From the sequence record SRR33789315_16: a stretch of DNA of 63,069 nucleotides, one strand, 5' to 3'. Position 1 is the stretch's first letter. Every line of letters begins with the position of its first letter. The position numbers and the translations under genes are program-made. The notes under the pieces were generated by a model. That model was given only the letters and a program-made list of their open reading frames with translations, did not search any database and had not been told where the DNA came from. This document shows, piece after piece, positions 1-63,069 of the stretch.

Positions 1-1069
1 TCGAATAAACACCATTTGTGAGAATATCAACTTTCTTGCCAGCGTCGAGCAAAGTATCTAGTAGTGGACGACTATCATCATCAGAGATGAAATATGGCGT
101 ATCAATAAGAACTTTATCCTTAACATTTTTGATTCTTTCAAAAATTTCTTGCTTTAATAAACGATCTTCTCTTCTGTGACGACGGCCATGACCTGGCTTA
201 TCAGAAAAGAAGCTACTTTTATGACAAGTATCGACATACTCTTTACTTAGTAAGTCTTTCCCCAGAGTTCTAACGTTCTCGAGCAACTCTTTATCTTCTT
301 GAGTAACAAAAAGAAAGTTCTTGGCTTCTTGCGCTCTTCTGTTCCAACGTCTTAAATCTTCTCTATACTGCATTCTGCCAGAAGTATGACCTGAACTGCG
401 ACCATTACGAAGGTACTTAACATTGTTGGCGCGTGGTTTGTTATCACGATCAATTTTAATGACGTATTTAGAATCCCAAACGTCATCAAAACTTTCAGCA
501 ACAGCTGTTACAATTTCGCCCTCGACGACAAGGTCACGATCGATAAAATTATATTCTTCAGAAAGATCGAAATATTCATCAGCAATATTTCTTCCACCAA
601 CGACAGCTATTTTATCGTCAATAATCAAACTCTTTCTATGATTTCGGTATTGAGCTTTAGCTCTTAGTAATGAAGTTTTATTGTAAAAGCGAACATCAAT
701 TCCGTGTTGTTCTAACTCATAGGCATGATAAGGAGAAATGGTGGAACCAATCATAAAATGATCAAATAAAAGTCTGATTTTTACACCTTGCTTAGCTTTT
801 TTTACTAGAGCGTGGGTAAACATTCTTCCAGCTTTATCAGTGTTATAAATGAACATCTCAAGATCAATACTCTTTTTAGCCTGCTCAACTAGCTCAAGAC
901 GTTTTTCCATTGCGGAAAGACCAGAATTGAGAACCTGTAACTTATGAGGAGCATCACTTCGTGCCTGAAAAGGATCAACAAAACCTTCGCCCGCATCCTG
1001 GCTAAAACCAGAATTGATAGAAAGTGATAATAGGGCAATTAATGAAATTAAACGCACTCTAAGCTCCAT
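1..1069 (-). CDS. Secreted phospholipase D-family protein (cardiolipin synthase/ClsC-like), C-terminal part beyond window edge
   Basis: Not in the ORF track. Manual translation from ATG 1069 (or GTG 1057 after GGAG): MELRVRLISLIALLSLSINSGFS..LQVLNSGLSAMEKRLELVEQAKKSIDLEMFIY..HRKSLIIDD..GGRNIADEYF. Signal peptide plus HxKxxxxD motif; frame runs off the window. Confidence 0.88.
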   Translation of the reverse strand, partial: MELRVRLISLIALLSLSINSGFSQDAGEGFVDPFQARSDAPHKLQVLNSGLSAMEKRLELVEQAKKSIDLEMFIYNTDKAGRMFTHALVKKAKQGVKIRLLFDHFMIGSTISPYHAYELEQHGIDVRFYNKTSLLRAKAQYRNHRKSLIIDDKIAVVGGRNIADEYFDLSEEYNFIDRDLVVEGEIVTAVAESFDDVWDSKYVIKIDRDNKPRANNVKYLRNGRSSGHTSGRMQYREDLRRWNRRAQEAKNFLFVTQEDKELLENVRTLGKDLLSKEYVDTCHKSSFFSDKPGHGRRHRREDRLLKQEIFERIKNVKDKVLIDTPYFISDDDSRPLLDTLLDAGKKVDILTNGVYS

Positions 1070-1163
1070 TTTGAAAGTAACTAAATTTATCACTTTCACT
1101 ATGACGCGTCGAAGCAAAACACATAATCATGCAATTATGTAATGGTTTAAGTACTTGTAATAA

Positions 1164-3569
1164 CTAATCAGCGTGTTTGAACTCTGGCAATCTCATCACT
1201 AAAAAGATCGGAATTAATAAAAAAGCTGATCCAACATAGTATGGAATGGCCGAGCCATACTTCCAATAAACAAGCGAAGCTGCAATTGGGCCAATCACTC
1301 GCGCAAGTGCACCAAGGCTTCTAAAGATACCAACACTTCTACCCTGCTCATTAGCAGGACTATATAGTGAAACCAAAGCCGTTAAACATGGAATTGCCAT
1401 GGCCGAACCAATCGCCAAAAAGAATAGGCCGAAATAAATCATAAAAGAGCTTTGGGCAAAGCCAATTAAGATAAGACCAGGGATAACGCTAATTAATCCC
1501 ATGAGGGCCATTTTTCTCTCACCAATCTGAGAAGCCTTCCTTCTAACAAGCCCACCTTGAACCATTGCGAGGACAAAGCCGATAAAGATAAACATATAAG
1601 CGTTATCCATCGGCGAATAACCAAGACGTTCAAACGCTAGGAATGTAAGAGTGAATTCCATACCAGAAAAAGCACTAAGGAAAAGAAAATGACTAAAATT
1701 TGTGAGGTTTACACCTGGATATGGCAAAGGAGAAAATAGCTTTAATGGATTAAAACTTCTTTGAAGATGTGATTCTCCACTTTTTCCTTTTGGAAGTGTT
1801 TCTTTAAACCTAAAGAGTAATGACCAGAAATTAAGAAATGATAATACAAAAGCAATCGCTGCAGGAACAGAGAACGGGTTTACTCCATAGGCCGCTAATT
1901 CAGGCCAAGTCTCAAGCAGATTCCATTGTGCAGAAATTCCTCCAAGTGCTGGTCCAAAAATAAAACCAAGAGCAAATGCGATTCCAACAAACGCCATGCC
2001 TTTTGAGCGATTTTTAGATTCTGTCACATCGGCGACAACAGCTGTTGCCGTTGAGATATTACCGCTCATGAAGCCGCCAATAAATCGAGCAAGAATCAGT
2101 ACCGTAAAGCTTCCGGCAAAGAACCACAGGCCATAACTTAGAGTTAAGCATGCAACCGAAATAAGAAGAACTGGCTTTCTACCAATACGATCCGAAATCC
2201 CACCCCAAATAGGAGCGGCGATAAACTGAAGTAATGAGTAAAGTGCACCGAGCGCACCACCAAATAAAACAATAGATGAAACATCAGCTCCACCTGCTTG
2301 TGTGAGACTTGCAATACTACCAAAGATTGCTTTTAAAAAGACATTATCAGCATCAGTTTCAAGGTAGTGTTTTGCCAACTGTGGAAACAAAGGAAAGATG
2401 ATTGAAAAACCAATCAAGTCTAAAAATAGCGTTAAGAACACGATCTTAATACTTGATTTAGCTTTTGGACTTAAAGGAGGAGATTTCATTTTTTGTTCGG
2501 CCATTGGTTCATACCTTGAAGATTCAAAATTAATATATTGAGACTGAATGGCTTTTGAATCACCATTGGCGTGGGCATCGATCAGTGTTGCAAAATCTTT
2601 GCACCACTGATCATCATCATTAAGACACGGAATATGCTGGATATCACCACCAGACTCATGGGCCTGCTCTTTAAGTTCAACCCCAATTTCATCAACAGTT
2701 TCGAGGCAATCAGCAACAAAGGCTGGACAATAAACAGCAATATTTTTTTGACCTAGTTCAATCAATTCATCAACACGATCATCTGTATAAGGAGTTAACC
2801 ACTCTTCAGAACCAAACCTTGATTGAAAAGCATACTCGACATCAACAGGGCTGATCTCTTTGAGGCGTTCTTTAATTAGACAAAATGTTTCATAGCAATG
2901 CTGATAATAAACATCACCGTTATAAATGACCCAACGTTTAGGAATTCCGTGAAAAGACATGATGAGCTTATCAACTTTCTTTTCGGCATTTAATTTCTTC
3001 AGATGTTGGTCCACTAACCTAGCTGAGTTATCAATAAAAGCGTGAGAGCGGTGAAAGTCGGTTAGAAACTCAAAAGGAGGGATCTTAGTTCTCTTTTCAA
3101 GAACTTTGGCAAAGCCATCCATTCCACTAGCAACGGTCGAACCTGAATATTGTGGGAACATGGCAATGGCCAAAAGTCTGGTGGCAGCTTGTTCAGGCTT
3201 ATCCTCTAGATCTTTTTCCCAACTATCCCAAACATCACTAACTCGAGGACTAGACAATAAGAAAGCATGATTGAGTTCTACAGTTTGAGGATCTGGAAGC
3301 GCTTTGCTGACTTTATTGGCAAAAGCTTCTGTAATTGTAATGAGGGGAAAACTTTTTCCGTCCCAAATTCTTGAATAGAGTTTTGCGGAACGCTTTGGCC
3401 TAAATGGTAAAATGAAAAGATGAAGAATGATCTTCCAAAGCCATGGAGTGACATCAACGACACGAGGATCCCCCAAAAACTCCTTTAAATAAGCTCTAAC
3501 ATCGGAGACTTTTGGACTTTTTGGTGAGCCAAGTTGTACTACAACCGCTTTCGTTTTACGTCGATTCAA
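1164..3569 (-). CDS. hemH: Ferrochelatase fused in frame to a C-terminal MFS (TetA/DHA1-like) transporter
   Basis: Residues ~1-335 carry ferrochelatase motifs (LGSP, FLGDPRV, FPQYS, SFHGIP, FQSRFG, WLTPYTD, ADCLETVDEI, CLNDD). Residues ~356-801 are a hydrophobic MFS with LDLIGFSIIFP and motif A (GISDRIGRKP). Confidence 0.9.
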   Translation of the reverse strand: MNRRKTKAVVVQLGSPKSPKVSDVRAYLKEFLGDPRVVDVTPWLWKIILHLFILPFRPKRSAKLYSRIWDGKSFPLITITEAFANKVSKALPDPQTVELNHAFLLSSPRVSDVWDSWEKDLEDKPEQAATRLLAIAMFPQYSGSTVASGMDGFAKVLEKRTKIPPFEFLTDFHRSHAFIDNSARLVDQHLKKLNAEKKVDKLIMSFHGIPKRWVIYNGDVYYQHCYETFCLIKERLKEISPVDVEYAFQSRFGSEEWLTPYTDDRVDELIELGQKNIAVYCPAFVADCLETVDEIGVELKEQAHESGGDIQHIPCLNDDDQWCKDFATLIDAHANGDSKAIQSQYINFESSRYEPMAEQKMKSPPLSPKAKSSIKIVFLTLFLDLIGFSIIFPLFPQLAKHYLETDADNVFLKAIFGSIASLTQAGGADVSSIVLFGGALGALYSLLQFIAAPIWGGISDRIGRKPVLLISVACLTLSYGLWFFAGSFTVLILARFIGGFMSGNISTATAVVADVTESKNRSKGMAFVGIAFALGFIFGPALGGISAQWNLLETWPELAAYGVNPFSVPAAIAFVLSFLNFWSLLFRFKETLPKGKSGESHLQRSFNPLKLFSPLPYPGVNLTNFSHFLFLSAFSGMEFTLTFLAFERLGYSPMDNAYMFIFIGFVLAMVQGGLVRRKASQIGERKMALMGLISVIPGLILIGFAQSSFMIYFGLFFLAIGSAMAIPCLTALVSLYSPANEQGRSVGIFRSLGALARVIGPIAASLVYWKYGSAIPYYVGSAFLLIPIFLVMRLPEFKHAD

Positions 3570-3644
3570 TGCACTACCCAGCTTGTCAAAATTAGGTTAT
3601 TATTGAGCTAAACTAGCAAAATCTCATATATAAGGCAAAAGACT

Positions 3645-4166
3645 GTGGCCAAAAAAAGATCGACAACTTCAGGACGAGGCAAAGAATTAAAAGGGTTTAA
3701 GCTTGGAGAAGCCGTTACTGACTATCCAACCAATTATGCCCCTGAAGTCCTAGAGGCTTTTGACAATAAAAACCCTGGCAAAGTGGCTTGGACAACTTTC
3801 GTCTGTACCGAGTTTACTAGTCTTTGTCCAAAAACGGCTCAGCCGGATTTTGCCCGAATATTCATCAATTATATCGCTGACAAAAAGATGGTCGAATCTA
3901 AATCACTAAAGCTCTACCTCTTTAGTTTTAGAAATCATGGTGACTTCCATGAAGATTGTGTGCAAAAAATCTGTGATGATTTAACAAAATTAATCAAGCC
4001 AAAGTATTTAGAAGTCGTTGGTGAGTTTACGCCAAGAGGTGGGATTGCGATCTATCCATTTGCGAGCTCTAGTTCTAAAGAAAAGGTTTATATCAAGCTT
4101 AGAGAAGAAAGACTTCTAGGCTACGCACCCGGTAAGTACAGCATGCCGCTGTCACGTGTTTACTAA
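3645..4166 (+). CDS. queF: preQ1 synthase (7-cyano-7-deazaguanine reductase), type I
   Basis: EFTSLCPKTAQPDFA, VESKSLKLY, FHEDC and PRGGI motifs. Confidence 0.95.
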   Translation: MAKKRSTTSGRGKELKGFKLGEAVTDYPTNYAPEVLEAFDNKNPGKVAWTTFVCTEFTSLCPKTAQPDFARIFINYIADKKMVESKSLKLYLFSFRNHGDFHEDCVQKICDDLTKLIKPKYLEVVGEFTPRGGIAIYPFASSSSKEKVYIKLREERLLGYAPGKYSMPLSRVY

Positions 4167-4178
4167 AAGGACTTCGTT

Positions 4179-4364
4179 ATGTTTGGACTTGGTACAACTG
4201 AAGCTTTAATTGTTTTGGCCATCATTGTTCTTATGTTTGGTGGACGCAAGCTTCCAGAGCTTGGCAGATCAATGGGCAAGGCTATTACAAATTTCAAGCA
4301 AGGAATGAAAGACGAAGACAATAAAAAAGATAAGAAAGTCGATCCACCGGAAGATAATTCTTAA
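4179..4364 (+). CDS. tatA: Twin-arginine translocase subunit TatA/E
   Basis: Short TM helix, FGGRKLPELGRSMGKAI amphipathic helix, charged tail. Confidence 0.93.
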   Translation: MFGLGTTEALIVLAIIVLMFGGRKLPELGRSMGKAITNFKQGMKDEDNKKDKKVDPPEDNS

Positions 4365-4780
4365 TCGCAAGATCTAAGTAAACTTAATCCATCAAAAATA
4401 AGACCGACTCTCCAAAATTGTGGAATGATCATTTTATAAAGCTGTCTTCTATCTTTTTTGCTTAAAGAACAAAATCCTGCCTGCTCATAGCAATTACTAT
4501 GAGATTCGAAGGCAAACTCTTTAAGCTCCTCACAATCATTAAAACCAGTATTTTTTATTTCGTTGATAAGGCATTCACGAGTATTAGCTAACCATTGCTG
4601 GCCATCATCAGAAAATGAATTCTTGTTATTGATAAACTTTAGACAGTATCTATACCCAAAATTAATTGGATAACCTTTACTTTGACATTGATACTCGCCT
4701 TCAAGCTGTTGATAAAAATCACATTCGCTAGCCTGAACACTCAAACTCGTGAATAGGAAAAATAATAACAAGTATCTCAT
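4361..4780 (-). CDS. Small secreted Cys-rich protein (stanniocalcin-like Cys pattern)
   Basis: Signal peptide (..SVQA), 8 Cys, pattern CDFY..C..GY...GY.YC.KF..GQ.W...R.CL..C..L...AF.SH..CY...GFC. Confidence 0.7.
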   Translation of the reverse strand: MRYLLLFFLFTSLSVQASECDFYQQLEGEYQCQSKGYPINFGYRYCLKFINNKNSFSDDGQQWLANTRECLINEIKNTGFNDCEELKEFAFESHSNCYEQAGFCSLSKKDRRQLYKMIIPQFWRVGLIFDGLSLLRSCD

Positions 4781-4833
4781 TTTATTGATGTAGCACTTAG
4801 CAGTGCTTAAGAATACAAGGTATGAAAAAAGGT

Positions 4834-4860
4834 AAAAAAAAGCCCTCGTAAAGAGGGCTT
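4834..4860 (-). terminator. Rho-independent terminator after the protease gene
   Basis: Stem AAGCCCTC/GAGGGCTT followed by a T-run on the minus strand. Confidence 0.8.
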
Positions 4861-4879
4861 CATTTAAGCTTAGATCAAA

Positions 4880-6142
4880 TTAACGAATTGTATCGACGAA
4901 CATATCGCCTGTTCCAGCGCTATCAAGGTGATCTTTCAAACGAGTTGAAGCAGATCCAGCACCTTCCCAAGAAACGAAGATACGGCCATACCAGTCAGAA
5001 GTCTGGCTAGTACATGAAGCATATCCACCATGAAGCTGACCAATCACGCGGTGATTTTGGTCAAATAGAGGTGATCCTGAAGATCCTGGCTCAGTTGTTC
5101 CAACATCCCAATCAGTTACACGTACGTGAGTTGCATTAGCAACTTCTTCTTCTTTTAAGTAAAGAGTTGCAGTTGTTGGATCATTTTCAAAGCTGATCGC
5201 TTTTTCGTCAGTTGCAGGATGGTGAATAGCAACTGCCATTTCAGCATTTTCACCTGAACGATCCCAACCAGCATAAGTTACACCCCATTCTGGGTTTGGA
5301 GCTTGGTTAAGCTTAACAATTGTGAAGTCTGAAGCAGCGTTAGCAGCTAAAAACTCTGCACCAGTGTTAAATTCAGCAAGACGACCGTTACGTGATCCAC
5401 CACAAGTAGATGCTTGGTAGTTCCAGTAAGTAACTAGTGAAGCAGCTGCACGAGAGTTGCCAACACGACAGTGATTAGCTGTCATGAAATATGGTGTCTT
5501 ATCGTTAGAAGTGTTGTTAACCATGAAGCCTGTACAAAAAGTTGATCCACCTGTTGAGATAACAGCAACAGAATTGATCTCATCTTGCCAGTCATTACCT
5601 TCAGAACAAACAACGTCTACGTTACATGAACCAGACTTTTCAGTTGTTTGAGTGAATGTACGGAAACCTTGGTTGATTTTTGTAAGTTCAAGAGCAAACT
5701 GATCCATTTTGTTAGCAGGAACAGATACTTCGATCATAACGTCATCAGACATAATAACTGGTGTCCAAAGCTGCCCAGCTTTGTTGTTATCAGCTGAAGT
5801 AAATGGACGAATGTGTGAAGAGAAATCAGATGCATAGATTTCAAGCTTCGCGCCTTCTGGTAAATTGAAAGTTTCAAAACCGAAGTTTAAAGAAACAGAG
5901 TTCTTAGAAACGATTCTTCTTTTCCAAACCATAGTGTCGCCAACTTTTTCCCAAGTTGCTTTTTCAGCAGCTGGGGCAACAGTTACGTCATTAGGAATAG
6001 CAAAGCGTGGAGCTTCACCTTTAATTTCACGAACAACTTCTTCATCATGTGCTTTACGAACATCAACTTGTGAAAGGTTGATTGTTTGAACAGCTTGGGC
6101 TTCAAGGCATAACAATAGGCCCAATAGGCTTAAATATTTCAT
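4880..6142 (-). CDS. Secreted trypsin-like serine protease (lysyl endopeptidase / Achromobacter protease I type)
   Basis: Signal peptide, propeptide, CTGFMVNN, TANHC (His), SDFT (Asp), GSSGSPLF (Ser). Confidence 0.9.
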   Translation of the reverse strand: MKYLSLLGLLLCLEAQAVQTINLSQVDVRKAHDEEVVREIKGEAPRFAIPNDVTVAPAAEKATWEKVGDTMVWKRRIVSKNSVSLNFGFETFNLPEGAKLEIYASDFSSHIRPFTSADNNKAGQLWTPVIMSDDVMIEVSVPANKMDQFALELTKINQGFRTFTQTTEKSGSCNVDVVCSEGNDWQDEINSVAVISTGGSTFCTGFMVNNTSNDKTPYFMTANHCRVGNSRAAASLVTYWNYQASTCGGSRNGRLAEFNTGAEFLAANAASDFTIVKLNQAPNPEWGVTYAGWDRSGENAEMAVAIHHPATDEKAISFENDPTTATLYLKEEEVANATHVRVTDWDVGTTEPGSSGSPLFDQNHRVIGQLHGGYASCTSQTSDWYGRIFVSWEGAGSASTRLKDHLDSAGTGDMFVDTIR

Positions 6143-6220
6143 CTAGTCTCCTCTTCCTTGGAAATAAACAATTTCTTGATAGGAAACTCTAGGACGTCAA
6201 ACACAAATGGTCATATAATA

Positions 6221-7726
6221 TTATCTAACATCTGAGCTGAAAGATTGAACTAATCTCATCACGATTGGTTCATCTAATTGCGCTGTAGGCAGCATGAGAA
6301 AGAGTTTTTCACCTAAAGCACTTTGGTCAACTTTTATACTTCTTCGATTTAATAGATAGGCACTATATCGTAATGTTCTATCAATGAGTTTGAGATTTGA
6401 AGGTCTGACCCATGTCATGACGTTGTCTTCATAACGTCCTAGTCGGCCCATGAGTACCGTTGAGTGCGTATTAAGAATCATCTTTAATAAAAGATGCTTA
6501 TAAAGTAAGTGAGTCTTTGAACTACTAGCGTTGGCGATCTCTCCATCAATTTCAATACTGAAACCATCAGTTGAGGCCGTTAAAACAGCCAGGGTCGATT
6601 TTATTTTTCGTGAGTTGACGCGAGATTTAGTTAATTCAAATCCATTTAATCTTGCGTCATTGGCCCTACCATCAAGCTCAGGCCAATCAAGAGTTCTAGG
6701 TTTGTGTCCAAGAATTTTAAAAAAAGCATCACTAGTATCAGTTGCACTCTCCACTGCCATATAATTAAGAGCAGGTTTATCTAGTGGCTCATCCACATGC
6801 TCAAAAGGTGTCATGGAAAACGTCGGGCCACGCTCGGTTGTATCCGTCAGGACACAAATCCCAAAATCATCTGGCGTTATATAAGAAACACATTGATTAG
6901 AACTAATAAGTGCAGCTTCTTTTTTCGAAAGAGCAGACCAATCAGTAAGATTTAATTTTTTTAAATCATTAACTAAATTGTCAGTCAGTTCTTTTAAGGC
7001 AGACTTTGAATCTTGATTAAAAAATAAAGCTAGACCACCGACAAGCATCAACGCCGTTGAAGCTTGCATACGAGTACTGCCAGACAATGCTTGCGGTCCA
7101 AGTACAAAAGATATTTTTTTAATACGTTTATCTTTTAGTATTGTTTCACAGCGCTTTAAAAGCATGAGCTGAGAATTTGGATTACAGTAATTAAACCAAG
7201 ATTTTCCACCAATATCAGCTGCCTCTAAAGCGGCACCAATCACAAAAGGAGTTTCGCCGCCTTCAGAACTTGCGATCAATAAATCTTTATTGCTAAATCC
7301 CAGCTCTTTTAATTGCCTAGCACCAAGATCTGGATAATCTTCAAAGCGCTCAATGGCACGAATAAGAGCTGAATCCCCTCCGGCCATGAAACTAATGACT
7401 TGATCAGACTTATTTAAAAATCGCCAGATCGCTTCAAGTGACAACGATAGTCTTCCTGTAGCACCACAGCCGGCCAAAAAGATGCGCCCACCTTGATCAA
7501 GAGTCGCTTTAACTTCTTTAGAAAGATTCTCTATTTGAGCGGAATACTCGTTAAGCTTTTCCAGCATCTTAAAATCAACATTAAAGATACACTGCCAAGC
7601 TTTCGCCGGATCATTATTAGCTTCATAACTTAAATTTTGGGTTAGCGAACAAGGCGTTTCTGTATCAAGATGCCCGAGAGCAAATTGATCATGTAGAGTT
7701 TTAAATTCTTCCCAAGATTGAATCAT
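6221..7726 (-). CDS. SIS-domain sugar-phosphate protein, MurQ/glucokinase-regulator (GCKR)-like
   Basis: GCGATGRLS, MAGGD, FED, SEGGETPFV, GSTRMQASTA, KMILNTHST, NLKLIDR. Confidence 0.8.
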   Translation of the reverse strand: MIQSWEEFKTLHDQFALGHLDTETPCSLTQNLSYEANNDPAKAWQCIFNVDFKMLEKLNEYSAQIENLSKEVKATLDQGGRIFLAGCGATGRLSLSLEAIWRFLNKSDQVISFMAGGDSALIRAIERFEDYPDLGARQLKELGFSNKDLLIASSEGGETPFVIGAALEAADIGGKSWFNYCNPNSQLMLLKRCETILKDKRIKKISFVLGPQALSGSTRMQASTALMLVGGLALFFNQDSKSALKELTDNLVNDLKKLNLTDWSALSKKEAALISSNQCVSYITPDDFGICVLTDTTERGPTFSMTPFEHVDEPLDKPALNYMAVESATDTSDAFFKILGHKPRTLDWPELDGRANDARLNGFELTKSRVNSRKIKSTLAVLTASTDGFSIEIDGEIANASSSKTHLLYKHLLLKMILNTHSTVLMGRLGRYEDNVMTWVRPSNLKLIDRTLRYSAYLLNRRSIKVDQSALGEKLFLMLPTAQLDEPIVMRLVQSFSSDVR

Positions 7727-7751
7727 AAAAAAAGCCCTCCAAACGGAGGGC
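7727..7751 (-). terminator. Terminator after rpsP-khpA, abutting the next start codon
   Basis: GCCCTCC-gttt-GGAGGGC followed by T7 on the minus strand. Confidence 0.75.
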
Positions 7752-7796
7752 CCTCAAAAAGTTTTTTATAGTATAGAACTCTTTTTGCTTTTAATG

Positions 7797-8036
7797 CTAC
7801 TCAATGATCTCTAGGACTGAGCGCTTCTTTAGTTTTGTAGAAGCTGCATTAAGAATAGTTCTAAGGGCACGAGCCGTGCGGCCTTGCTTACCAATAACTT
7901 TACCAAGATCAGTCTTATCAACCTTCAACTCGATAACAGTAGTTTGCTCGCCAACGATCTCGTTAACTTCAACATTTTCAGGCATATCAACAAGTGCCTT
8001 ACTTACGTATGTAATTAAATCTTTTAATTCACTCAT
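7797..8036 (-). CDS. khpA: KH-domain RNA-binding protein KhpA
   Basis: [17 protein letters not shown] GxxG KH motif; downstream of rpsP. Confidence 0.93.
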
Positions 8037-8084
8037 GTCTAACTCCTAAATTTTAACAAAAACAACGAATACAGGAGTGTGATC

Positions 8085-8336
8085 TTATTTAAGAGCGATT
8101 TTATTGCGCTTAAGAAGTGACTTAACTGTATCTGACATAGTTGCGCCTTTTGCTACCCATGCAGCAATCGAGTCAGCATTTACGTTAGTTAGTGTCTTAC
8201 CTTCTTCTTGTGATGGATCGTAGTTACCCATGCGCTCAAGGAAGCGACCATTACGTGCACTACGTGAGTCAGTAGCGACAATAGTATAAAGAGGTTGATG
8301 TGTACGGCCACCGCGGGCTAAACGAATAGTTACCAT
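8085..8336 (-). CDS. rpsP: 30S ribosomal protein S16
   Basis: MVTIRLARGG..YTIVATDSRSARNGRFLERMGNYDP. Confidence 0.97.
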   Translation of the reverse strand: MVTIRLARGGRTHQPLYTIVATDSRSARNGRFLERMGNYDPSQEEGKTLTNVNADSIAAWVAKGATMSDTVKSLLKRNKIALK

Positions 8337-8386
8337 GAAACTTAACTCCTAAATCGGATTTTCAACATATTAACAACAGCTTCGGG

Positions 8387-8415
8387 AATCTAATCTATGC
8401 GCCACAATCAGTCAA
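8387..8415 (-). promoter_or_regulatory. sigma70-type promoter for rpsP
   Basis: TTGACT-N17-TAGATT on the minus strand. Confidence 0.6.
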
Positions 8416-8425
8416 TTTGAAAAGG

Positions 8426-9877
8426 CTATTTAAAGAAACCGCCACCCCATGGGCCCTTTCCTTTACCTTTTTTCGGCTTTTTACCCATTCCTGGCTGTTG
8501 ACGAAAGCCTGGCGCACCGCCTCCTGGCATTCCCGGCATCCCAGGCATTCCCGGCATCCCACCACCTTTCATCATTTGCATCATCCCGCCCATCATTTTT
8601 TCCATTTGGCGAAACTTAGCAATGAAATCTTTAACTGCATTTTCTGTGTTGCCTGAACCTGCAGCAATTCTTTTGATACGAGATTCTTTAACGAGTTTGT
8701 AGTCATCACGTTCTTGCTTCGTCATTGAGTTGATGATCACGCGCATACGCTTCATTTCATCTTCGGCAGGAGAGAGATCTCCGACTTGTCTAAGCATTCC
8801 ACCCATACCAGGAATCATTTTTAAAATGCCTGACATACTACCAAGCTTTCCGATCATATCCATTTGCTTCATGAAATCGTCGACGGTGAATTTACCTTTT
8901 TCAAGGTTCTTCATCATTTTTTCGGCTTCTTTTTCATCGATATTTTCTTGCGCCTTCTCAACTAATGAAACAACGTCACCCATATCGAGAATACGGCTGG
9001 CTAGACGATCAGGATGGAATAACTCCAAGTCCTTCATCTTCTCGCCCATTGATATGAAGCGGATTGGAACGCCTGTTACGTGACGGATAGAAAGCGCGGC
9101 ACCACCTCTTGCATCAGAGTCCATTTTTGACAGGACAACACCAGTTAGCCCAATAGTTTCATGAAAACTTTTAGCCACGTTAACGGCTTCTTGTCCGGTC
9201 ATAGCGTCAGCGACTAAAAGAACTTCAGGGTTTTCACCTTTAATGGCTTCTTTAACTTCTTTAATTTGAAGCATCAGCGCTTCATCGACGTGAAGACGAC
9301 CAGCCGTATCGATGATCAATACGTCTTTATGTAGTTTTTTAGCTTCAGCAATGGCAGCTAGAGCAATATCTTTTGGATGCATGGAGAGATCAGAATCAAA
9401 CCAATCAACATCAATTTGCTTGGCCAAAGTGATCAGCTGATCTTTAGCCGCTGGACGAAATGTATCGGCAGGAACAAGAAGTGATTCTTTTTTCTTTTTG
9501 GTGCGAAGAAAGTTTGAAAGCTTACCAGAAAAAGTTGTTTTACCTTGTCCGTTTAGGCCAACAACTAAAACAACTTTAAGTCCTGGTTTTTCCCAATCAA
9601 CTTCTTCAGACTCAACACCCATAACGGCGCCAAGTTCATCTTGTACGATTTTAATAAATTGCTCAGACGGATTAACGCCCGAGAGAACTTTTTCGCCAAG
9701 AGCTTTTTCTTTAACTGCAGCAGTGAATGACTTCACTACTTTAAAGTTAACGTCAGCTTCTAAAAGGGCTTTACGAACCATGCCCATGGCTTCTTCAATA
9801 TTGTCTTCGCTTAAGCGGCTTTTACCTTGAAGTGTTTTAAAGGCATCAGAAAATTTCTCAGATAAATTATCAAACAT
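8426..9877 (-). CDS. ffh: Signal recognition particle protein Ffh
   Basis: ALLEADV, GLNGQGKTT, DTFRPAA, DTAGRL, DARGGAALS, Met-rich M domain. Confidence 0.98.
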   Translation of the reverse strand: MFDNLSEKFSDAFKTLQGKSRLSEDNIEEAMGMVRKALLEADVNFKVVKSFTAAVKEKALGEKVLSGVNPSEQFIKIVQDELGAVMGVESEEVDWEKPGLKVVLVVGLNGQGKTTFSGKLSNFLRTKKKKESLLVPADTFRPAAKDQLITLAKQIDVDWFDSDLSMHPKDIALAAIAEAKKLHKDVLIIDTAGRLHVDEALMLQIKEVKEAIKGENPEVLLVADAMTGQEAVNVAKSFHETIGLTGVVLSKMDSDARGGAALSIRHVTGVPIRFISMGEKMKDLELFHPDRLASRILDMGDVVSLVEKAQENIDEKEAEKMMKNLEKGKFTVDDFMKQMDMIGKLGSMSGILKMIPGMGGMLRQVGDLSPAEDEMKRMRVIINSMTKQERDDYKLVKESRIKRIAAGSGNTENAVKDFIAKFRQMEKMMGGMMQMMKGGGMPGMPGMPGMPGGGAPGFRQQPGMGKKPKKGKGKGPWGGGFFK

Positions 9878-10513
9878 CTACAGCTCCAAACATTTTAAAA
9901 TCTGCTCTGGTTTATCACACCAAAACTCAGGGATAAACTCTCCAAAGTTCTCTTTTTCGGCATGTTCGCCCCAAAGAGCTCCAACAGACTTGATACCATA
10001 AAGCTTTGCGCCCTGAATGTCAGTGTAACTGTCGCCAATATGTAAACAATTAGACTTGTCTTCGCCGTCTAAAAGCTTAGCTAAGCCCGCTGGATGCGGC
10101 TTAGGTGTAATGTCATCGGCACAGACTAATTCTTCAAAGAATTTAAGTAGATCGGCCGATTTAAGAATTTCTAATGTCGAAGCACGGTCTCTACCAGTCC
10201 ATACTACTAACCTGCATCCAGAAGCTTCTAAAGCTTGAAGCAGAGAGCTTATGCCAGGGTAAGCCTTAGCTCTAGCGGATTGTGCCGAAAGCTCGCTCCA
10301 ACGCTTTAGCAAACGCTCTGGATTTGAAAAATCGAGGTTGAAGTTCTTTGCGCACCGAAGCATGTCGGCATCATACTTACTTCTCACTTCATCCATACTG
10401 ACATCAGTACCTAATTCTTCACTAACAAGTATTTGTAATGTCGAAAGTAGGGCCTCATGGCTTGAGACTAGGGTTCCATCACAATCAAAAACAACGTTCA
10501 TAATTTTCTTCAT
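9878..10513 (-). CDS. HAD-superfamily hydrolase (phosphoglycolate phosphatase-like)
   Basis: FDCDGTL, KPHP and IGDSYTD motifs. Start reassigned to ATG 10513 (MKKIMNVVFD) to avoid overlap with dusB. Confidence 0.88.
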   Translation of the reverse strand: MKKIMNVVFDCDGTLVSSHEALLSTLQILVSEELGTDVSMDEVRSKYDADMLRCAKNFNLDFSNPERLLKRWSELSAQSARAKAYPGISSLLQALEASGCRLVVWTGRDRASTLEILKSADLLKFFEELVCADDITPKPHPAGLAKLLDGEDKSNCLHIGDSYTDIQGAKLYGIKSVGALWGEHAEKENFGEFIPEFWCDKPEQILKCLEL

Positions 10514-10556
10514 AGGTTGACGACGCTCCAAGTCCACTACTATAAAGGCGCTGATT

Positions 10557-11636
10557 ATGTTTTCCAAGACACTGCAAGATAAAATCGATCGTGCCAAGGC
10601 GCGCATGACTCCAACCAAGCTTGGAAACGTCGAATTTGCGTCGCCGCTTCTGCTCGCCCCCATGTCTGCTATTTGTAATGCACCTTTTAGACGTTTGATG
10701 GAAGATCTTGGTGCTGGCGGAACAGTCAGTGAGCTGATTTCTTGTCATGGCATCAATCACGGAAATTTAAGAACCAGGAATATGCTTAAGCTTGACCCTC
10801 ACGAAAAAAATGTAGGGCTGCAGCTGTTCGGTGAAGATCCTAAGGCCATGGCATTAGCAGCGAAGGTTGCCAATGATCACAACCCAAAATTTGTCGACAT
10901 CAATATGGGTTGTCCGGTGAAAAAAGTTGTTTCAAAAGGTGGAGGCTCTGCCCTTCTTAAAGACACTTCTGCGCTTGGGAATTTTTTTGGGACTATTAAA
11001 AAAGAATTAACCATTCCTCTGACTATTAAAATTAGAACTGGTTGGGATAGTGACCATCTTAATGCTGATGAAGTTATTCATATCGCCAAAGAGGAAGGTG
11101 TTGAGTTTGTCGCCATTCATGGACGAACAAGAACTCAGCAATACACCGGTGATGCTAACTGGGAATACTTAGAAAAGATGGCACAGATTTCTCCTCTTCC
11201 TGTTATTGGAAACGGGGATCTTCACACGGCCAGCGCCACCAAAGAAAGAATGGAGAAAACCCACTGTCCGGCATTGATGCTTGGACGTGGACCACTTCGT
11301 GATCCTTTTATTTTTTTAGACTCATATATAAAACCAGAAGATCAAATTCGTTTTAGCGCGCTAGATTATCTGGAGGTCATTCAAAAACTTTTTGATTATA
11401 TGAATGGTCATACCGAAGTAGAAAAAACGTTAGTTATTCAAATGCGAAAACATATTATGTGGTTTGCCGCCGGATTTGATGGGGTCACTCATTTTAGACG
11501 CGGGCTTTTTGAGCATAATAATGTTGATGAAACTCTAAAATATACGGAAAATTATTTTAATGACCTTACTCAACGTGGAATGGCCTTTAAGAGAATTGAT
11601 CATAGCCAAGCTTTCATGACTTCTGGCCACGGTTAG
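10557..11636 (+). CDS. dusB: tRNA-dihydrouridine synthase (DusB-like)
   Basis: LAPM, QLFG, DINMGCP, KIRTGW, HGRT, GNGD motifs. Confidence 0.9.
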   Translation: MFSKTLQDKIDRAKARMTPTKLGNVEFASPLLLAPMSAICNAPFRRLMEDLGAGGTVSELISCHGINHGNLRTRNMLKLDPHEKNVGLQLFGEDPKAMALAAKVANDHNPKFVDINMGCPVKKVVSKGGGSALLKDTSALGNFFGTIKKELTIPLTIKIRTGWDSDHLNADEVIHIAKEEGVEFVAIHGRTRTQQYTGDANWEYLEKMAQISPLPVIGNGDLHTASATKERMEKTHCPALMLGRGPLRDPFIFLDSYIKPEDQIRFSALDYLEVIQKLFDYMNGHTEVEKTLVIQMRKHIMWFAAGFDGVTHFRRGLFEHNNVDETLKYTENYFNDLTQRGMAFKRIDHSQAFMTSGHG

Positions 11637-11717
11637 AAAATCGCCAATCTTCATTGGCAGCACTACAAATACATTCAAAATATAATTTCAATGAGTTAGC
11701 TCAAATAAGGCTTATTG

Positions 11718-11745
11718 TTTAGTTTTTTACTCAAGTAACCGAAAA
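11718..11745 (+). promoter_or_regulatory. Candidate sigma28 (FliA)-like promoter
   Basis: TTTAGTTT-N12-ACCGAAAA versus consensus TAAAGTTT-N11-GCCGATAA; followed by AGGAG SD. Confidence 0.4.
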
Positions 11746-11765
11746 GTTAGGAGATAATAGCTAAA

Positions 11766-14201
11766 ATGATAAAATTTAAAGGCAGCTTTACTATGAAAAC
11801 AAATCAACCATTTAAGAAATTCATTCATACGAAAGTTCTTATCGCATTGGGATTGTCTTCACTATCTACTTTTACATTTTCTCAAACTTGTTCAGAACTA
11901 AGTACCAGCCTTAACTCAATTCAAGCAAAACAATATAATCTGATGAGCGGCGAAGGCGATGATGCCAAAAGGTTAATTGAATTAGAAAAAGATCATGATG
12001 CTACCCTATCGCAATTAACAATTATTCACGAACTCCATAAGCTGAATGATGAATATTTTAAAACATTAAAACGTGATGCCATACCAATTAGTGAAAATGG
12101 TTTTGATGATGTACTTTCAATCATCAATAGCGTTTCAAGTGATGACCTTACAGATAAAGAAACTCAAAGAAAAATTAAACATCTTTCAGTTCTTGAAAAT
12201 ATGGCAACAATGGACTCGCTCTTATCTGAAATGCGAAACGCTGATAATGTAAATGAAAGTTTATTTAGAGTTAGCTCTATTCCAGAAGGAAGCTCTTTTA
12301 CTCAAGAGGTCGAGGGAAAAGTTAATCAAATAATCGCTTCATGCGTCGCAAGTACTAGCACGAATAGAAGTAATCTTTGTAAGTCTTTAACCCAAGAAAA
12401 AAGTGATTCAGCCAGAGAGCTCGTCAAAGGCTTTATTACGGCATTTACTGCAGACCAAACTAGCCGTGCAACTCCTGAGTCTAGAAAACAAACTCTAGAC
12501 AACTATCATGCCATCCTTCGAAATGGTCTTGATCCTAGCTCTGACTTATTTCAACTGTTTCAAGATGCTAAGGCCGTTGCTGCAACTTCAGAGTCATCAC
12601 AAATAATTGCTCGTGTTAGAAGTTATGCTAATAGCAGCACTGTTAGTGGTGGTGTTACTACAGTCACTAAAAATGAAAATATTAAAAACCTCGAATACGC
12701 TTATTGCTGTACGCTTTCAAATATTCGAGCAAATCAAAGGGATGCATGTAAGGAAGGCTCTGGCTTCCAAAATGATAGAGTTAGTTGTGATAGTTATACA
12801 AACAAAGTCCCAAATAGTTTAAAAGATGTTCTCGAAACATTTGTAAATTACGAGAGCAGAGTTTATTCAAGCCTCAATTATGATTTTGATCGCGTTAATC
12901 CAGAGAGCTTAATGGATAAAGAAAGTCTACGAGCTCAAAAAACAATATTTAACCAAAATAATGCTCTTTCAACATATGTTCAAACAGTGACAGGTGGACT
13001 GAGTTTTCTTGGTACAGGTAATGCCTCTTCAAACATCTCTAATTCATTTAGTGAATTAACTGAAGGCTCAACAAAAATTGACAGTACTGTTAAAAGTTTA
13101 ATGGCTCGCCTAGGTGTTATTTTTAGAAGAGGAAAAATAAATGCTCCAGATGGAAGAAACTTTCCAACAGGCAAAGCTTTTCTGTCATCAGGCATTGAAG
13201 AGCAAGATCGCCCAAGAATCACATCAGAGGTCAATAAACGTATTTGTGATATTGCAAAGAAAATTGATCAAAGTAAGCAATGTGACAATACAGAATATGT
13301 AACAGTAGGAGCGAATGGCTTTGAACTTAAAGATAATGACGAATTACTCTCTGTTTTTGGCAATGGTGCCGAACTTCACCGTATTTGGGAAGATGAACAA
13401 AAACTTTATCAAGATAAACTGGCTGACATTAAAGCAAAAATTAATGCTCTAAAAGCTAAACCTGAGTATGCCCACTTAGAACAAATTAAAAACTTTATGG
13501 TTCTAGATTTTCAAGCAAGATGTAATTATAAAACAGAGGATAATGATATTAAAATTTCAGGCTGTAATGCTGATTTAGATGGTAATCCGGCTATTGATTA
13601 CTTAGTTGCAGATGTTAATGGTATCTCAAATGCATTACTTGCGGAATATGACCCTAACAAAATTCAAAACTACAATTTAGCTAATGCTTCACTTCAACAG
13701 CGCAGGACGATTCTTGGTAATATGAACGGCGCCTGTCAGGGCCTAACAAGATTGAATACAGAGAAACCTAATCAAGGCTTCTCAAGTCCAGCAATAACTG
13801 CTGTATGCGGTCGTGTAGTCTCTATGAATACTGAAGCGTCGATAACTACGGCTTATGAGCGTGGCCAACGAATTGAGAGTCGTGGCTACAGACTTACAGG
13901 CGATGGTAACTACAAAAAGAAGAAATCTACCGGCAGTCAAATTGGTCTTGGAGTTCTTCAAGGTTTAGGCAACAGCGCTGGAACACTTGTAGGAACATTT
14001 GCTCAGGGTAGAATTTTAAATGATAGTCTTCCCTACCAAGAACGTTATATTTATAATCAAATGGATCAGCAATATGCCTATAATTGGTATCAACAAAATG
14101 CTCAACCAAACTACTTCTACCCAGGGATGAATAATCCATATTACTTGCCTCAATTTGGTGGGTACTCAGGTGGCTATAATTTTAATGCCACTGGATTGTA
14201 G
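11766..14201 (+). CDS. Large secreted hypothetical protein with helical/coiled-coil segments and Gly/Tyr/Asn/Gln-rich C-terminus
   Basis: 811-aa ORF with signal-peptide-like N-terminus, paired Cys and a low-complexity tail; no family recognised. Confidence 0.85.
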   Translation: MIKFKGSFTMKTNQPFKKFIHTKVLIALGLSSLSTFTFSQTCSELSTSLNSIQAKQYNLMSGEGDDAKRLIELEKDHDATLSQLTIIHELHKLNDEYFKTLKRDAIPISENGFDDVLSIINSVSSDDLTDKETQRKIKHLSVLENMATMDSLLSEMRNADNVNESLFRVSSIPEGSSFTQEVEGKVNQIIASCVASTSTNRSNLCKSLTQEKSDSARELVKGFITAFTADQTSRATPESRKQTLDNYHAILRNGLDPSSDLFQLFQDAKAVAATSESSQIIARVRSYANSSTVSGGVTTVTKNENIKNLEYAYCCTLSNIRANQRDACKEGSGFQNDRVSCDSYTNKVPNSLKDVLETFVNYESRVYSSLNYDFDRVNPESLMDKESLRAQKTIFNQNNALSTYVQTVTGGLSFLGTGNASSNISNSFSELTEGSTKIDSTVKSLMARLGVIFRRGKINAPDGRNFPTGKAFLSSGIEEQDRPRITSEVNKRICDIAKKIDQSKQCDNTEYVTVGANGFELKDNDELLSVFGNGAELHRIWEDEQKLYQDKLADIKAKINALKAKPEYAHLEQIKNFMVLDFQARCNYKTEDNDIKISGCNADLDGNPAIDYLVADVNGISNALLAEYDPNKIQNYNLANASLQQRRTILGNMNGACQGLTRLNTEKPNQGFSSPAITAVCGRVVSMNTEASITTAYERGQRIESRGYRLTGDGNYKKKKSTGSQIGLGVLQGLGNSAGTLVGTFAQGRILNDSLPYQERYIYNQMDQQYAYNWYQQNAQPNYFYPGMNNPYYLPQFGGYSGGYNFNATGL

Positions 14202-14240
14202 AAAATCAGCAATTTTTGTTGGCTATCTTGAAAAACCCAT

Positions 14241-14272
14241 AATACCCAGACTCTAAAGCTGGGTATTTTTTT
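14241..14272 (+). terminator. Rho-independent terminator
   Basis: AATACCCAG/CTGGGTATT stem followed by T-run. Confidence 0.7.
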
Positions 14273-14367
14273 GCCTTAATTCTAGTGACTTAGAGGCCCT
14301 TCCATTAATCCCCCTATTCCCGACTGTCCTACTCCGGAAAACTAGTACAATAGAGTGGTGGAAGTTT

Positions 14368-14394
14368 TAAGAACAAATCCAGAAATTCCGAAGA
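14368..14394 (+). promoter_or_regulatory. Candidate sigma28-like promoter
   Basis: TAAG-N15-TCCGAAGA just upstream of SD GAGGTG and ATG 14418. Confidence 0.4.
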
Positions 14395-14417
14395 GTTACC
14401 GTGAGGTGGTATCACGG

Positions 14418-17400
14418 ATGAATAGCTTATCCTCGAGTTTAATAATTCTATTGGCATTATTTTTTGCGGCATGTGTCCCGCAGTCGCCGAAGTCTACTCG
14501 AAAATCATCTAAGGCAGCTTCAACTGGTGCAACTGCAACTCCTACACCAAGCGCTCCAACTTTCTCAGGCAATGCCTATTGGTACAACGGACAAGTCGTT
14601 AACGGTGTCTTAGAAATCCCTGACACTTTTTCATCGGTTGTCTACATCCGCGGGACGTCAGTTAATAATTTTCTAGCGCAATCTTCAGCTCAAATGAGTG
14701 CAGTTTATTGTACTGTTATCAGTTTTAATAACACTGGTTCAAAAGATCAGCTTAGAGTTAGAGCTGTTCCACTTACATTTAATAATTTTCAAACGGGTCA
14801 ACTCGAAAGACTTTTTAGAATTGATATGAACTTAGCATCAAGTGAATGTGACGGTGCGGTTGGAAATTTAGGTCAACTTGTTTCAAGAGCACCATTTTAT
14901 CTAGGAAATACTTCTTATCTGGCCGTAACTAACGGAACTACAGGTAAAGGTATTTATTATAATGCATCACCTGGGGCAACATTCAGTTCAAGATCTTTCA
15001 ACGATGTTAAAGATTCAAACGGAAACTCTTTACTTTCTAATACAGTTAATAAAATTTATGCTCATGGTACTACTGTCGTTGTTGGGACTCAGTCTGGACT
15101 TGGTCTTTCTTTAAATAGCGCTTCGACTTTCAGCGCACCAACGACTTTTAAAAATAAAAATATCTCTGCCATTGGTGGAATCAATTCTAAATGGGCAGTA
15201 GCGGCTGATAACCAGCTTTATATCACTGGTGATAACGGCGTCACTTTTAACAGTTTTTCATATACAGCTGGTACACCTATCATCAACAAAATTGTTGGTA
15301 TCCAAAGTATTTCTGATTACATTTTTATTTCTACAAGCTCAGGTGTCTTTTATACTGTGAATGATGGTGCATCATTCACTCAACTAACAGCTTCGACATC
15401 AAACGGTATTAGTGTAGGTGGCGGTAAACTTTTTGTTGCCACAAACTCTGGTCTTTTAAAATATGATATTTCAGCTGGTGGTGCTCCAGTATCACAAGGA
15501 AGCTTAACCACCGGAAACGGTCTTGGTAGTAATATCATTAACGATGTCGCCGTCAACTCAGCAAGTATTTATATCGCAACTTCTGCCGGACTATCTGTTG
15601 GACTTATTAATGCCGTCGCCTTTACTAATACTGTTCTTAGCGGCGGTGAACCAAAAGAAGTCGCTGCTGCTCTAGATAATGCTGTCGTCACCATGTCTGG
15701 TGGTGGCACTGTTTACTATGATGGTGCCTTAGTTATTACCCCAAGTTTAACCACAAAAACATTTGAGATAGATGATGTCTGTCCTACATGCTCAAGTCTT
15801 ACTTCGACTAACGTAGCTCTTTATCAAATTTCTGCTGGCGCTATTGATGACACAACAAGAGTTAGCAGCCTTGACTCTGCCATCGGTGCCTTAGGCCTTA
15901 AGATTTCAGGTAATGGAAGCTCCGGTGGCTCAGGTGGAACATGTACGAATAATGATTGTCAGGCCCAAGGCTTTGACTGCTGTTTAGAAAACCAGTGTGT
16001 TATTGATTCGACAGAAAGACCTGGAGCAGCGGCATCACTTGATCCATTATATTATTCACAAGCACAAAATGATGTCGCTCTAAACGCTCAACTTTTTGTG
16101 AATTACCCAGATGTCTATTATGTCTGTACTCAAGCTCCTCCAGTCACAACAACACCTACTCCGCAACCTGATGCAGTAGCAACAGCGGCGGCTAGACTTC
16201 AAGAAGAGTATGCACAATATCTTTGTCTTCAAGGTGCAGCGGAAGATCCAGTTAATTTTGCGAATTGTATAGATGGTGACGGTGACTCTGATAATGATGA
16301 AGACGATTATAATCTCATCAGACTAAGAGTTTGGGATCGTTGTGGTTGTGAAGCTGAACCATTAGAACAACCATACTGTCCTGATTATGGTCTTACGGCA
16401 ACATTTGATAGTAATGGAAATGTTCAAACAGTATCTTGTTTAATTCCACCTCCAGATGTTCAACCTACTCCATTTCAAAGTTTAAGTATTAATATACCAG
16501 CTAAATCTGTACCTCATCGATTCTTTAGAAGTGTCGATGGGAAAAAAGTCGATGATATCTCAACGATCTCTAATATCACGCCAGAGATTGTTCCAGAGGG
16601 AACGCCATTTGCTTACCTAGATGAATCAAGCAAGACCGCTCCTTTAGACTCTCCATATAATATGAATGATATTTTAGGCCAGATGTCAGTTAGCCTTACA
16701 CGCGCTCTTCCAGCAAAAGTTATTAAACTAGAATTTGGTGCTGATTACATTGTTTCGGCCACAAGTGGATTCTATACACCATGTCCACAATGTGCTCGAG
16801 ATGCTTGGTATGATTCATTTACCGCGCACCCTTCTTCACGCGATGGGCTTGGTGTTCAAGCAATCGGATACACAACAAGAAGGGACATACTTTCGAATAA
16901 CTCAAGTTTTGGTAACTACGAAGATACTATTTTTGGTCGTGCCTGTTGGGTACCACCTACGATGATTGCCTTTACCCACAAGCCTGAAGCATCAGTCATG
17001 GCACAAAGAGAAGCAAGACTTCGTGCTCAAGCTGCACTTTGGGTCAATGGTTATCAACGTGATTGGTATGGCTTTAATAAAGGGGCACTAATTGGATCTT
17101 TTGATGGCGTGAAGTGGTTTGCCATTGGCAATGGTCGAAAAGTGACTTCTACAAGCGAAAGTCTTTTCCTTGCTATTAATGCACCATTTGGAGACCTTGC
17201 TGATACAACTGATATAGCAGTTAATATTGTTGCCGATTTAGGAAACAACAGTGTTGCCAATGTTGATTATGACCCTACCGTTCTTCTAAATGACTCTAGA
17301 CAAAATAGAGCTGGCAGCTGCCAACGCTTCCATATTTGTGAAAAAGACATTGATTGCGTTTCAAGACTAGGCTGGGAATACACCTGTGCCAATGTAGACG

Positions 17401-20375
17401 TCCAAGATCTGTCATGGCCAAAATTTGATGCTTCTGGAGATGAAGTTATTGGTGAAAATACAAATTTTGGTTTAGAAGATATTGTTTTTGGCAATGCTGG
17501 CCTTCAAGGTGGAGCTAAACGATGTGTCTATAGAGGTGCTGGTGCTCCATGTGCAAAAGACTGGAGTGTTTTAACTGACGATGTAAAAGAAAACTATAGA
17601 TGTGCACCAAATTTCTTTTGTGCTGATCTTGATGCGAATATCTTTAACGACAGAGTTATCCGTGAACCCGCTGCTCTACAAACTTACCAATATGGTAAAG
17701 AATCAGATGTCTTAGGTCGTCCAGTAAATTATGTTTTAGGCTTTAGTAATCTTGATGGCTCTATCAAAGATAATCTTGAATATAATGCAAGTAAAAATGC
17801 TTCGAAAAATTTGACTGCGGCCAATATGGGTATATGTCGTCCAGGTAAGGCCATCGCCGATGATAATCTTATCAATCAACATAGTATTGAAGATAACCAA
17901 GCCAGAACAGACTTTATCAACCAAATCTCTTCATGTCCGTCTGATCTAAGTACAGTTGCAAGAGTTCGATCTTGCCCTATCTTTAATGTCGTTGCGGATG
18001 ACCCAGAATACGGGAACTTTATCTATGAAGCTTCTGGAACGGCAAGTGCCACTGGCAGAAATACTCAAAATATGTGTGGCGCTGAATGGAAAGATGCTGC
18101 TGCTGACAGTGTATTCAAAGATATTGAAGCTGAATCACTAATAACATTAGGCTCACTCTTCGCTCCATCAGTAGCAATGGATGCATGTTTAAGAAAAGCT
18201 GGTTCAATATGTCATACAGATTTAGATTGTGGACCTAATCGACTCCACGCCGAGCAAGCTATCTTCTTAGATCAAGCTTCATTTAATGGAAGTACGGCAG
18301 AATATCAATACTGGACAGAGTCTCTGGTTTGTCGTCAAGGTGCAAATGCTCCTTCTGTCTTTGATCCAACTTACGAAGACTATGACATGTCTTTAAATGC
18401 TTGTTGCCGAGAAATTGGTAGCGGATTTTCTATGTATACCAATATCGCTCAAGCTCAAATCGATGAAAATCTTGATAACCCACAAGAATTAAACATTTTA
18501 ACAAGCGTATTCCCTAATGGAAAAACACCGGATGCGTCTAAGCCTTATTCTCGTTATTCAATTCTTGCAGATGCGGTAACAAACCCGACGGCGATTGCAC
18601 TCAATGATCCTAAACCTGTTTATCCAAAAAACTTATCTGCTTATGGTGGATCATACGATAATCCAGCCTTTCAGTGGAAAGCTTTCAACGATACTGGGAA
18701 TAAAACATGTTGTGGTGGTTCATGGATCCGTAAATTTAGTGACGGTAGTCATGATTGGACGAATACAAATCGTTTAAATATGAATACTTCAAACTTTAGT
18801 TGTCTTAACTATGAAAGTAATATGCATATCTCCAAACCAACTAACGTTTTGACTTCAAACTATAATAAAGACTTATCAAAGCTTTGTTTGAACCCTGCGG
18901 AAGATGGTTGTATTGAAAAAGGCATCAAGCTTAATGCTTCAAATGACAGTATTGTTCCTCCTTCAAATATTTCCACAACAACTGGTACGATTTCAACGAT
19001 GATTGATGACAGCAATATCCAGACGACTAATTCACAAGCTTATTATCAGCCTGCTGTCTTTAGAAATGCTTCAAGTTTATCCACAGATTTTGAATTTAAC
19101 TTAATTCAAAGTCCATTTAAACCAAGAACAATGATGATCCTACCGATCTATATTGGTAGCTACTCAAATATCAATAGCGTCAGACTCATTTTTGATGGTG
19201 CTGATATGGACAACCCTGTTACTATCACAAACGGTGCGTTTTTTGTCGATCGAACTGGTCAGCCTGAATGTACAAGCTTTCAAGCAATGGAAACGGCCGC
19301 AGCTTATGTTTCAGGAGTAACTCCGGCCAGTAACACTTTTGAAGCTGGACGTTGGTGTGTTAATAACTTAACTGCATCAGATGGACAGTCTTATACAACA
19401 ATAATTGTAATCGCTAATCCTTATAGAACTTTTAGTGATGAGTTTTGGGATTATGCAGGTGTTGAAATCGACTTTGATGTCTATGCAGCAAGTGCAGGCG
19501 CTCACCCATCTAACGCTGCTTTAAACACTACTGCAACAACAAAAGACATTGGTATTGGGATGTCATCAGGAAATGCCAATTATTATGAAACAAAGCTAGG
19601 TCGTTTAGAACTTCTTGGTATTCCACAAATTTTCTATGAACCACTCTACTGTAACTCAGCAAAAGACGTTTTAGTCCCTGGTATCTTTGATGATGCAATT
19701 ACAAATCGAAATCAATTTGAGTTGAACTCAATAACATATCAAAACTATACTCCGCTAAGTGGCTCTGCGCGAAGAATTGAAGGACTGTATGATCCTACAA
19801 ATCCAGCCTATGTATCTGATGTGTCAAAAACCGGTGGCGTAGCAAGAGTTGCTTTTAAAGATAAGGTTAAACTACCTGATATTTTCTCAGGCCATGAATT
19901 TACCTGTTGTCGAGGAATTGGTAATACAACAGAATCGGCAGCTCGTTGTTGTAGTAATTTTGCCGATACAAATGATGATGGTGATTTAGTTTGTCTCATT
20001 CCTAGCGGAACTGACCTTAATGTCTACTTCAATAAGTTTGTATCTTCTGAAGGTATGGGAGAATCTCTACCTGGTGGAGGTCTTCTAGAAAAAGACTTTA
20101 TTCCTGAAACGGGCGAGCCAAAACTTACCAGCGAAGTGACTTCGAAAATCGAAACACTAGGTATAGCTTTCTGTCAGGGCAATGCGATTAGAAATGGCGC
20201 AGCGCTAGGTAGTTTCTATCCACAGCCAAACAGTGGCTCATTCAATGGTGATCCAGAAGCAGGTAGAACCTATAGCTTCATTGATAGTCCACTTGATTAC
20301 GACCCAGACCGCGACACTGGAACAATTCTCTTTAACCAAGGTTATCGTTGGGGACATCACGTTTACTGCCAGTAA
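14418..20375 (+). CDS. Giant Cys-rich lipoprotein with beta-propeller-like repeats
   Basis: Start reassigned to ATG 14418 (SD GAGGTG). Lipobox LFFAAC, Ser/Thr/Pro linker, repeated (I/V)xxT.SGL / xDxG.TF blades, then many Cys clusters (CC and CxxDxDC). Confidence 0.88.
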   Translation: MNSLSSSLIILLALFFAACVPQSPKSTRKSSKAASTGATATPTPSAPTFSGNAYWYNGQVVNGVLEIPDTFSSVVYIRGTSVNNFLAQSSAQMSAVYCTVISFNNTGSKDQLRVRAVPLTFNNFQTGQLERLFRIDMNLASSECDGAVGNLGQLVSRAPFYLGNTSYLAVTNGTTGKGIYYNASPGATFSSRSFNDVKDSNGNSLLSNTVNKIYAHGTTVVVGTQSGLGLSLNSASTFSAPTTFKNKNISAIGGINSKWAVAADNQLYITGDNGVTFNSFSYTAGTPIINKIVGIQSISDYIFISTSSGVFYTVNDGASFTQLTASTSNGISVGGGKLFVATNSGLLKYDISAGGAPVSQGSLTTGNGLGSNIINDVAVNSASIYIATSAGLSVGLINAVAFTNTVLSGGEPKEVAAALDNAVVTMSGGGTVYYDGALVITPSLTTKTFEIDDVCPTCSSLTSTNVALYQISAGAIDDTTRVSSLDSAIGALGLKISGNGSSGGSGGTCTNNDCQAQGFDCCLENQCVIDSTERPGAAASLDPLYYSQAQNDVALNAQLFVNYPDVYYVCTQAPPVTTTPTPQPDAVATAAARLQEEYAQYLCLQGAAEDPVNFANCIDGDGDSDNDEDDYNLIRLRVWDRCGCEAEPLEQPYCPDYGLTATFDSNGNVQTVSCLIPPPDVQPTPFQSLSINIPAKSVPHRFFRSVDGKKVDDISTISNITPEIVPEGTPFAYLDESSKTAPLDSPYNMNDILGQMSVSLTRALPAKVIKLEFGADYIVSATSGFYTPCPQCARDAWYDSFTAHPSSRDGLGVQAIGYTTRRDILSNNSSFGNYEDTIFGRACWVPPTMIAFTHKPEASVMAQREARLRAQAALWVNGYQRDWYGFNKGALIGSFDGVKWFAIGNGRKVTSTSESLFLAINAPFGDLADTTDIAVNIVADLGNNSVANVDYDPTVLLNDSRQNRAGSCQRFHICEKDIDCVSRLGWEYTCANVDVQDLSWPKFDASGDEVIGENTNFGLEDIVFGNAGLQGGAKRCVYRGAGAPCAKDWSVLTDDVKENYRCAPNFFCADLDANIFNDRVIREPAALQTYQYGKESDVLGRPVNYVLGFSNLDGSIKDNLEYNASKNASKNLTAANMGICRPGKAIADDNLINQHSIEDNQARTDFINQISSCPSDLSTVARVRSCPIFNVVADDPEYGNFIYEASGTASATGRNTQNMCGAEWKDAAADSVFKDIEAESLITLGSLFAPSVAMDACLRKAGSICHTDLDCGPNRLHAEQAIFLDQASFNGSTAEYQYWTESLVCRQGANAPSVFDPTYEDYDMSLNACCREIGSGFSMYTNIAQAQIDENLDNPQELNILTSVFPNGKTPDASKPYSRYSILADAVTNPTAIALNDPKPVYPKNLSAYGGSYDNPAFQWKAFNDTGNKTCCGGSWIRKFSDGSHDWTNTNRLNMNTSNFSCLNYESNMHISKPTNVLTSNYNKDLSKLCLNPAEDGCIEKGIKLNASNDSIVPPSNISTTTGTISTMIDDSNIQTTNSQAYYQPAVFRNASSLSTDFEFNLIQSPFKPRTMMILPIYIGSYSNINSVRLIFDGADMDNPVTITNGAFFVDRTGQPECTSFQAMETAAAYVSGVTPASNTFEAGRWCVNNLTASDGQSYTTIIVIANPYRTFSDEFWDYAGVEIDFDVYAASAGAHPSNAALNTTATTKDIGIGMSSGNANYYETKLGRLELLGIPQIFYEPLYCNSAKDVLVPGIFDDAITNRNQFELNSITYQNYTPLSGSARRIEGLYDPTNPAYVSDVSKTGGVARVAFKDKVKLPDIFSGHEFTCCRGIGNTTESAARCCSNFADTNDDGDLVCLIPSGTDLNVYFNKFVSSEGMGESLPGGGLLEKDFIPETGEPKLTSEVTSKIETLGIAFCQGNAIRNGAALGSFYPQPNSGSFNGDPEAGRTYSFIDSPLDYDPDRDTGTILFNQGYRWGHHVYCQ

Positions 20376-20397
20376 GCACCGTGCTATATAGCCTGCT

Positions 20398-21210
20398 ATG
20401 CCAAGTAAAATCCTATTAAGTTTATTTATCGTTATCGCTATGCCTGCCTTTGCCTCAACTTGGGTTTGTACCCATCCTCAGGTATGCCAAATTGTTCAGG
20501 ATCTATATGCCTCTCAAAACAACGAGTCACCTAAACTAGTCAAGGCCATCGCTTCGATTTTAGATCCTCATGAAGTTGAACCCAATAGTGCTGAGCTAAA
20601 GAAGCTTTATAAAGCAGATGTTGTAATTAGTGCTCCAAGCGAGCTCCATCCTTGGATTGTACCCATTTTAAAAATGAGGCAAAAGCAAGGTCAGCTTAAA
20701 TCTTTTCAATTTCAAATTGCTAGCTCCATAAAGAACAAATACAAAAATGCATCAACTGAAGCATTAGCTCACTTTTGGCTTTATCCCGATATAAAATGTG
20801 ACTTTATCCTTCAACTACAACAATGGCTTAAAGCAAAAGATACACCAAAAAATTGCCCATTTGAAAACGACGCTGATTTTTTAAACCAAGTTGATAAAAC
20901 AATTCCAGTCATAGTTAGTCATGATGCTATAGTTCCGTTACTAACCTCTTTTGGAATAAAGGCCTATTCAATAAAAGGCTCTGGTCACCACGAGGAACCT
21001 TCACCAAAACAACTTAAAAACATACAAGATATTTTAAAACAAAACCCTAAAGTACTATGGATTGTAGAAAAACAGATACATTTCCCTCATTCGATAGAAC
21101 ATCTCCAACGTAAAAGTGATAAGATTATCAAAATCGATACTAACAATGATTTTCCTTCAACCGGTCTATCGGCCCTAGAAGAATTAAAGCAATCATTGCA
21201 AAAAATTTGA
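20398..21210 (+). CDS. Zn/Mn ABC transporter substrate-binding protein (ZnuA-like)
   Basis: Signal peptide; DPHE, HFWL, HDA and EPSPKQL motifs of cluster A-I binding proteins. Confidence 0.85.
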   Translation: MPSKILLSLFIVIAMPAFASTWVCTHPQVCQIVQDLYASQNNESPKLVKAIASILDPHEVEPNSAELKKLYKADVVISAPSELHPWIVPILKMRQKQGQLKSFQFQIASSIKNKYKNASTEALAHFWLYPDIKCDFILQLQQWLKAKDTPKNCPFENDADFLNQVDKTIPVIVSHDAIVPLLTSFGIKAYSIKGSGHHEEPSPKQLKNIQDILKQNPKVLWIVEKQIHFPHSIEHLQRKSDKIIKIDTNNDFPSTGLSALEELKQSLQKI

Positions 21211-21217
21211 GTCATTA

Positions 21218-21982
21218 ATGCTTGAAGCAAAACATCTAGATTTCCACTACCCTGATGGGGAAAAAGTTTTAGAAGATATTTCTTTTAAAATTGAAAAAGC
21301 AGGAATGCTTGGAATTATCGGTCCAAATGGTGGAGGAAAATCCACCTTGCTCAAGATCCTTGTAGGTTTATTACCTCTTAAAAAAGGTGAAGTCCTCTAC
21401 GATGGGCTTCCATTAGCAGCAACTAAAAAAGCAGTATACGTTCCACAAACAATTACGCTTAATGATACTTTACCTCTTAAAGTAAGTGACTTCTTAAACC
21501 TCTCTATCAAGAATGCAAAACTCAGCCTCGATGAATGTTTAACTAAAGTCGGTATGCTCGACAAAAAGAATGATCTGATTCGTGAATTATCAGGCGGACA
21601 AAAACAAAGAGTGATGTTAGCCAGGGCCTTAAGACAAGTTCCAGAGATATTAATTCTAGACGAGCCCACAACTGGCTTAGATGGTGAAGGTCAAGACCAA
21701 CTCATGATCTTACTTAAAGGTCTCCAGCAAAATGAAAAAACGACGATCATTATCGTTGATCACAATTTAAACCAAGTTTTAAATCATGCCGATAAAATTT
21801 TATGTTTAAATAAAAAACATCACTGGCATGAGAGAAAAGAGCTCCTCACACAAAATATTATCAATGATATTTATCACTGTGAATTCGAACATATTCGCCT
21901 ACACGAAGCCGGAACTCAATTCAATGATGAGCACCATGAATGTCAACACGATCATAAACATCATCATGAAAATAGTGAATAG
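21218..21982 (+). CDS. Metal ABC transporter ATP-binding protein (ZnuC-like), His-rich tail
   Basis: GPNGGGKST, LSGGQKQR, LDEPT, C-terminal HHECQHDHKHHH. Confidence 0.92.
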   Translation: MLEAKHLDFHYPDGEKVLEDISFKIEKAGMLGIIGPNGGGKSTLLKILVGLLPLKKGEVLYDGLPLAATKKAVYVPQTITLNDTLPLKVSDFLNLSIKNAKLSLDECLTKVGMLDKKNDLIRELSGGQKQRVMLARALRQVPEILILDEPTTGLDGEGQDQLMILLKGLQQNEKTTIIIVDHNLNQVLNHADKILCLNKKHHWHERKELLTQNIINDIYHCEFEHIRLHEAGTQFNDEHHECQHDHKHHHENSE

Positions 21983-21985
21983 AAT

Positions 21986-22813
21986 ATGAGTTTCTTAAGC
22001 GACTTTATAGAATATCCCTTTTTACTAAGAGCGCTGATTGCAACAAGTGTATTATCTTTAACTTGTGGGTTAATCTCACCATTAATCATAGCCAAACGCT
22101 ACGCCTTTTTAGGTTCCGCTGTTTCCCATTCTACTCTACTAGGCTTATCACTTGGGCTATTTATCAGTGGCACTAACGCTCCTCTTTCTCTTTACCTTTG
22201 GACTTTAGGAATCACACTGGTTCTAAGTTTATTTTTAGCACAATCAACTTGGCGACAATCACTTCCTTCAGATTCTCTAATTGGACTTTTTTTTACAGCA
22301 ACAATGGGCCTTGGAACATTAATACATTCGTTAACGAGTAGAAGCAGTGGCGATTTGATGTCCTTTCTTTTTGGAAATGTTCTCCTGTTAACGAATACAG
22401 ACATTTATATCTCAATACTCTTAGCAGTATTAATTGTCCCCCTTATTCTCCTTCCATTTAAACAATGGATATTAACCATATACGATGAAGACTTTGCTAT
22501 CCTCTCTGGAGTACCTGCTAAGTCCATGCATTTCGTATTTGTCTTTGTCATGACTGCGCTGATTGTGTCGGCGCTTAAAATATCGGGAACTATTCTTGTA
22601 AATGCTTTGTTACTAACTCCAGGATTCTTTGCTTTAAGCTTTGCCAGAGATTTAAAGCTGACTTTTTTGATCTCTGTTCTTTTTTCAATTACTACTGCTA
22701 TAATGGGTTTAATCCTTGCAAATTTATTGGAAACTCCATCGGGAGCAACAATTGCGATGACCCAATTATTTTTTCTATTTTTTACAAAAATAACGAAAAT
22801 TTTATTTAGATAA
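21986..22813 (+). CDS. Metal ABC transporter permease (ZnuB-like)
   Basis: Hydrophobic; AVSHSTLLG, FLFGNVL and PSGATI motifs of the ABC-3 family. Confidence 0.9.
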   Translation: MSFLSDFIEYPFLLRALIATSVLSLTCGLISPLIIAKRYAFLGSAVSHSTLLGLSLGLFISGTNAPLSLYLWTLGITLVLSLFLAQSTWRQSLPSDSLIGLFFTATMGLGTLIHSLTSRSSGDLMSFLFGNVLLLTNTDIYISILLAVLIVPLILLPFKQWILTIYDEDFAILSGVPAKSMHFVFVFVMTALIVSALKISGTILVNALLLTPGFFALSFARDLKLTFLISVLFSITTAIMGLILANLLETPSGATIAMTQLFFLFFTKITKILFR

Positions 22814-22822
22814 GGAAGTTCT

Positions 22823-23293
22823 ATGCGCAAGCAAAAAACCGTCAAAGATAGCCAGGTTGAAATGAGAATGCTGGTTATGCCCAATGATGCAAATCCGCAC
22901 AACACCATCTTTGGTGGCGTTGTCATGAGCTGGATCGATATGGCCGCGGCAATGGTAGCGCAACGACACACGGGTCGCCCTGTGGTTACCGTCCACATCG
23001 ACGATATTAGTTTCAAAGCTCCAATACGCGTTGGTGATCAGTGTTGTATAAAAGCAGCCATTAATTATGTCGGAAATACCTCAATGCTTATTGGTGTTAA
23101 AGTTATTGCAGAAAATCCACAGACTGGTGATGTCAGACACACAACGACGGCCTATTTAACTTTTGTTGCGTTAGATGATGTTGGTCGACCAGCTATCGTT
23201 CCAGAAATTGTCGCCAAAACTGAAGATGAAAAAAGACGATATGCTGAAGGTAAAATTAGAGCACAAGAAATCAAAGCTAAATCAAAAAGATAA
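22823..23293 (+). CDS. Acyl-CoA thioesterase (YciA-like hotdog fold)
   Basis: MPNDANPHNTIFGG..WIDMAA..FKAPIRVGD. Confidence 0.92.
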   Translation: MRKQKTVKDSQVEMRMLVMPNDANPHNTIFGGVVMSWIDMAAAMVAQRHTGRPVVTVHIDDISFKAPIRVGDQCCIKAAINYVGNTSMLIGVKVIAENPQTGDVRHTTTAYLTFVALDDVGRPAIVPEIVAKTEDEKRRYAEGKIRAQEIKAKSKR

Positions 23294-25621
23294 TTAAGAG
23301 CAAGAAGTCGACTCTCCACAGTTTTCGCACTTATAACAGGTTCCAGCAGCAACCAGAGAATAATGCCCACATTTAGAGCATTTATGTTGTTGTTTTTCAA
23401 TAATGCTCAATGGCTGAGACAGTTTACATCCATCACGATAAAGTGAAATAGATTTCACACCTAGTACATGAGCTTGCTTATATATAAAACTCACATCCTC
23501 AACTGTCGCATTTTTTGGTAAATTTATTGTCTTACTAATTCCACCCGAAACAAACGGTGTGCAAGCTGCCACCATCTTTAAATGGCCTAATGGAGAAATA
23601 CTATTTGAACCTAGAGCCGTCTCAAAAATTGGTAGGTGCTCTTTTTTTAATATTTTGGAAGTTAATATATTTCCTGACTCTAAAACAGAATCTTTTATCT
23701 GCGCTACTTCTAAATCGCTATAGCCAAGACTCTCAAGCGCCTTTAAAAAAATACTATTAATCATCAATGTACTTTTACCACCAACAAGCTTCTTATTTTT
23801 AACCAGTGCATACTCAGGCTCTATTCCTGTTGTTTCACAATCCATCAATAAGCCAATGGTTCCAGTTGGTGCTATCACGGTGACTTGAGCATTTCTTAAC
23901 CCGTGTTTTTTTGCCAGTTCACCAACACGCTCCCATGTTCTAATACAAGCTTGATAAACGGGGAGAAAAGCTTCAGGAAGATGATCTTTGTGAATTGGTT
24001 GAAAAGTTGCCTGCCCTTGAGATATTTTCTTTCCTTTTGTTAAGTCAAAATGATCTTCAAGAACCTTTAGATGAGATTTCTTATTCTTACTATACCCTTT
24101 ATAGGCCCCTAGTTTTTCGGCCAAATGTGCAGACTCTTCATAGGCATTCGCCGTGATAAATGAAGTTAATGTAGCAGCGACGGCCCTTGCTTCATCTGAA
24201 TCATAGGGCAAACCAAAGTACATTAAAAGTGAGCCAAGATTGGCCATTCCCAAGCCTAATGTTCTGTAATGATGAGATCTTTCGGCAATTTTTCTCGACG
24301 GGTACTGTGCCATATCGACAGTAATATCAAGAATAGTCGTATAAAGTTTAATCGTGTGAGTTAATTTATCTAAAATGATCTCATTTGTTTTTTGATCAAC
24401 AAACTTTAATAGATTGAGAGAGGCTAGATTACATCCCGTATCATCCAGGAAAAAGTATTCTGAACAAGGATTGGATGCTAAAATTTCACCATCACTTTTA
24501 CACGTATGAAAATAATTAATATTGTCAGAATACTGCACCCCAGGGTCTGCACATTCCCAGGCACTTTGACAAAGATCATCCCAAATTTTTTGCGATGAAA
24601 CTAAAGACACACGACTTTTATCAAGTCGACTAATCAGTTTCCAGTCTTTCTTTTTTTCCAAAGAATCAAAAAATTTATTCGAGATACGTACAGAATTATT
24701 TGAATTTTGTCCTGAAACACTGGCGTAGCCTTCTGAGTTGAAATCGCCATCAAAGACCTTAAACTTTATAGAAGACAATCTGGGATCATTTATTTTCGAT
24801 AGCATTTCAGAACCAGCGATAAGTGCTGCGACTTTACGCTCTTCATGTAACTTCCACTGAATAAATTCGATTATATCAGGATGATCAATATCGAGAATAA
24901 CCATTTTCGCCGCTCTTCTAGTGACTCCACCTGAGCGAACGGCCGCGGCACTGGCATCGCCAACTTTTAAAAATCCCATTAAACCGCTGGCATACCCTCC
25001 ACCAGGTAAAGGCTCGTTAACGGCAGGGATATTTGAAAAATTAGTTCCCGTGCCTGAACCTTGCTTAAATAATCTAGCTTCCTTTGACCATAGATCTAGT
25101 AATCCATCTTCACGTACAAGATCACTTTTAACAGATTGTATGAAGCAAGCATGGGCCTGTGGGTGCTCATAAGCATTTTGACTTGGTTGAGGGACGCCTT
25201 CGCTATCAATATACCAATGACCTAGTGCCTCACCTTCAATGCCGTAAGAATGAAATAAACCGGTGTTAAACCACTGAGGTGAATTAGGCGCGGCTATCTG
25301 GTGAATTAACGTATAGATAATTTCGTCTTCAAAAAGACGTGACTCTTCATCATCAAAATAGCCAAGTTCCCAACCCCAAAAAGACCAGGCTTTGGCCATA
25401 CGAAGACAAACATCTTGAACATCGTCTTCTCTTTCTGTCTCATTTTTAAGTTTTAGATATTTTCGAGCTAGAATCTCACCAGCTAGGACTGACCAAGACT
25501 TAGGAACATTAATTTCAATAGGCTTCGTTTGCTCAAGGTCATAATCAAGAGCAACACTTCTTTTCTCAAACTCTACTAAAGCAGTTGGTTTTTCTAAGCC
25601 TTTCGTCCAAATTTTTTTCAC
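23294..25621 (-). CDS. nrdJ: Class II (adenosylcobalamin-dependent) ribonucleotide reductase
   Basis: PNSPQWFNTG, HACFI, RRAAKMV, SGQNSNNS, SNPCSEY (radical Cys), CNLASLNL, APTGTIG, GISKTIN, C-terminal CxxC..CxxC. Confidence 0.9.
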   Translation of the reverse strand: MKKIWTKGLEKPTALVEFEKRSVALDYDLEQTKPIEINVPKSWSVLAGEILARKYLKLKNETEREDDVQDVCLRMAKAWSFWGWELGYFDDEESRLFEDEIIYTLIHQIAAPNSPQWFNTGLFHSYGIEGEALGHWYIDSEGVPQPSQNAYEHPQAHACFIQSVKSDLVREDGLLDLWSKEARLFKQGSGTGTNFSNIPAVNEPLPGGGYASGLMGFLKVGDASAAAVRSGGVTRRAAKMVILDIDHPDIIEFIQWKLHEERKVAALIAGSEMLSKINDPRLSSIKFKVFDGDFNSEGYASVSGQNSNNSVRISNKFFDSLEKKKDWKLISRLDKSRVSLVSSQKIWDDLCQSAWECADPGVQYSDNINYFHTCKSDGEILASNPCSEYFFLDDTGCNLASLNLLKFVDQKTNEIILDKLTHTIKLYTTILDITVDMAQYPSRKIAERSHHYRTLGLGMANLGSLLMYFGLPYDSDEARAVAATLTSFITANAYEESAHLAEKLGAYKGYSKNKKSHLKVLEDHFDLTKGKKISQGQATFQPIHKDHLPEAFLPVYQACIRTWERVGELAKKHGLRNAQVTVIAPTGTIGLLMDCETTGIEPEYALVKNKKLVGGKSTLMINSIFLKALESLGYSDLEVAQIKDSVLESGNILTSKILKKEHLPIFETALGSNSISPLGHLKMVAACTPFVSGGISKTINLPKNATVEDVSFIYKQAHVLGVKSISLYRDGCKLSQPLSIIEKQQHKCSKCGHYSLVAAGTCYKCENCGESTSCS

Positions 25622-25682
25622 TAAGTCTCCACGAGTGAGCTTAACTAAGTTATGATAATTCTAACACGAGTAGGAAATTTAT

Positions 25683-26447
25683 ATGTCTCATTTTTCGAAG
25701 ATTTTTATTCTGGCCTTAGTAAGCTTTAGCCTACCTGTTTTTGCTCAGGACACTGGAACAGAGCCTACTGAAGAAGTTCCAGTCTTTGAAGCCCATATGA
25801 TTGATCATCTCTTCAAAGGATGTCCTGGCGGTTCTAAATGTACTAAAGAAACAGGTCAACTTAGACAAGGCTGGCTAGACATACTTAAATCCAAATCAAA
25901 TAGAAATTCAAATCTTAATAAATATAAAGCTACCAAAGGGATGCCACTTGTTCTTTGGTCTTTGCCTCTTAAAACAATCGGCAAAGGTGTTTCGACTTGG
26001 AGATCTCCCTGTCCTCAGCATAACACCAATGACGTTCAGTATTCATTAACAGAAGTAATGTCGAAGGATTTAAAGTCACTCTTAAACCAAGAAAGCTTTA
26101 TTTTAAGTCAGGCGATTTTAAAAACAAAAGATGGAAAGTATATTCTTTATCCAATGCCAGCGAGTGAGGCGCCAATCTATATTAGTCAAAAGAAAATGAT
26201 TTATAGCCTCGATATGGATGGTGAGTATTATGGGATCGATGTCGACTCAAACGGCGAAATTACTATCATTGACATTAAAAAACCTGAGCGTTTTCCTGAA
26301 AATATAAAATGTACTGATGATATGATCCAAGCTTTTAAACAACTTAAATATCCTGAGGGTTTTTTCAAAGGCTTAACTTGTAAATCAGTTTGGAATATTG
26401 ATTCAAAATCATTTCAATCAATCGCGTATGGTTGGAGTTGTAGTTGA
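25683..26447 (+). CDS. Secreted hypothetical protein
   Basis: Signal peptide (..VFA), several Cys, no recognisable family. Confidence 0.8.
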   Translation: MSHFSKIFILALVSFSLPVFAQDTGTEPTEEVPVFEAHMIDHLFKGCPGGSKCTKETGQLRQGWLDILKSKSNRNSNLNKYKATKGMPLVLWSLPLKTIGKGVSTWRSPCPQHNTNDVQYSLTEVMSKDLKSLLNQESFILSQAILKTKDGKYILYPMPASEAPIYISQKKMIYSLDMDGEYYGIDVDSNGEITIIDIKKPERFPENIKCTDDMIQAFKQLKYPEGFFKGLTCKSVWNIDSKSFQSIAYGWSCS

Positions 26448-27352
26448 AATTTTTAGTGTGGAATCTTGAAAACTTATTCTTAGTTCCCCATTTAAAGTCA
26501 TCATATAATCAGCCCATCAAGCCCCAAAAAAAAGTCGAACAAATAGTTTCAATTCTTAATGATCTTGATCCCGATGTTATGTTTTTATGTGAAATTGGTG
26601 GTGAAGATTCATTAAAAAAGCTTGAAAGCTCCTTAAGTGATAATTACTTTAGCTTTTATACTGAAGGAAATAGTGATCGCGGGATTGGTCTAGGTTTTTT
26701 AGTTCGTAAAAACTATTCTCATACTAAATTTTTTCGTCACACCGATGTCATCCTTCCCGCCATTAGCGTAGAAGATCGTAAATCCCCTCGTAAGTTTTCC
26801 AGAGATCTAGCTGAACTGTGGCTAACATCAAAAGATGCAAAGGTTCCAAAAGTTATAGTCTTTGGAGTTCACCTTAAATCTGCACAAGATAGAACAGGTG
26901 GTGACCATCGGGGTTTTAGACAACGTAGTGCAGAAGTTAGAGGGCTTGTTACAATTTTAAAGCAACGACAAATCCAGTTTCCTGACGTTCCGATTTGGAT
27001 TGTTGGAGACTTCAATGGTCTTGCGGCCGGAGATCAAGTTGATACAGAGTTTGAACATCTGTATGCACAACTTCCTCATTATCAAGATTTATTGAATCGA
27101 CTCGATATCCCCCAACAACAACGTTGGACCTTCGCAATGTCATTTCAACAAGATAAGTCTTTGCCGTCTCAGTTAGATTATTTCTTTATTCCTGCAACAA
27201 CTCCAACGCCTGAAGCGAACAACAGCGGGGTTGTCCAATTATGGCAAAGATTAGGTAATAATGCTGGTCCTGCTAAAACAGCGTTTGAAAGAGATTTGTG
27301 GCCGTCGGATCATCTTCCCTTGCTTGCGACATGGGATAAAGACCCATTTTAG
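26444..27352 (+). CDS. Endonuclease/exonuclease/phosphatase (EEP) family protein
   Basis: WNLENL, CEI, HLKS, GDFN, LDY and SDHLP motifs. Confidence 0.9.
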   Translation: MKFLVWNLENLFLVPHLKSSYNQPIKPQKKVEQIVSILNDLDPDVMFLCEIGGEDSLKKLESSLSDNYFSFYTEGNSDRGIGLGFLVRKNYSHTKFFRHTDVILPAISVEDRKSPRKFSRDLAELWLTSKDAKVPKVIVFGVHLKSAQDRTGGDHRGFRQRSAEVRGLVTILKQRQIQFPDVPIWIVGDFNGLAAGDQVDTEFEHLYAQLPHYQDLLNRLDIPQQQRWTFAMSFQQDKSLPSQLDYFFIPATTPTPEANNSGVVQLWQRLGNNAGPAKTAFERDLWPSDHLPLLATWDKDPF

Positions 27353-27460
27353 ATCAATAATAACAATGTCTTACATCCTGAAAATGTAGCCTCAATCAGG
27401 CCTCTTTGCTTGCCACGAACTCGATCTCATTGATATGGTTACCCATTACTTTAACTGGAT

Positions 27461-28816
27461 ATGTTCATGTTCAAAAAGCTCGCTCTATACACGCTGTCGC
27501 TGTGTGCACTTACTACCCAAAGCCTAATGGCTCAAAATATTGTTCAAGAAGGTCATTACCTTTTCGATGCAAATAAAAAACTTATCAAGCTTATTCAATC
27601 TCAAGCTGACCTAACAATTGATCACGTTGGAAAGCATGGCTACGAAGTTTACGGACCAAGTGGTGTCGGTATTTGGCTCAATGACCTAGCTTCTCAATTA
27701 GATATCTCTGTTGTGAATTTAGAAGACCAACATGACCATGAAGCCATGGAAAAAGCCTTCGCAAACTACCCTAGTCCAAGTGAAATTGAGCAAAAACTCT
27801 TAGAGCTTCAATCTCAATATCCAGAAATTTTTAAACTTATCTCAATTGGCAAAAGTGGAAATGGACACGAGATTTACGTTGTTAAGCTTTCTGACAATGT
27901 TGACACAGACGAGCTTGAGCCAGAATTTAAGTATATCGCTAATATGCACGGTGATGAAATTGTTGGCCGCGAAATGATGATTCTTTTACTTGAAGATCTT
28001 ACAGCAAAATATGCTGCTGGAAATACTGAAGTAAAATCACTGATCGATAATACTGAGATTTATATTCTTCCTAGTATGAATCCAGATGGTGCTGAATCAA
28101 GACGCCGCGGTAACGCTCGCTGGTCAGATCTTAATCGTAACTTTCCAGACTTCACAACTGACAACCGCAACACTCCAAGTGGTCGTCAGCTAGAAACTCA
28201 AGCTGTTATGGCTTTTCAAGCTCAAAGAAAGTTTTCACTGTCGGCGAATTTTCACGGTGGAACTGAGTGTGTGAACTACCCATGGGATACATCTGGAGAC
28301 AACTTTCCTTTACTTCAATTAGTAAAAGATCTTTCAAACGAATATGCACAAGAAGTTCCGGGAATGAAGAATTCAACTGAATTTCCTGGTGGCGTAACAA
28401 ACGGCTATGATTGGTATGAGGTTGATGGTGGCATGCAGGATTGGAGTTACCATTGGTACGGCGACTTACAAGTGACTATTGAGCTTTCTCACTCTAAGTG
28501 GCCTAACTACAATACAATCCCTCAGTATTTTCAGTGGAATAGAAACTCAATGGTTCGTTATATGACTAGGGTTCACCAAGGTGCAGGCTTTAAGTTTGAT
28601 ACAGCAAAGTCAGGTCGTGTACTTATCGAATCTGTAGGTGTGTTTAAAAAGCAAACTATCGGTGAATTTACATTTGGCGACGGCGAGTTTTATAAAATCC
28701 TTGAACCAGGTCGCTATACGTTTACAGTGACTGATTCAAACGGAAAAAAGAATACCTTCACAACAAAGGTAACGACTCAAAACGGTAGCTTTAGACCAAA
28801 TTACACTAAGCTTTAA
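27461..28816 (+). CDS. Secreted M14 zinc carboxypeptidase (CPD/CPE-like subfamily)
   Basis: PEFKYIANMHGDE, DLNRNFPD, SANFHGG, NYPWD, GGMQDWSY, TIEL. Confidence 0.92.
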   Translation: MFMFKKLALYTLSLCALTTQSLMAQNIVQEGHYLFDANKKLIKLIQSQADLTIDHVGKHGYEVYGPSGVGIWLNDLASQLDISVVNLEDQHDHEAMEKAFANYPSPSEIEQKLLELQSQYPEIFKLISIGKSGNGHEIYVVKLSDNVDTDELEPEFKYIANMHGDEIVGREMMILLLEDLTAKYAAGNTEVKSLIDNTEIYILPSMNPDGAESRRRGNARWSDLNRNFPDFTTDNRNTPSGRQLETQAVMAFQAQRKFSLSANFHGGTECVNYPWDTSGDNFPLLQLVKDLSNEYAQEVPGMKNSTEFPGGVTNGYDWYEVDGGMQDWSYHWYGDLQVTIELSHSKWPNYNTIPQYFQWNRNSMVRYMTRVHQGAGFKFDTAKSGRVLIESVGVFKKQTIGEFTFGDGEFYKILEPGRYTFTVTDSNGKKNTFTTKVTTQNGSFRPNYTKL

Positions 28817-28830
28817 TTAAAGAAGACCTG

Positions 28831-29205
28831 TTGAAACTAACACTCCTATTATCTCTTTTAATTTTCTCTAGCTCCCTATTGGCCAAGGCAAATTGGGAGC
28901 TCAGAATTCAGCAGGCAAATTTCGATATCCAATCAATTGACTTGGATGATCAGGAATATAAGGCTTACCTAGATAAGACTAGCTGGCGCTGCTGGGCCGA
29001 AAAAGCGACCCAATCAAGTAATCTCACAATCCGTGCACTCCACTGCAATTATAGTGTAGAAGCCCTTGGCTCCTTTAAAAGCTACGCTTCTTGTGGGGTA
29101 GGCAAAATCTTCGATGAAGTCTCAGTTGAACTAAAAGATGAACGTAAAAACCTAGACTTAAAAGTTATCCTCGCATGCCGCTATACTGAGGCTGAAAACC
29201 CTTAA
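28831..29205 (+). CDS. Small secreted hypothetical protein
   Basis: Signal peptide, 4 Cys. Confidence 0.7.
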   Translation: MKLTLLLSLLIFSSSLLAKANWELRIQQANFDIQSIDLDDQEYKAYLDKTSWRCWAEKATQSSNLTIRALHCNYSVEALGSFKSYASCGVGKIFDEVSVELKDERKNLDLKVILACRYTEAENP

Positions 29206-29229
29206 ATTCCAAGACTAAAACTCCGATAG
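29203..29229 (+). promoter_or_regulatory. sigma28 (FliA)-like promoter
   Basis: TAAA-N15-TCCGATAG versus TAAA-N15-GCCGATAA. Confidence 0.55.
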
Positions 29230-29285
29230 GACCTATGACGATCATGTGTTTATAAAACTCATGATATCAATCCAAGGAGTTTAGG

Positions 29286-30143
29286 ATGTCACAAAAAAAT
29301 CTTCTCATATCTTTATGCGCACTTTCTGTTGTCGCCTGTGGACACTACTCACCTCCTGAAACATTCGAATCAAAGATGGCCAGATACCAAGTTAAAAATA
29401 CTGGAACATCTGGAGTTCCTGAAATTGAGCCGATTCAATTTAAATCTTCACGAACAAGAGCTCCTGCATCAGTAACAGCAGAAAGTAAAAAAGAAGATAT
29501 CAATTTTTCAAATAGAAAATTGTATTTTATTACACTGTATAAGCAGTACCACGAACTTGCGGCGTTTTCTAAAGCACCTGTAAGAGAAATCAAACAGTGC
29601 CCAAGCTTTCACTCAGCATTAGTTGATCACTCAGAGGTTGAAAAACCAAGAGCTGACTGGAAAGTTCAATATAGCAGCACAAAAATTCAAGACGAAAACT
29701 ATATTAAATATTATCCAGAACTTTATTTATCAATGGATGATAATGCACCAACACCACGAGTGGTGGATCTCATTAGAAATGAAAGCTCCAATGCTCAGAC
29801 ACTAGTACAAACTGCTGTCGAGAAGCATGTCGATAAGACTCACGCTGAACTTGCAGAACTTTGTGAGTATGGAACAAGCGACAATTACTATGCATTTGAA
29901 AACCTTAATACTGAAATTAGAAAGAAAGATGTTGCTCCAGCTTCAACCACTGGGATGAAGGTACTACTAAAGACAACATTATTTTCCAACAAAGCTTTAA
30001 TTGAATCCTTAAAGCAAAGCTCAAGTCCTTCAAGAAGTCCTGCGTCTGCAATCAAAGAAGTAGACTTTGATAATCTGGTGATGAATCGACTTGGAGTGCC
30101 TTGGGCAAAGTCTTACTATCAATCCTTAAAACAAAGACCATAA
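29286..30143 (+). CDS. Hypothetical lipoprotein with two RxPAS motifs
   Basis: SD AAGGAG, lipobox VVAC, RAPAS and RSPAS. Confidence 0.85.
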   Translation: MSQKNLLISLCALSVVACGHYSPPETFESKMARYQVKNTGTSGVPEIEPIQFKSSRTRAPASVTAESKKEDINFSNRKLYFITLYKQYHELAAFSKAPVREIKQCPSFHSALVDHSEVEKPRADWKVQYSSTKIQDENYIKYYPELYLSMDDNAPTPRVVDLIRNESSNAQTLVQTAVEKHVDKTHAELAELCEYGTSDNYYAFENLNTEIRKKDVAPASTTGMKVLLKTTLFSNKALIESLKQSSSPSRSPASAIKEVDFDNLVMNRLGVPWAKSYYQSLKQRP

Positions 30144-30171
30144 AAAAAAGCCACCCAAAAGGTGGCTTTTT
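30142..30171. terminator. Bidirectional terminator between convergent genes
   Basis: A-run, GCCACC/GGTGGC stem, T-run. Confidence 0.8.
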
Positions 30172-30174
30172 AAA

Positions 30175-30873
30175 TTATATGTCACTTATTTGATTGATAA
30201 TTTCTGGGTATAAAACAAATAGATTTGTATTGTTTTGATGATTCTCAATTTTCTTTTCTCTGGCAATTTCGGCATCATCAACTGGATCAATTTCATTCCA
30301 CTCTCTTAGAACTTTTTCTTGGGCAGCATCTAAATTTTTACTGTATCTGACGGCAAAATAGAACATTGCTCTAGCTACGTTACCTTTATGAAAATCTGGC
30401 ACTTCAAAGCATTGAGTTCCACGGCTGTCACGTCCCATCTTACTTACATTACTTTCCCATTTTACATTTGTGACATAACAAAATGGGTAGTTTGATCTTG
30501 TTGAATTAATAGAGCTTTTAGTTGGAAAAAGATGGTGTAAATCACTTTTAGCAATTCCGACAGCACCCATTGACTGAGGCCATGTATGCTCTGTATTCAT
30601 CGCAGAATTATTAGGAATAGATCTTGTTTTAAGGCAGTAGTTAGCAGAATAAACACCACAGACTTCGCCGTCAAAGTTATCTAACTTCTCAAACATAACC
30701 TTCTTAGCTTGTTTGTAACCTAATGATCGTTGATCTTTAGATAATAAAGAGCGAAGTTGGCTTTTGAATTCTCCATCACGTAGATGTGAAATAGCATTAA
30801 ATTCTTCAGGTGTTACTCTGGCAAAGGAAGACATGGAAGCGGTTACTAGAATTAAAATCAAGAAGGATTTCAT
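30175..30873 (-). CDS. Secreted endonuclease I family nuclease
   Basis: Signal peptide; NTEHTWPQS, DLHHLFP, NSTRSNYPF, KGNVARAMFY, DPVD. Confidence 0.9.
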   Translation of the reverse strand: MKSFLILILVTASMSSFARVTPEEFNAISHLRDGEFKSQLRSLLSKDQRSLGYKQAKKVMFEKLDNFDGEVCGVYSANYCLKTRSIPNNSAMNTEHTWPQSMGAVGIAKSDLHHLFPTKSSINSTRSNYPFCYVTNVKWESNVSKMGRDSRGTQCFEVPDFHKGNVARAMFYFAVRYSKNLDAAQEKVLREWNEIDPVDDAEIAREKKIENHQNNTNLFVLYPEIINQISDI

Positions 30874-30988
30874 ACATTAACTCCGCATAAGTATTAGTAA
30901 TTCTTTCTATCCAGCAAACGCTAATATGCAAAGGGACTATTTTTAAACTAACAAAATAAAAACAAAAAAAATCAGCCTAAATAGCTGA

Positions 30989-32101
30989 TTATTGGAAAAT
31001 ATAAAGTCTATTTCTTGAGGATAGCAAAGCAAACTTATCTTTAGTTATGGCCGGGCCAGCAAAGATCCCTGAAGAAGCATGACCTAAATGATGATGCCAT
31101 TCAACCTTACCGTCCTCTGGGTTTATAAAGTACAGATGCCCTTCGACATCAGTGACAACATAGCCATTTTTCCAGTTTGTGACTGAACTCACTTGATAAT
31201 TAGACACCTTAAACTTAATAACAGTTTTTCCGGCTGAATTCAGACCAACAATCTCGCCATTATTTGTCCCAAAAATTAGAGTGTCACCAAATTTAAGAGG
31301 CTCATAACCAGAGATAAAAGGAAGAGTTCTTATCGTTCTGCCATTTTTAGGATCTAATATATGTAAATCACTTGAGCTACTACCAATCCAAAGTTGATCA
31401 TTAAAAAATGTTGGAGTCATATCAACGTCGACAAATTTATCACCGTTAGAAACCTTACGTTCCCACAGCAAAATACCCTCTTCAACATTAAAAGAGACCA
31501 CGCTTCCATCTGCAAAACCAACATAGAGTTTATTGCGATAAACAATTGGCTTAGATGCTCTTTGTAGAGTTGTTAGAAGAGGAACAGAACGCTTATAAGC
31601 CCAAAGGATTTTACCGGTAGATGCATCTAAAGCGAAAACCTGATGGTTTCGAAGTTGCACGAATAGTCTTCCACCAGAGATTGTAGGGCTAGTTTCAATT
31701 GGAGCACCTAAATCAATTGACCAAAGTAATTCACCTGAATCGGAATTTCGTGATAAAAGTCGACCTTCTGAAGTTCCATAATAAAGAATGTCATCATTGA
31801 TAGTGGCTCCAGCATGTGAAGTACCATCATCTTTGGCGTGCCAAAGTTCTCTACCATTTTCAAGTGAATACGAAGACATTTTACCTGAACCATCGGCCAT
31901 AAATAAGCGAGTGGCACTTCCATCAATGGCTGGGGCACCTAAATGAATTGGTAAATTTCCAGTTTCATAAACCGGATCTAAATTTTTAGCCCAGCTTACA
32001 ATTAAAGGAGCTCTCTCACTCTTAACACCCTCGAGCATTGAAAGATGTGAGCAAGAACTAAGTCCTAAACCCAATAAAAGTATTGGGAGAATTTTCAACA
32101 T
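30989..32101 (-). CDS. bamB: BamB-like PQQ beta-propeller lipoprotein
   Basis: Lipobox LSSC, repeated ALDxxTGKxxW blades, downstream of a yfgM-like gene. Confidence 0.78.
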   Translation of the reverse strand: MLKILPILLLGLGLSSCSHLSMLEGVKSERAPLIVSWAKNLDPVYETGNLPIHLGAPAIDGSATRLFMADGSGKMSSYSLENGRELWHAKDDGTSHAGATINDDILYYGTSEGRLLSRNSDSGELLWSIDLGAPIETSPTISGGRLFVQLRNHQVFALDASTGKILWAYKRSVPLLTTLQRASKPIVYRNKLYVGFADGSVVSFNVEEGILLWERKVSNGDKFVDVDMTPTFFNDQLWIGSSSSDLHILDPKNGRTIRTLPFISGYEPLKFGDTLIFGTNNGEIVGLNSAGKTVIKFKVSNYQVSSVTNWKNGYVVTDVEGHLYFINPEDGKVEWHHHLGHASSGIFAGPAITKDKFALLSSRNRLYIFQ

Positions 32102-32811
32102 TATTTATCCAATTGAGAAAGATATAATTTTGCTAACAATGTCATTTCAGCATCATTACCTTTATCGATGACCCACTGAAGATTAGATCTAGCTTTATCA
32201 GTTTGCCCAAGAGCTAGAGCAAGGCGTCCTAGATCAAGGTAAACTTTAGCTTCCATAAAACCAACATTGGACTTAATAAGAGTCTCAAGTGCTTCAAGAG
32301 CTTTTTCGTTATTACCAGCATTCTCGTAAGCAACAGAAAGGTTAGTTGCTAAAACAAACTGTTGAAAAGGATTTGAGGCTGCTGAAGTTAAAGAATTTAG
32401 AACAGTAACAGCTTGATCGAATTGCCCTGCTTCAATCAATTGAGCTGCAGTGTCGATACCAACTGGAAATAAGCCAGAATAGCTACCTGTAGTTTTCTCA
32501 AGCTTTTGAAAACCTGAAACTAAAGCTGCACCATCAATTTTTTTCTCAGAAAAAGATTTAAGTGATCCTTGTCCATATTCATAAATGGCAGTCTCTGCTT
32601 GGACATTTCTTTTAGAATGCATCCAATTCCAAACGCCAAAACCTACGACGCCGGCCAATACAGCAACGACAACACCAATCATAAGAACTTTATTTTTTGC
32701 GATAAAAGCTCCCATCTCAGTTTGTTCTAAAATATCATCAATTCCGCGGTTAGGAGCGGCCGTATTATCTGTCGCCATTTTTGCATTCCCTCTACTAAAA
32801 AGTAATTTCAT
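32101..32811 (-). CDS. YfgM-like membrane-anchored TPR protein
   Basis: Single TM followed by TPR-like helices; conserved position upstream of bamB. Confidence 0.75.
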   Translation of the reverse strand: MKLLFSRGNAKMATDNTAAPNRGIDDILEQTEMGAFIAKNKVLMIGVVVAVLAGVVGFGVWNWMHSKRNVQAETAIYEYGQGSLKSFSEKKIDGAALVSGFQKLEKTTGSYSGLFPVGIDTAAQLIEAGQFDQAVTVLNSLTSAASNPFQQFVLATNLSVAYENAGNNEKALEALETLIKSNVGFMEAKVYLDLGRLALALGQTDKARSNLQWVIDKGNDAEMTLLAKLYLSQLDK

Positions 32812-32889
32812 GAATTCTATGGAGAGGCCTATAAGTTGTCAAAAACAGAGAGCTTCGATAGACTAAAATAGTTAAAAATAATGAATTAA

Positions 32890-33402
32890 ATGCGGAATTT
32901 TCATATGAAACATCTAATGCTGCGCACCCTAGGTCTTGTTATTGTGTTCTTTGCTCTTGCCGCACCAGCCCATTCATTTGAGAGGCGCGGACGTCTTGGC
33001 GTAGGCTTTAGCAATCAATTGATGATTGATGTGCCGGCCGTTTCATTTAAAATTCAACGTTCAAGATCATTTGCCTTTGGTGGAATTCTTGGTGTCTCAA
33101 CCGACTCTAATGACGGTGGCGTTGGCGCTGGTTTAAAACTTTATAAGATTTTATTCGATGAGCCTCAACTCAATTTCTATAGTTCTTTTTTAGGCGCTTA
33201 TATTAAAGACAAAAATGGAGCGAGTGCTGATGTTAGTGGTTTTCAATTTGATCTAACCTTAGGCTCTGAATTTAGTTTTGTTGGACTTCAAAGTCTTGGT
33301 TTTTCAATCGACTTTGGTGTTTCGATGAATAAGCTTGATGACTTTGTTGTAGAAACCACTGCTGGTGGACTCGTTATAGCTGCTGTCCACTTTTACCTGT
33401 GA
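32890..33402 (+). CDS. Small outer-membrane beta-barrel protein
   Basis: Signal peptide, Gly/aromatic amphipathic strands, terminal HFYL. Confidence 0.7.
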   Translation: MRNFHMKHLMLRTLGLVIVFFALAAPAHSFERRGRLGVGFSNQLMIDVPAVSFKIQRSRSFAFGGILGVSTDSNDGGVGAGLKLYKILFDEPQLNFYSSFLGAYIKDKNGASADVSGFQFDLTLGSEFSFVGLQSLGFSIDFGVSMNKLDDFVVETTAGGLVIAAVHFYL

Positions 33403-33409
33403 TCATTAA

Positions 33410-34180
33410 TTGAAATATTTATTAGTTCTTTTATTACTTCTCCCCTCACTAAGCTTTGCTCAAGCGGGACTTGAATTTGGAATTGAAGATGATGATCTAC
33501 GTATTGGTGGAGATATCTTCAATGATTTCAACGAAGACTTAGAAAGTAATCAAGTTTTAGAAGATGAAAGATTTTATCGCTACGGACGTTTCTTTTCCTT
33601 CCAACTTGGTGCTGGTATCACTAGCTTTGATGGCAACCGTGGTGAGGCCTATGAGAATGATCCCCCTACTTTTGGTCTAGGATTTAATTATTTTTTAGAT
33701 TTTCAGTCTTCCTATGGGATTGGATTTGAAATTTCTAAGCATCATATTTTTCTCGATGAACCAGTTAACTTTGGTAATCCGAACAAAATAGGCTTAGTCG
33801 ATGTCACTATGCTTAGAGTTTATTTTAGTTATCGATACTATATCGATACAGCAAACTTAGGCACGGCGATCACTTACTCTAACCCATACTTTGTTGGACG
33901 ATTAGAATATTGGTACACAACAAATAAGTTTAGGGATCAATCACAACTCGATAATGATAACGGTGGTGGTCTTGGATTTGGAGCCGGCTTTGGTCTTGAA
34001 TTTCCGGTCAAGCTTCGTGAGTCCTATATCAATGTTGAGTTTCTTTTTCACTCAGTTAATTTTCATGACAAATTCACCCAAAACTATCGACCTGTCGCTA
34101 CAAACCCTTCAGGTTTTGGCTATGAAGATCTCACAGGAAACGTATGGACCACTATGGTTGCCTATGTATTTAGTTGGTAA
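33410..34180 (+). CDS. Outer-membrane beta-barrel protein
   Basis: Signal peptide, amphipathic strands, terminal YVFSW. Confidence 0.7.
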   Translation: MKYLLVLLLLLPSLSFAQAGLEFGIEDDDLRIGGDIFNDFNEDLESNQVLEDERFYRYGRFFSFQLGAGITSFDGNRGEAYENDPPTFGLGFNYFLDFQSSYGIGFEISKHHIFLDEPVNFGNPNKIGLVDVTMLRVYFSYRYYIDTANLGTAITYSNPYFVGRLEYWYTTNKFRDQSQLDNDNGGGLGFGAGFGLEFPVKLRESYINVEFLFHSVNFHDKFTQNYRPVATNPSGFGYEDLTGNVWTTMVAYVFSW

Positions 34181-36000
34181 TCTTGAAAGTATTATTTAGA
34201 AAAATTAAGTTTTTTTTTGAAAGATCTGTCCTTGAAGGATCTTGGACGCAATTATTAATCATAATCTTTGCTATCATCCTTGTTAGTATCTCAGGGGGTC
34301 TTAGTGCTTACTGGTTTACTGCGGAGTTTGAGCATTGGAACAAAGCGGTCTGGTGGGCATTTTTAAGATTAACCGACCCCGGTTATCTTGGAGACGACCA
34401 AGGCACTATTCTTAGAACCATTTCCACCATCTTAACAGTTATCGGGTACGTTTTGTTCATGGGTACACTTGTGGCCTTAATGACACAGTGGATGTGGAGA
34501 TTAGTTCGAAGCTTAGAGGAAGGAAGAACCCCTCTATCTCTTAAAGGCCATATTGTTTTTGCAGGCCTTGATCAACGAACACCTGAAATGATTAAGGAGA
34601 TGCTCCTATCAGACACACGTTTAAATCAGTTTTTACGTCGTTTTAGGCAATCAAAACTCAATGTTGTCGTCCTAACATCACGTCCTGGAATTGAAGCCGT
34701 ACAAATGCTTAAATCTGAACTCGGAAGTTTATGGAATCGCGGACAAGTCATTGTACGCCTTGGACGAGCCTCAGATCCTGAGGATCTAGAAAGAGTCGAT
34801 ATTATTAATGCCGCCGTTATGCTTATTCCTCAAGTTGAAAATACTCAAGGCGATGCAAGAGCTAGTACTATACTAGCGGCGCTTAATCACGTTCTAAAAA
34901 AATATGATCAACCTGGCCCATTAGTGGTCGCTGAATTTGATCAAATTGAATCGACTCAAATCGTTCACGCTTTTCCTAAGATAAATTGTGAACCCCTTCA
35001 AAATAAATCTATTATTACAAAAATTTTAGCTCAATCAATTAAACACGCTGGTTTAGCTAAAATTTTCATGGAACTGCTTTCACACCGTGACGGTCATGAA
35101 ATTTATATTAAAGAGTTTAAAGAAATTGTTGGGATGTCTCTTAAGGAAGCTGAGTGCTACTTTGAGAATGTCTTACCGCTTGGAATCTTAAGAAAGACAA
35201 ATCAAGGTAGCGAACTACTTTTAGAACCTGACACAATCATTAATGAAACAGATAAGCCGTTGTTCATGGCCCAAGATAGTAATTCAATTCAGGTATCTCA
35301 TCATCCCCACGAACAAAAACCAAGAATTGAACTCTCCTCTCTTAAGCTTCCTGAGGTCAGATCTAGAGATGTTTTAATTATTGGTGACCAAGAAAATGCT
35401 AAGGCAATTCAACATGAGCTTTCCAGCTATACTGACTTTCAGGCGAAAGTCGATGTGGTGCAAGACTACTCCATCGTTAATCTTAAAAATTATAACAAAA
35501 TTGTGATCCTTCCATTAAGAAGTCATAGTTTAAGGTCTGATGAAGTCGATCAACTAACGATTCATAAGTTCTTCATGCTAAGAGCGCTGCTATCTAAACT
35601 AGATCATCATCCAGATATTCTAGTCGAACTTGAGTCCCCTACTGCAGCAGAAACCTTCGCTGATGAGAACCGATGCGACGTGATCGTGCCTGCCTATATC
35701 AGCTCGCATTTGATTGCTCACGTAGGATTGAGAAGAGAGCTTAGCCAGGTGTTTGAAGAGGTTCTAGGACCTAATGGCTGCGATATGACTCTCTATCACG
35801 CCAGTGTTTATAATATAGAACTTCCAAAAACGTATACGTTCGGTGAACTCAAGTCGATCGTACGTTCTTATGGACATGTCTTAATTGGTTTTAGAATTGC
35901 CCTTGATGAAAACAGACATAAAAGAAGAGTCGATTTAGCTCCACATTCAAACAGTGAATACCAACTTACTGATAACGATAGATTGATTATTTTACATTAA
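34174..36000 (+). CDS. CASTOR/POLLUX (DMI1)-like cation channel with RCK domains
   Basis: TM-pore-TM with WWAFLRLTDPGYLGDD, followed by two Rossmann-like RCK segments (GHIV.., GHEIY). Confidence 0.75.
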   Translation: MVILKVLFRKIKFFFERSVLEGSWTQLLIIIFAIILVSISGGLSAYWFTAEFEHWNKAVWWAFLRLTDPGYLGDDQGTILRTISTILTVIGYVLFMGTLVALMTQWMWRLVRSLEEGRTPLSLKGHIVFAGLDQRTPEMIKEMLLSDTRLNQFLRRFRQSKLNVVVLTSRPGIEAVQMLKSELGSLWNRGQVIVRLGRASDPEDLERVDIINAAVMLIPQVENTQGDARASTILAALNHVLKKYDQPGPLVVAEFDQIESTQIVHAFPKINCEPLQNKSIITKILAQSIKHAGLAKIFMELLSHRDGHEIYIKEFKEIVGMSLKEAECYFENVLPLGILRKTNQGSELLLEPDTIINETDKPLFMAQDSNSIQVSHHPHEQKPRIELSSLKLPEVRSRDVLIIGDQENAKAIQHELSSYTDFQAKVDVVQDYSIVNLKNYNKIVILPLRSHSLRSDEVDQLTIHKFFMLRALLSKLDHHPDILVELESPTAAETFADENRCDVIVPAYISSHLIAHVGLRRELSQVFEEVLGPNGCDMTLYHASVYNIELPKTYTFGELKSIVRSYGHVLIGFRIALDENRHKRRVDLAPHSNSEYQLTDNDRLIILH

Positions 36001-36518
36001 TCCCATTTCTGAGGAATTTCTAATAATTGGTTTAGATCATAACCAAGCGCTTCTGCCATTTCTTCCATTTTTGCACGCTCTATTGAATCAAGCTCTGGAG
36101 TTTTTGACATAAACCAAAGATAGTTGTGCTTTGGCACACCAATCATGGTCACATCATGATTATCAGAAACATAGTGAACTAGATAATCGAACTTTAATGG
36201 CCAAAAGGGACGAACTTTCCAATGCGCCTTTGTCGTCTCATCAAAAACCCAACCTGTTTGTGGTATTTTTTTGAGCTCTCCATCAAAGCCGTCTTTGTTA
36301 AAACGAAAGTCGATATCAATTTTACCATTTTTCGTTAAACTATAGGTTTCAGTGGCGTTAAAAGCACCCTTTTCAAGAAAAGTTGGAATATGAGCTATCA
36401 CATACCACTTACCCATAAAACGATTAATATCGACGGACTCCGCCGTTTCATCGCGGTAATAAGTAGTAGAGCAAGCGCTAAAGGAAAATAAAGAACAAAG
36501 AATAATTAATTTTTTCAT
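35997..36518 (-). CDS. blc: Lipocalin family lipoprotein
   Basis: Lipobox FSAC, VDINRFMGKWYVIA, YLWFMSKTP. Confidence 0.88.
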   Translation of the reverse strand: MKKLIILCSLFSFSACSTTYYRDETAESVDINRFMGKWYVIAHIPTFLEKGAFNATETYSLTKNGKIDIDFRFNKDGFDGELKKIPQTGWVFDETTKAHWKVRPFWPLKFDYLVHYVSDNHDVTMIGVPKHNYLWFMSKTPELDSIERAKMEEMAEALGYDLNQLLEIPQKWD

Positions 36519-36546
36519 AGATCTTTATTCCTTAAATCGGGACAAA

Positions 36547-36572
36547 GGACAAGAGTCGTCAAACTCTTGTCC
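36547..36572 (-). terminator. Hairpin downstream of der (probable terminator)
   Basis: 10-bp stem GGACAAGAGT/ACTCTTGTCC with only a short T-run. Confidence 0.5.
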
Positions 36573-36579
36573 AAAGATC

Positions 36580-38430
36580 TTAAGATTTTTTAACTTTTTT
36601 CATTCTTTGGGCTAAATCGTGACCTGTTCTAAAGAGCAAATGCACAGGTGTATTATCTAGTGGGAATGCTTTTCTAAGTCCGTTTTTCAAATATCTCTTA
36701 TAGCTATCAGGGATACCTTGAGATTTATTTGAGAACAGAAGAATTGTAGGTGGATCTGTCTTAACCATAGAGGCATAACGAACTTTAAAGCGCTTTCCAC
36801 TTGTTCTTTTTACAACGATCGGATGCTTTTCAATAAGTTCAAATACTGAACGGTTAAGCTCCCCAGTCGAAACAGGACGTCTACGAATAAGTACTGTTTT
36901 CTTCAAAGCTTTTTTAAGGACTGTCAAACCAGATCCACGTAGTGCAGACATAGGAAGAACGTCACAAAAGCTTAACCAAGGAAGAGTTGCGCGAAGATCA
37001 CTAATCCACTCACGTCTTTCCTTATCATCTTTAAAATCGCGTTTTTTAATATCCATTTTATTAAGAACGACGATAACAGATTTACCTTTTTCTAGTGCGA
37101 TATCAAGCAACCTTCTATCTTGGTGACCAACACCTTTAGTAGCATCAACCATGTAAATCACTAGATCAGATTCAGTGATTGAACGTAGAGAGCGATAGAC
37201 TGACTGTTCTTCTAATGGATCATCAATAGATTTTTGACGACGAATACCTGCTGTATCGACGATATGAAGTGTGCGCCAAAAGCTTCCCGTTGGAGCTTGT
37301 GATTCTTCAGTTGACTCGAGCGTTTCTTCGTCTATAGCGATCATTTCAGCATCGCTATCTTCTTCAAAATCATCATCTTCCAAAGTACCAAAAGCTTTGG
37401 CATAAAGTTCTTCATCTAACAAAGCATCATCATCTTCAGCATTAACATTATTTTCAGAAAGCTCATAAGAGTCTTCTAGGTTAATATCATCAGCGTACTG
37501 AGCTGCAGTTTCGTCAAAGTCCCCTTCTTCTTCGTATGAGTCAGACATGCGATCAAAGAATTCTGGGTTATTTTGTCTAAAATCTTCGTATTGTTTAACA
37601 AGTGGTCCGTCATGCTTAATCAATTCAACTCTTTTATCTAGTTCAAGAGCATCTGGTCCAAAATAAAGATCAAAATAACCTTCAATTGGATCGACTGTTG
37701 TTCCAGCAATTTCACTCACCAACGCACGCTCTGAACCAAGTAATTGGTTTAGCATGGTTGATTTACCAGCATTAGGAGCACCAATGATCGCTACACGCGC
37801 TACAACGTTTTCACGTGGTGTAACACCATGTTGAAGCGTTGGTGCAGTATTTTGATCATCATTTTGAAAATCAATTGAACGTTGCTGTAGAGCTTCACGT
37901 AGTAAAACGACTCCTGTGCCATGAGCGGCCGAAAGAGTAAACATCTCTTCAGGATCTATACCTAGCTCATAAAATTCGAGTTCATTACCAGCTTGAGATT
38001 CATCATCGAATTTGTTAACGACTAACCAAAAAGGCTTTTTTTGCATACGAATAGCTGTCGCGATTTCACGATCAACCGGCAAAATACCCTCACGAACATC
38101 AACCACGAATAAAACGAGATCACTCTCATCAATCGCAAGCTTAGCGTGATCTTTCATAATATTAAAAAAGGCGCTGACGTTGTCATTACCTTCTTCAACT
38201 CTTTGAGGATAAAATCCACCGGTATCAACCAAGACAATATCTTGTCCAGGCTTACTAGGAATATCTTCCAGATGAGCAATGCCATAGTGGCGATCTCTCG
38301 TCACACCGGGGCGATCCAGCGTTAAGGCCTTATGTTGCTTTTTCATCATGCGATTAAAAAGTGAGCTTTTACCCACATTCGGTCTACCTATAATGGAGAC
38401 GACATAATCTCTTTTCATTTCTGTCTCCAA
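36580..38430 (-). CDS. der: Ribosome biogenesis GTPase Der (EngA) with large acidic insert
   Basis: Two G domains ([16 protein letters not shown] and [16 protein letters not shown]) and a KH-like C-terminal domain; start may be ATG 38418. Confidence 0.95.
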
Positions 38431-39386
38431 ACCCTTGCAGAAGCTTCTGCTCTAGGAAGACCTAGTTGCTCTAGGATCATATTATTTTTGAACCACTTTG
38501 GAGCGACTTTAACGTGAAGATTAAGATGAACTTGGTTGCCCATCATTTGCTCAATTCTTTCACGTGAGCGAACACCAATTTCTTTAATCATTTGTCCGCC
38601 TGAACCAATCACGATAGCTCGCTGGCTTGGACGGTTAACAATAATTGACGCCGAAATCTTAGAAGCAATTCGCTTTTCTTTAATACGTTGATCGTGCATA
38701 TCACGAAACTCTTCGATCAGAACGGCGACCTCATAAGGAATTTCATCTTTTAAAAGAGTGAAAGTCTGTTCACGAATATACTCAGTTGCAAAAAATCTTT
38801 CGTTTTTGTTCGAAACTGCTCCACCATAAAGATGTGGACCTGATTGGGCTTCATCACAAAGCGCTCCAATCAATGTATTCATATTAAGCTCACTTCTAGA
38901 GCTGATTAAATAATGCTTTTCAATAGCAGGGATAATCTCTTTTGCTTTTAAAGTAATCTCTTCTAAAGGAAGTTTTTCAGCATCCTGAACAACATCACCT
39001 TTTGTGAAGATTAGCCAAGTTCTGCCAAGTGGACGATTAAAGTTCTCTTTAAAGTCACTGACCTGTTCAAGAACTGGTCTAGAAATATCAACGAGAAGAA
39101 GGTTAAGGTCTACACCCTCTGCTCCATCAAGCGCTTGTTGATTAAGACGCTTGTTAAACTCTTGGTTACTTTTATGTAAGCCTGGAGTGTCGACAAGAAC
39201 GATCTCAGTATGATCAACCGTCATCACACAATGAATATGGTTTCTTGTGGTTTGTGGTTTATGAGTAACAACAGTTAAGTCAGTCCCTAACAAATAGTTA
39301 ATCATACTAGATTTTCCAACGTTAGGAGCCCCCAATGTTGCAACCATAATTGATTTATTATGTGGATGTTGGTCTTCAATGAGCAT
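38415..39386 (-). CDS. era: GTPase Era
   Basis: [31 protein letters not shown] motif, LHVKV. Confidence 0.95.
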
Positions 39387-40227
39387 TTTGATCCCCTTCC
39401 AAATGTAAATTTTGAGCTAAGACACGCCTAGCAAGTTCTTTTTCTGTTTTCTTTTTTGAATGTCCCTCTAAAGAGAGAATATTTTTTTCTTGAATTTTAA
39501 GCGTGACGAGAAATTTTCCAATCGTAACTTCTTTAGCTTCATAGATCGGCGCAACTTTGTAGAGTGCCATTGTCTTTTCTTGTAGACGAGTTTTTGGATC
39601 GAAGTCGTTAAGTCGTTTGGTATCGTAAAATTCGTCATCAAGTAGCTGAATGGTATTATTAAAAGCTAACTCAAGTGCTTCTTGACCTTGATCTTTATAG
39701 ACAGCGGCCATGATGGCTTCAAAAGCATCGGCCAATGCGCCACCAGATAAGTAGTTCTTATCTAAAAACTCGCCCTTACCAACGATAAGTAAGTCCTGTA
39801 GACCAAGACATTTAGCTAACTCAGTAAAGCTAATCTCATTTACCAGCGCAGCTCTAAGTTTAGACAAGTCCCCTTCAGGCAGATGATTAAACTTTTCAAA
39901 CAACGTTTTACTGACGATGGCACCAACGAGTGAATCCCCAAGGAATTCTAAGCGTTCGTTACTATTAATACCTTTATCTTTGGCATCGTTCATAAAGGAG
40001 CGGTGAATAAGCGCTTTAAGCGGCCATTCATAGCTTCTAAAGGTCATTCCAAGCTTGGCTTCCAAGCTTGATAAGGCATAAATAGTTTGAGGGAGTTGAG
40101 CGAGATTGTGGAAAAAATGCGAAGCATCATTTGAACGTAAAACTACGTCCCTAGCGTTATTAAGGGCAAACTCAGTGAAGCTAAGCTTCGCGTTTGTTTG
40201 TAAGGTCGTCTTCTGCATATTATCCAC
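39376..40227 (-). CDS. rnc: Ribonuclease III
   Basis: ALIHRS, NERLEFLGDS, ADAFEA, DPKTRLQE dsRBD; rnc-era order. Confidence 0.93.
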   Translation of the reverse strand: MDNMQKTTLQTNAKLSFTEFALNNARDVVLRSNDASHFFHNLAQLPQTIYALSSLEAKLGMTFRSYEWPLKALIHRSFMNDAKDKGINSNERLEFLGDSLVGAIVSKTLFEKFNHLPEGDLSKLRAALVNEISFTELAKCLGLQDLLIVGKGEFLDKNYLSGGALADAFEAIMAAVYKDQGQEALELAFNNTIQLLDDEFYDTKRLNDFDPKTRLQEKTMALYKVAPIYEAKEVTIGKFLVTLKIQEKNILSLEGHSKKKTEKELARRVLAQNLHLEGDQNAH

Positions 40228-40376
40228 GTTATTCGAATGTCTTGCCCTGTGTTAACACTGCTTTGTCGTAAGAGCAAGTCTGAGTCTTTAAGTTGTCGTC
40301 TAGCCATGAAATAGCTACACTTAGGCTCGAAAATCATCCTAAACCTGTGAAAGATTTACTATGTCTGAGTTTATTT

Positions 40377-41399
40377 ATGGCCAATTCTGATCTTGAACAA
40401 ACGGCTAACTCCCAGACTCTTCCAAGTCCAAAAGACTTAGGAGCCTGGCAGTCACTCTTTTTTTCTGACCTAAAAAGTAAAGGTCGAAGTCTTAATACGC
40501 TAAAAAACTATAAAACAGATCTTGATTGCTTTAATACTTACCTTACTCAATCAAATCTTAGACCTGATCTATCACGCTTTGGAGTTCAAGACGTTCAAGC
40601 TTACGGTGCTTATCTTGATCAACGATATACATCTGATAATTCACGCCGAAGACGCGTCCAAGCGTTGAGATTATTTTTTGATTTTCTAGTTGAGAATCAA
40701 CTGTTCTCACATAATCCCGTGAGAAAGCTTCCTACCTCTCCAAAATTTCTTGATGTTCCTAGACCCACTCCCTTTTCTGAAGTTAAAACCCTTTGGGAAT
40801 ATTTATTGGCAGAAGAAAAAGCACCAGAAAACTTAAACCGTTTAATGGCACTTAGAAATCAAATCGTCGTCTTAATGATTTATGGGGCAGGCTTAAAAGT
40901 CTCCGATCTTTCAAGTCTTAAAGTTCAACGCCTATCTCTCAATACTGAAAACCCAAGAGTACTAATCGAGCATCCCAAGCGTGATCCTTACAGTATTCCG
41001 CTGCCTGAAGTTTTTATTGATGTGTGGAAGCGTTATGAGAAGGCCCTGGCAATTGAAAAAGAAAGATCTGGCATCAGCTTTGATGAAATCCTTTTTGCTG
41101 CCAACCCACATCGAATTCTTGCTGGCGGCTTGTCCTCCAGAGGCATGGAAGTCATCTTTGAAGATATCCGCAGGAAGCTAATGATCACCCTTACGCCTAA
41201 ATCATTAAGACAAGCCTGTATCTTTAAATGGCTTAAACAAGGCCTCAACGATACAACCATCAAAGACTGGTTAGGTGTCGCTCCTTCCTATTCATTAAAA
41301 CCATATAGAGAAAGTTTAAAAGACCATATTTATGGAGACGAATTCTTAAAAGAATTATGGCTTCATCAACAACGCAGAAGATCTGGGAGTGAACGTTGA
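40377..41399 (+). CDS. XerC/D-like tyrosine recombinase family protein with degenerate active site
   Basis: N-terminal core-binding domain (SLNTLKNYKTDL; RRVQALRLFFDFL; NPVR). Catalytic domain reads GLKVSDL, TPKSLRQ and WLGV..Y. Probable start ATG 40377. Confidence 0.85.
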   Translation: MANSDLEQTANSQTLPSPKDLGAWQSLFFSDLKSKGRSLNTLKNYKTDLDCFNTYLTQSNLRPDLSRFGVQDVQAYGAYLDQRYTSDNSRRRRVQALRLFFDFLVENQLFSHNPVRKLPTSPKFLDVPRPTPFSEVKTLWEYLLAEEKAPENLNRLMALRNQIVVLMIYGAGLKVSDLSSLKVQRLSLNTENPRVLIEHPKRDPYSIPLPEVFIDVWKRYEKALAIEKERSGISFDEILFAANPHRILAGGLSSRGMEVIFEDIRRKLMITLTPKSLRQACIFKWLKQGLNDTTIKDWLGVAPSYSLKPYRESLKDHIYGDEFLKELWLHQQRRRSGSER

Positions 41400-42631
41400 A
41401 GCTAGTGATTAAGTTATTTTTATCTCTAAGTCTGTTATCAGCCTGCTCTTACCTCGTTCACCCAATCGCTGGCAATTTCAATGACGATCCTGAGCAAGCT
41501 AAGCTTGATCTCTCACCTGCTGCCAAAAAAATTCTCGATCAAACATTTGAAGATCTAGACCCTGAGTGCCTAGTCGATGTACATGTACACGCCGTTGGAA
41601 ATGGTGAAGAAAACTCAGGCAATTGGGTTAATGAAGAGATGGCCTCCATTTTTGCTCCCTACAAAAAATTACAATTCAATGTTTACTTGTCAGCATCGGG
41701 AATCTCGGACCTTGATCATGTCGAAAGCCAATACAATAAAAGACTCTTAAGCCTGCTTGAAAGTGAGCCACGCTACGGCAGAATCTTTTTATTAGCATTT
41801 GATTGGCATCGCAACGATAAGGGTGAAATTCAAAAAGATCACTCTAGCTTTCATATCGATAATGACTACGTCATGAAAGTTGCCCAAACATCAAAACGCA
41901 TCATGCCTGCAATTTCTATTCACCCAGATCAACCGGACGCGATTGAGCAACTCGAAAAATTTGGTAAAGCGGGTGTTAAGCTAATGAAGTGGCTACCCAA
42001 TGCTATGAGAATTGATCCGGCTGATCCAAAGCATGAAGCCTTTTATAAAGTGATGAAAAAATATAATATCACTTTGCTAAGTCATGCCGGTGTAGAAAAA
42101 GCTGTTGAAGGTGAAATCTATCAAGAACTTGGTAACCCTCTTCGCCTACGCTACCCACTCTCCCTTGGTCTCAATGTCATAGGAGCACATGCTGCTAGTC
42201 GTGGTGAGTGTATTGATATGGATGATCCAAAGAAGCCACATATCGATTGCTTTGACCTATTTTGGCGTATGTTCAATGAAAAGAAGTATGAGAAGAACTT
42301 CTTTGCTGATATATCGGGTCTAACGATCCACGCCAGGGTTGGAAAACCATTAGATGTATTACTTGAGCATCCTGAATTTCATCCCCGTTTGATGAACGGT
42401 AGCGATTACCCACTTCCAGCAATTAATATCCTTTACCGTACTTCTCAATTAGAGGATCTAGGGTACTTAACAAAAGATGAAGCTGAAGCTTTAAATGAAA
42501 TTTATAAATTTAATCCAATGGTTTTTGATCTGGCGATGAAGCGCACTCTTCATCATCCAAAAACAGGACAAAAGTTTTTACCTAGTGCTTTTTTAATTCC
42601 AAAGTCACTAGGTTGTTTTAAAGCCAACTAA
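41396..42631 (+). CDS. Amidohydrolase-family (TIM-barrel) lipoprotein
   Basis: Lipobox LSAC; DVHVH, SIHP, KWLP, SHAG, AHAA and NGSDYP metal-binding motifs. Confidence 0.85.
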   Translation: MKLVIKLFLSLSLLSACSYLVHPIAGNFNDDPEQAKLDLSPAAKKILDQTFEDLDPECLVDVHVHAVGNGEENSGNWVNEEMASIFAPYKKLQFNVYLSASGISDLDHVESQYNKRLLSLLESEPRYGRIFLLAFDWHRNDKGEIQKDHSSFHIDNDYVMKVAQTSKRIMPAISIHPDQPDAIEQLEKFGKAGVKLMKWLPNAMRIDPADPKHEAFYKVMKKYNITLLSHAGVEKAVEGEIYQELGNPLRLRYPLSLGLNVIGAHAASRGECIDMDDPKKPHIDCFDLFWRMFNEKKYEKNFFADISGLTIHARVGKPLDVLLEHPEFHPRLMNGSDYPLPAINILYRTSQLEDLGYLTKDEAEALNEIYKFNPMVFDLAMKRTLHHPKTGQKFLPSAFLIPKSLGCFKAN

Positions 42632-43238
42632 GAACTTCTCTACCTAGTTTATATCCAAGCCATGATAAAACGCAGCCAGCGCTTAGGTTCACCAAGCGCA
42701 TGGCCTTTGGTTTAACTAGAAGAGGACTCATCACTGATGACAGGTTTGCCAAGGCAAAAAACCACAACATCGAAAAGAAACTAGCTCCTAGTCCAAAAAA
42801 GAGCCTATCTTGAAGCGCTGAATGTTTAGAAGCATAGCCACCAATTAAAACGAGGGTATCAAGATAGACGTGAGGGTTTAACAAGCTAAATCCGAGAGTT
42901 AGCATTAGTGCTTTTTTTAAAGAAACAGTTTTATTAGCCTTTAATTTCGAAAGAGATGTTGTATCAAAAGCTTCATAAAGTTTTCGAAGTCCATAAAAAG
43001 CGAGAAAAGCGACACCAAGAATTCCAAAAATAATTTTTAGAGTTGGAAAAGCAATAAATAAAGTAGCAGCTCCAAGCACACCAAATAAAATAAGTATCAA
43101 GTCACAAAGCGAACAAACAAAAGCCACAAACTGATGGTGTGATCGACTTATACCCGATTCAAGAACAAAAATATTTTGAGCTCCCAAGCCTAGAATAAGA
43201 CCTGCTTGTAAAAAGAACCCTTCAAAAAAGAAATTCAT
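42618..43238 (-). CDS. LysE/ArgO family amino-acid exporter
   Basis: GAQNIFVL, LLNPHVYLDT. Confidence 0.92.
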   Translation of the reverse strand: MNFFFEGFFLQAGLILGLGAQNIFVLESGISRSHHQFVAFVCSLCDLILILFGVLGAATLFIAFPTLKIIFGILGVAFLAFYGLRKLYEAFDTTSLSKLKANKTVSLKKALMLTLGFSLLNPHVYLDTLVLIGGYASKHSALQDRLFFGLGASFFSMLWFFALANLSSVMSPLLVKPKAMRLVNLSAGCVLSWLGYKLGREVLSWL

Positions 43239-43247
43239 GGAGTTTAT

Positions 43248-44636
43248 TTAAAAAGAATAAGTGGCAGATGAGTAAAAAGAGTCATTCGAGCGAACATAAT
43301 TCCAGTACGAATATGATTTAGGCGATTGAATAAGTTCCATTCCAATTCCAAGAGATAGATGCTTATCGATATTCCACCAAGCATCTTGTTTTAAAACAAT
43401 ATCTTTAAGAACAGTATCGTATTTCCAGTCACCACTAAGTCCAAGAGCATCATTAAAGCTGTGTTTAAGATAAACACCAACCGCTCTTTTCCATTTAGGT
43501 TTTGTACCTAGAATATCTTCTTCTTTAACTTCGCCTTTTAATCTCTCAATTCCATTTAAAGAAACAGTTGAGATTTTATTATCCCAAACAATCGCTGCGC
43601 GGGCATACGCTTCATCATAATAATTTGGTTGAATTTTTAACGATTCAAACTTAAAGCCTTCATCACCCTTTTTATCAGGCTTAATATTAGTGTAGCTTGC
43701 TTGAAAACTTGTATTCTCAGTCATTTGGGTCGCAAAAACTGCGCCTGCAATTTGGTGATGATTAACAAATGGCCTAGCTCTTACGTAAGCACGCTCAACA
43801 GTGTCTTGCTCGTAGTAGCCAGTAGCATTAACTCTAAGTGTATTTTCAGGCTTCCAAGCATAGTGAGCTGACATCCAAGAACGCTTGCCTAGATCAACTT
43901 TAACTCTTCCACCTAAAGAAGGTTGAAGTAACAAGTTCTTATAAGAAGGAATCTCGAGGTCATAAAAGATTGGGATTTCAACGCCCTGAAGTCCAGCAGA
44001 TCTTGGCGGCAGTTTGGCCCAAGGGTTTGAGCTGACAATGCGTCCTTCTTCAACACTTAAAGCTGGGTTGAGTTGAGGGATATGAACGAAAGATCCAAAA
44101 ATCTCGCCACGAAAATTACTAAAGTTTCGTGTCAGTCTTAAGGCCATCACGCCTTCTTGATCTTGCTCTAGAGGATTATAACCACGCTGGGAATTAAGAT
44201 TGCCTAGGTTCCAATATTTTTCAGTCGGATCCCAATCTAGAATACGTCGACCAAAACTTAAATTCGATCGACCCATATGATAATCAACATAAAGCTCACC
44301 AGCGCTCAACATTGCCGTACTAGATTTTGCATCTGGGTACATACGTAGGTCAGCATCAGCGACTAATAAAAAGCGTCCCGATTCTTTTTTAGAGTAATAA
44401 GAAAAGTCGACCCATTGAGTGCCTGCACCATCAAGTTGAGGATCGTTAAGGTGCTGAATATTTCCGTAAGTGATTGTGCCTTTTGACCAGGCCTTGGAAC
44501 AAAAAATTGAAGTTAAACAAACGAGGAAAGAACAAACGCAACGACGCTCACTCAAAACCTTGATGTTTGTTAGTAGTGACCTGCATGTAACAATCAGCGT
44601 CTTAATCATCCAGTCCATTTTAGCGTTAAGAGTCAA
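43248..44636 (-). CDS. Hypothetical outer-membrane beta-barrel protein (start uncertain)
   Basis: Long ORF with amphipathic strands and terminal YSF; true start is probably downstream of the track start. Confidence 0.65.
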   Translation of the reverse strand: MTLNAKMDWMIKTLIVTCRSLLTNIKVLSERRCVCSFLVCLTSIFCSKAWSKGTITYGNIQHLNDPQLDGAGTQWVDFSYYSKKESGRFLLVADADLRMYPDAKSSTAMLSAGELYVDYHMGRSNLSFGRRILDWDPTEKYWNLGNLNSQRGYNPLEQDQEGVMALRLTRNFSNFRGEIFGSFVHIPQLNPALSVEEGRIVSSNPWAKLPPRSAGLQGVEIPIFYDLEIPSYKNLLLQPSLGGRVKVDLGKRSWMSAHYAWKPENTLRVNATGYYEQDTVERAYVRARPFVNHHQIAGAVFATQMTENTSFQASYTNIKPDKKGDEGFKFESLKIQPNYYDEAYARAAIVWDNKISTVSLNGIERLKGEVKEEDILGTKPKWKRAVGVYLKHSFNDALGLSGDWKYDTVLKDIVLKQDAWWNIDKHLSLGIGMELIQSPKSYSYWNYVRSNDSFYSSATYSF

Positions 44637-44815
44637 TGCTATCTAAAAAAAATGAATGTGAGAAATAATTCCCTATACACTTTCAATTTTTCACGGTTTT
44701 GCAGCCACTTAACTCATCGCGCAAACAGGCTAAATTAGCTAGTTCGCTTAATCTCATCATGACAAAGAGTGTCTTTTTCTATAAGTTGACCCCTTATAAG
44801 CCGGAGCAACCTATA

Positions 44816-45760
44816 ATGAGCGTTGATTATACTCACGTCGATCATGAACAAATACATCGTGACCGAGCTAGAAAAATTCTAAAAGCACACCCTGAAGTTC
44901 GTACTCTTTTAGGCCCTAACCCTTGGACAAGTGTTTTTATTTTCTCTTTAGTCTTTATTCAAATTTCTACAGGTTATTTATTGGCCGATAAAGCATGGTG
45001 GCTTATTCTTATCGTTGCTTATGTGCTTGGAGCTTTCATTAGTCACGGCCTTTATGTTTTAGTTCACGAAGTCTGTCATAACTTAGTTTTTAAAACCCCA
45101 TGGATTAATAAACTTCTAGGTTTCTTATGTGATGTAGGAATTGGTTTTCCAAGTTCAGTAAGTTTTAGCAAATATCATATGATTCATCATGCGCATTTAG
45201 GTGAATATGATTATGATCCTGATATTGTAGCCTACTGGGAAGGTAGACTAGTCGGTAATAAAACTTGGAGAAAGGCTTTATGGCTGGGATTTTTCTTTCT
45301 TTCCCAAGGTTTTACTCGCACACCAAAAGTTAAGAATACAAAGCTGATGGATGGCTGGGTCGCGGCTAATATGATCAGCGTTTCACTTGTATTATTAGCG
45401 ATTGGTTTCTTTATTAACTGGTGGGTCATCGCCTATCTTTTATTTTCAACTTTCTTCGCTCTAGGCTTACATCCTCTTGGAGGTCGTTGGCTTCAAGAGC
45501 ATTATGTTTTTGAGGAAGGCCAAGAGACTTATTCTTATTACGGTCCACTGAATTGGGTTGGCTTTAATATTGGATATCATAATGAGCATCATGATCTTAT
45601 GAATATTCCATGGAACAGAACTCCTAAACTTAGAAAAATGGCTCCGGAATTTTATGACCATTTAGTGATTCATAAATCACTAACAAAAGTTGCTTGGGAC
45701 TTTATTACAAAGCCTGAGATGTCGCCATTTTCGAGAATTGTTCACCCATCTAAAAGATAG
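44816..45760 (+). CDS. Membrane fatty-acid/sphingolipid desaturase, DES1/DEGS (Delta4) type
   Basis: Start ATG 44816 (SD GGAG). His boxes HEVCH, HMIHH and HNEHH; DEGS-like HRDRARKILKAHPEVRTLLGP, GLHPLGG..QEH and ETYSYYGPLN. Confidence 0.88.
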   Translation: MSVDYTHVDHEQIHRDRARKILKAHPEVRTLLGPNPWTSVFIFSLVFIQISTGYLLADKAWWLILIVAYVLGAFISHGLYVLVHEVCHNLVFKTPWINKLLGFLCDVGIGFPSSVSFSKYHMIHHAHLGEYDYDPDIVAYWEGRLVGNKTWRKALWLGFFFLSQGFTRTPKVKNTKLMDGWVAANMISVSLVLLAIGFFINWWVIAYLLFSTFFALGLHPLGGRWLQEHYVFEEGQETYSYYGPLNWVGFNIGYHNEHHDLMNIPWNRTPKLRKMAPEFYDHLVIHKSLTKVAWDFITKPEMSPFSRIVHPSKR

Positions 45761-45761
45761 G

Positions 45762-46568
45762 TTAAGGTTTGGCCTTAGCCTGCTGTGGCCTATCACCGAC
45801 AGGAAGGCCTAAGTCGTGGTCATGCTCCCAGCGATCAAGAGCTAGCTCTTCACGTTCAATACGATAGAATTCAAGGTCATTATCAATCTCATCAAGATTT
45901 TGACCAAGTTCACGCTGCAGTCGAATCTGATCAGCTTTCTTAGAAAGTAATTGATCAAGAGCTTTTTGTTTTTGTGCCTGCATTTCAGCAATTCTTCGAT
46001 CGTACTCAGCGGCCACTTGAACTTTTTGTTGCTCAAAACTCCAAACAAAGCGATTGATACCATTGAGTTGAGTAAAGAAATCTTTTCGTCTTCTTAGAAG
46101 CAGAACTCTAAATAAACTAGCATCCCGAACCCGTTGTGCTAGTTTTTCAGAAGTCATTCTTAGGCGTGATCCTCTTCTAAAGTAGGCATCACGGCGCCAG
46201 CAAGTTCTAATATCTTCAACGTAAATGACAAAGAACTCTTTTTCAACGTCGCGAACATAAGCGCGGCAAGGATCTTTTGAGTCATCTGATCCCTCAACAT
46301 GAAAAGAAATATAGTCACCGACTTTAAAGAATCGTACGTTCTTTGTTTCACTTTCAATTTTATAAATCTGACCAGTGGGATCTTTATCAGTCACGCGTCC
46401 AAAAAACCGTGAATAATCAAAACCTGGATCAAAGAATGAATCAAATTCTTGTTTATAGTTTATCGTTGCACCAAGTAAATCCGACTTACCTGCTTGAATA
46501 GTTAAAGGCGCCGCAAAAGATTGGCCAAAACTGATCAAAATGAACATGACTATAAAAGTTTGTTTCAT
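45762..46568 (-). CDS. Secreted hypothetical protein with C-terminal coiled coil
   Basis: Signal peptide from ATG 46568 (MKQTFIVM..SFA); heptad-rich C-terminal half. Confidence 0.75.
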   Translation of the reverse strand: MKQTFIVMFILISFGQSFAAPLTIQAGKSDLLGATINYKQEFDSFFDPGFDYSRFFGRVTDKDPTGQIYKIESETKNVRFFKVGDYISFHVEGSDDSKDPCRAYVRDVEKEFFVIYVEDIRTCWRRDAYFRRGSRLRMTSEKLAQRVRDASLFRVLLLRRRKDFFTQLNGINRFVWSFEQQKVQVAAEYDRRIAEMQAQKQKALDQLLSKKADQIRLQRELGQNLDEIDNDLEFYRIEREELALDRWEHDHDLGLPVGDRPQQAKAKP

Positions 46569-46684
46569 AGTCTTATTATCTCTTCGCGTTGACGAAAACC
46601 CAAGCATAAAATTCTTAGGAAAAACTTGTCGAGCCGCCTTTGGGGCGATAAAAACTAGGAAACAATTTAAACGCTGGAGACTTT

Positions 46685-47329
46685 ATGCAATTTTTCTTAG
46701 ATACAGGTGATATTGATGAGATTACCAAAGCGTCTCAGTGGGGTTTAATTGACGGGGTTACTACTAACCCAAGTCTTATTGCTAAAACTGGTAGATCACA
46801 AAAAGATGTCATCACTGATATTTGTAAAATTATCGATGGCCCTATCTCAGCTGAAGTTATTTCAACTGACAAAGAAGGTATGATTAAAGAAGGTGCAATT
46901 TTAGCTGAAATGCACCCAAATGTTGTCATTAAACTTCCTTTAACAGAAGCTGGAATCAGTGCCTGTAAATGGTTTAGCACTAATGACATCAAGACAAACG
47001 TCACTCTATGCTTTTCTGCCAACCAGGCTCTTCTAGCGGCTAAAAATGGCGCGACATATATTTCTCCATTCATTGGTCGCCTAGATGATATTGGCCAAGA
47101 CGGTATGCAATTGATTCATGAAATCCGCGCTGTTTATGATAACTACGGATACCCGACTGAAATACTAGCTGCCTCGATTCGTCATACCATGCATGTTCAT
47201 CAATCGGCTTTAGCTGGAGCTGATGTCGCAACCATGCCTTACTCAGTGATCAAAGCTATGTTTAATCATCCACTTACAACTAGTGGGCTAGAAAAGTTTT
47301 TAGCTGATCATCAAAAAGCAAATAAGTAA
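46685..47329 (+). CDS. Transaldolase / fructose-6-phosphate aldolase family
   Basis: [37 protein letters not shown]. Confidence 0.93.
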
Positions 47330-47359
47330 AAATAAAGCCTGAGTATTTCATTTTTTAGC

Positions 47360-47386
47360 GGAAGTTTTTTCCTGATATCCCGATAA
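47360..47386 (+). promoter_or_regulatory. sigma28-like promoter
   Basis: GGAAGTTT-N11-CCCGATAA versus TAAAGTTT-N11-GCCGATAA. Confidence 0.5.
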
Positions 47387-47415
47387 GACATACGAACCTT
47401 GTCGGGCAGGATTTT

Positions 47416-48258
47416 TTGCGCCAAATCGTTTTTTCAACAATGCTTGTTCTACTTTCTGCATGTATGCCTAAAGTAGAAGAAACCAAAGTTAACCTAGTTC
47501 CTAGAACTCAAGGTGGATCAACTCAACTTGTTGGTCGTTGGTCGAATGCAAATTTAACTTCGCCCCTAAATCTAGATATATCTACCTCTTTTGATGGTGA
47601 GTTTGTTGGCGCTGACATGGACGGCGATGGACATAACCCGATTGTTCAAGCCATGAAGTCTTGGAATATCGCTCATCCAACCGTTAACTTCTTTGCTATA
47701 CCTGGCAATAGCATCGCGAACAAAGATAACCCAGACCTAAGTACATATCGTGATGGAACACTAGGTATTTATCGTTCAGATGGATGGTTCTCAGGCATCA
47801 GTTCTGGCACCATCGCCATTACTCAATTCTATGGATATATAAGAAACAGCGGAGCATCAAATTCTTATATTGATTTAACTCACGCAGATATTATTGTGAA
47901 TTATCGTGACCACAATTTTAGTACCTCACCGACTTCATTTGAATTTGATATCCAAACAGTAATCTCACATGAACTCGGTCATTTTATTGGACTCAAACAT
48001 CCCGATGATTATTTCATCCCTGCCGTCATGCAATCCACACTGGCCCAAGGTGAACAAAAAAGAACTCTTCTCGCCTATGATACAAATTCAGTTATTACGA
48101 ATTATAATGGGTACAACCCAAACCTGACGATACAAGCCGCTGCTAAAGCTCGCGCTGATCAAAGAGATGACGATCAGGAAGTTAGAGGCATTTTTGAATT
48201 AAAAGCCAACGGCGATTGCCATCATTTCTTAAACGATAAGTTTGTAGAAGCTCACTAA
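47416..48258 (+). CDS. Matrixin (M10-like) metalloprotease lipoprotein
   Basis: Lipobox LSAC, HELGHFIGLKH zinc motif, Met-turn AVM. Confidence 0.9.
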   Translation: MRQIVFSTMLVLLSACMPKVEETKVNLVPRTQGGSTQLVGRWSNANLTSPLNLDISTSFDGEFVGADMDGDGHNPIVQAMKSWNIAHPTVNFFAIPGNSIANKDNPDLSTYRDGTLGIYRSDGWFSGISSGTIAITQFYGYIRNSGASNSYIDLTHADIIVNYRDHNFSTSPTSFEFDIQTVISHELGHFIGLKHPDDYFIPAVMQSTLAQGEQKRTLLAYDTNSVITNYNGYNPNLTIQAAAKARADQRDDDQEVRGIFELKANGDCHHFLNDKFVEAH

Positions 48259-48397
48259 CTAGGTCCAAACGGATGAAGCCCGCGCAAAACGCAGGCTTCT
48301 TTCCCCCAAACAAGATTCGTGTCTAATTGACGACAGGAAAATTGTTCATAGGGACAATATGGCCCTGATGAAGACTCGTCAGGCCGGTGTGTAGTTA

Positions 48398-49891
48398 TTA
48401 CATTAGAAATTCAAACCATTTCGACGGAAGTTTAATCGCATTCATGATCTTAAGATGTGACTCGCTTGCATGTCCCCAATAATCAGCAGGCTCATTATTG
48501 GCATCCACAGCTTCTTCTTTCTTCTTAATTTTATAGGCTTCTTTCATTCGTTGATCAATATTACTTTTTAAAAGTGCTGTTAACTCAGGACTGCCTTCAC
48601 AGAATACACCCATCTCAAGGTTAAAAAAGTCAGAGCGATTATCAAGATTATACGTTCCAATATAAAAGTCTTCATCATCATAAATTTGAGTTTTAGAATG
48701 AACTCCCCATCTCGCCTTAGAAATCTTTGAACTTAAGACTTCCGTTTCAGGATAAAATTTAGAGTTATGCATCCAAATATTCATACCCTTTTCATTCCAA
48801 TCAGGTGCAATTCTATAAAAGTTTGCTGCAACATAAAAAGCGTCAGTCGAACCCAAACTGTTAGTATAAGCTGTAATCGTTTTTCCTTCTTGAAGTAAAC
48901 GATCAAACTCTGCGGTCGTCTTATCGTTAAGCATGAAATAAGGACTTACGATGGTGAAGCTTTTTTCGACCCTTGCGAGTCTATTCATTAAAACTTGGTG
49001 AACCATACGATTCTGTTCAAAATAATCAACACCAAGACCTTTATCTGGCTTATCTGAAACAAAAGTAAACTTCGGACAAACGATAGGAGCATGAACATCT
49101 CTTAAGACTTTCATACCAAAGGCATAAATATCATGCCTGCGTCTTTCAAGATCTCGATCAGTTTGCAAAAAGTCACGTGCTTCACGCTGACGTCTGCGAT
49201 GAACACGCATTCTTAATTCTGGTCTTCGAGCAGCTGCTGTAGCGTGATTATTATGAACTTGTCTTGGATCAGGCATTCTTGCGATTTGAACCATGCCAGA
49301 ATCCCAAACAGCATCAAAGCTATCGGCCATAGCTTTAGCACCAGAACCCTCAATCCACACATCTCTGTCTAAGAAATTATATTCTTCATCAAGATCGAAA
49401 TAGTCATCTCCGATATTTCGACCACCAGTAATACCCTGTTTATCATCGGTTACAAGAATTTTTCGATGTGTTCTATATTGTTGTGCAAGTGGACCAAGTG
49501 AAGCGTTATAGTAACGAATCTCAATTCCAAGCCGTTTCAATTCTTCAGCATAATATTCATCAAGTTCTAAGACAGTAAAAGATTTATCTATAATGATACG
49601 AACTTTGACTCCATCTCTGGCGCGTTTAACAAGTTCTGTGAGAAGGATACGACCAGATAGGTCGAGCTCCCAAATAAAGTATTCAATATCAATCGAAGAC
49701 TTCGCTTCTCTAACCATTTGAATACGTTTGGCCAATGAAGCAATACCACTATTTAGCAGTTGTAGTTTGTTGCCATTCTCCCAACGTCCATCCTTAAAAC
49801 TCGCAACACTTTGAGCATAGAATGGATACTCCAATTGAGCATACGCATTGATCGAAAAAACTAATAATAGGATGACCTTTAAAAATTTCAT
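48398..49891 (-). CDS. Secreted phospholipase D-family protein
   Basis: Signal peptide; two HKD motifs (HRKILVTDD, HSKTQIYDD); GGRNIG; GTYNLDNRS. Confidence 0.9.
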   Translation of the reverse strand: MKFLKVILLLVFSINAYAQLEYPFYAQSVASFKDGRWENGNKLQLLNSGIASLAKRIQMVREAKSSIDIEYFIWELDLSGRILLTELVKRARDGVKVRIIIDKSFTVLELDEYYAEELKRLGIEIRYYNASLGPLAQQYRTHRKILVTDDKQGITGGRNIGDDYFDLDEEYNFLDRDVWIEGSGAKAMADSFDAVWDSGMVQIARMPDPRQVHNNHATAAARRPELRMRVHRRRQREARDFLQTDRDLERRRHDIYAFGMKVLRDVHAPIVCPKFTFVSDKPDKGLGVDYFEQNRMVHQVLMNRLARVEKSFTIVSPYFMLNDKTTAEFDRLLQEGKTITAYTNSLGSTDAFYVAANFYRIAPDWNEKGMNIWMHNSKFYPETEVLSSKISKARWGVHSKTQIYDDEDFYIGTYNLDNRSDFFNLEMGVFCEGSPELTALLKSNIDQRMKEAYKIKKKEEAVDANNEPADYWGHASESHLKIMNAIKLPSKWFEFLM

Positions 49892-49903
49892 ACAAGCTTT
49901 TAA

Positions 49904-49920
49904 AGCAAAATCTGTGCCTA
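49904..49920 (-). promoter_or_regulatory. sigma54-type -24/-12 promoter for the PLD gene
   Basis: TAGGCACAGATTTTGCT (GG-N10-GC). Confidence 0.6.
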
Positions 49921-50023
49921 AATCTAGGCTTAAAAGAAGTCAAAAACTGTCAAAACTTTAGACGGCCGCCAAGTAGATAACTCATTTAATGGGGCAATCC
50001 CCCTTAATATAGACGCTAAATAT

Positions 50024-50040
50024 TAGGCATATTTTTTGCT
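50024..50040 (+). promoter_or_regulatory. sigma54-type -24/-12 promoter for the SLT/SH3 gene
   Basis: TAGGCATATTTTTTGCT (GG-N10-GC). Confidence 0.6.
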
Positions 50041-50074
50041 ATATAAAGCACTAACTATGTCATGGAGATGTCCA

Positions 50075-51766
50075 ATGTGGACTAAAAAATTGAAGAAACT
50101 CAATTGTATTGTTGTACTTTCATCATTAGTAGCAACACAACCAAGCTTTGCAGATTGGATGGATAAACAGATGTTTAGTATCAATCCTTCTCTTCAACTC
50201 TATGGACCAGTTCAAGGAACCGTTTCATCTAAAGAATACAAAACTAAGATTTTTAGAATTATTTTAGAAGAAGCTCATGAGAAAGCCAGAGAATATCTTC
50301 AAGTAGGAGATTTTGAAGGTTATTGGGGCTTCATTATAGCAGCTCTGACAGTGCCTCTTCACGAAGGGGGAAATCTCCATTTTAGAAAAGTTGAAAATGA
50401 TGGACGCAAATGCCAGGAAAGGTCCAACTCAGGCGCTATCTTTGCTTCGTCCGCTAAGTATACAAAAACTTTTAATCGCATATTTAAAGAGATGTCTCCT
50501 GTTGCACTTCCAGACTGCACAGATTTGAATCAACAAGATTATCTCTACCAACTTCTACATGGTCACGATGGATCAGATTTAGGTATCATGCAGGTGAATT
50601 TGTATTGGCATGAACGTCAATACCTCGCAGTTGGTGATTGGAAAAGTGTTAGAAGAACAATTCGTTACGGATTACAACTTCTTAAAAATGGATATAGTGG
50701 AGTCTACAGAAATTCAAATCGCTATAGCTGTGTTCAAGGTAGTAATGGTATCAACTATGACAACTTAATTAGAGCGTCATGGTCTGGGATATATAACTCC
50801 GGTAATCTTGCTTCGAGCTGTCGTTTTGCAAATCCAAATAGTGACTGGGCACAAAACGATATCAATTTCAAAAATAGTCTAAATAAGATTAAGTCTCTTG
50901 ATGAAAGCGCAAATAGAGCTAGAAGCTATAGCGTTAATGAAACCGAAGATCAGGTTTTAGGTAGTATTATCGAACACTACAAAAACAAAACTCAATCAGC
51001 GGCAGTTCTCACGGACTATATTTTAAATGAAAGAGTTGCAGGAACTGACCAGGCACAACCACTTTTAGGAGAGCTATCAGACACACCAGTGGTAACAGAC
51101 CCAGTTGTTACTGAGCCCTCAACTCCTGTTGTTGTTCCAAGACCTCCAGTCACCAATATCTCCCGTCGTGAATTTGATCCAGAAAGACTATATGAAGTGA
51201 CAGCAACATCTTTAAATTTTAGAGACGGACCTGGAACCCAATTTAATGACTGTGGAAACTTACCTAATAAAACGGAAGTAATTGTTAAGGCGGTTCAAGG
51301 CGATTGGCTAGAGTTAGTCGAAGATGAAATGCTTGCTTACTATTATGAAGCAAATAATAATTGCGGCAATGGAGTTAAGTTCGCCCACAAGAATTATCTA
51401 GCGGATAGAGGTCCATTATATGATGGCCCAGATATCGTCGTCGTTGCACCAGTAGTAACACCAACGGCCACACCAACACCAAGTCCAGTTGTTGTCGTCA
51501 CACCAACACCGGATGTTTCGGATCAAGTCCAAGATCAAAGAAAAATGGGAAGGGCCAAAGGTTGGGCCAAGGTACGCGAAGATAGACCAAGCGGTTATAC
51601 TATGGCTCCTGCGACAGGACAGGTCATAGGACCAGCCGGACAAGAACTCATTATTGCAGAAATTGTTTGGAATAGTTCAAATTCTACACATCCTTGGTAT
51701 AGAATTGATTCACCGGTTAAAGGTTGGGTTTACGGACAGTATGTTGAACTCGTTTCCGAGGAATAA
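50075..51766 (+). CDS. Secreted lysozyme/lytic-transglycosylase-like protein with SH3 domains
   Basis: Start ATG 50075 (SD GGAG). Signal peptide, PLHEG, DLGIMQVN and YNSG motifs, Pro/Thr/Val linkers, SH3b-like SLNFRDGPGT..GDWL and a terminal SH3-like WYRI..GWVYG. Confidence 0.72.
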   Translation: MWTKKLKKLNCIVVLSSLVATQPSFADWMDKQMFSINPSLQLYGPVQGTVSSKEYKTKIFRIILEEAHEKAREYLQVGDFEGYWGFIIAALTVPLHEGGNLHFRKVENDGRKCQERSNSGAIFASSAKYTKTFNRIFKEMSPVALPDCTDLNQQDYLYQLLHGHDGSDLGIMQVNLYWHERQYLAVGDWKSVRRTIRYGLQLLKNGYSGVYRNSNRYSCVQGSNGINYDNLIRASWSGIYNSGNLASSCRFANPNSDWAQNDINFKNSLNKIKSLDESANRARSYSVNETEDQVLGSIIEHYKNKTQSAAVLTDYILNERVAGTDQAQPLLGELSDTPVVTDPVVTEPSTPVVVPRPPVTNISRREFDPERLYEVTATSLNFRDGPGTQFNDCGNLPNKTEVIVKAVQGDWLELVEDEMLAYYYEANNNCGNGVKFAHKNYLADRGPLYDGPDIVVVAPVVTPTATPTPSPVVVVTPTPDVSDQVQDQRKMGRAKGWAKVREDRPSGYTMAPATGQVIGPAGQELIIAEIVWNSSNSTHPWYRIDSPVKGWVYGQYVELVSEE

Positions 51767-51769
51767 ATT

Positions 51770-52672
51770 TTGAGAAAAAGAGCACTAGCGGTTTGGGTTG
51801 TTATTATTGCAGGGTTGTTCGTATGGACAACCCTTAGAAGAAAAAATATTGATGAAGAAAAAAGAGTGCAAGTTGCTACTCAAAATGAGAAATCAATTCC
51901 ATCGAATCAGTCTGACAACTCGACTGATTCTAATGCGAACCCGTTCCCGACAAGTGTATCAATAAAACCTACTGCTTTAATAATCGCTGAAATAAAAGAT
52001 GTGAATATTTCTCCTGAACAACTCATGCAAAAATGGAAAAACGACTCGCCTACTTTAATCCAAGCATTGGCAGAAGATTCTAAACGACTTACAGAATGTT
52101 TAAAGAAAAATCTATGCGGTGAAGAACCTTCCTCAGATCAGCCATACTTTGATAAAATGAACACACCTTCTCATGCCTTACTTGAGCATGAACTCACCAC
52201 CCTAGTTTATTTGCAAGAGTCTGGTGAATTAAAAGAGAATCAACTCTCCGATACGCTGTTAATGGAAATGCTCGATATCGAAAATGAATCCATTCAAAGA
52301 ATGGCGCTCGAATTAAAGCTAAGTCACGATATTGATGATGCAAGCTTTGAGTCTCTCTTGAATAAGACCCCCTCTCTACTTCCTCAAGCTTCAGCCAATT
52401 CATTGGCGATGCTGGCAAAAGAAAGCAAACGCTCGATGGATCGTCGAGAAAAGTTTATTCAGACGGCCGAGTTATTACTAAAGTCGGCTGATCAAAATCA
52501 AGCCGTGGAAATGGCCAAAAGAGTTCAATACATAAATGCTGATAAAGTTGAAATTGAAAGACTTGCCAATGCAACGTGTGGACTGCTTCCTCAAAACCAA
52601 AAAGCGGCCCAATATCATCTCTCCGTTGCTGGAGAAGCTGTAGGTGCCAATCTTAGTTTTAACTGCCAATAA
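51770..52672 (+). CDS. Membrane-anchored helical hypothetical protein
   Basis: N-terminal TM, helical body; 3 nt after the preceding stop. Confidence 0.75.
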   Translation: MRKRALAVWVVIIAGLFVWTTLRRKNIDEEKRVQVATQNEKSIPSNQSDNSTDSNANPFPTSVSIKPTALIIAEIKDVNISPEQLMQKWKNDSPTLIQALAEDSKRLTECLKKNLCGEEPSSDQPYFDKMNTPSHALLEHELTTLVYLQESGELKENQLSDTLLMEMLDIENESIQRMALELKLSHDIDDASFESLLNKTPSLLPQASANSLAMLAKESKRSMDRREKFIQTAELLLKSADQNQAVEMAKRVQYINADKVEIERLANATCGLLPQNQKAAQYHLSVAGEAVGANLSFNCQ

Positions 52673-52673
52673 T

Positions 52674-52700
52674 AAAAAAAGCCCCCAAAAATGGGGGCTT
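52674..52700 (-). terminator. Terminator after rplT
   Basis: AAGCCCCCA/TGGGGGCTT stem with T-run on the minus strand. Confidence 0.8.
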
Positions 52701-52725
52701 CCTTATAAAAACAATTTCAAATTTC

Positions 52726-53073
52726 TTATTTTGTAACTGCTTCAACGATTGCTTTGAAACCAACTGCATCACGTGCTGCGATTTCAGAAAGCATCTTACG
52801 GTTAAGGTCTAGACCTTTAGCGCGAAGCTTACCAATGAATTGTGAATAAGAAATACCAAGATCACGAGTTGCTGCATTAATACGAGCAATCCAAAGCTGA
52901 CGCATATCACGTTTTAACAAACGACGTGAGATGTAAGCATAATGAAGTGCGCGCTTAACTGTTTCAGCAGTGTGGCGGTACTTAGTTCTACGGTCAAAGT
53001 GAAAGCCTTTAGCAAGCTTAAGTACTTTGTTACGACGACGACGGGCTTTAAAGCCTCTGCGGACACGAGCCAT
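52726..53073 (-). CDS. rplT: 50S ribosomal protein L20
   Basis: MARVRRG..LWIARINAA..YSQFI..LNRKMLSEIA. Confidence 0.98.
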   Translation of the reverse strand: MARVRRGFKARRRRNKVLKLAKGFHFDRRTKYRHTAETVKRALHYAYISRRLLKRDMRQLWIARINAATRDLGISYSQFIGKLRAKGLDLNRKMLSEIAARDAVGFKAIVEAVTK

Positions 53074-53148
53074 GAAAAATCTCCTTAACGATTACTGGGG
53101 GCTATTAACACTTGAAACCCAGGGTCCCGGAAAAGGGTTAATAAAAAC

Positions 53149-53346
53149 CTACGCGTATGGTAGGCAACGTTTTAATTGCTTAATATCACTCTCATGAACG
53201 TAATCAGTTTTTACGTTACGAGCTTTTGACTTGCTTGATTTTGGAGCAAGTAAGTGGCGTAGGTTTGCACGCTTACGCTTAAATTTATCTTTACCGACAG
53301 GCTTAAATCTTTTAGCTACTGCACGACGGGTCTTCATTTTAGGCAT
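53149..53346 (-). CDS. rpmI: 50S ribosomal protein L35
   Basis: MPKMKTRRAVAKRFK; position between infC and rplT. Confidence 0.96.
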   Translation of the reverse strand: MPKMKTRRAVAKRFKPVGKDKFKRKRANLRHLLAPKSSKSKARNVKTDYVHESDIKQLKRCLPYA

Positions 53347-53448
53347 TGATAACTCCTAACTAACTTATCATTCGAAAAAATTAACGGTGATTTCTATCAA
53401 GCCAAGCTTGCTTTGCAAAGCAAAATCACCGTAATTTCACAATTATTA

Positions 53449-54087
53449 CTATGAATTTGCGTTTTCTTGCTTCGAAGCTTCTTTTACAGCCTTTTTCTCA
53501 GCTTGTTGTTTAGCTTTTTGGCGTGCTTGTATGGCCTTTTTGTCTGGGGCGATAATTGTTATAACGCGATTTCCCATAAATTTCGGATCAGACTCTACAA
53601 TTGCGCCATAGGTTTCAACCGTCTTGATGATGTTTCTAAACTTCTCAAGACCAGCATCTTTGTAAGCCATTTCACGTCCGCGAAATTGCATTACCATCTT
53701 AACCTTATCACCTTGCTCTAAAAACTTTTCAGCTCTTTTAAGCTTAGTTTCAAGATCATGTGTTTCAATATTTGGACGAAATTGAATTTCTTTTAATTGA
53801 ATAACAGCTGATTTTTTACGAGCTTCATTTTCTTTCTTTTGAAGCATGTATTTAAACTTACCGTAATCGATTAGCTTAACAACTGGTGGCTTTGCTGTTG
53901 GTGATACTTCAACCAAATCAAGACCTAGTTCCTGTGCAATGATTCGAGCTCTGTCGATGGTAACAACGCCGTAGCCTTCTCCACCTTCATCAGAAATCAA
54001 TCGACATTCTGGAATTCTAATCTGCTCATTTACACGTGGACCCTTTTGTGACGGAGCCCTTAAACTACCCTTATTATCTGGCTTAAT
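53449..54087 (-). CDS. infC: Translation initiation factor IF-3 (ATT start)
   Basis: NEQIR, GLDLVEVSP..PPVVKLIDYGKFKY, GDKVK..FRGRE; SD GGAGGTG precedes an in-frame ATT at 54087. Confidence 0.96.
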   Translation of the reverse strand: MKPDNKGSLRAPSQKGPRVNEQIRIPECRLISDEGGEGYGVVTIDRARIIAQELGLDLVEVSPTAKPPVVKLIDYGKFKYMLQKKENEARKKSAVIQLKEIQFRPNIETHDLETKLKRAEKFLEQGDKVKMVMQFRGREMAYKDAGLEKFRNIIKTVETYGAIVESDPKFMGNRVITIIAPDKKAIQARQKAKQQAEKKAVKEASKQENANS

Positions 54088-54157
54088 AACACACCTCCAA
54101 AAAGCCGGTTTGAAAAACAAAACTACTAAATCTATGAAATAACATAAGCACTATATC

Positions 54158-54652
54158 TTAAAAAGTTAAAATTGACGAACTGGTCCGATCAAAAAACATA
54201 TAGGCCAACCAGTCAGTTTTTAATTCATCAATTGTTTTAAAATTCATACGAAGACGAACTTCAAAATGACTAAATTCTCCATAGTTTTTAGGAAAATCAA
54301 TACCTTGAAGATCCAAGACGGCCTGACTCGCTTTAGCTAGGACTTCGTTGAGTCCTGTATCATAGGCAAGCCCCAAACCAGTCGCAGCGCAGCAACGATT
54401 AACTGCATCATCGACGAAAAGATCCAACGACGCCAATTCATGGTCAGAAACAAAGCCAGTTATCTCTCTTGCGACTTTGTATTGATCCTTATCTTTTTGA
54501 AAAACGATATCCTGGCTTGCGAGTGATAATGGGTTTGAAGTGTGAATGAAGAGATCAATCTTGTGTAAACACTGTTGCCAAGATTCATCAGTACAATTCA
54601 TTCCTAAATTTCGAGTATTGCCAGAGGTAAAAAAGTTAAACGTCTTATCCAT
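54158..54652 (-). CDS. Hypothetical protein
   Basis: 164-aa ORF translationally coupled to folE (1-nt overlap). Confidence 0.7.
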   Translation of the reverse strand: MDKTFNFFTSGNTRNLGMNCTDESWQQCLHKIDLFIHTSNPLSLASQDIVFQKDKDQYKVAREITGFVSDHELASLDLFVDDAVNRCCAATGLGLAYDTGLNEVLAKASQAVLDLQGIDFPKNYGEFSHFEVRLRMNFKTIDELKTDWLAYMFFDRTSSSILTF

Positions 54653-55239
54653 TATGATTTTATGAGAGTCATTAACTCTTGTCTCGTCTTACCATCAACT
54701 AAGAATGTACCTCTTAAAGACGAAGTCACCATCACAGAGTTTTGTTTTTCGACTCCACGACAGGTCATACAAAAGTGCTTACTTTCAATCACGCAAGCGG
54801 CTGCTTTAGAGTTCAAATTATCCATAATGGCTTTTGTGACTTGGTTACCAATACGCTCTTGAACTTGAAGTCTACGGGCATAAATTTCAACGATACGAGC
54901 AAGCTTTGAAATACCTACAACTTTGTCTCTTGGTATATAAGCAACGTGGGCCTTACCAACAAACGGAAGCAAATGATGCTCACACGTTGAATAAAATTCG
55001 ATTTCTTTTAAAAGAATAATTTGATCATGAGGAATGACATCATCTTCGCTAAAAGTTGTTAGAATATCTTCTGGTTTTTGTAGGTATCCACCATATAACT
55101 TATCCCAGCTTTTAACGACTCTGTTAGGAGTATCTGCTAAGCCTTCTCTAGTCGCATCTTCTCCAAGGTATTCAAACATAGCCTTGATCATTGACTTAAC
55201 TTTTTCTTTATCACCAGGAAACTGCTTTTCACTACTCAT
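54652..55239 (-). CDS. folE: GTP cyclohydrolase I
   Basis: REGLADTP.RV, STCEHHLLPF, GISKLAR, RRLQVQER, HFCM..RG. Confidence 0.97.
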   Translation of the reverse strand: MSSEKQFPGDKEKVKSMIKAMFEYLGEDATREGLADTPNRVVKSWDKLYGGYLQKPEDILTTFSEDDVIPHDQIILLKEIEFYSTCEHHLLPFVGKAHVAYIPRDKVVGISKLARIVEIYARRLQVQERIGNQVTKAIMDNLNSKAAACVIESKHFCMTCRGVEKQNSVMVTSSLRGTFLVDGKTRQELMTLIKS

Positions 55240-57030
55240 CTAGGACTCCACGACTCTTATGTTTAAGGCCAATTTATCGATGAGATCGTTTTCGTACTTT
55301 TTGAGTAAAAGAGCAAATTTATCATGTTCGACAATTGTGTATAGGCCATCGATATTATCGATAACGCCCATTTGTTGGAAATAGGTCATTGAACTTTTCG
55401 CAATCGCAATGGAGAAGCTTTCTTTGTATTTTACAACTCGTCCAAGACTTCTAAGTTCATCTAAGGTTTCTTTCATCTTACGAGTGTAAGAATCATATTT
55501 AAATCCTTGAGGATTTTTGGCATGAAGCTCTTTCATCGCCACCATGGCACCGTAATAGGCTTCATTGATGGTGCTACAAACTCTTGAGAAAACTCCAAGG
55601 TTGGCGACGATGGAGTAAAGTTCTTTTCTTGAAAGCTCAAGACAATCTTCAAGTGACTTTACTTCTCTGCCGATGCAGTCAGAAATAACTTTTAAAGTCT
55701 TTAAAAAGAACTCATGAACTGTTGGAAGATAAAACTCTTGTTTAAGCTGGGCACGCTGGGCAAGAAAGAACGTCTTAAGATCTTCAACGGTGTTAATTCT
55801 ACCGTTGAACATATTAATCCAAGCACCCGTAATAACCCATGGAACAAGAAAGTGATGAAGAATTGTATTTTTAAAATACAGAATTTCGGTTCGACTCTCT
55901 TCTTTAATTGAATAAAACGGATGACTTGTTCCATCGTTTCTTCCAATAAGTTCAATCTTTTTGTTACCGACGAGGATATCCATGGCACGGCCGAGAGCTG
56001 ACTCGAATTTTTCACAATCAAGGGAGCTAGTGACTGGAATATCAAACTTCTTACAATGAGTGATGACGGCCTTGGCTTTGGCAATAATATCACTCCACAA
56101 CAAAGCACCCTGTGGCTCATCAAGAAGAACCAATGCTAAAAGTGACGTTGGCGTCACCATCATATTGCGACCAACTTCCCTAAAACATTTAAAAGCTAAG
56201 TTTTGGGTTTGCTTTTTAAGCTCTTCTGCCGGCTCTCTAACCATATCAATTGGTTTTCCAAGATTGATATGAACTGAACCAAATTGATAAGCAAAAAGCT
56301 TAAACAAACCAAACAACTGACCGGTCGACTCTTTTTTCTTTTTCCCGCCACTAAGTTCTCTCGCCAATGACTTCTGTTCCGGAACGTATTCGTGAACAAT
56401 AGAAACTGGAAGAAAAATCAAAGGCGTCTTTTCACCAAGGTCACTTAAAACGTTATGGGCTTCAATCAGCATTTGGTAAAGGCCATAACGTGGAGGAAGT
56501 AGCTTTCCTGTTCTTGAACGACCACCCTCAAAGAAAAACTCAATTGGTTTTTTCTCTTTAAGAAGATAATACAAATAAGCTTCAAGAGTTAGTTTGTAGG
56601 TAATATCACTTGAAAAGCTTCTGCGAATAAAAAAGCAGCCTGATTTTCTAAACATCGTTCCAATTGGAAAAATATTCAGGTTAATTCCACCAGCGATATA
56701 AACAGGAAATCTATATTTTTTATAAACTTGGTAATTGATGGCTAAATAATCGGCGTGACTTTGGTGATTAGGCACTAAGACAACAGAGCCTTGCTTGGTT
56801 AGCTCTTCAAGATTGACATCACCTTCATTGAAGTTAATTCCATCATAAAGTCTTGGAAGAGCTGCATCTAACATCTTCTCCATCGACTTGATGTAGTTTG
56901 GAGAAAAGTCTGCAGCAATTTCTTTAAGACATTTTAAGGCGCGTTCTTTTTCGGCTTTGGAATTATCGCGTGAATCAATTCTGTCTTTTAATTTTGGATA
57001 GGACAGGACAACTTCTTGTAAATGAGTCAC
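55240..57030 (-). CDS. PlsB/GNPAT-like glycerol-3-phosphate acyltransferase
   Basis: PNHQSHADY (HxxxxD), AGGINL, FFIRR, FFEGGRSRTGK. Confidence 0.85.
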   Translation of the reverse strand: MTHLQEVVLSYPKLKDRIDSRDNSKAEKERALKCLKEIAADFSPNYIKSMEKMLDAALPRLYDGINFNEGDVNLEELTKQGSVVLVPNHQSHADYLAINYQVYKKYRFPVYIAGGINLNIFPIGTMFRKSGCFFIRRSFSSDITYKLTLEAYLYYLLKEKKPIEFFFEGGRSRTGKLLPPRYGLYQMLIEAHNVLSDLGEKTPLIFLPVSIVHEYVPEQKSLARELSGGKKKKESTGQLFGLFKLFAYQFGSVHINLGKPIDMVREPAEELKKQTQNLAFKCFREVGRNMMVTPTSLLALVLLDEPQGALLWSDIIAKAKAVITHCKKFDIPVTSSLDCEKFESALGRAMDILVGNKKIELIGRNDGTSHPFYSIKEESRTEILYFKNTILHHFLVPWVITGAWINMFNGRINTVEDLKTFFLAQRAQLKQEFYLPTVHEFFLKTLKVISDCIGREVKSLEDCLELSRKELYSIVANLGVFSRVCSTINEAYYGAMVAMKELHAKNPQGFKYDSYTRKMKETLDELRSLGRVVKYKESFSIAIAKSSMTYFQQMGVIDNIDGLYTIVEHDKFALLLKKYENDLIDKLALNIRVVES

Positions 57031-57051
57031 GCGAGAAAATCTCCAGTATTA

Positions 57052-58113
57052 TTAATTCAGACCATGTGGACGAGATTCCATCATGCCTGAAGTATTCATT
57101 TCCATAAACAATGCATTTTCTCTCATCGCAAGAATATGATCAACGCCTAGGTAGGTCATTCCCGAGCGAAGCCCTCCAGTTAACTCTGAAATCACTTCTG
57201 CCACTGGGCCTTTGCATGCAATACGAGTATCTACACCTTCTGCTGCCATGCCTTGAGGAAGCTCGCCTCTCCAAGAAACCTGAGCGGCTTTAGAGGCCAT
57301 TCCACGATAGGCTTTTGTTCCACCTTTAAGTTCACCAGGAGTCTCTAGAGTTCCTGATAATAGTGAGCCTGCCATCACAGTATCTCCACCAGCGCAAAGA
57401 GCTTTAACGATATCGCCAGATGTTTTTAAGCCACCGTCAGCAATCACTGGCACACCATGAGCAGTTGCTTCACGAGCACATAAAGCAATCGCTGTTAGCT
57501 GAGGCACACCATGACCTGTAATAATACGTGTCGTGCACATTGAGCCTGGCCCAATACCGACTTTAACAGCGTCAGCACCACGATCGATCATACGACGAAC
57601 ACCATCCGGAGTAGCAACGTTGCCTGCGATGACATCAATATGCGGGTATTTATTTTTAATATATTCAAGCGTATCGAGCATCATCACGGAATCGCCGTGA
57701 GCAATGTCTACAGTAAGGATATTAACGCCTGAGTCAGCTAATAAATCAGCACGACGCATGCCCTCTTTCTTAACACCGACAGAAGCTGCCACTGGAAGGT
57801 TTAATCCTTTTGCATCGATATGAGCGCGAACCTGTTTAACATGAAGAACTTGATCTTCAGGAGAAAGAAAACGGTGAATGATACCCATGCCACCAAGATC
57901 GGCCATGGCTATTGCCATTGTCGCTTCTGTAATAGTGTCCATGTTGGCACTAATGACTGGTGTATTTAGTGAATAATTTTTAGTAACTTTAGAGGACAGA
58001 ACGGGATCACGGCGCGAAGTAACGGCAGAGTGACGAGGAACCAAAAGTACATCATCAAAAGTAAGCCCTTTTCCGCGAGACAAAATTCCTTGCCAGTCAA
58101 ACATGAGTTCCAT
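57052..58113 (-). CDS. IMP dehydrogenase / GMP reductase family protein lacking CBS domains
   Basis: [39 protein letters not shown]. Confidence 0.9.
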
Positions 58114-58228
58114 AATTACCTCAAAGCTTAAAAATTAGTATCAGCGTGCCAAACTATATAATTGAACTAGGGCTTTGTCCTTAAAAAATAAACTTAATCC
58201 ATTTAGGTACAAGAGAAAATGCATTGCG

Positions 58229-59826
58229 CTAGTTAGAAGGTTTAAGAATCTCGCTAATTTGAGAGCTTAATGTTTTTGAATAAAGAAATTGCCCATAATT
58301 CTTCATATGAACATAGTCCCACCACAAATCCCCTGACTCATAAGCTGTTTGAGATGAAACATCTGAAGAAGATAATAAAATAATTGCTGAATCAGATGCT
58401 GCCAACTCCCTTAAAATGTAATGATTATAAGTATTCGCATTTTCCGGATACTCTGCAGTATTGGGCTCATGAACTAAAAAAATCTTAAGTTTAGGATTGA
58501 GCTTTGCCAAACCAATTATCTTTTCAAGGTATAGCTGAAATTTACTACCTTTAACATCGTTATTACCTAAGGAAATAAGAAGATGGTTAAAGTCAGCAAC
58601 ATTAACTTTATTTTCTATGAGATAGTTATAGACCATCTCTGCATTAAATCCTTTAAGTGTATAACTTGTAAAAAATATGTCTTGATCAAAACTATTTTTG
58701 AGGTCGTTATAAAGTCTATAAGGCAATTGATATTCTACTCTGGTCGCCCCCTCTCCAGAAGCTTGACTTGAACCTAAAAAAATCCATTTCATTTTAGAGT
58801 TATAATCTCCCAGTGTAATGGTATCTGTAGAACTGTTTTTACGATTCTCTAAATCGAATAATTCGTAAAGAAATTTATGCTGCAAAAAAGAATTATAGAT
58901 TGAAGGATATTTAGGAATATGAGGAATATTATCAAAGAACCTATTACGCCAATTTAAGAAAGGATAAACAACTTGATTTGCAAATTTATCATTAGCTTTA
59001 ACCTGTTTAAGTTTAGTGAAATAAAAATAATCACAAGCGAAGTAAGCAAGAACGATGACTGAAACTGAAAAAGTAAACATTAAGATATATTCTTTAAACT
59101 TAAATCTAAAAAGAAAAAACAAGGAAGTGATAATACTTAATAAAATGATAAGTGGATAAGAAGCAGGAAAGTTAAAATCATCAAAGAAAATTAATTCATT
59201 ATTTGAATCATAAATTTCAATTTGATCGACATAGAAATCAAAATTGCCAGCGCCAATGGAGAAATAGACATCATTTCCTTTAAAATCAACTTGATTCTCT
59301 GAAATTAAATCACTATCCACATATAGTTTAATTAAATTGTCAGTTTTACAAAGTTTTATATCTCTATCACTAAAGAGTTCAGGTGTCTGAGCAAGCACTT
59401 TTCTATCAATATACTTGCCTATTTCATTGATTTTCAACCAAGAGCTATTTTCAAATTGGGAGTTCGTCAACAAGAGCGTCGTAGAGATTTTTTCTTTGGT
59501 TCTAAAATTAAATTTTGCAATCGACAAATCAGTAAAGATTGTTTTCAACTTAATGCATGAAAAATCATTGATAGGTGACGTAATGATGAGATCTTGGTTA
59601 CCAAACCAACCTGCTAAATTTAATCTATCTCGAAAACAGAGTTTCGATCATAAACATACTGAATATCTCCCATCACTGTATTATAGGGAGTCATTTTTAT
59701 CGAAATCCACTTATTGGGTGAATCTATTTGGTGCTTTGAAGAATTAATGGTCCAAATAAAAGATAAATAGAAAAGAAAAAACAAGATATTATAAAAAACG
59801 AACTCAACAACTTTCCTTTTAGTCAT
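58229..59826 (-). pseudogene. AT-rich membrane-anchored SGNH/GDSL hydrolase-like gene split by a 1-nt frameshift
   Basis: ORFs 59620-59826 and 58229-59548 join if one T is added at 59633-59636. SGNH blocks: FLGSSQASG, LGNND, WDYVH. Confidence 0.7.
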
Positions 59827-60124
59827 TAATCAAGCCAGCAAAATAAATGGGAAGAATGATATAAAGAATTGTGTCTCGAACTAGGTAGAATAAGAAGAAA
59901 TAGACAAATGCTTTTGGGCTTTTATTCCAAAGCTTTTCGATACCTAAAACCTGGGCTCTTTTACTCATGGAAATCATGAACTTTGATTTACCGTAGTGCT
60001 TTAAGAAAAACGAAATACCACCATCAACCTTTTTATCAAAGGCCTTAGCGCCAGCAAGCGGCACAGAGTAGATTTTAACCCATAGACGCTTTGCAAAAGA
60101 TTCTTGTTTAGTTAGAGAATTCAT
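59819..60124 (-). CDS. Small membrane hypothetical protein
   Basis: 101-aa ORF with C-terminal hydrophobic FFLFYLVRDTILYIILP. Confidence 0.7.
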   Translation of the reverse strand: MNSLTKQESFAKRLWVKIYSVPLAGAKAFDKKVDGGISFFLKHYGKSKFMISMSKRAQVLGIEKLWNKSPKAFVYFFLFYLVRDTILYIILPIYFAGLIND

Positions 60125-60237
60125 TAGACATCTTTTAGCAAAGACAACTTCTTTTGGGGAGTAAAAGCGTAAAAATTATGGGCCATACACTTTTGTGACA
60201 CAAACAATGTCGTTTTTTGCTAAGTTACTGATTAATC

Positions 60238-61161
60238 ATGATTGAAAAGCTAAGACTACTCCATTTACCCGCAGACATCCCTGTCAGCAAGACACTCGAT
60301 AGTGTTTTTGTCTTAGCAACATGTCAAAGAACATTACTTTTAGGAATTGATGAGTCCAAAACCATCGCAGAAACGAACCAACATATACTAGATGATTTAA
60401 GTGGTGATGCAGCTTATAGTTTTTTACTTGAAACTATCTGTGGACTAAAAAGCCAAGTCCTTGGTGAATACGAAGTTGTGGCGCAGTTTAAACAAGCCTA
60501 CTCAGAATACGTGCAAAATGATGAGCGCAATCCACAAATTATGCGGATTTTAGAAAAACTTTTCAAAGACGCCAAAACAGTTCGCTCTTCTCATCTTCTA
60601 GAAATTGGCTCTCATACATACGGTGGTCTTGCCAGAAAACTTTTAATTAAGCATTGCCCTGAACAAAAAGGTCGCGTGCTCATTTTAGGTTCAGGAAAAC
60701 TTGCTGAAGAATCACTCAAACTTTTAACTAGAAAGTTTGATGTCTACCTTTCAGCAAGAAATTTTGAACGAGTTGCAACTCTTCATGATCAACATGGGAT
60801 AAGACCAGTCGAGTGGTATTCCCCTCAACTTTATAAAGAATTCTCGCTTATCATCAATACCATCGGATCCCACGATACCATTTATAAAGGTGAATTTTTT
60901 GAAAGTTGGGCCAACTGTCATGATTATGGCAAGCGTGCCTTTATTGATCTTGGCTCACCTAGCGCCATTAACACAAAACTAGAAAACCATGATGGCATTT
61001 ACCGCCTCGATGATGTTTTCGCTTATCAAGAAGAACTTGATGAGCAAAAGAAAATTAAACTTGCAGATGCCAAAGCTGCGATCAAGGACTTAGTCGATCG
61101 CCGTACAGAGAGCTTTTCAACCAGCTCAATTTTAAAGACCAAGGATATGGAATTAGTCTAA
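60238..61161 (+). CDS. hemA: Glutamyl-tRNA reductase (short form)
   Basis: TCQR catalytic Cys, GLKSQVLGE, GSGKLA NADPH-binding motif, DLG.P; first gene of the hem cluster. Confidence 0.8.
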   Translation: MIEKLRLLHLPADIPVSKTLDSVFVLATCQRTLLLGIDESKTIAETNQHILDDLSGDAAYSFLLETICGLKSQVLGEYEVVAQFKQAYSEYVQNDERNPQIMRILEKLFKDAKTVRSSHLLEIGSHTYGGLARKLLIKHCPEQKGRVLILGSGKLAEESLKLLTRKFDVYLSARNFERVATLHDQHGIRPVEWYSPQLYKEFSLIINTIGSHDTIYKGEFFESWANCHDYGKRAFIDLGSPSAINTKLENHDGIYRLDDVFAYQEELDEQKKIKLADAKAAIKDLVDRRTESFSTSSILKTKDMELV

Positions 61162-62672
61162 TGAATAAAACATGGAAGATTGGAACCCGAGGCAGTTTAC
61201 TCGCGTTAACTCAATGTCAGCAAACAAGAGAATTATTAGAATCACGTAGTGGCGAGAAATTTGAACTTGTCGTTATTAAGACTCAAGGTGATCAACAAAC
61301 TGATAAACCTCTTTGGCAACTTGAAGGTAAAGACTTTTTTACAAAAGAACTTGATGAAGCTCTTTTAAAAAATGAAGTTGATCTCGTTGTTCACTCATAC
61401 AAAGATCTTGGCAGCGAAAGACCTGAAGGAATTAAACTAGCCGCCGTAGTTGAGCGTCAATACGGACATGACATCTTACTCATTCCAAGGAAAAATATTG
61501 AAGCCTTAAAAGCTGGGACCATTAAAGAGCTTATCGTTGGCACCAGCTCTCCAAGAAGAATTACAAATTTAGAAAATCAACTCTCAAGTTTTGTTCCTTC
61601 GAATCCAAAGATTTCAACAAAAATGCTTCGAGGAAACGTTAATACTCGTGTGCAAAAGCTTCAAGATGGAGACTATCACGCCATTGTCTTGGCCATGCCA
61701 GGACTTGAAAGATTGGCCCAAGGCAATGAGTCTAAGATTGAATTAAAAAGACTAATGCAGGATTTGGATTTCATGATCATGCCAGCATCAAAATTTCCGT
61801 GGGCAGCTTCCCAAGGTGCTTTGGCGATAGAGATGAACAAAGATAATCCTAAAGCTTCAGACATAGAAAAAATATTAAAAACAGTTCACCACGAAGAAAC
61901 TCAAGAAGCAGTAAAAAGAGAAAGAAAGGCCTTTAATCAATACGGAGGAGGATGCCATCTTGCTGTTGGCGTAGCAGTTATCGCCTCTAAGAAATGTTTT
62001 ATACACTCTCACCGTGGAGTTAAAGACGATCAAGTGATTGAAGAACTCTATCTTGAACCGGCTCCAAGCAAAGTTAAAGCAGCCAAAGTTTTTGAAGGCA
62101 TGCCTCATCACGACAAACTTTTAAAGAAATCACCTTTAACAAATATCGAAATAGATCTCAAAGACAAAGATGTCTTTGCAACGTCTTCAAATGTTTTTGA
62201 AGCAATCTCAAAAACAAATCAAATCCGTGGCTTATGGGCAGCTGGAACGAAGACCTGGCAAAAACTAGCCAGCGCAAACCACTGGGTTAATGGTGCTGCG
62301 GATAGTCTTGGAGAAGATCAACTTAAAGAATTTGAAAAGTCTGAGCTACTTAAAATCATCAGAGGAGATGATTTTGATTGGCTTGTACTATCTGCCGAGG
62401 ACGCCACAAGTCATTTGGGCCCAGTAGTTGAAACTTACACACGACAAACTCAACCGATGACAACAGAGTTTAAGCAATCCATTGAGTCTACATCTGACTT
62501 TTTCTGGACGAGCTACCCTCAGTTTCAAACTTACCTAGAACAATTCCCTAGTATTCATGCTAAAAGACATTGGTGTGGCTTAGGTAAAACCTATGATGCT
62601 TTTGTCGCAGCAAAAATAAATGTGATACCTGTAAGTGGAATATTAGAATTTAGAAAAATGACTCAAGTTTAA
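61161..62672 (+). CDS. hemC: Porphobilinogen deaminase with C-terminal HemD-like extension
   Basis: IGTRGSLLALTQ, FTKEL, VHSYKDL, GTSSPRR, RGNVNTR, GGGCH; ~200 extra residues containing FWTS and CGLGKT. Confidence 0.9.
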   Translation: MNKTWKIGTRGSLLALTQCQQTRELLESRSGEKFELVVIKTQGDQQTDKPLWQLEGKDFFTKELDEALLKNEVDLVVHSYKDLGSERPEGIKLAAVVERQYGHDILLIPRKNIEALKAGTIKELIVGTSSPRRITNLENQLSSFVPSNPKISTKMLRGNVNTRVQKLQDGDYHAIVLAMPGLERLAQGNESKIELKRLMQDLDFMIMPASKFPWAASQGALAIEMNKDNPKASDIEKILKTVHHEETQEAVKRERKAFNQYGGGCHLAVGVAVIASKKCFIHSHRGVKDDQVIEELYLEPAPSKVKAAKVFEGMPHHDKLLKKSPLTNIEIDLKDKDVFATSSNVFEAISKTNQIRGLWAAGTKTWQKLASANHWVNGAADSLGEDQLKEFEKSELLKIIRGDDFDWLVLSAEDATSHLGPVVETYTRQTQPMTTEFKQSIESTSDFFWTSYPQFQTYLEQFPSIHAKRHWCGLGKTYDAFVAAKINVIPVSGILEFRKMTQV

Positions 62673-62686
62673 AAAAGGAAATAGTT

Positions 62687-63069
62687 TTGATCGATAACCA
62701 TAGTGAACTCTTTGAACTATCAAAAAAAATAATCCCTGGTGGTGTACACTCACCTGTTAGAGGCTTTAAAGGTCTGCCAATGGCCCCGCGCTTTTTTGAA
62801 AAAGCAGAAGGTGCTTACATTACTGATGTCGCTGGAAAAAACTATATTGATTTTTGTATGAGTTTTGGCCCGTTAATTTTAGGGCATAGAGACCTGGATG
62901 TTGAACGCGAGCTAAAGTTTGCCCTAGAAAAAGGATGGAGTTATGGAGCATGTGAACCATACTCTTTAAAACTCGCTCAATTTCTTGTTGAACGCCTACC
63001 CTTCATCGACCAGATTCGTTTTGTAAATTCTGGCACTGAAGCTGTCATGACAGCTATCCGTTTAGCTCG
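62687..63069 (+). CDS. hemL: Glutamate-1-semialdehyde 2,1-aminomutase (truncated by window end)
   Basis: Manual translation from TTG 62687: ..IPGGVHSPVRGF..YIDFCMSFGPLILGH..RFVNSGTEAVMTAIRLA. Confidence 0.95.
   Translation, partial: MIDNHSELFELSKKIIPGGVHSPVRGFKGLPMAPRFFEKAEGAYITDVAGKNYIDFCMSFGPLILGHRDLDVERELKFALEKGWSYGACEPYSLKLAQFLVERLPFIDQIRFVNSGTEAVMTAIRLA

Follow-up and report, generated by a model that had tools for sequence, protein, structure and literature searches.

A ferrochelatase fused to an MFSD10-like transporter in a class of predatory bacteria, with a possible role in tetrapyrrole hand-off

Haem is toxic and sticky, and bacteria and mitochondria alike pose the old and still open question of how it travels from ferrochelatase to the sites where it is used. 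A stretch of 63,069 nucleotides from sequence record SRR33789315_16 (hereafter the window) carries a gene in which a ferrochelatase is followed, in the same frame, by an MFS transporter. The initial annotation of this gene had proposed that the fusion could couple iron insertion to haem export or to the import of porphyrin from prey. The locus thus raises the questions of whether the two domains belong to one protein, and whether the transporter moves the tetrapyrrole handled by the enzyme. The coordinates of the features discussed below are given in Table 1.

Table 1. Features of the fused gene and of its surroundings in the window (residues refer to the fused protein)
Feature	Position	Strand	Evidence or remark
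Whole fused gene, 801 codons + stop, TTG start	1164..3569	-	Frame and full-length homologues
Ferrochelatase domain, residues 9-333	2571..3545	-	PF00762 E 1.6e-84; TIGR00109 above cut-off
His207 codon (SFHGIP)	2949..2951	-	His in 83/83 fused homologues
Glu290 codon (DCLET)	2700..2702	-	Glu in 83/83 fused homologues
Linker, residues 334-367, about 34 residues	2469..2570	-	AF2 puts the start of TM1 at residue 368
Internal ATG (Met356, MAEQK), in frame	2502..2504	-	Weak AAGG 9 nt upstream
MFSD10/TETRAN-like transporter domain (MFS), residues 368-795, predicted to have 12 membrane helices	1185..2468	-	
Motif A, WGGISDRIGRKP, residues 455-466, TM2-TM3 loop	2172..2207	-	G456, S459, D460, G463 and R464 invariant in 83 sequences
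Motif C, GFIFGPALGG, residues 535-544, TM5	1938..1967	-	G535, G539, P540, G543 and G544 invariant in 83 sequences
Intergenic region, 75 bp, between the fused gene and the divergent queF-like gene; presumably with promoter	3570..3644	.	
queF-like gene, divergent; synteny marker, no functional link claimed	3645..4166	+	Pfam QueF and TIGR03139
hemA-hemC-hemL cluster for early haem-synthesis steps, separated from the fusion by about 57 kb	60238..63067	+	Pfam GlutR_N/Shikimate_DH, Porphobil_deam, Aminotran_3

The gene is a single frame of 801 amino acids on the minus strand, uninterrupted as the initial annotation had described it; the same interval read on the plus strand is riddled with stops. 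Ferrochelatase (PF00762) and MFS_1 (PF07690) are the only families found by Pfam in the protein. The fusion is genuine and old, selection acts on it, and the frame is not an assembly artefact. Two contigs, each from an independent metagenome run, span the junction between the domains, X1 over positions 2399-2731, where it differs by 8 substitutions, and X2 over positions 2356-2512; neither has a gap. Among the in-gene differences listed between strains, 35 of 39 fall on third codon positions and none is an indel, which argues for selection on the fused gene. The stop codon or indel at the junction and the separate genes in relatives that had been put forward as signs against a fusion were not encountered, the contigs crossing the junction gap-free and 98 of the 105 informative genomes of the class being fused. 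A scan for promoters and terminators around the gene returned 7 promoter-like sites where 6.5 were expected.

The enzyme half matches PF00762 with 284 bits (cut-off 27) over model positions 5-316 of 317, and the NCBIfam hemH model TIGR00109 with 222.6 bits (cut-off 124.6). Together with the invariance of His207 and Glu290, which we take from the ferrochelatase literature to be the catalytic histidine and glutamate, these matches bear out the earlier description of a complete ferrochelatase in which both residues are intact. The AF2 model of residues 1-340 has pLDDT values mostly between 83 and 98, with dips at 73 and 76, and Foldseek assigns it a ferrochelatase fold, with TMt values of 0.76-0.81 against human ferrochelatase chains (E about 1e-13). 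The human chains are also its closest solved relatives by sequence (E 1e-21, versus 1e-11 for CpfC chains), from which it is nonetheless divergent, with 80 bits only. The enzyme half belongs to one family with standalone bacterial HemH/PpfC and human mitochondrial ferrochelatase, and has their fold and their catalytic His and Glu; whereas these proteins are peripheral to the membrane and about 320-440 aa long, here the C-terminus runs on into a transporter. Among the bacterial ferrochelatase matches listed, 149 of 150 sit in standalone frames of 317-438 aa.

The linker, estimated initially at about 25 residues, is longer than proposed, as TM1 starts at residue 368 in the AF2 model. Its length is 34 residues in 46 of 83 homologues and ranges from 31 to 39, while its mean column conservation (0.49) is below that of the enzyme (0.71) and of the transporter (0.79). 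The pLDDT values for the blocks across residues 331-370 are 93, 95, 89 and 77, for a whole-model pTM of 0.70. The linker is variable in sequence, constrained in length and predicted to be ordered, and is no loose tether.

It is hardly credible that the two domains are not parts of one cellular protein, whether through an assembly or sequencing artefact or through separate production of the halves from an internal ATG, and at the DNA level this reading is largely refuted. It could appeal to the in-frame ATG at the domain boundary, preceded by a weak AAGG, and to some deposited annotations which give the transporter half alone. One of these (P0123) is however residues 364-805 of a continuous 805-aa ORF, and the frame is continuous in 96 of the 108 class genomes that carry the transporter, including long contigs and a record titled complete chromosome, while the independent contigs traverse the junction without indels. 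The initial annotation had rightly seen an in-frame ATG at 2504 with AAGG upstream of it, but a conserved internal start was rejected: Met356 occurs in no more than 62 of 83 homologues, the other 21 having lost it or never had it, the next Met (residue 361) is present in 56 of 83, and 7 of 83 have no Met anywhere in residues 345-366. As no stop lies between the halves, the enzyme half cannot end ahead of the transporter. The accompanying guess that the ATG marks an ancestral gene boundary was about right, since DNA-verified unfused orthologues begin a few residues before TM1.

The transporter half matches Pfam MFS_1 from residue 377 onward (E 6.3e-43, 147.5 bits, cut-off 33.4), and its AF2 model displays 12 long helices at residues 368-792 with a central loop at 588-617, in the two six-helix bundles of MFS proteins. 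Following the motif definitions, we take WGGISDRIGRKP to be MFS motif A and GFIFGPALGG to be motif C, known as the “antiporter motif” and characteristic of exporting H+ antiporters. The best solved relative is 6s4m in the PDB, an entry with the title “human organic anion transporter MFSD10 (TETRAN)”, with both halves aligned (TM1-6 and TM7-12) at E 4.4e-63, 50 orders of magnitude ahead of the next solved family, NorA (E 6.9e-13). The same structure ranks first in Foldseek (TMt 0.82, 31% identity). The human chain has motif A and the same residues at the positions of Asp384 (TM1), Arg495 (TM4) and Glu638 (TM7), and its long TM1-TM2 loop is covered in the alignment. MFSD10, to which the transporter half is likened by sequence and fold, is however a eukaryotic protein that stands alone, at about 450 aa, and has no enzyme attached. 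Drug and organic-anion efflux has been reported for it.

A Tet(A)-type tetracycline pump was rejected, the score against NF012174, Tet(A/B/C), being 157.5 bits for a cut-off of 475; the earlier assignment to a “TetA/DHA1 type” was broadly right as to DHA1 but not as to Tet(A/B/C) proper, and MFSD10/TETRAN-like is the closer name. FLVCR structures are, as we assume, present in the PDB, and none of the 27 PDB sequences that match at E 0.001 or better is an FLVCR chain; ferroportin and siderophore-importer families are likewise absent from the Pfam, NCBIfam and PDB matches. In the alignment of 83 sequences, the transporter half shows no invariant histidine that could serve as a ligand of haem iron. 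Motif A and a K/R-rich central loop (5 K+R) are assigned to the cytoplasmic side and the acidic TM1-TM2 loop to the outside, so that TM1 would begin in the cytoplasm; standard MFS topology and this charge distribution place the enzyme half in the cytoplasm as well.

The distribution of the fusion was analysed in a sample of 121 genomes of one predatory bacterial class, the fused state being scored on DNA. A transporter orthologue is present in 108 of them, of which 98 are fused, 7 unfused and 3 uninformative fragments, so that most of the class carries the fusion. The orthologue lies in a frame of at least 786 aa in 96 of the 108 genomes, and 2 further ones are fused but cut. At the genome loci, 71 of 77 match over the full length, 4 are cut by contig ends and 2 consist of the transporter only. 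The best 120 matches listed are all 790-825 aa long with both Pfam families, the fusion is held across a divergence reaching down to 53% identity, and among longer proteins containing a ferrochelatase, the best 120 of 583 matches are all this same fusion. In each of the five fused genomes tested, the fusion is also the sole ferrochelatase, with one PF00762 match situated within the long frame. An enzyme is therefore welded to a complete transporter in most of a class, and a caution follows even if the link with tetrapyrroles proves false, as databases name this 800-aa membrane protein just “ferrochelatase” and its annotation is sometimes split.

The seven unfused genomes bear on the role of the transporter. 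The fusion-type ferrochelatase is absent from all seven and was never found apart from the transporter, which is kept in place; this loss of the enzyme with retention of its partner is new here. Two of the seven carry an unrelated hemH. In the other five, ferrochelatase and URO-D were sought and neither was found, nor was ALAD in the three where it was sought, while the transporter still stands at the same locus, which implies that its job outlives its own enzyme. The locus can be recognised by the queF-like gene, the divergent neighbour in the unfused loci L081, L082 and L084 and one gene away in L083; in L017 and L021 a 169-aa ORF occupies its position. The seven sampled genomes form a natural “deletion series” with built-in controls: in each, the enzyme half has disappeared in situ, and five seem to have lost haem synthesis with it.

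The window itself holds genes for early haem synthesis, and the fused relatives tested have URO-D (3/3), ALAD (2/2) and HemJ (2/3). HemJ, like HemG or PgoX, is expected alongside a protoporphyrin-type (PpfC) enzyme, and ChdC alongside a coproporphyrin-type (CpfC) one. With its own hemA, hemC and hemL, the organism need not rely on prey porphyrin. A Cytochrom_C_asm gene is present in 5/5 genomes tested, among which G268 is the only one where no ferrochelatase was found. We assume the product of this gene to be a cytochrome c maturation protein of system II type, able to export haem unaided, in which case one evident demand for a dedicated haem exporter would already be met.

No published description of a ferrochelatase-MFS fusion was found in a literature search. 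The ferrochelatase-ChdC (HemH-HemQ) protein of Cutibacterium acnes is the sole ferrochelatase fusion named in the passages of PMC8529089 and PMC13564367 consulted. It indicates that the partners of ferrochelatase can be pathway neighbours, but there the enzyme is joined to the soluble one that follows it in the coproporphyrin pathway and not to a membrane transporter, and no ChdC/HemQ domain was found by Pfam in the protein described here. A closer architectural likeness is offered by fusions of the LplT-Aas type, in which an MFS transporter is covalently tied to a cytoplasmic enzyme acting on the transported amphipath. LplT-Aas joins a lysophospholipid transporter to an acyltransferase; its enzyme is C-terminal and its flow inward, in contrast with the N-terminal enzyme of the present fusion. 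The haem transporters FLVCR (MFS, in eukaryotes) and CydDC, CcsBA and HrtAB (in bacteria) perform a job of the kind proposed below, but none is fused to a ferrochelatase. CydDC, CcsBA and HrtAB moreover belong to protein families other than MFS.

Our preferred reading, held tentatively and short of an even chance, is a bifunctional inner-membrane protein in which a tetrapyrrole is handed from the ferrochelatase to an MFSD10-like exporter or flippase. A protoporphyrin-type ferrochelatase would sit on the cytoplasmic face of the inner membrane, tied by the short, ordered linker of fixed length to TM1 of a proton-coupled, DHA1-type transporter of MFSD10/TETRAN-like family. The enzyme would insert iron into protoporphyrin IX from the cell's own pathway, and the tetrapyrrole, most likely the product haem or else surplus protoporphyrin, would pass directly into the transporter. 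By proton exchange the latter would shift it outwards, from the cytoplasmic leaflet in the direction of the periplasm, so that haem is supplied or detoxified and free cytoplasmic pigment is kept low. It might also act alone on tetrapyrroles of other origin, which would account for its retention after loss of the enzyme domain. Both halves look functional, judging from the invariance of His207, Glu290 and motifs A and C in 83 sequences, and tetrapyrroles are amphipathic dicarboxylate anions. Two complications stand in the way of simple channelling, namely the survival of the transporter without ferrochelatase or URO-D and the organism's own early haem genes. As a single polypeptide, the protein lends itself to expression, to mutation of one domain at a time, to reconstitution and to imaging, which opens a direct test of the hand-off.

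The retention of the transporter in five genomes where neither ferrochelatase nor URO-D was found indicates that it functions independently of haem synthesis by the cell, and an unrelated substrate fits this observation equally well. The transporter might carry another organic anion or amphipath, the fusion merely anchoring and co-expressing a peripheral enzyme and staying unsplit for lack of selection; we regard this as somewhat unlikely. The two unfused genomes with an unrelated hemH agree with it, as do the abundance of standalone members of the subfamily (96 of the 120 matches listed are below 500 aa, some of them annotation artefacts), the basal branches of the transporter tree, all unfused, and the situation in sister lineages. 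There, no operon precursor was found: hemH and the nearest MFS gene are hundreds of kb apart on long contigs (G157, G227, G104), or 4 kb (G164) and 18 kb (G125) apart in the nearer cases, and are not neighbours, so that no operon history backs a functional link. A mere anchor, however, requires neither a linker of constrained length and confidently predicted order nor all 12 helices of a transporter whose coupling motifs are invariant; the standalone bacterial ferrochelatases listed do without an anchor, and the fusion has been kept in 98 of 105 informative genomes, over a divergence reaching down to 53% identity.

The direction of transport could also be the reverse, porphyrin or haem being taken from the periplasm, prey or outer leaflet, protoporphyrin being metallated at once by the fused enzyme, and the lone transporter importing haem in auxotrophs. 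This would explain why the transporter is kept in five apparent haem auxotrophs, among which G268 still has a cytochrome c assembly gene, and predators have access to prey pigments. MFS-acyltransferase fusions, in which a transporter supplies the cytoplasmic enzyme joined to it, set a precedent, and one occurs among the relatives (P0411, MFS_1 + Acyltransferase, 42% identity, matching only from query residue 78 onward). Inward delivery nevertheless seems improbable: the invariant antiporter motif C and the kinship with DHA1 and MFSD10 point to export, the fused genomes produce their own porphyrin, and auxotrophs salvaging protoporphyrin would be expected to retain ferrochelatase, which all five have lost. 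Supply of the metal, as ferrous iron or an iron chelate imported straight to the chelatase, is very improbable. Mitoferrin is thought to supply iron to mitochondrial ferrochelatase, but the nearest relatives of the present transporter are organic-anion and drug antiporters, and it persists in genomes that have lost the enzyme. Metal supply draws its analogy from the complex that mitochondrial ferrochelatase forms with transporters (PMC4545792), which is also a conceptual parallel to the fusion.

The hand-off reading has a wider extension, which we consider unlikely though of consequence: the MFSD10/TETRAN family as a whole, human member included, would be tetrapyrrole translocators and the fusion a natural haem synthase joined to its exporter or flippase, passing new haem over the membrane with no release on the way. 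MFSD10 is described as an atypical or orphan carrier, with no established physiological substrate, in the portion of the MFSD10 literature consulted. A true tetrapyrrole link would give this human carrier its first functional lead; were the whole family to be translocators, bacteria would here have their first MFS haem transporter, and the fusion would act as a Rosetta stone for the role of human MFSD10.

The tree of the transporter domain was built with FastTree from 192 rows, 4 of them outgroup, omitting every second sequence of the alignment A1, subfamily matches outside 425-499 aa, and matches beyond P0322 or of other lengths. It requires 24-25 changes between fused and unfused states, partly an artefact of deposited annotations: P0127, for instance, is nearly identical to the fused P0018, and P0123 corresponds to the end of a longer, uninterrupted ORF. 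Fused and unfused states were for this reason counted only where checked on DNA. A protein atlas search returned standalone MFS clusters, most commonly from Verrucomicrobiota, which we take as a lead on the range of the transporter and not as evidence.

The uninterrupted 801-aa frame proposed in the initial annotation is real, with its coding sequence on the minus strand; the plus strand across the same interval carries stops throughout. In Pfam, residues 9-333 cover the Ferrochelatase model almost completely (E 1.6e-84) and MFS_1 begins at residue 377 (E 6.3e-43), and with 222.6 bits the NCBIfam hemH equivalog exceeds its cut-off of 124.6. The two catalytic residues reported as intact, the His of SFHGIP (His207) and the Glu of DCLET (Glu290), are present in the window and invariant among 83 aligned fused homologues with identity down to 53%. 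Also invariant in this alignment are G456, S459, D460, G463 and R464 of motif A, G535, G539, P540, G543 and G544 of the antiporter motif C, and the membrane-helix residues Asp384, Arg495 and Glu638. Independent metagenome contigs cross the junction with substitutions only: X1 (2399-2731) shows 8 substitutions and no gap, X2 spans 2356-2512, and third codon positions hold 35 of the 39 listed in-gene differences.

The best 120 protein-database matches (7999 candidates scored, 1250 at E <= 0.001) are all 790-825 aa long and all carry both Pfam families; the matches include the Halobacteriovorax marinus SJ protein, which the sources label only 'ferrochelatase'. Among species-representative genomes, a full-length match was retrieved at 71 of 77 loci, while contig ends cut four (L005, L019, L055, L070) and two (L017, L021) hold the transporter half only; among the names in the record titles are Halobacteriovorax, Bacteriovorax, Peredibacter and Bacteriovoracaceae, with similar ones besides. 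In a sample of this class of predatory bacteria, 108 of 121 genomes encode a transporter orthologue (E 1e-100 or better). Stop-to-stop frames of at least 786 aa hold 96 of these orthologues, G333 and G318 have fused genes truncated where their contigs end, the fragments in three genomes (G328, G203, G313) are uninformative, and seven orthologues are truly unfused (G071, G138, G155, G179, G268, G315, G352); a separate fragment found with the transporter half in the phylum sample suggests that G203 is actually fused. The best 150 matches to the transporter half in a representative library of 1.84 billion proteins include 10 cluster representatives of 734-829 aa, with Ferrochelatase and MFS_1 in all nine scanned and, for the tenth (P0075), in the protein-database search. 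Since database, genome, class-sample and metagenome evidence concur, the DNA of the fusion is correct and purifying selection acts on its two halves; an artefact, or products made separately, is very unlikely.

The linker, first put at ~25 aa, measures ~34 residues (334-367), a length held in 46 of the 83 homologues (range 31-39), whereas its sequence varies, with a mean column conservation (0.49) below that of the enzyme (0.71) and of the transporter (0.79). An AlphaFold2 model run with the 83-homologue alignment (mean pLDDT 86.8, pTM 0.70) contains 12 long helices between residues 368 and 792, and the linker, with pLDDT of 93, 95, 89 and 77 in successive 10-residue blocks from 331 to 370, is predicted to be ordered rather than disordered. 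The product is a single polypeptide with two intact conserved domains and a constrained linker. Motif A and a basic central loop with five Lys and Arg mark the cytoplasmic side, and the TM1-TM2 loop is acidic; under standard MFS topology, these marks place the start of TM1 in the cytoplasm and hence the enzyme on the cytoplasmic side, kept at the membrane surface. An AAGG does precede, by 9 nt, the in-frame ATG at 2504 that had been suggested as a possible start of a stand-alone transporter. This start is not conserved (62 of 83 homologues have Met356 and 56 have Met361, and seven lack any Met in the linker), but in some species the transporter may be made separately from an internal start. 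No stop separates the halves, so that synthesis of the enzyme always continues into the transporter. Some deposited annotations give the transporter half alone, and seemingly unfused database entries are partly artefacts: the 442 aa of P0123 ('hypothetical protein') match residues 364-805 of an uninterrupted 805-aa ORF in the same contig with 100% identity. Database counts of 'standalone' transporter members are inflated.

Human mitochondrial ferrochelatase, a protoporphyrin enzyme, is the closest solved relative of the enzyme half (E 1e-21, against E 1e-11 for coproporphyrin ferrochelatases), and the AlphaFold2 model superposes on it with a TMt of ~0.8. The transporter half had been described as an exporter of TetA/DHA1 type. 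It is a full MFS transporter, but a Tet pump is ruled out, the TetA-like label of NCBIfam scoring 157.5 bits, well under its cut-off of 475. Its best solved relative is the human organic anion transporter MFSD10/TETRAN (PDB 6s4m, E 4.4e-63), the next one, NorA (E 7e-13), being 50 orders of magnitude weaker. The likeness holds by sequence, the alignment taking in both six-helix bundles and an unusually long TM1-TM2 loop, and by fold, 6s4m being the first Foldseek match (TMt 0.82, 31% identity); no solved chain spanning both fusion domains was found by Foldseek (TMq <= 0.46). Another enzyme-MFS fusion, P0411 (797 aa), occurs among transporter-half relatives in the representative library; its MFS part is joined to a C-terminal Acyltransferase domain, an architecture that we take to be reminiscent of the LplT-Aas type.

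Ferrochelatase was found in 248 of the 301 genomes of the phylum sample, where frames of 317-438 aa hold 149 of the best-scoring 150 matches, with 106 more beyond those. The transporter-half query gave 64 matches at E <= 4e-130 and identity of at least 50%, separated by a gap from the next ones (from E 5.5e-64, 38% identity), which align from about query residue 80 only, lie in frames of ~390-520 aa and are not adjacent to hemH where both are on long contigs (e.g. G157, G227, G104). Three class members without orthologue (G265, G298, G259) have a standalone hemH; in G265 it lies in a 332-aa frame and shares 40% identity with the fused domain. These standalone genes and the hemH-MFS separation indicate that the fusion originated inside the class, by the joining of two genes that were not adjacent in the sampled sister lineages. 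In a FastTree phylogeny of the transporter domain, ~30 unfused sequences are basal to the clade with all fused ones, later changes of state in this tree being inflated by annotation artefacts such as P0123.

The most informative new result is a natural deletion series. The locus was read for four of the seven genomes with an unfused transporter; there, the transporter gene occupies the position of the fusion, divergent from the queF-like gene in L081, L082 and L084 and separated from it by an ankyrin-repeat gene in L083; ffh and dus follow it in L081, the same as in the window. L017 and L021 have a 452- or 472-aa ORF beside a divergent 169-aa neighbour. The enzyme-coding half was deleted in place, and no fusion-type ferrochelatase was found elsewhere in any of the seven genomes. 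In two of them (G071, G138) there is another hemH, which shares only 30% identity with the fused type and in which the catalytic His is followed by a Cys-rich insert with four Cys in ~30 residues; it clusters with a HemY-like gene and a putative hemN tail, hemE lying ~1.4 kb upstream of the cluster. The other five, all draft genomes, gave no ferrochelatase or URO-D match, nor an ALAD match in G155, G179 and G268 (controls G001 and G002, E 1e-140), and are possible haem-auxotrophic predators; G268 keeps a cytochrome c assembly gene.

With 307 aa, the hemA-like ORF of the window is short; the hemC ORF, with 503 aa, is long, and Porphobil_deam covers only its residues 6-232. The remaining ~270 C-terminal residues of hemC, which match no Pfam family up to E 0.01, could be a divergent HemD. 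Fused relatives encode URO-D (G001, G002, G004), ALAD (G001, G002) and HemJ (G002, G004), G001 having a weak HemY-like match instead of HemJ. As these genes and those of the window reach the protoporphyrin stage, the organism makes its own protoporphyrin. The long frame holds the sole ferrochelatase match in all five fused genomes tested. A single Cytochrom_C_asm gene (frame of 505-535 aa), presumably a system II-type cytochrome c maturation protein, is present in five of five genomes tested, fused (G001, G002, G004) or unfused (G071, G268).

We infer that enzyme and transporter act on one common molecule. The coupling of haem synthesis to transport put forward in the initial annotation is partly supported; the fusion is real, conserved and the sole ferrochelatase where tested. 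Our tentative preference is for a hand-off: the enzyme would deliver a tetrapyrrole, either product haem or surplus protoporphyrin, to an MFSD10-like proton antiporter, and this would carry it from the cytoplasmic leaflet in the direction of the periplasmic side. The deletion series fits equally well the main rival reading, somewhat less probable than the hand-off, in which the transporter substrate is unrelated to haem and the fusion only anchors the enzyme. The hand-off is favoured by the exporter kinship and invariant antiporter motif, by the organic-anion carrier as closest relative, and by the ordered linker and long retention of the fusion. Under this hand-off, the survival of the lone transporter implies that it would also handle prey tetrapyrroles, for example by clearing excess. 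Inward delivery of prey porphyrin or haem would account for apparent auxotrophs keeping the transporter, but it conflicts with the exporter signature, and the enzyme is lost in exactly these genomes; we consider it improbable, and a supply of iron by the transporter highly so.

The main texts of openly available papers yielded no description of a ferrochelatase-MFS architecture, nothing on it in connection with MFSD10/TETRAN and haem, and nothing relevant on ferrochelatase under Bacteriovora*/Halobacteriovora*. In a 2021 survey, ferrochelatases measure 270-683 aa, the outlier being the HemH-ChdC fusion of Cutibacterium acnes (PMC8529089); the same fusion is the only one mentioned in the available part of a 2026 review, from which 'MFS' and 'major facilitator' are absent (PMC13564367). 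Built from two known families and already in databases, where it is mislabelled, the architecture is, as far as could be found, undescribed. It offers a ready-made system in which to study the exit of haem from ferrochelatase, and it may give a hint at what the MFSD10 family does.

Features of the window and of related loci (L numbers)
Feature	Position	Strand	Remark
Ferrochelatase-MFS fusion ORF	1164..3569	minus	801 codons, TTG start
PLD-type, cardiolipin-synthase-like gene	2-1117	minus	begins 47 bp downstream of fusion
139-aa ORF, Stanniocalcin match	4361-4780	minus	25.5 vs 23 bits, E 1e-5
811-aa ORF, adjoins 2006-aa ORF	11766-14201	plus	Pfam at E <= 1e-5: none
2006-aa ORF, adjoins 811-aa ORF	14355-20375	plus	Pfam at E <= 1e-5: none
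Class II (B12-dependent) ribonucleotide reductase	23294-25621	minus	
Castor/Pollux-type channel domain protein	34174-36000	plus	
Phage-integrase-family recombinase	40293-41399	plus	
FA_desaturase + Lipid_DES (sphingolipid delta-4 desaturase) N-terminal domain ORF	44699-45760	plus	
Second PLD-type, cardiolipin-synthase-like gene	48398-49891	minus	
hemA-hemC-hemL cluster	60238-63067	plus	Pfam scan of window ORFs
hemY-like + hemH, HemN-like ORF tail before them (G071, G138)	L078 332-2496; L079 1495-3659		4-bp overlap
Loci of three possible auxotrophs among G155, G179, G268, G315, G352	L081-L083		
Continuous 805-aa ORF behind P0123	L016 7962-10379		deposited annotation lists transporter half only

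Among the other genes of the window, the PLD-type neighbour of the fusion may be co-transcribed with it on the shared strand; it is not conserved in L016. The 139-aa ORF barely passes the Stanniocalcin cut-off of 23 bits and has no NCBIfam match; Stanniocalcin is an animal hormone family. The domains of the desaturase-like ORF hint at sphingolipid metabolism.
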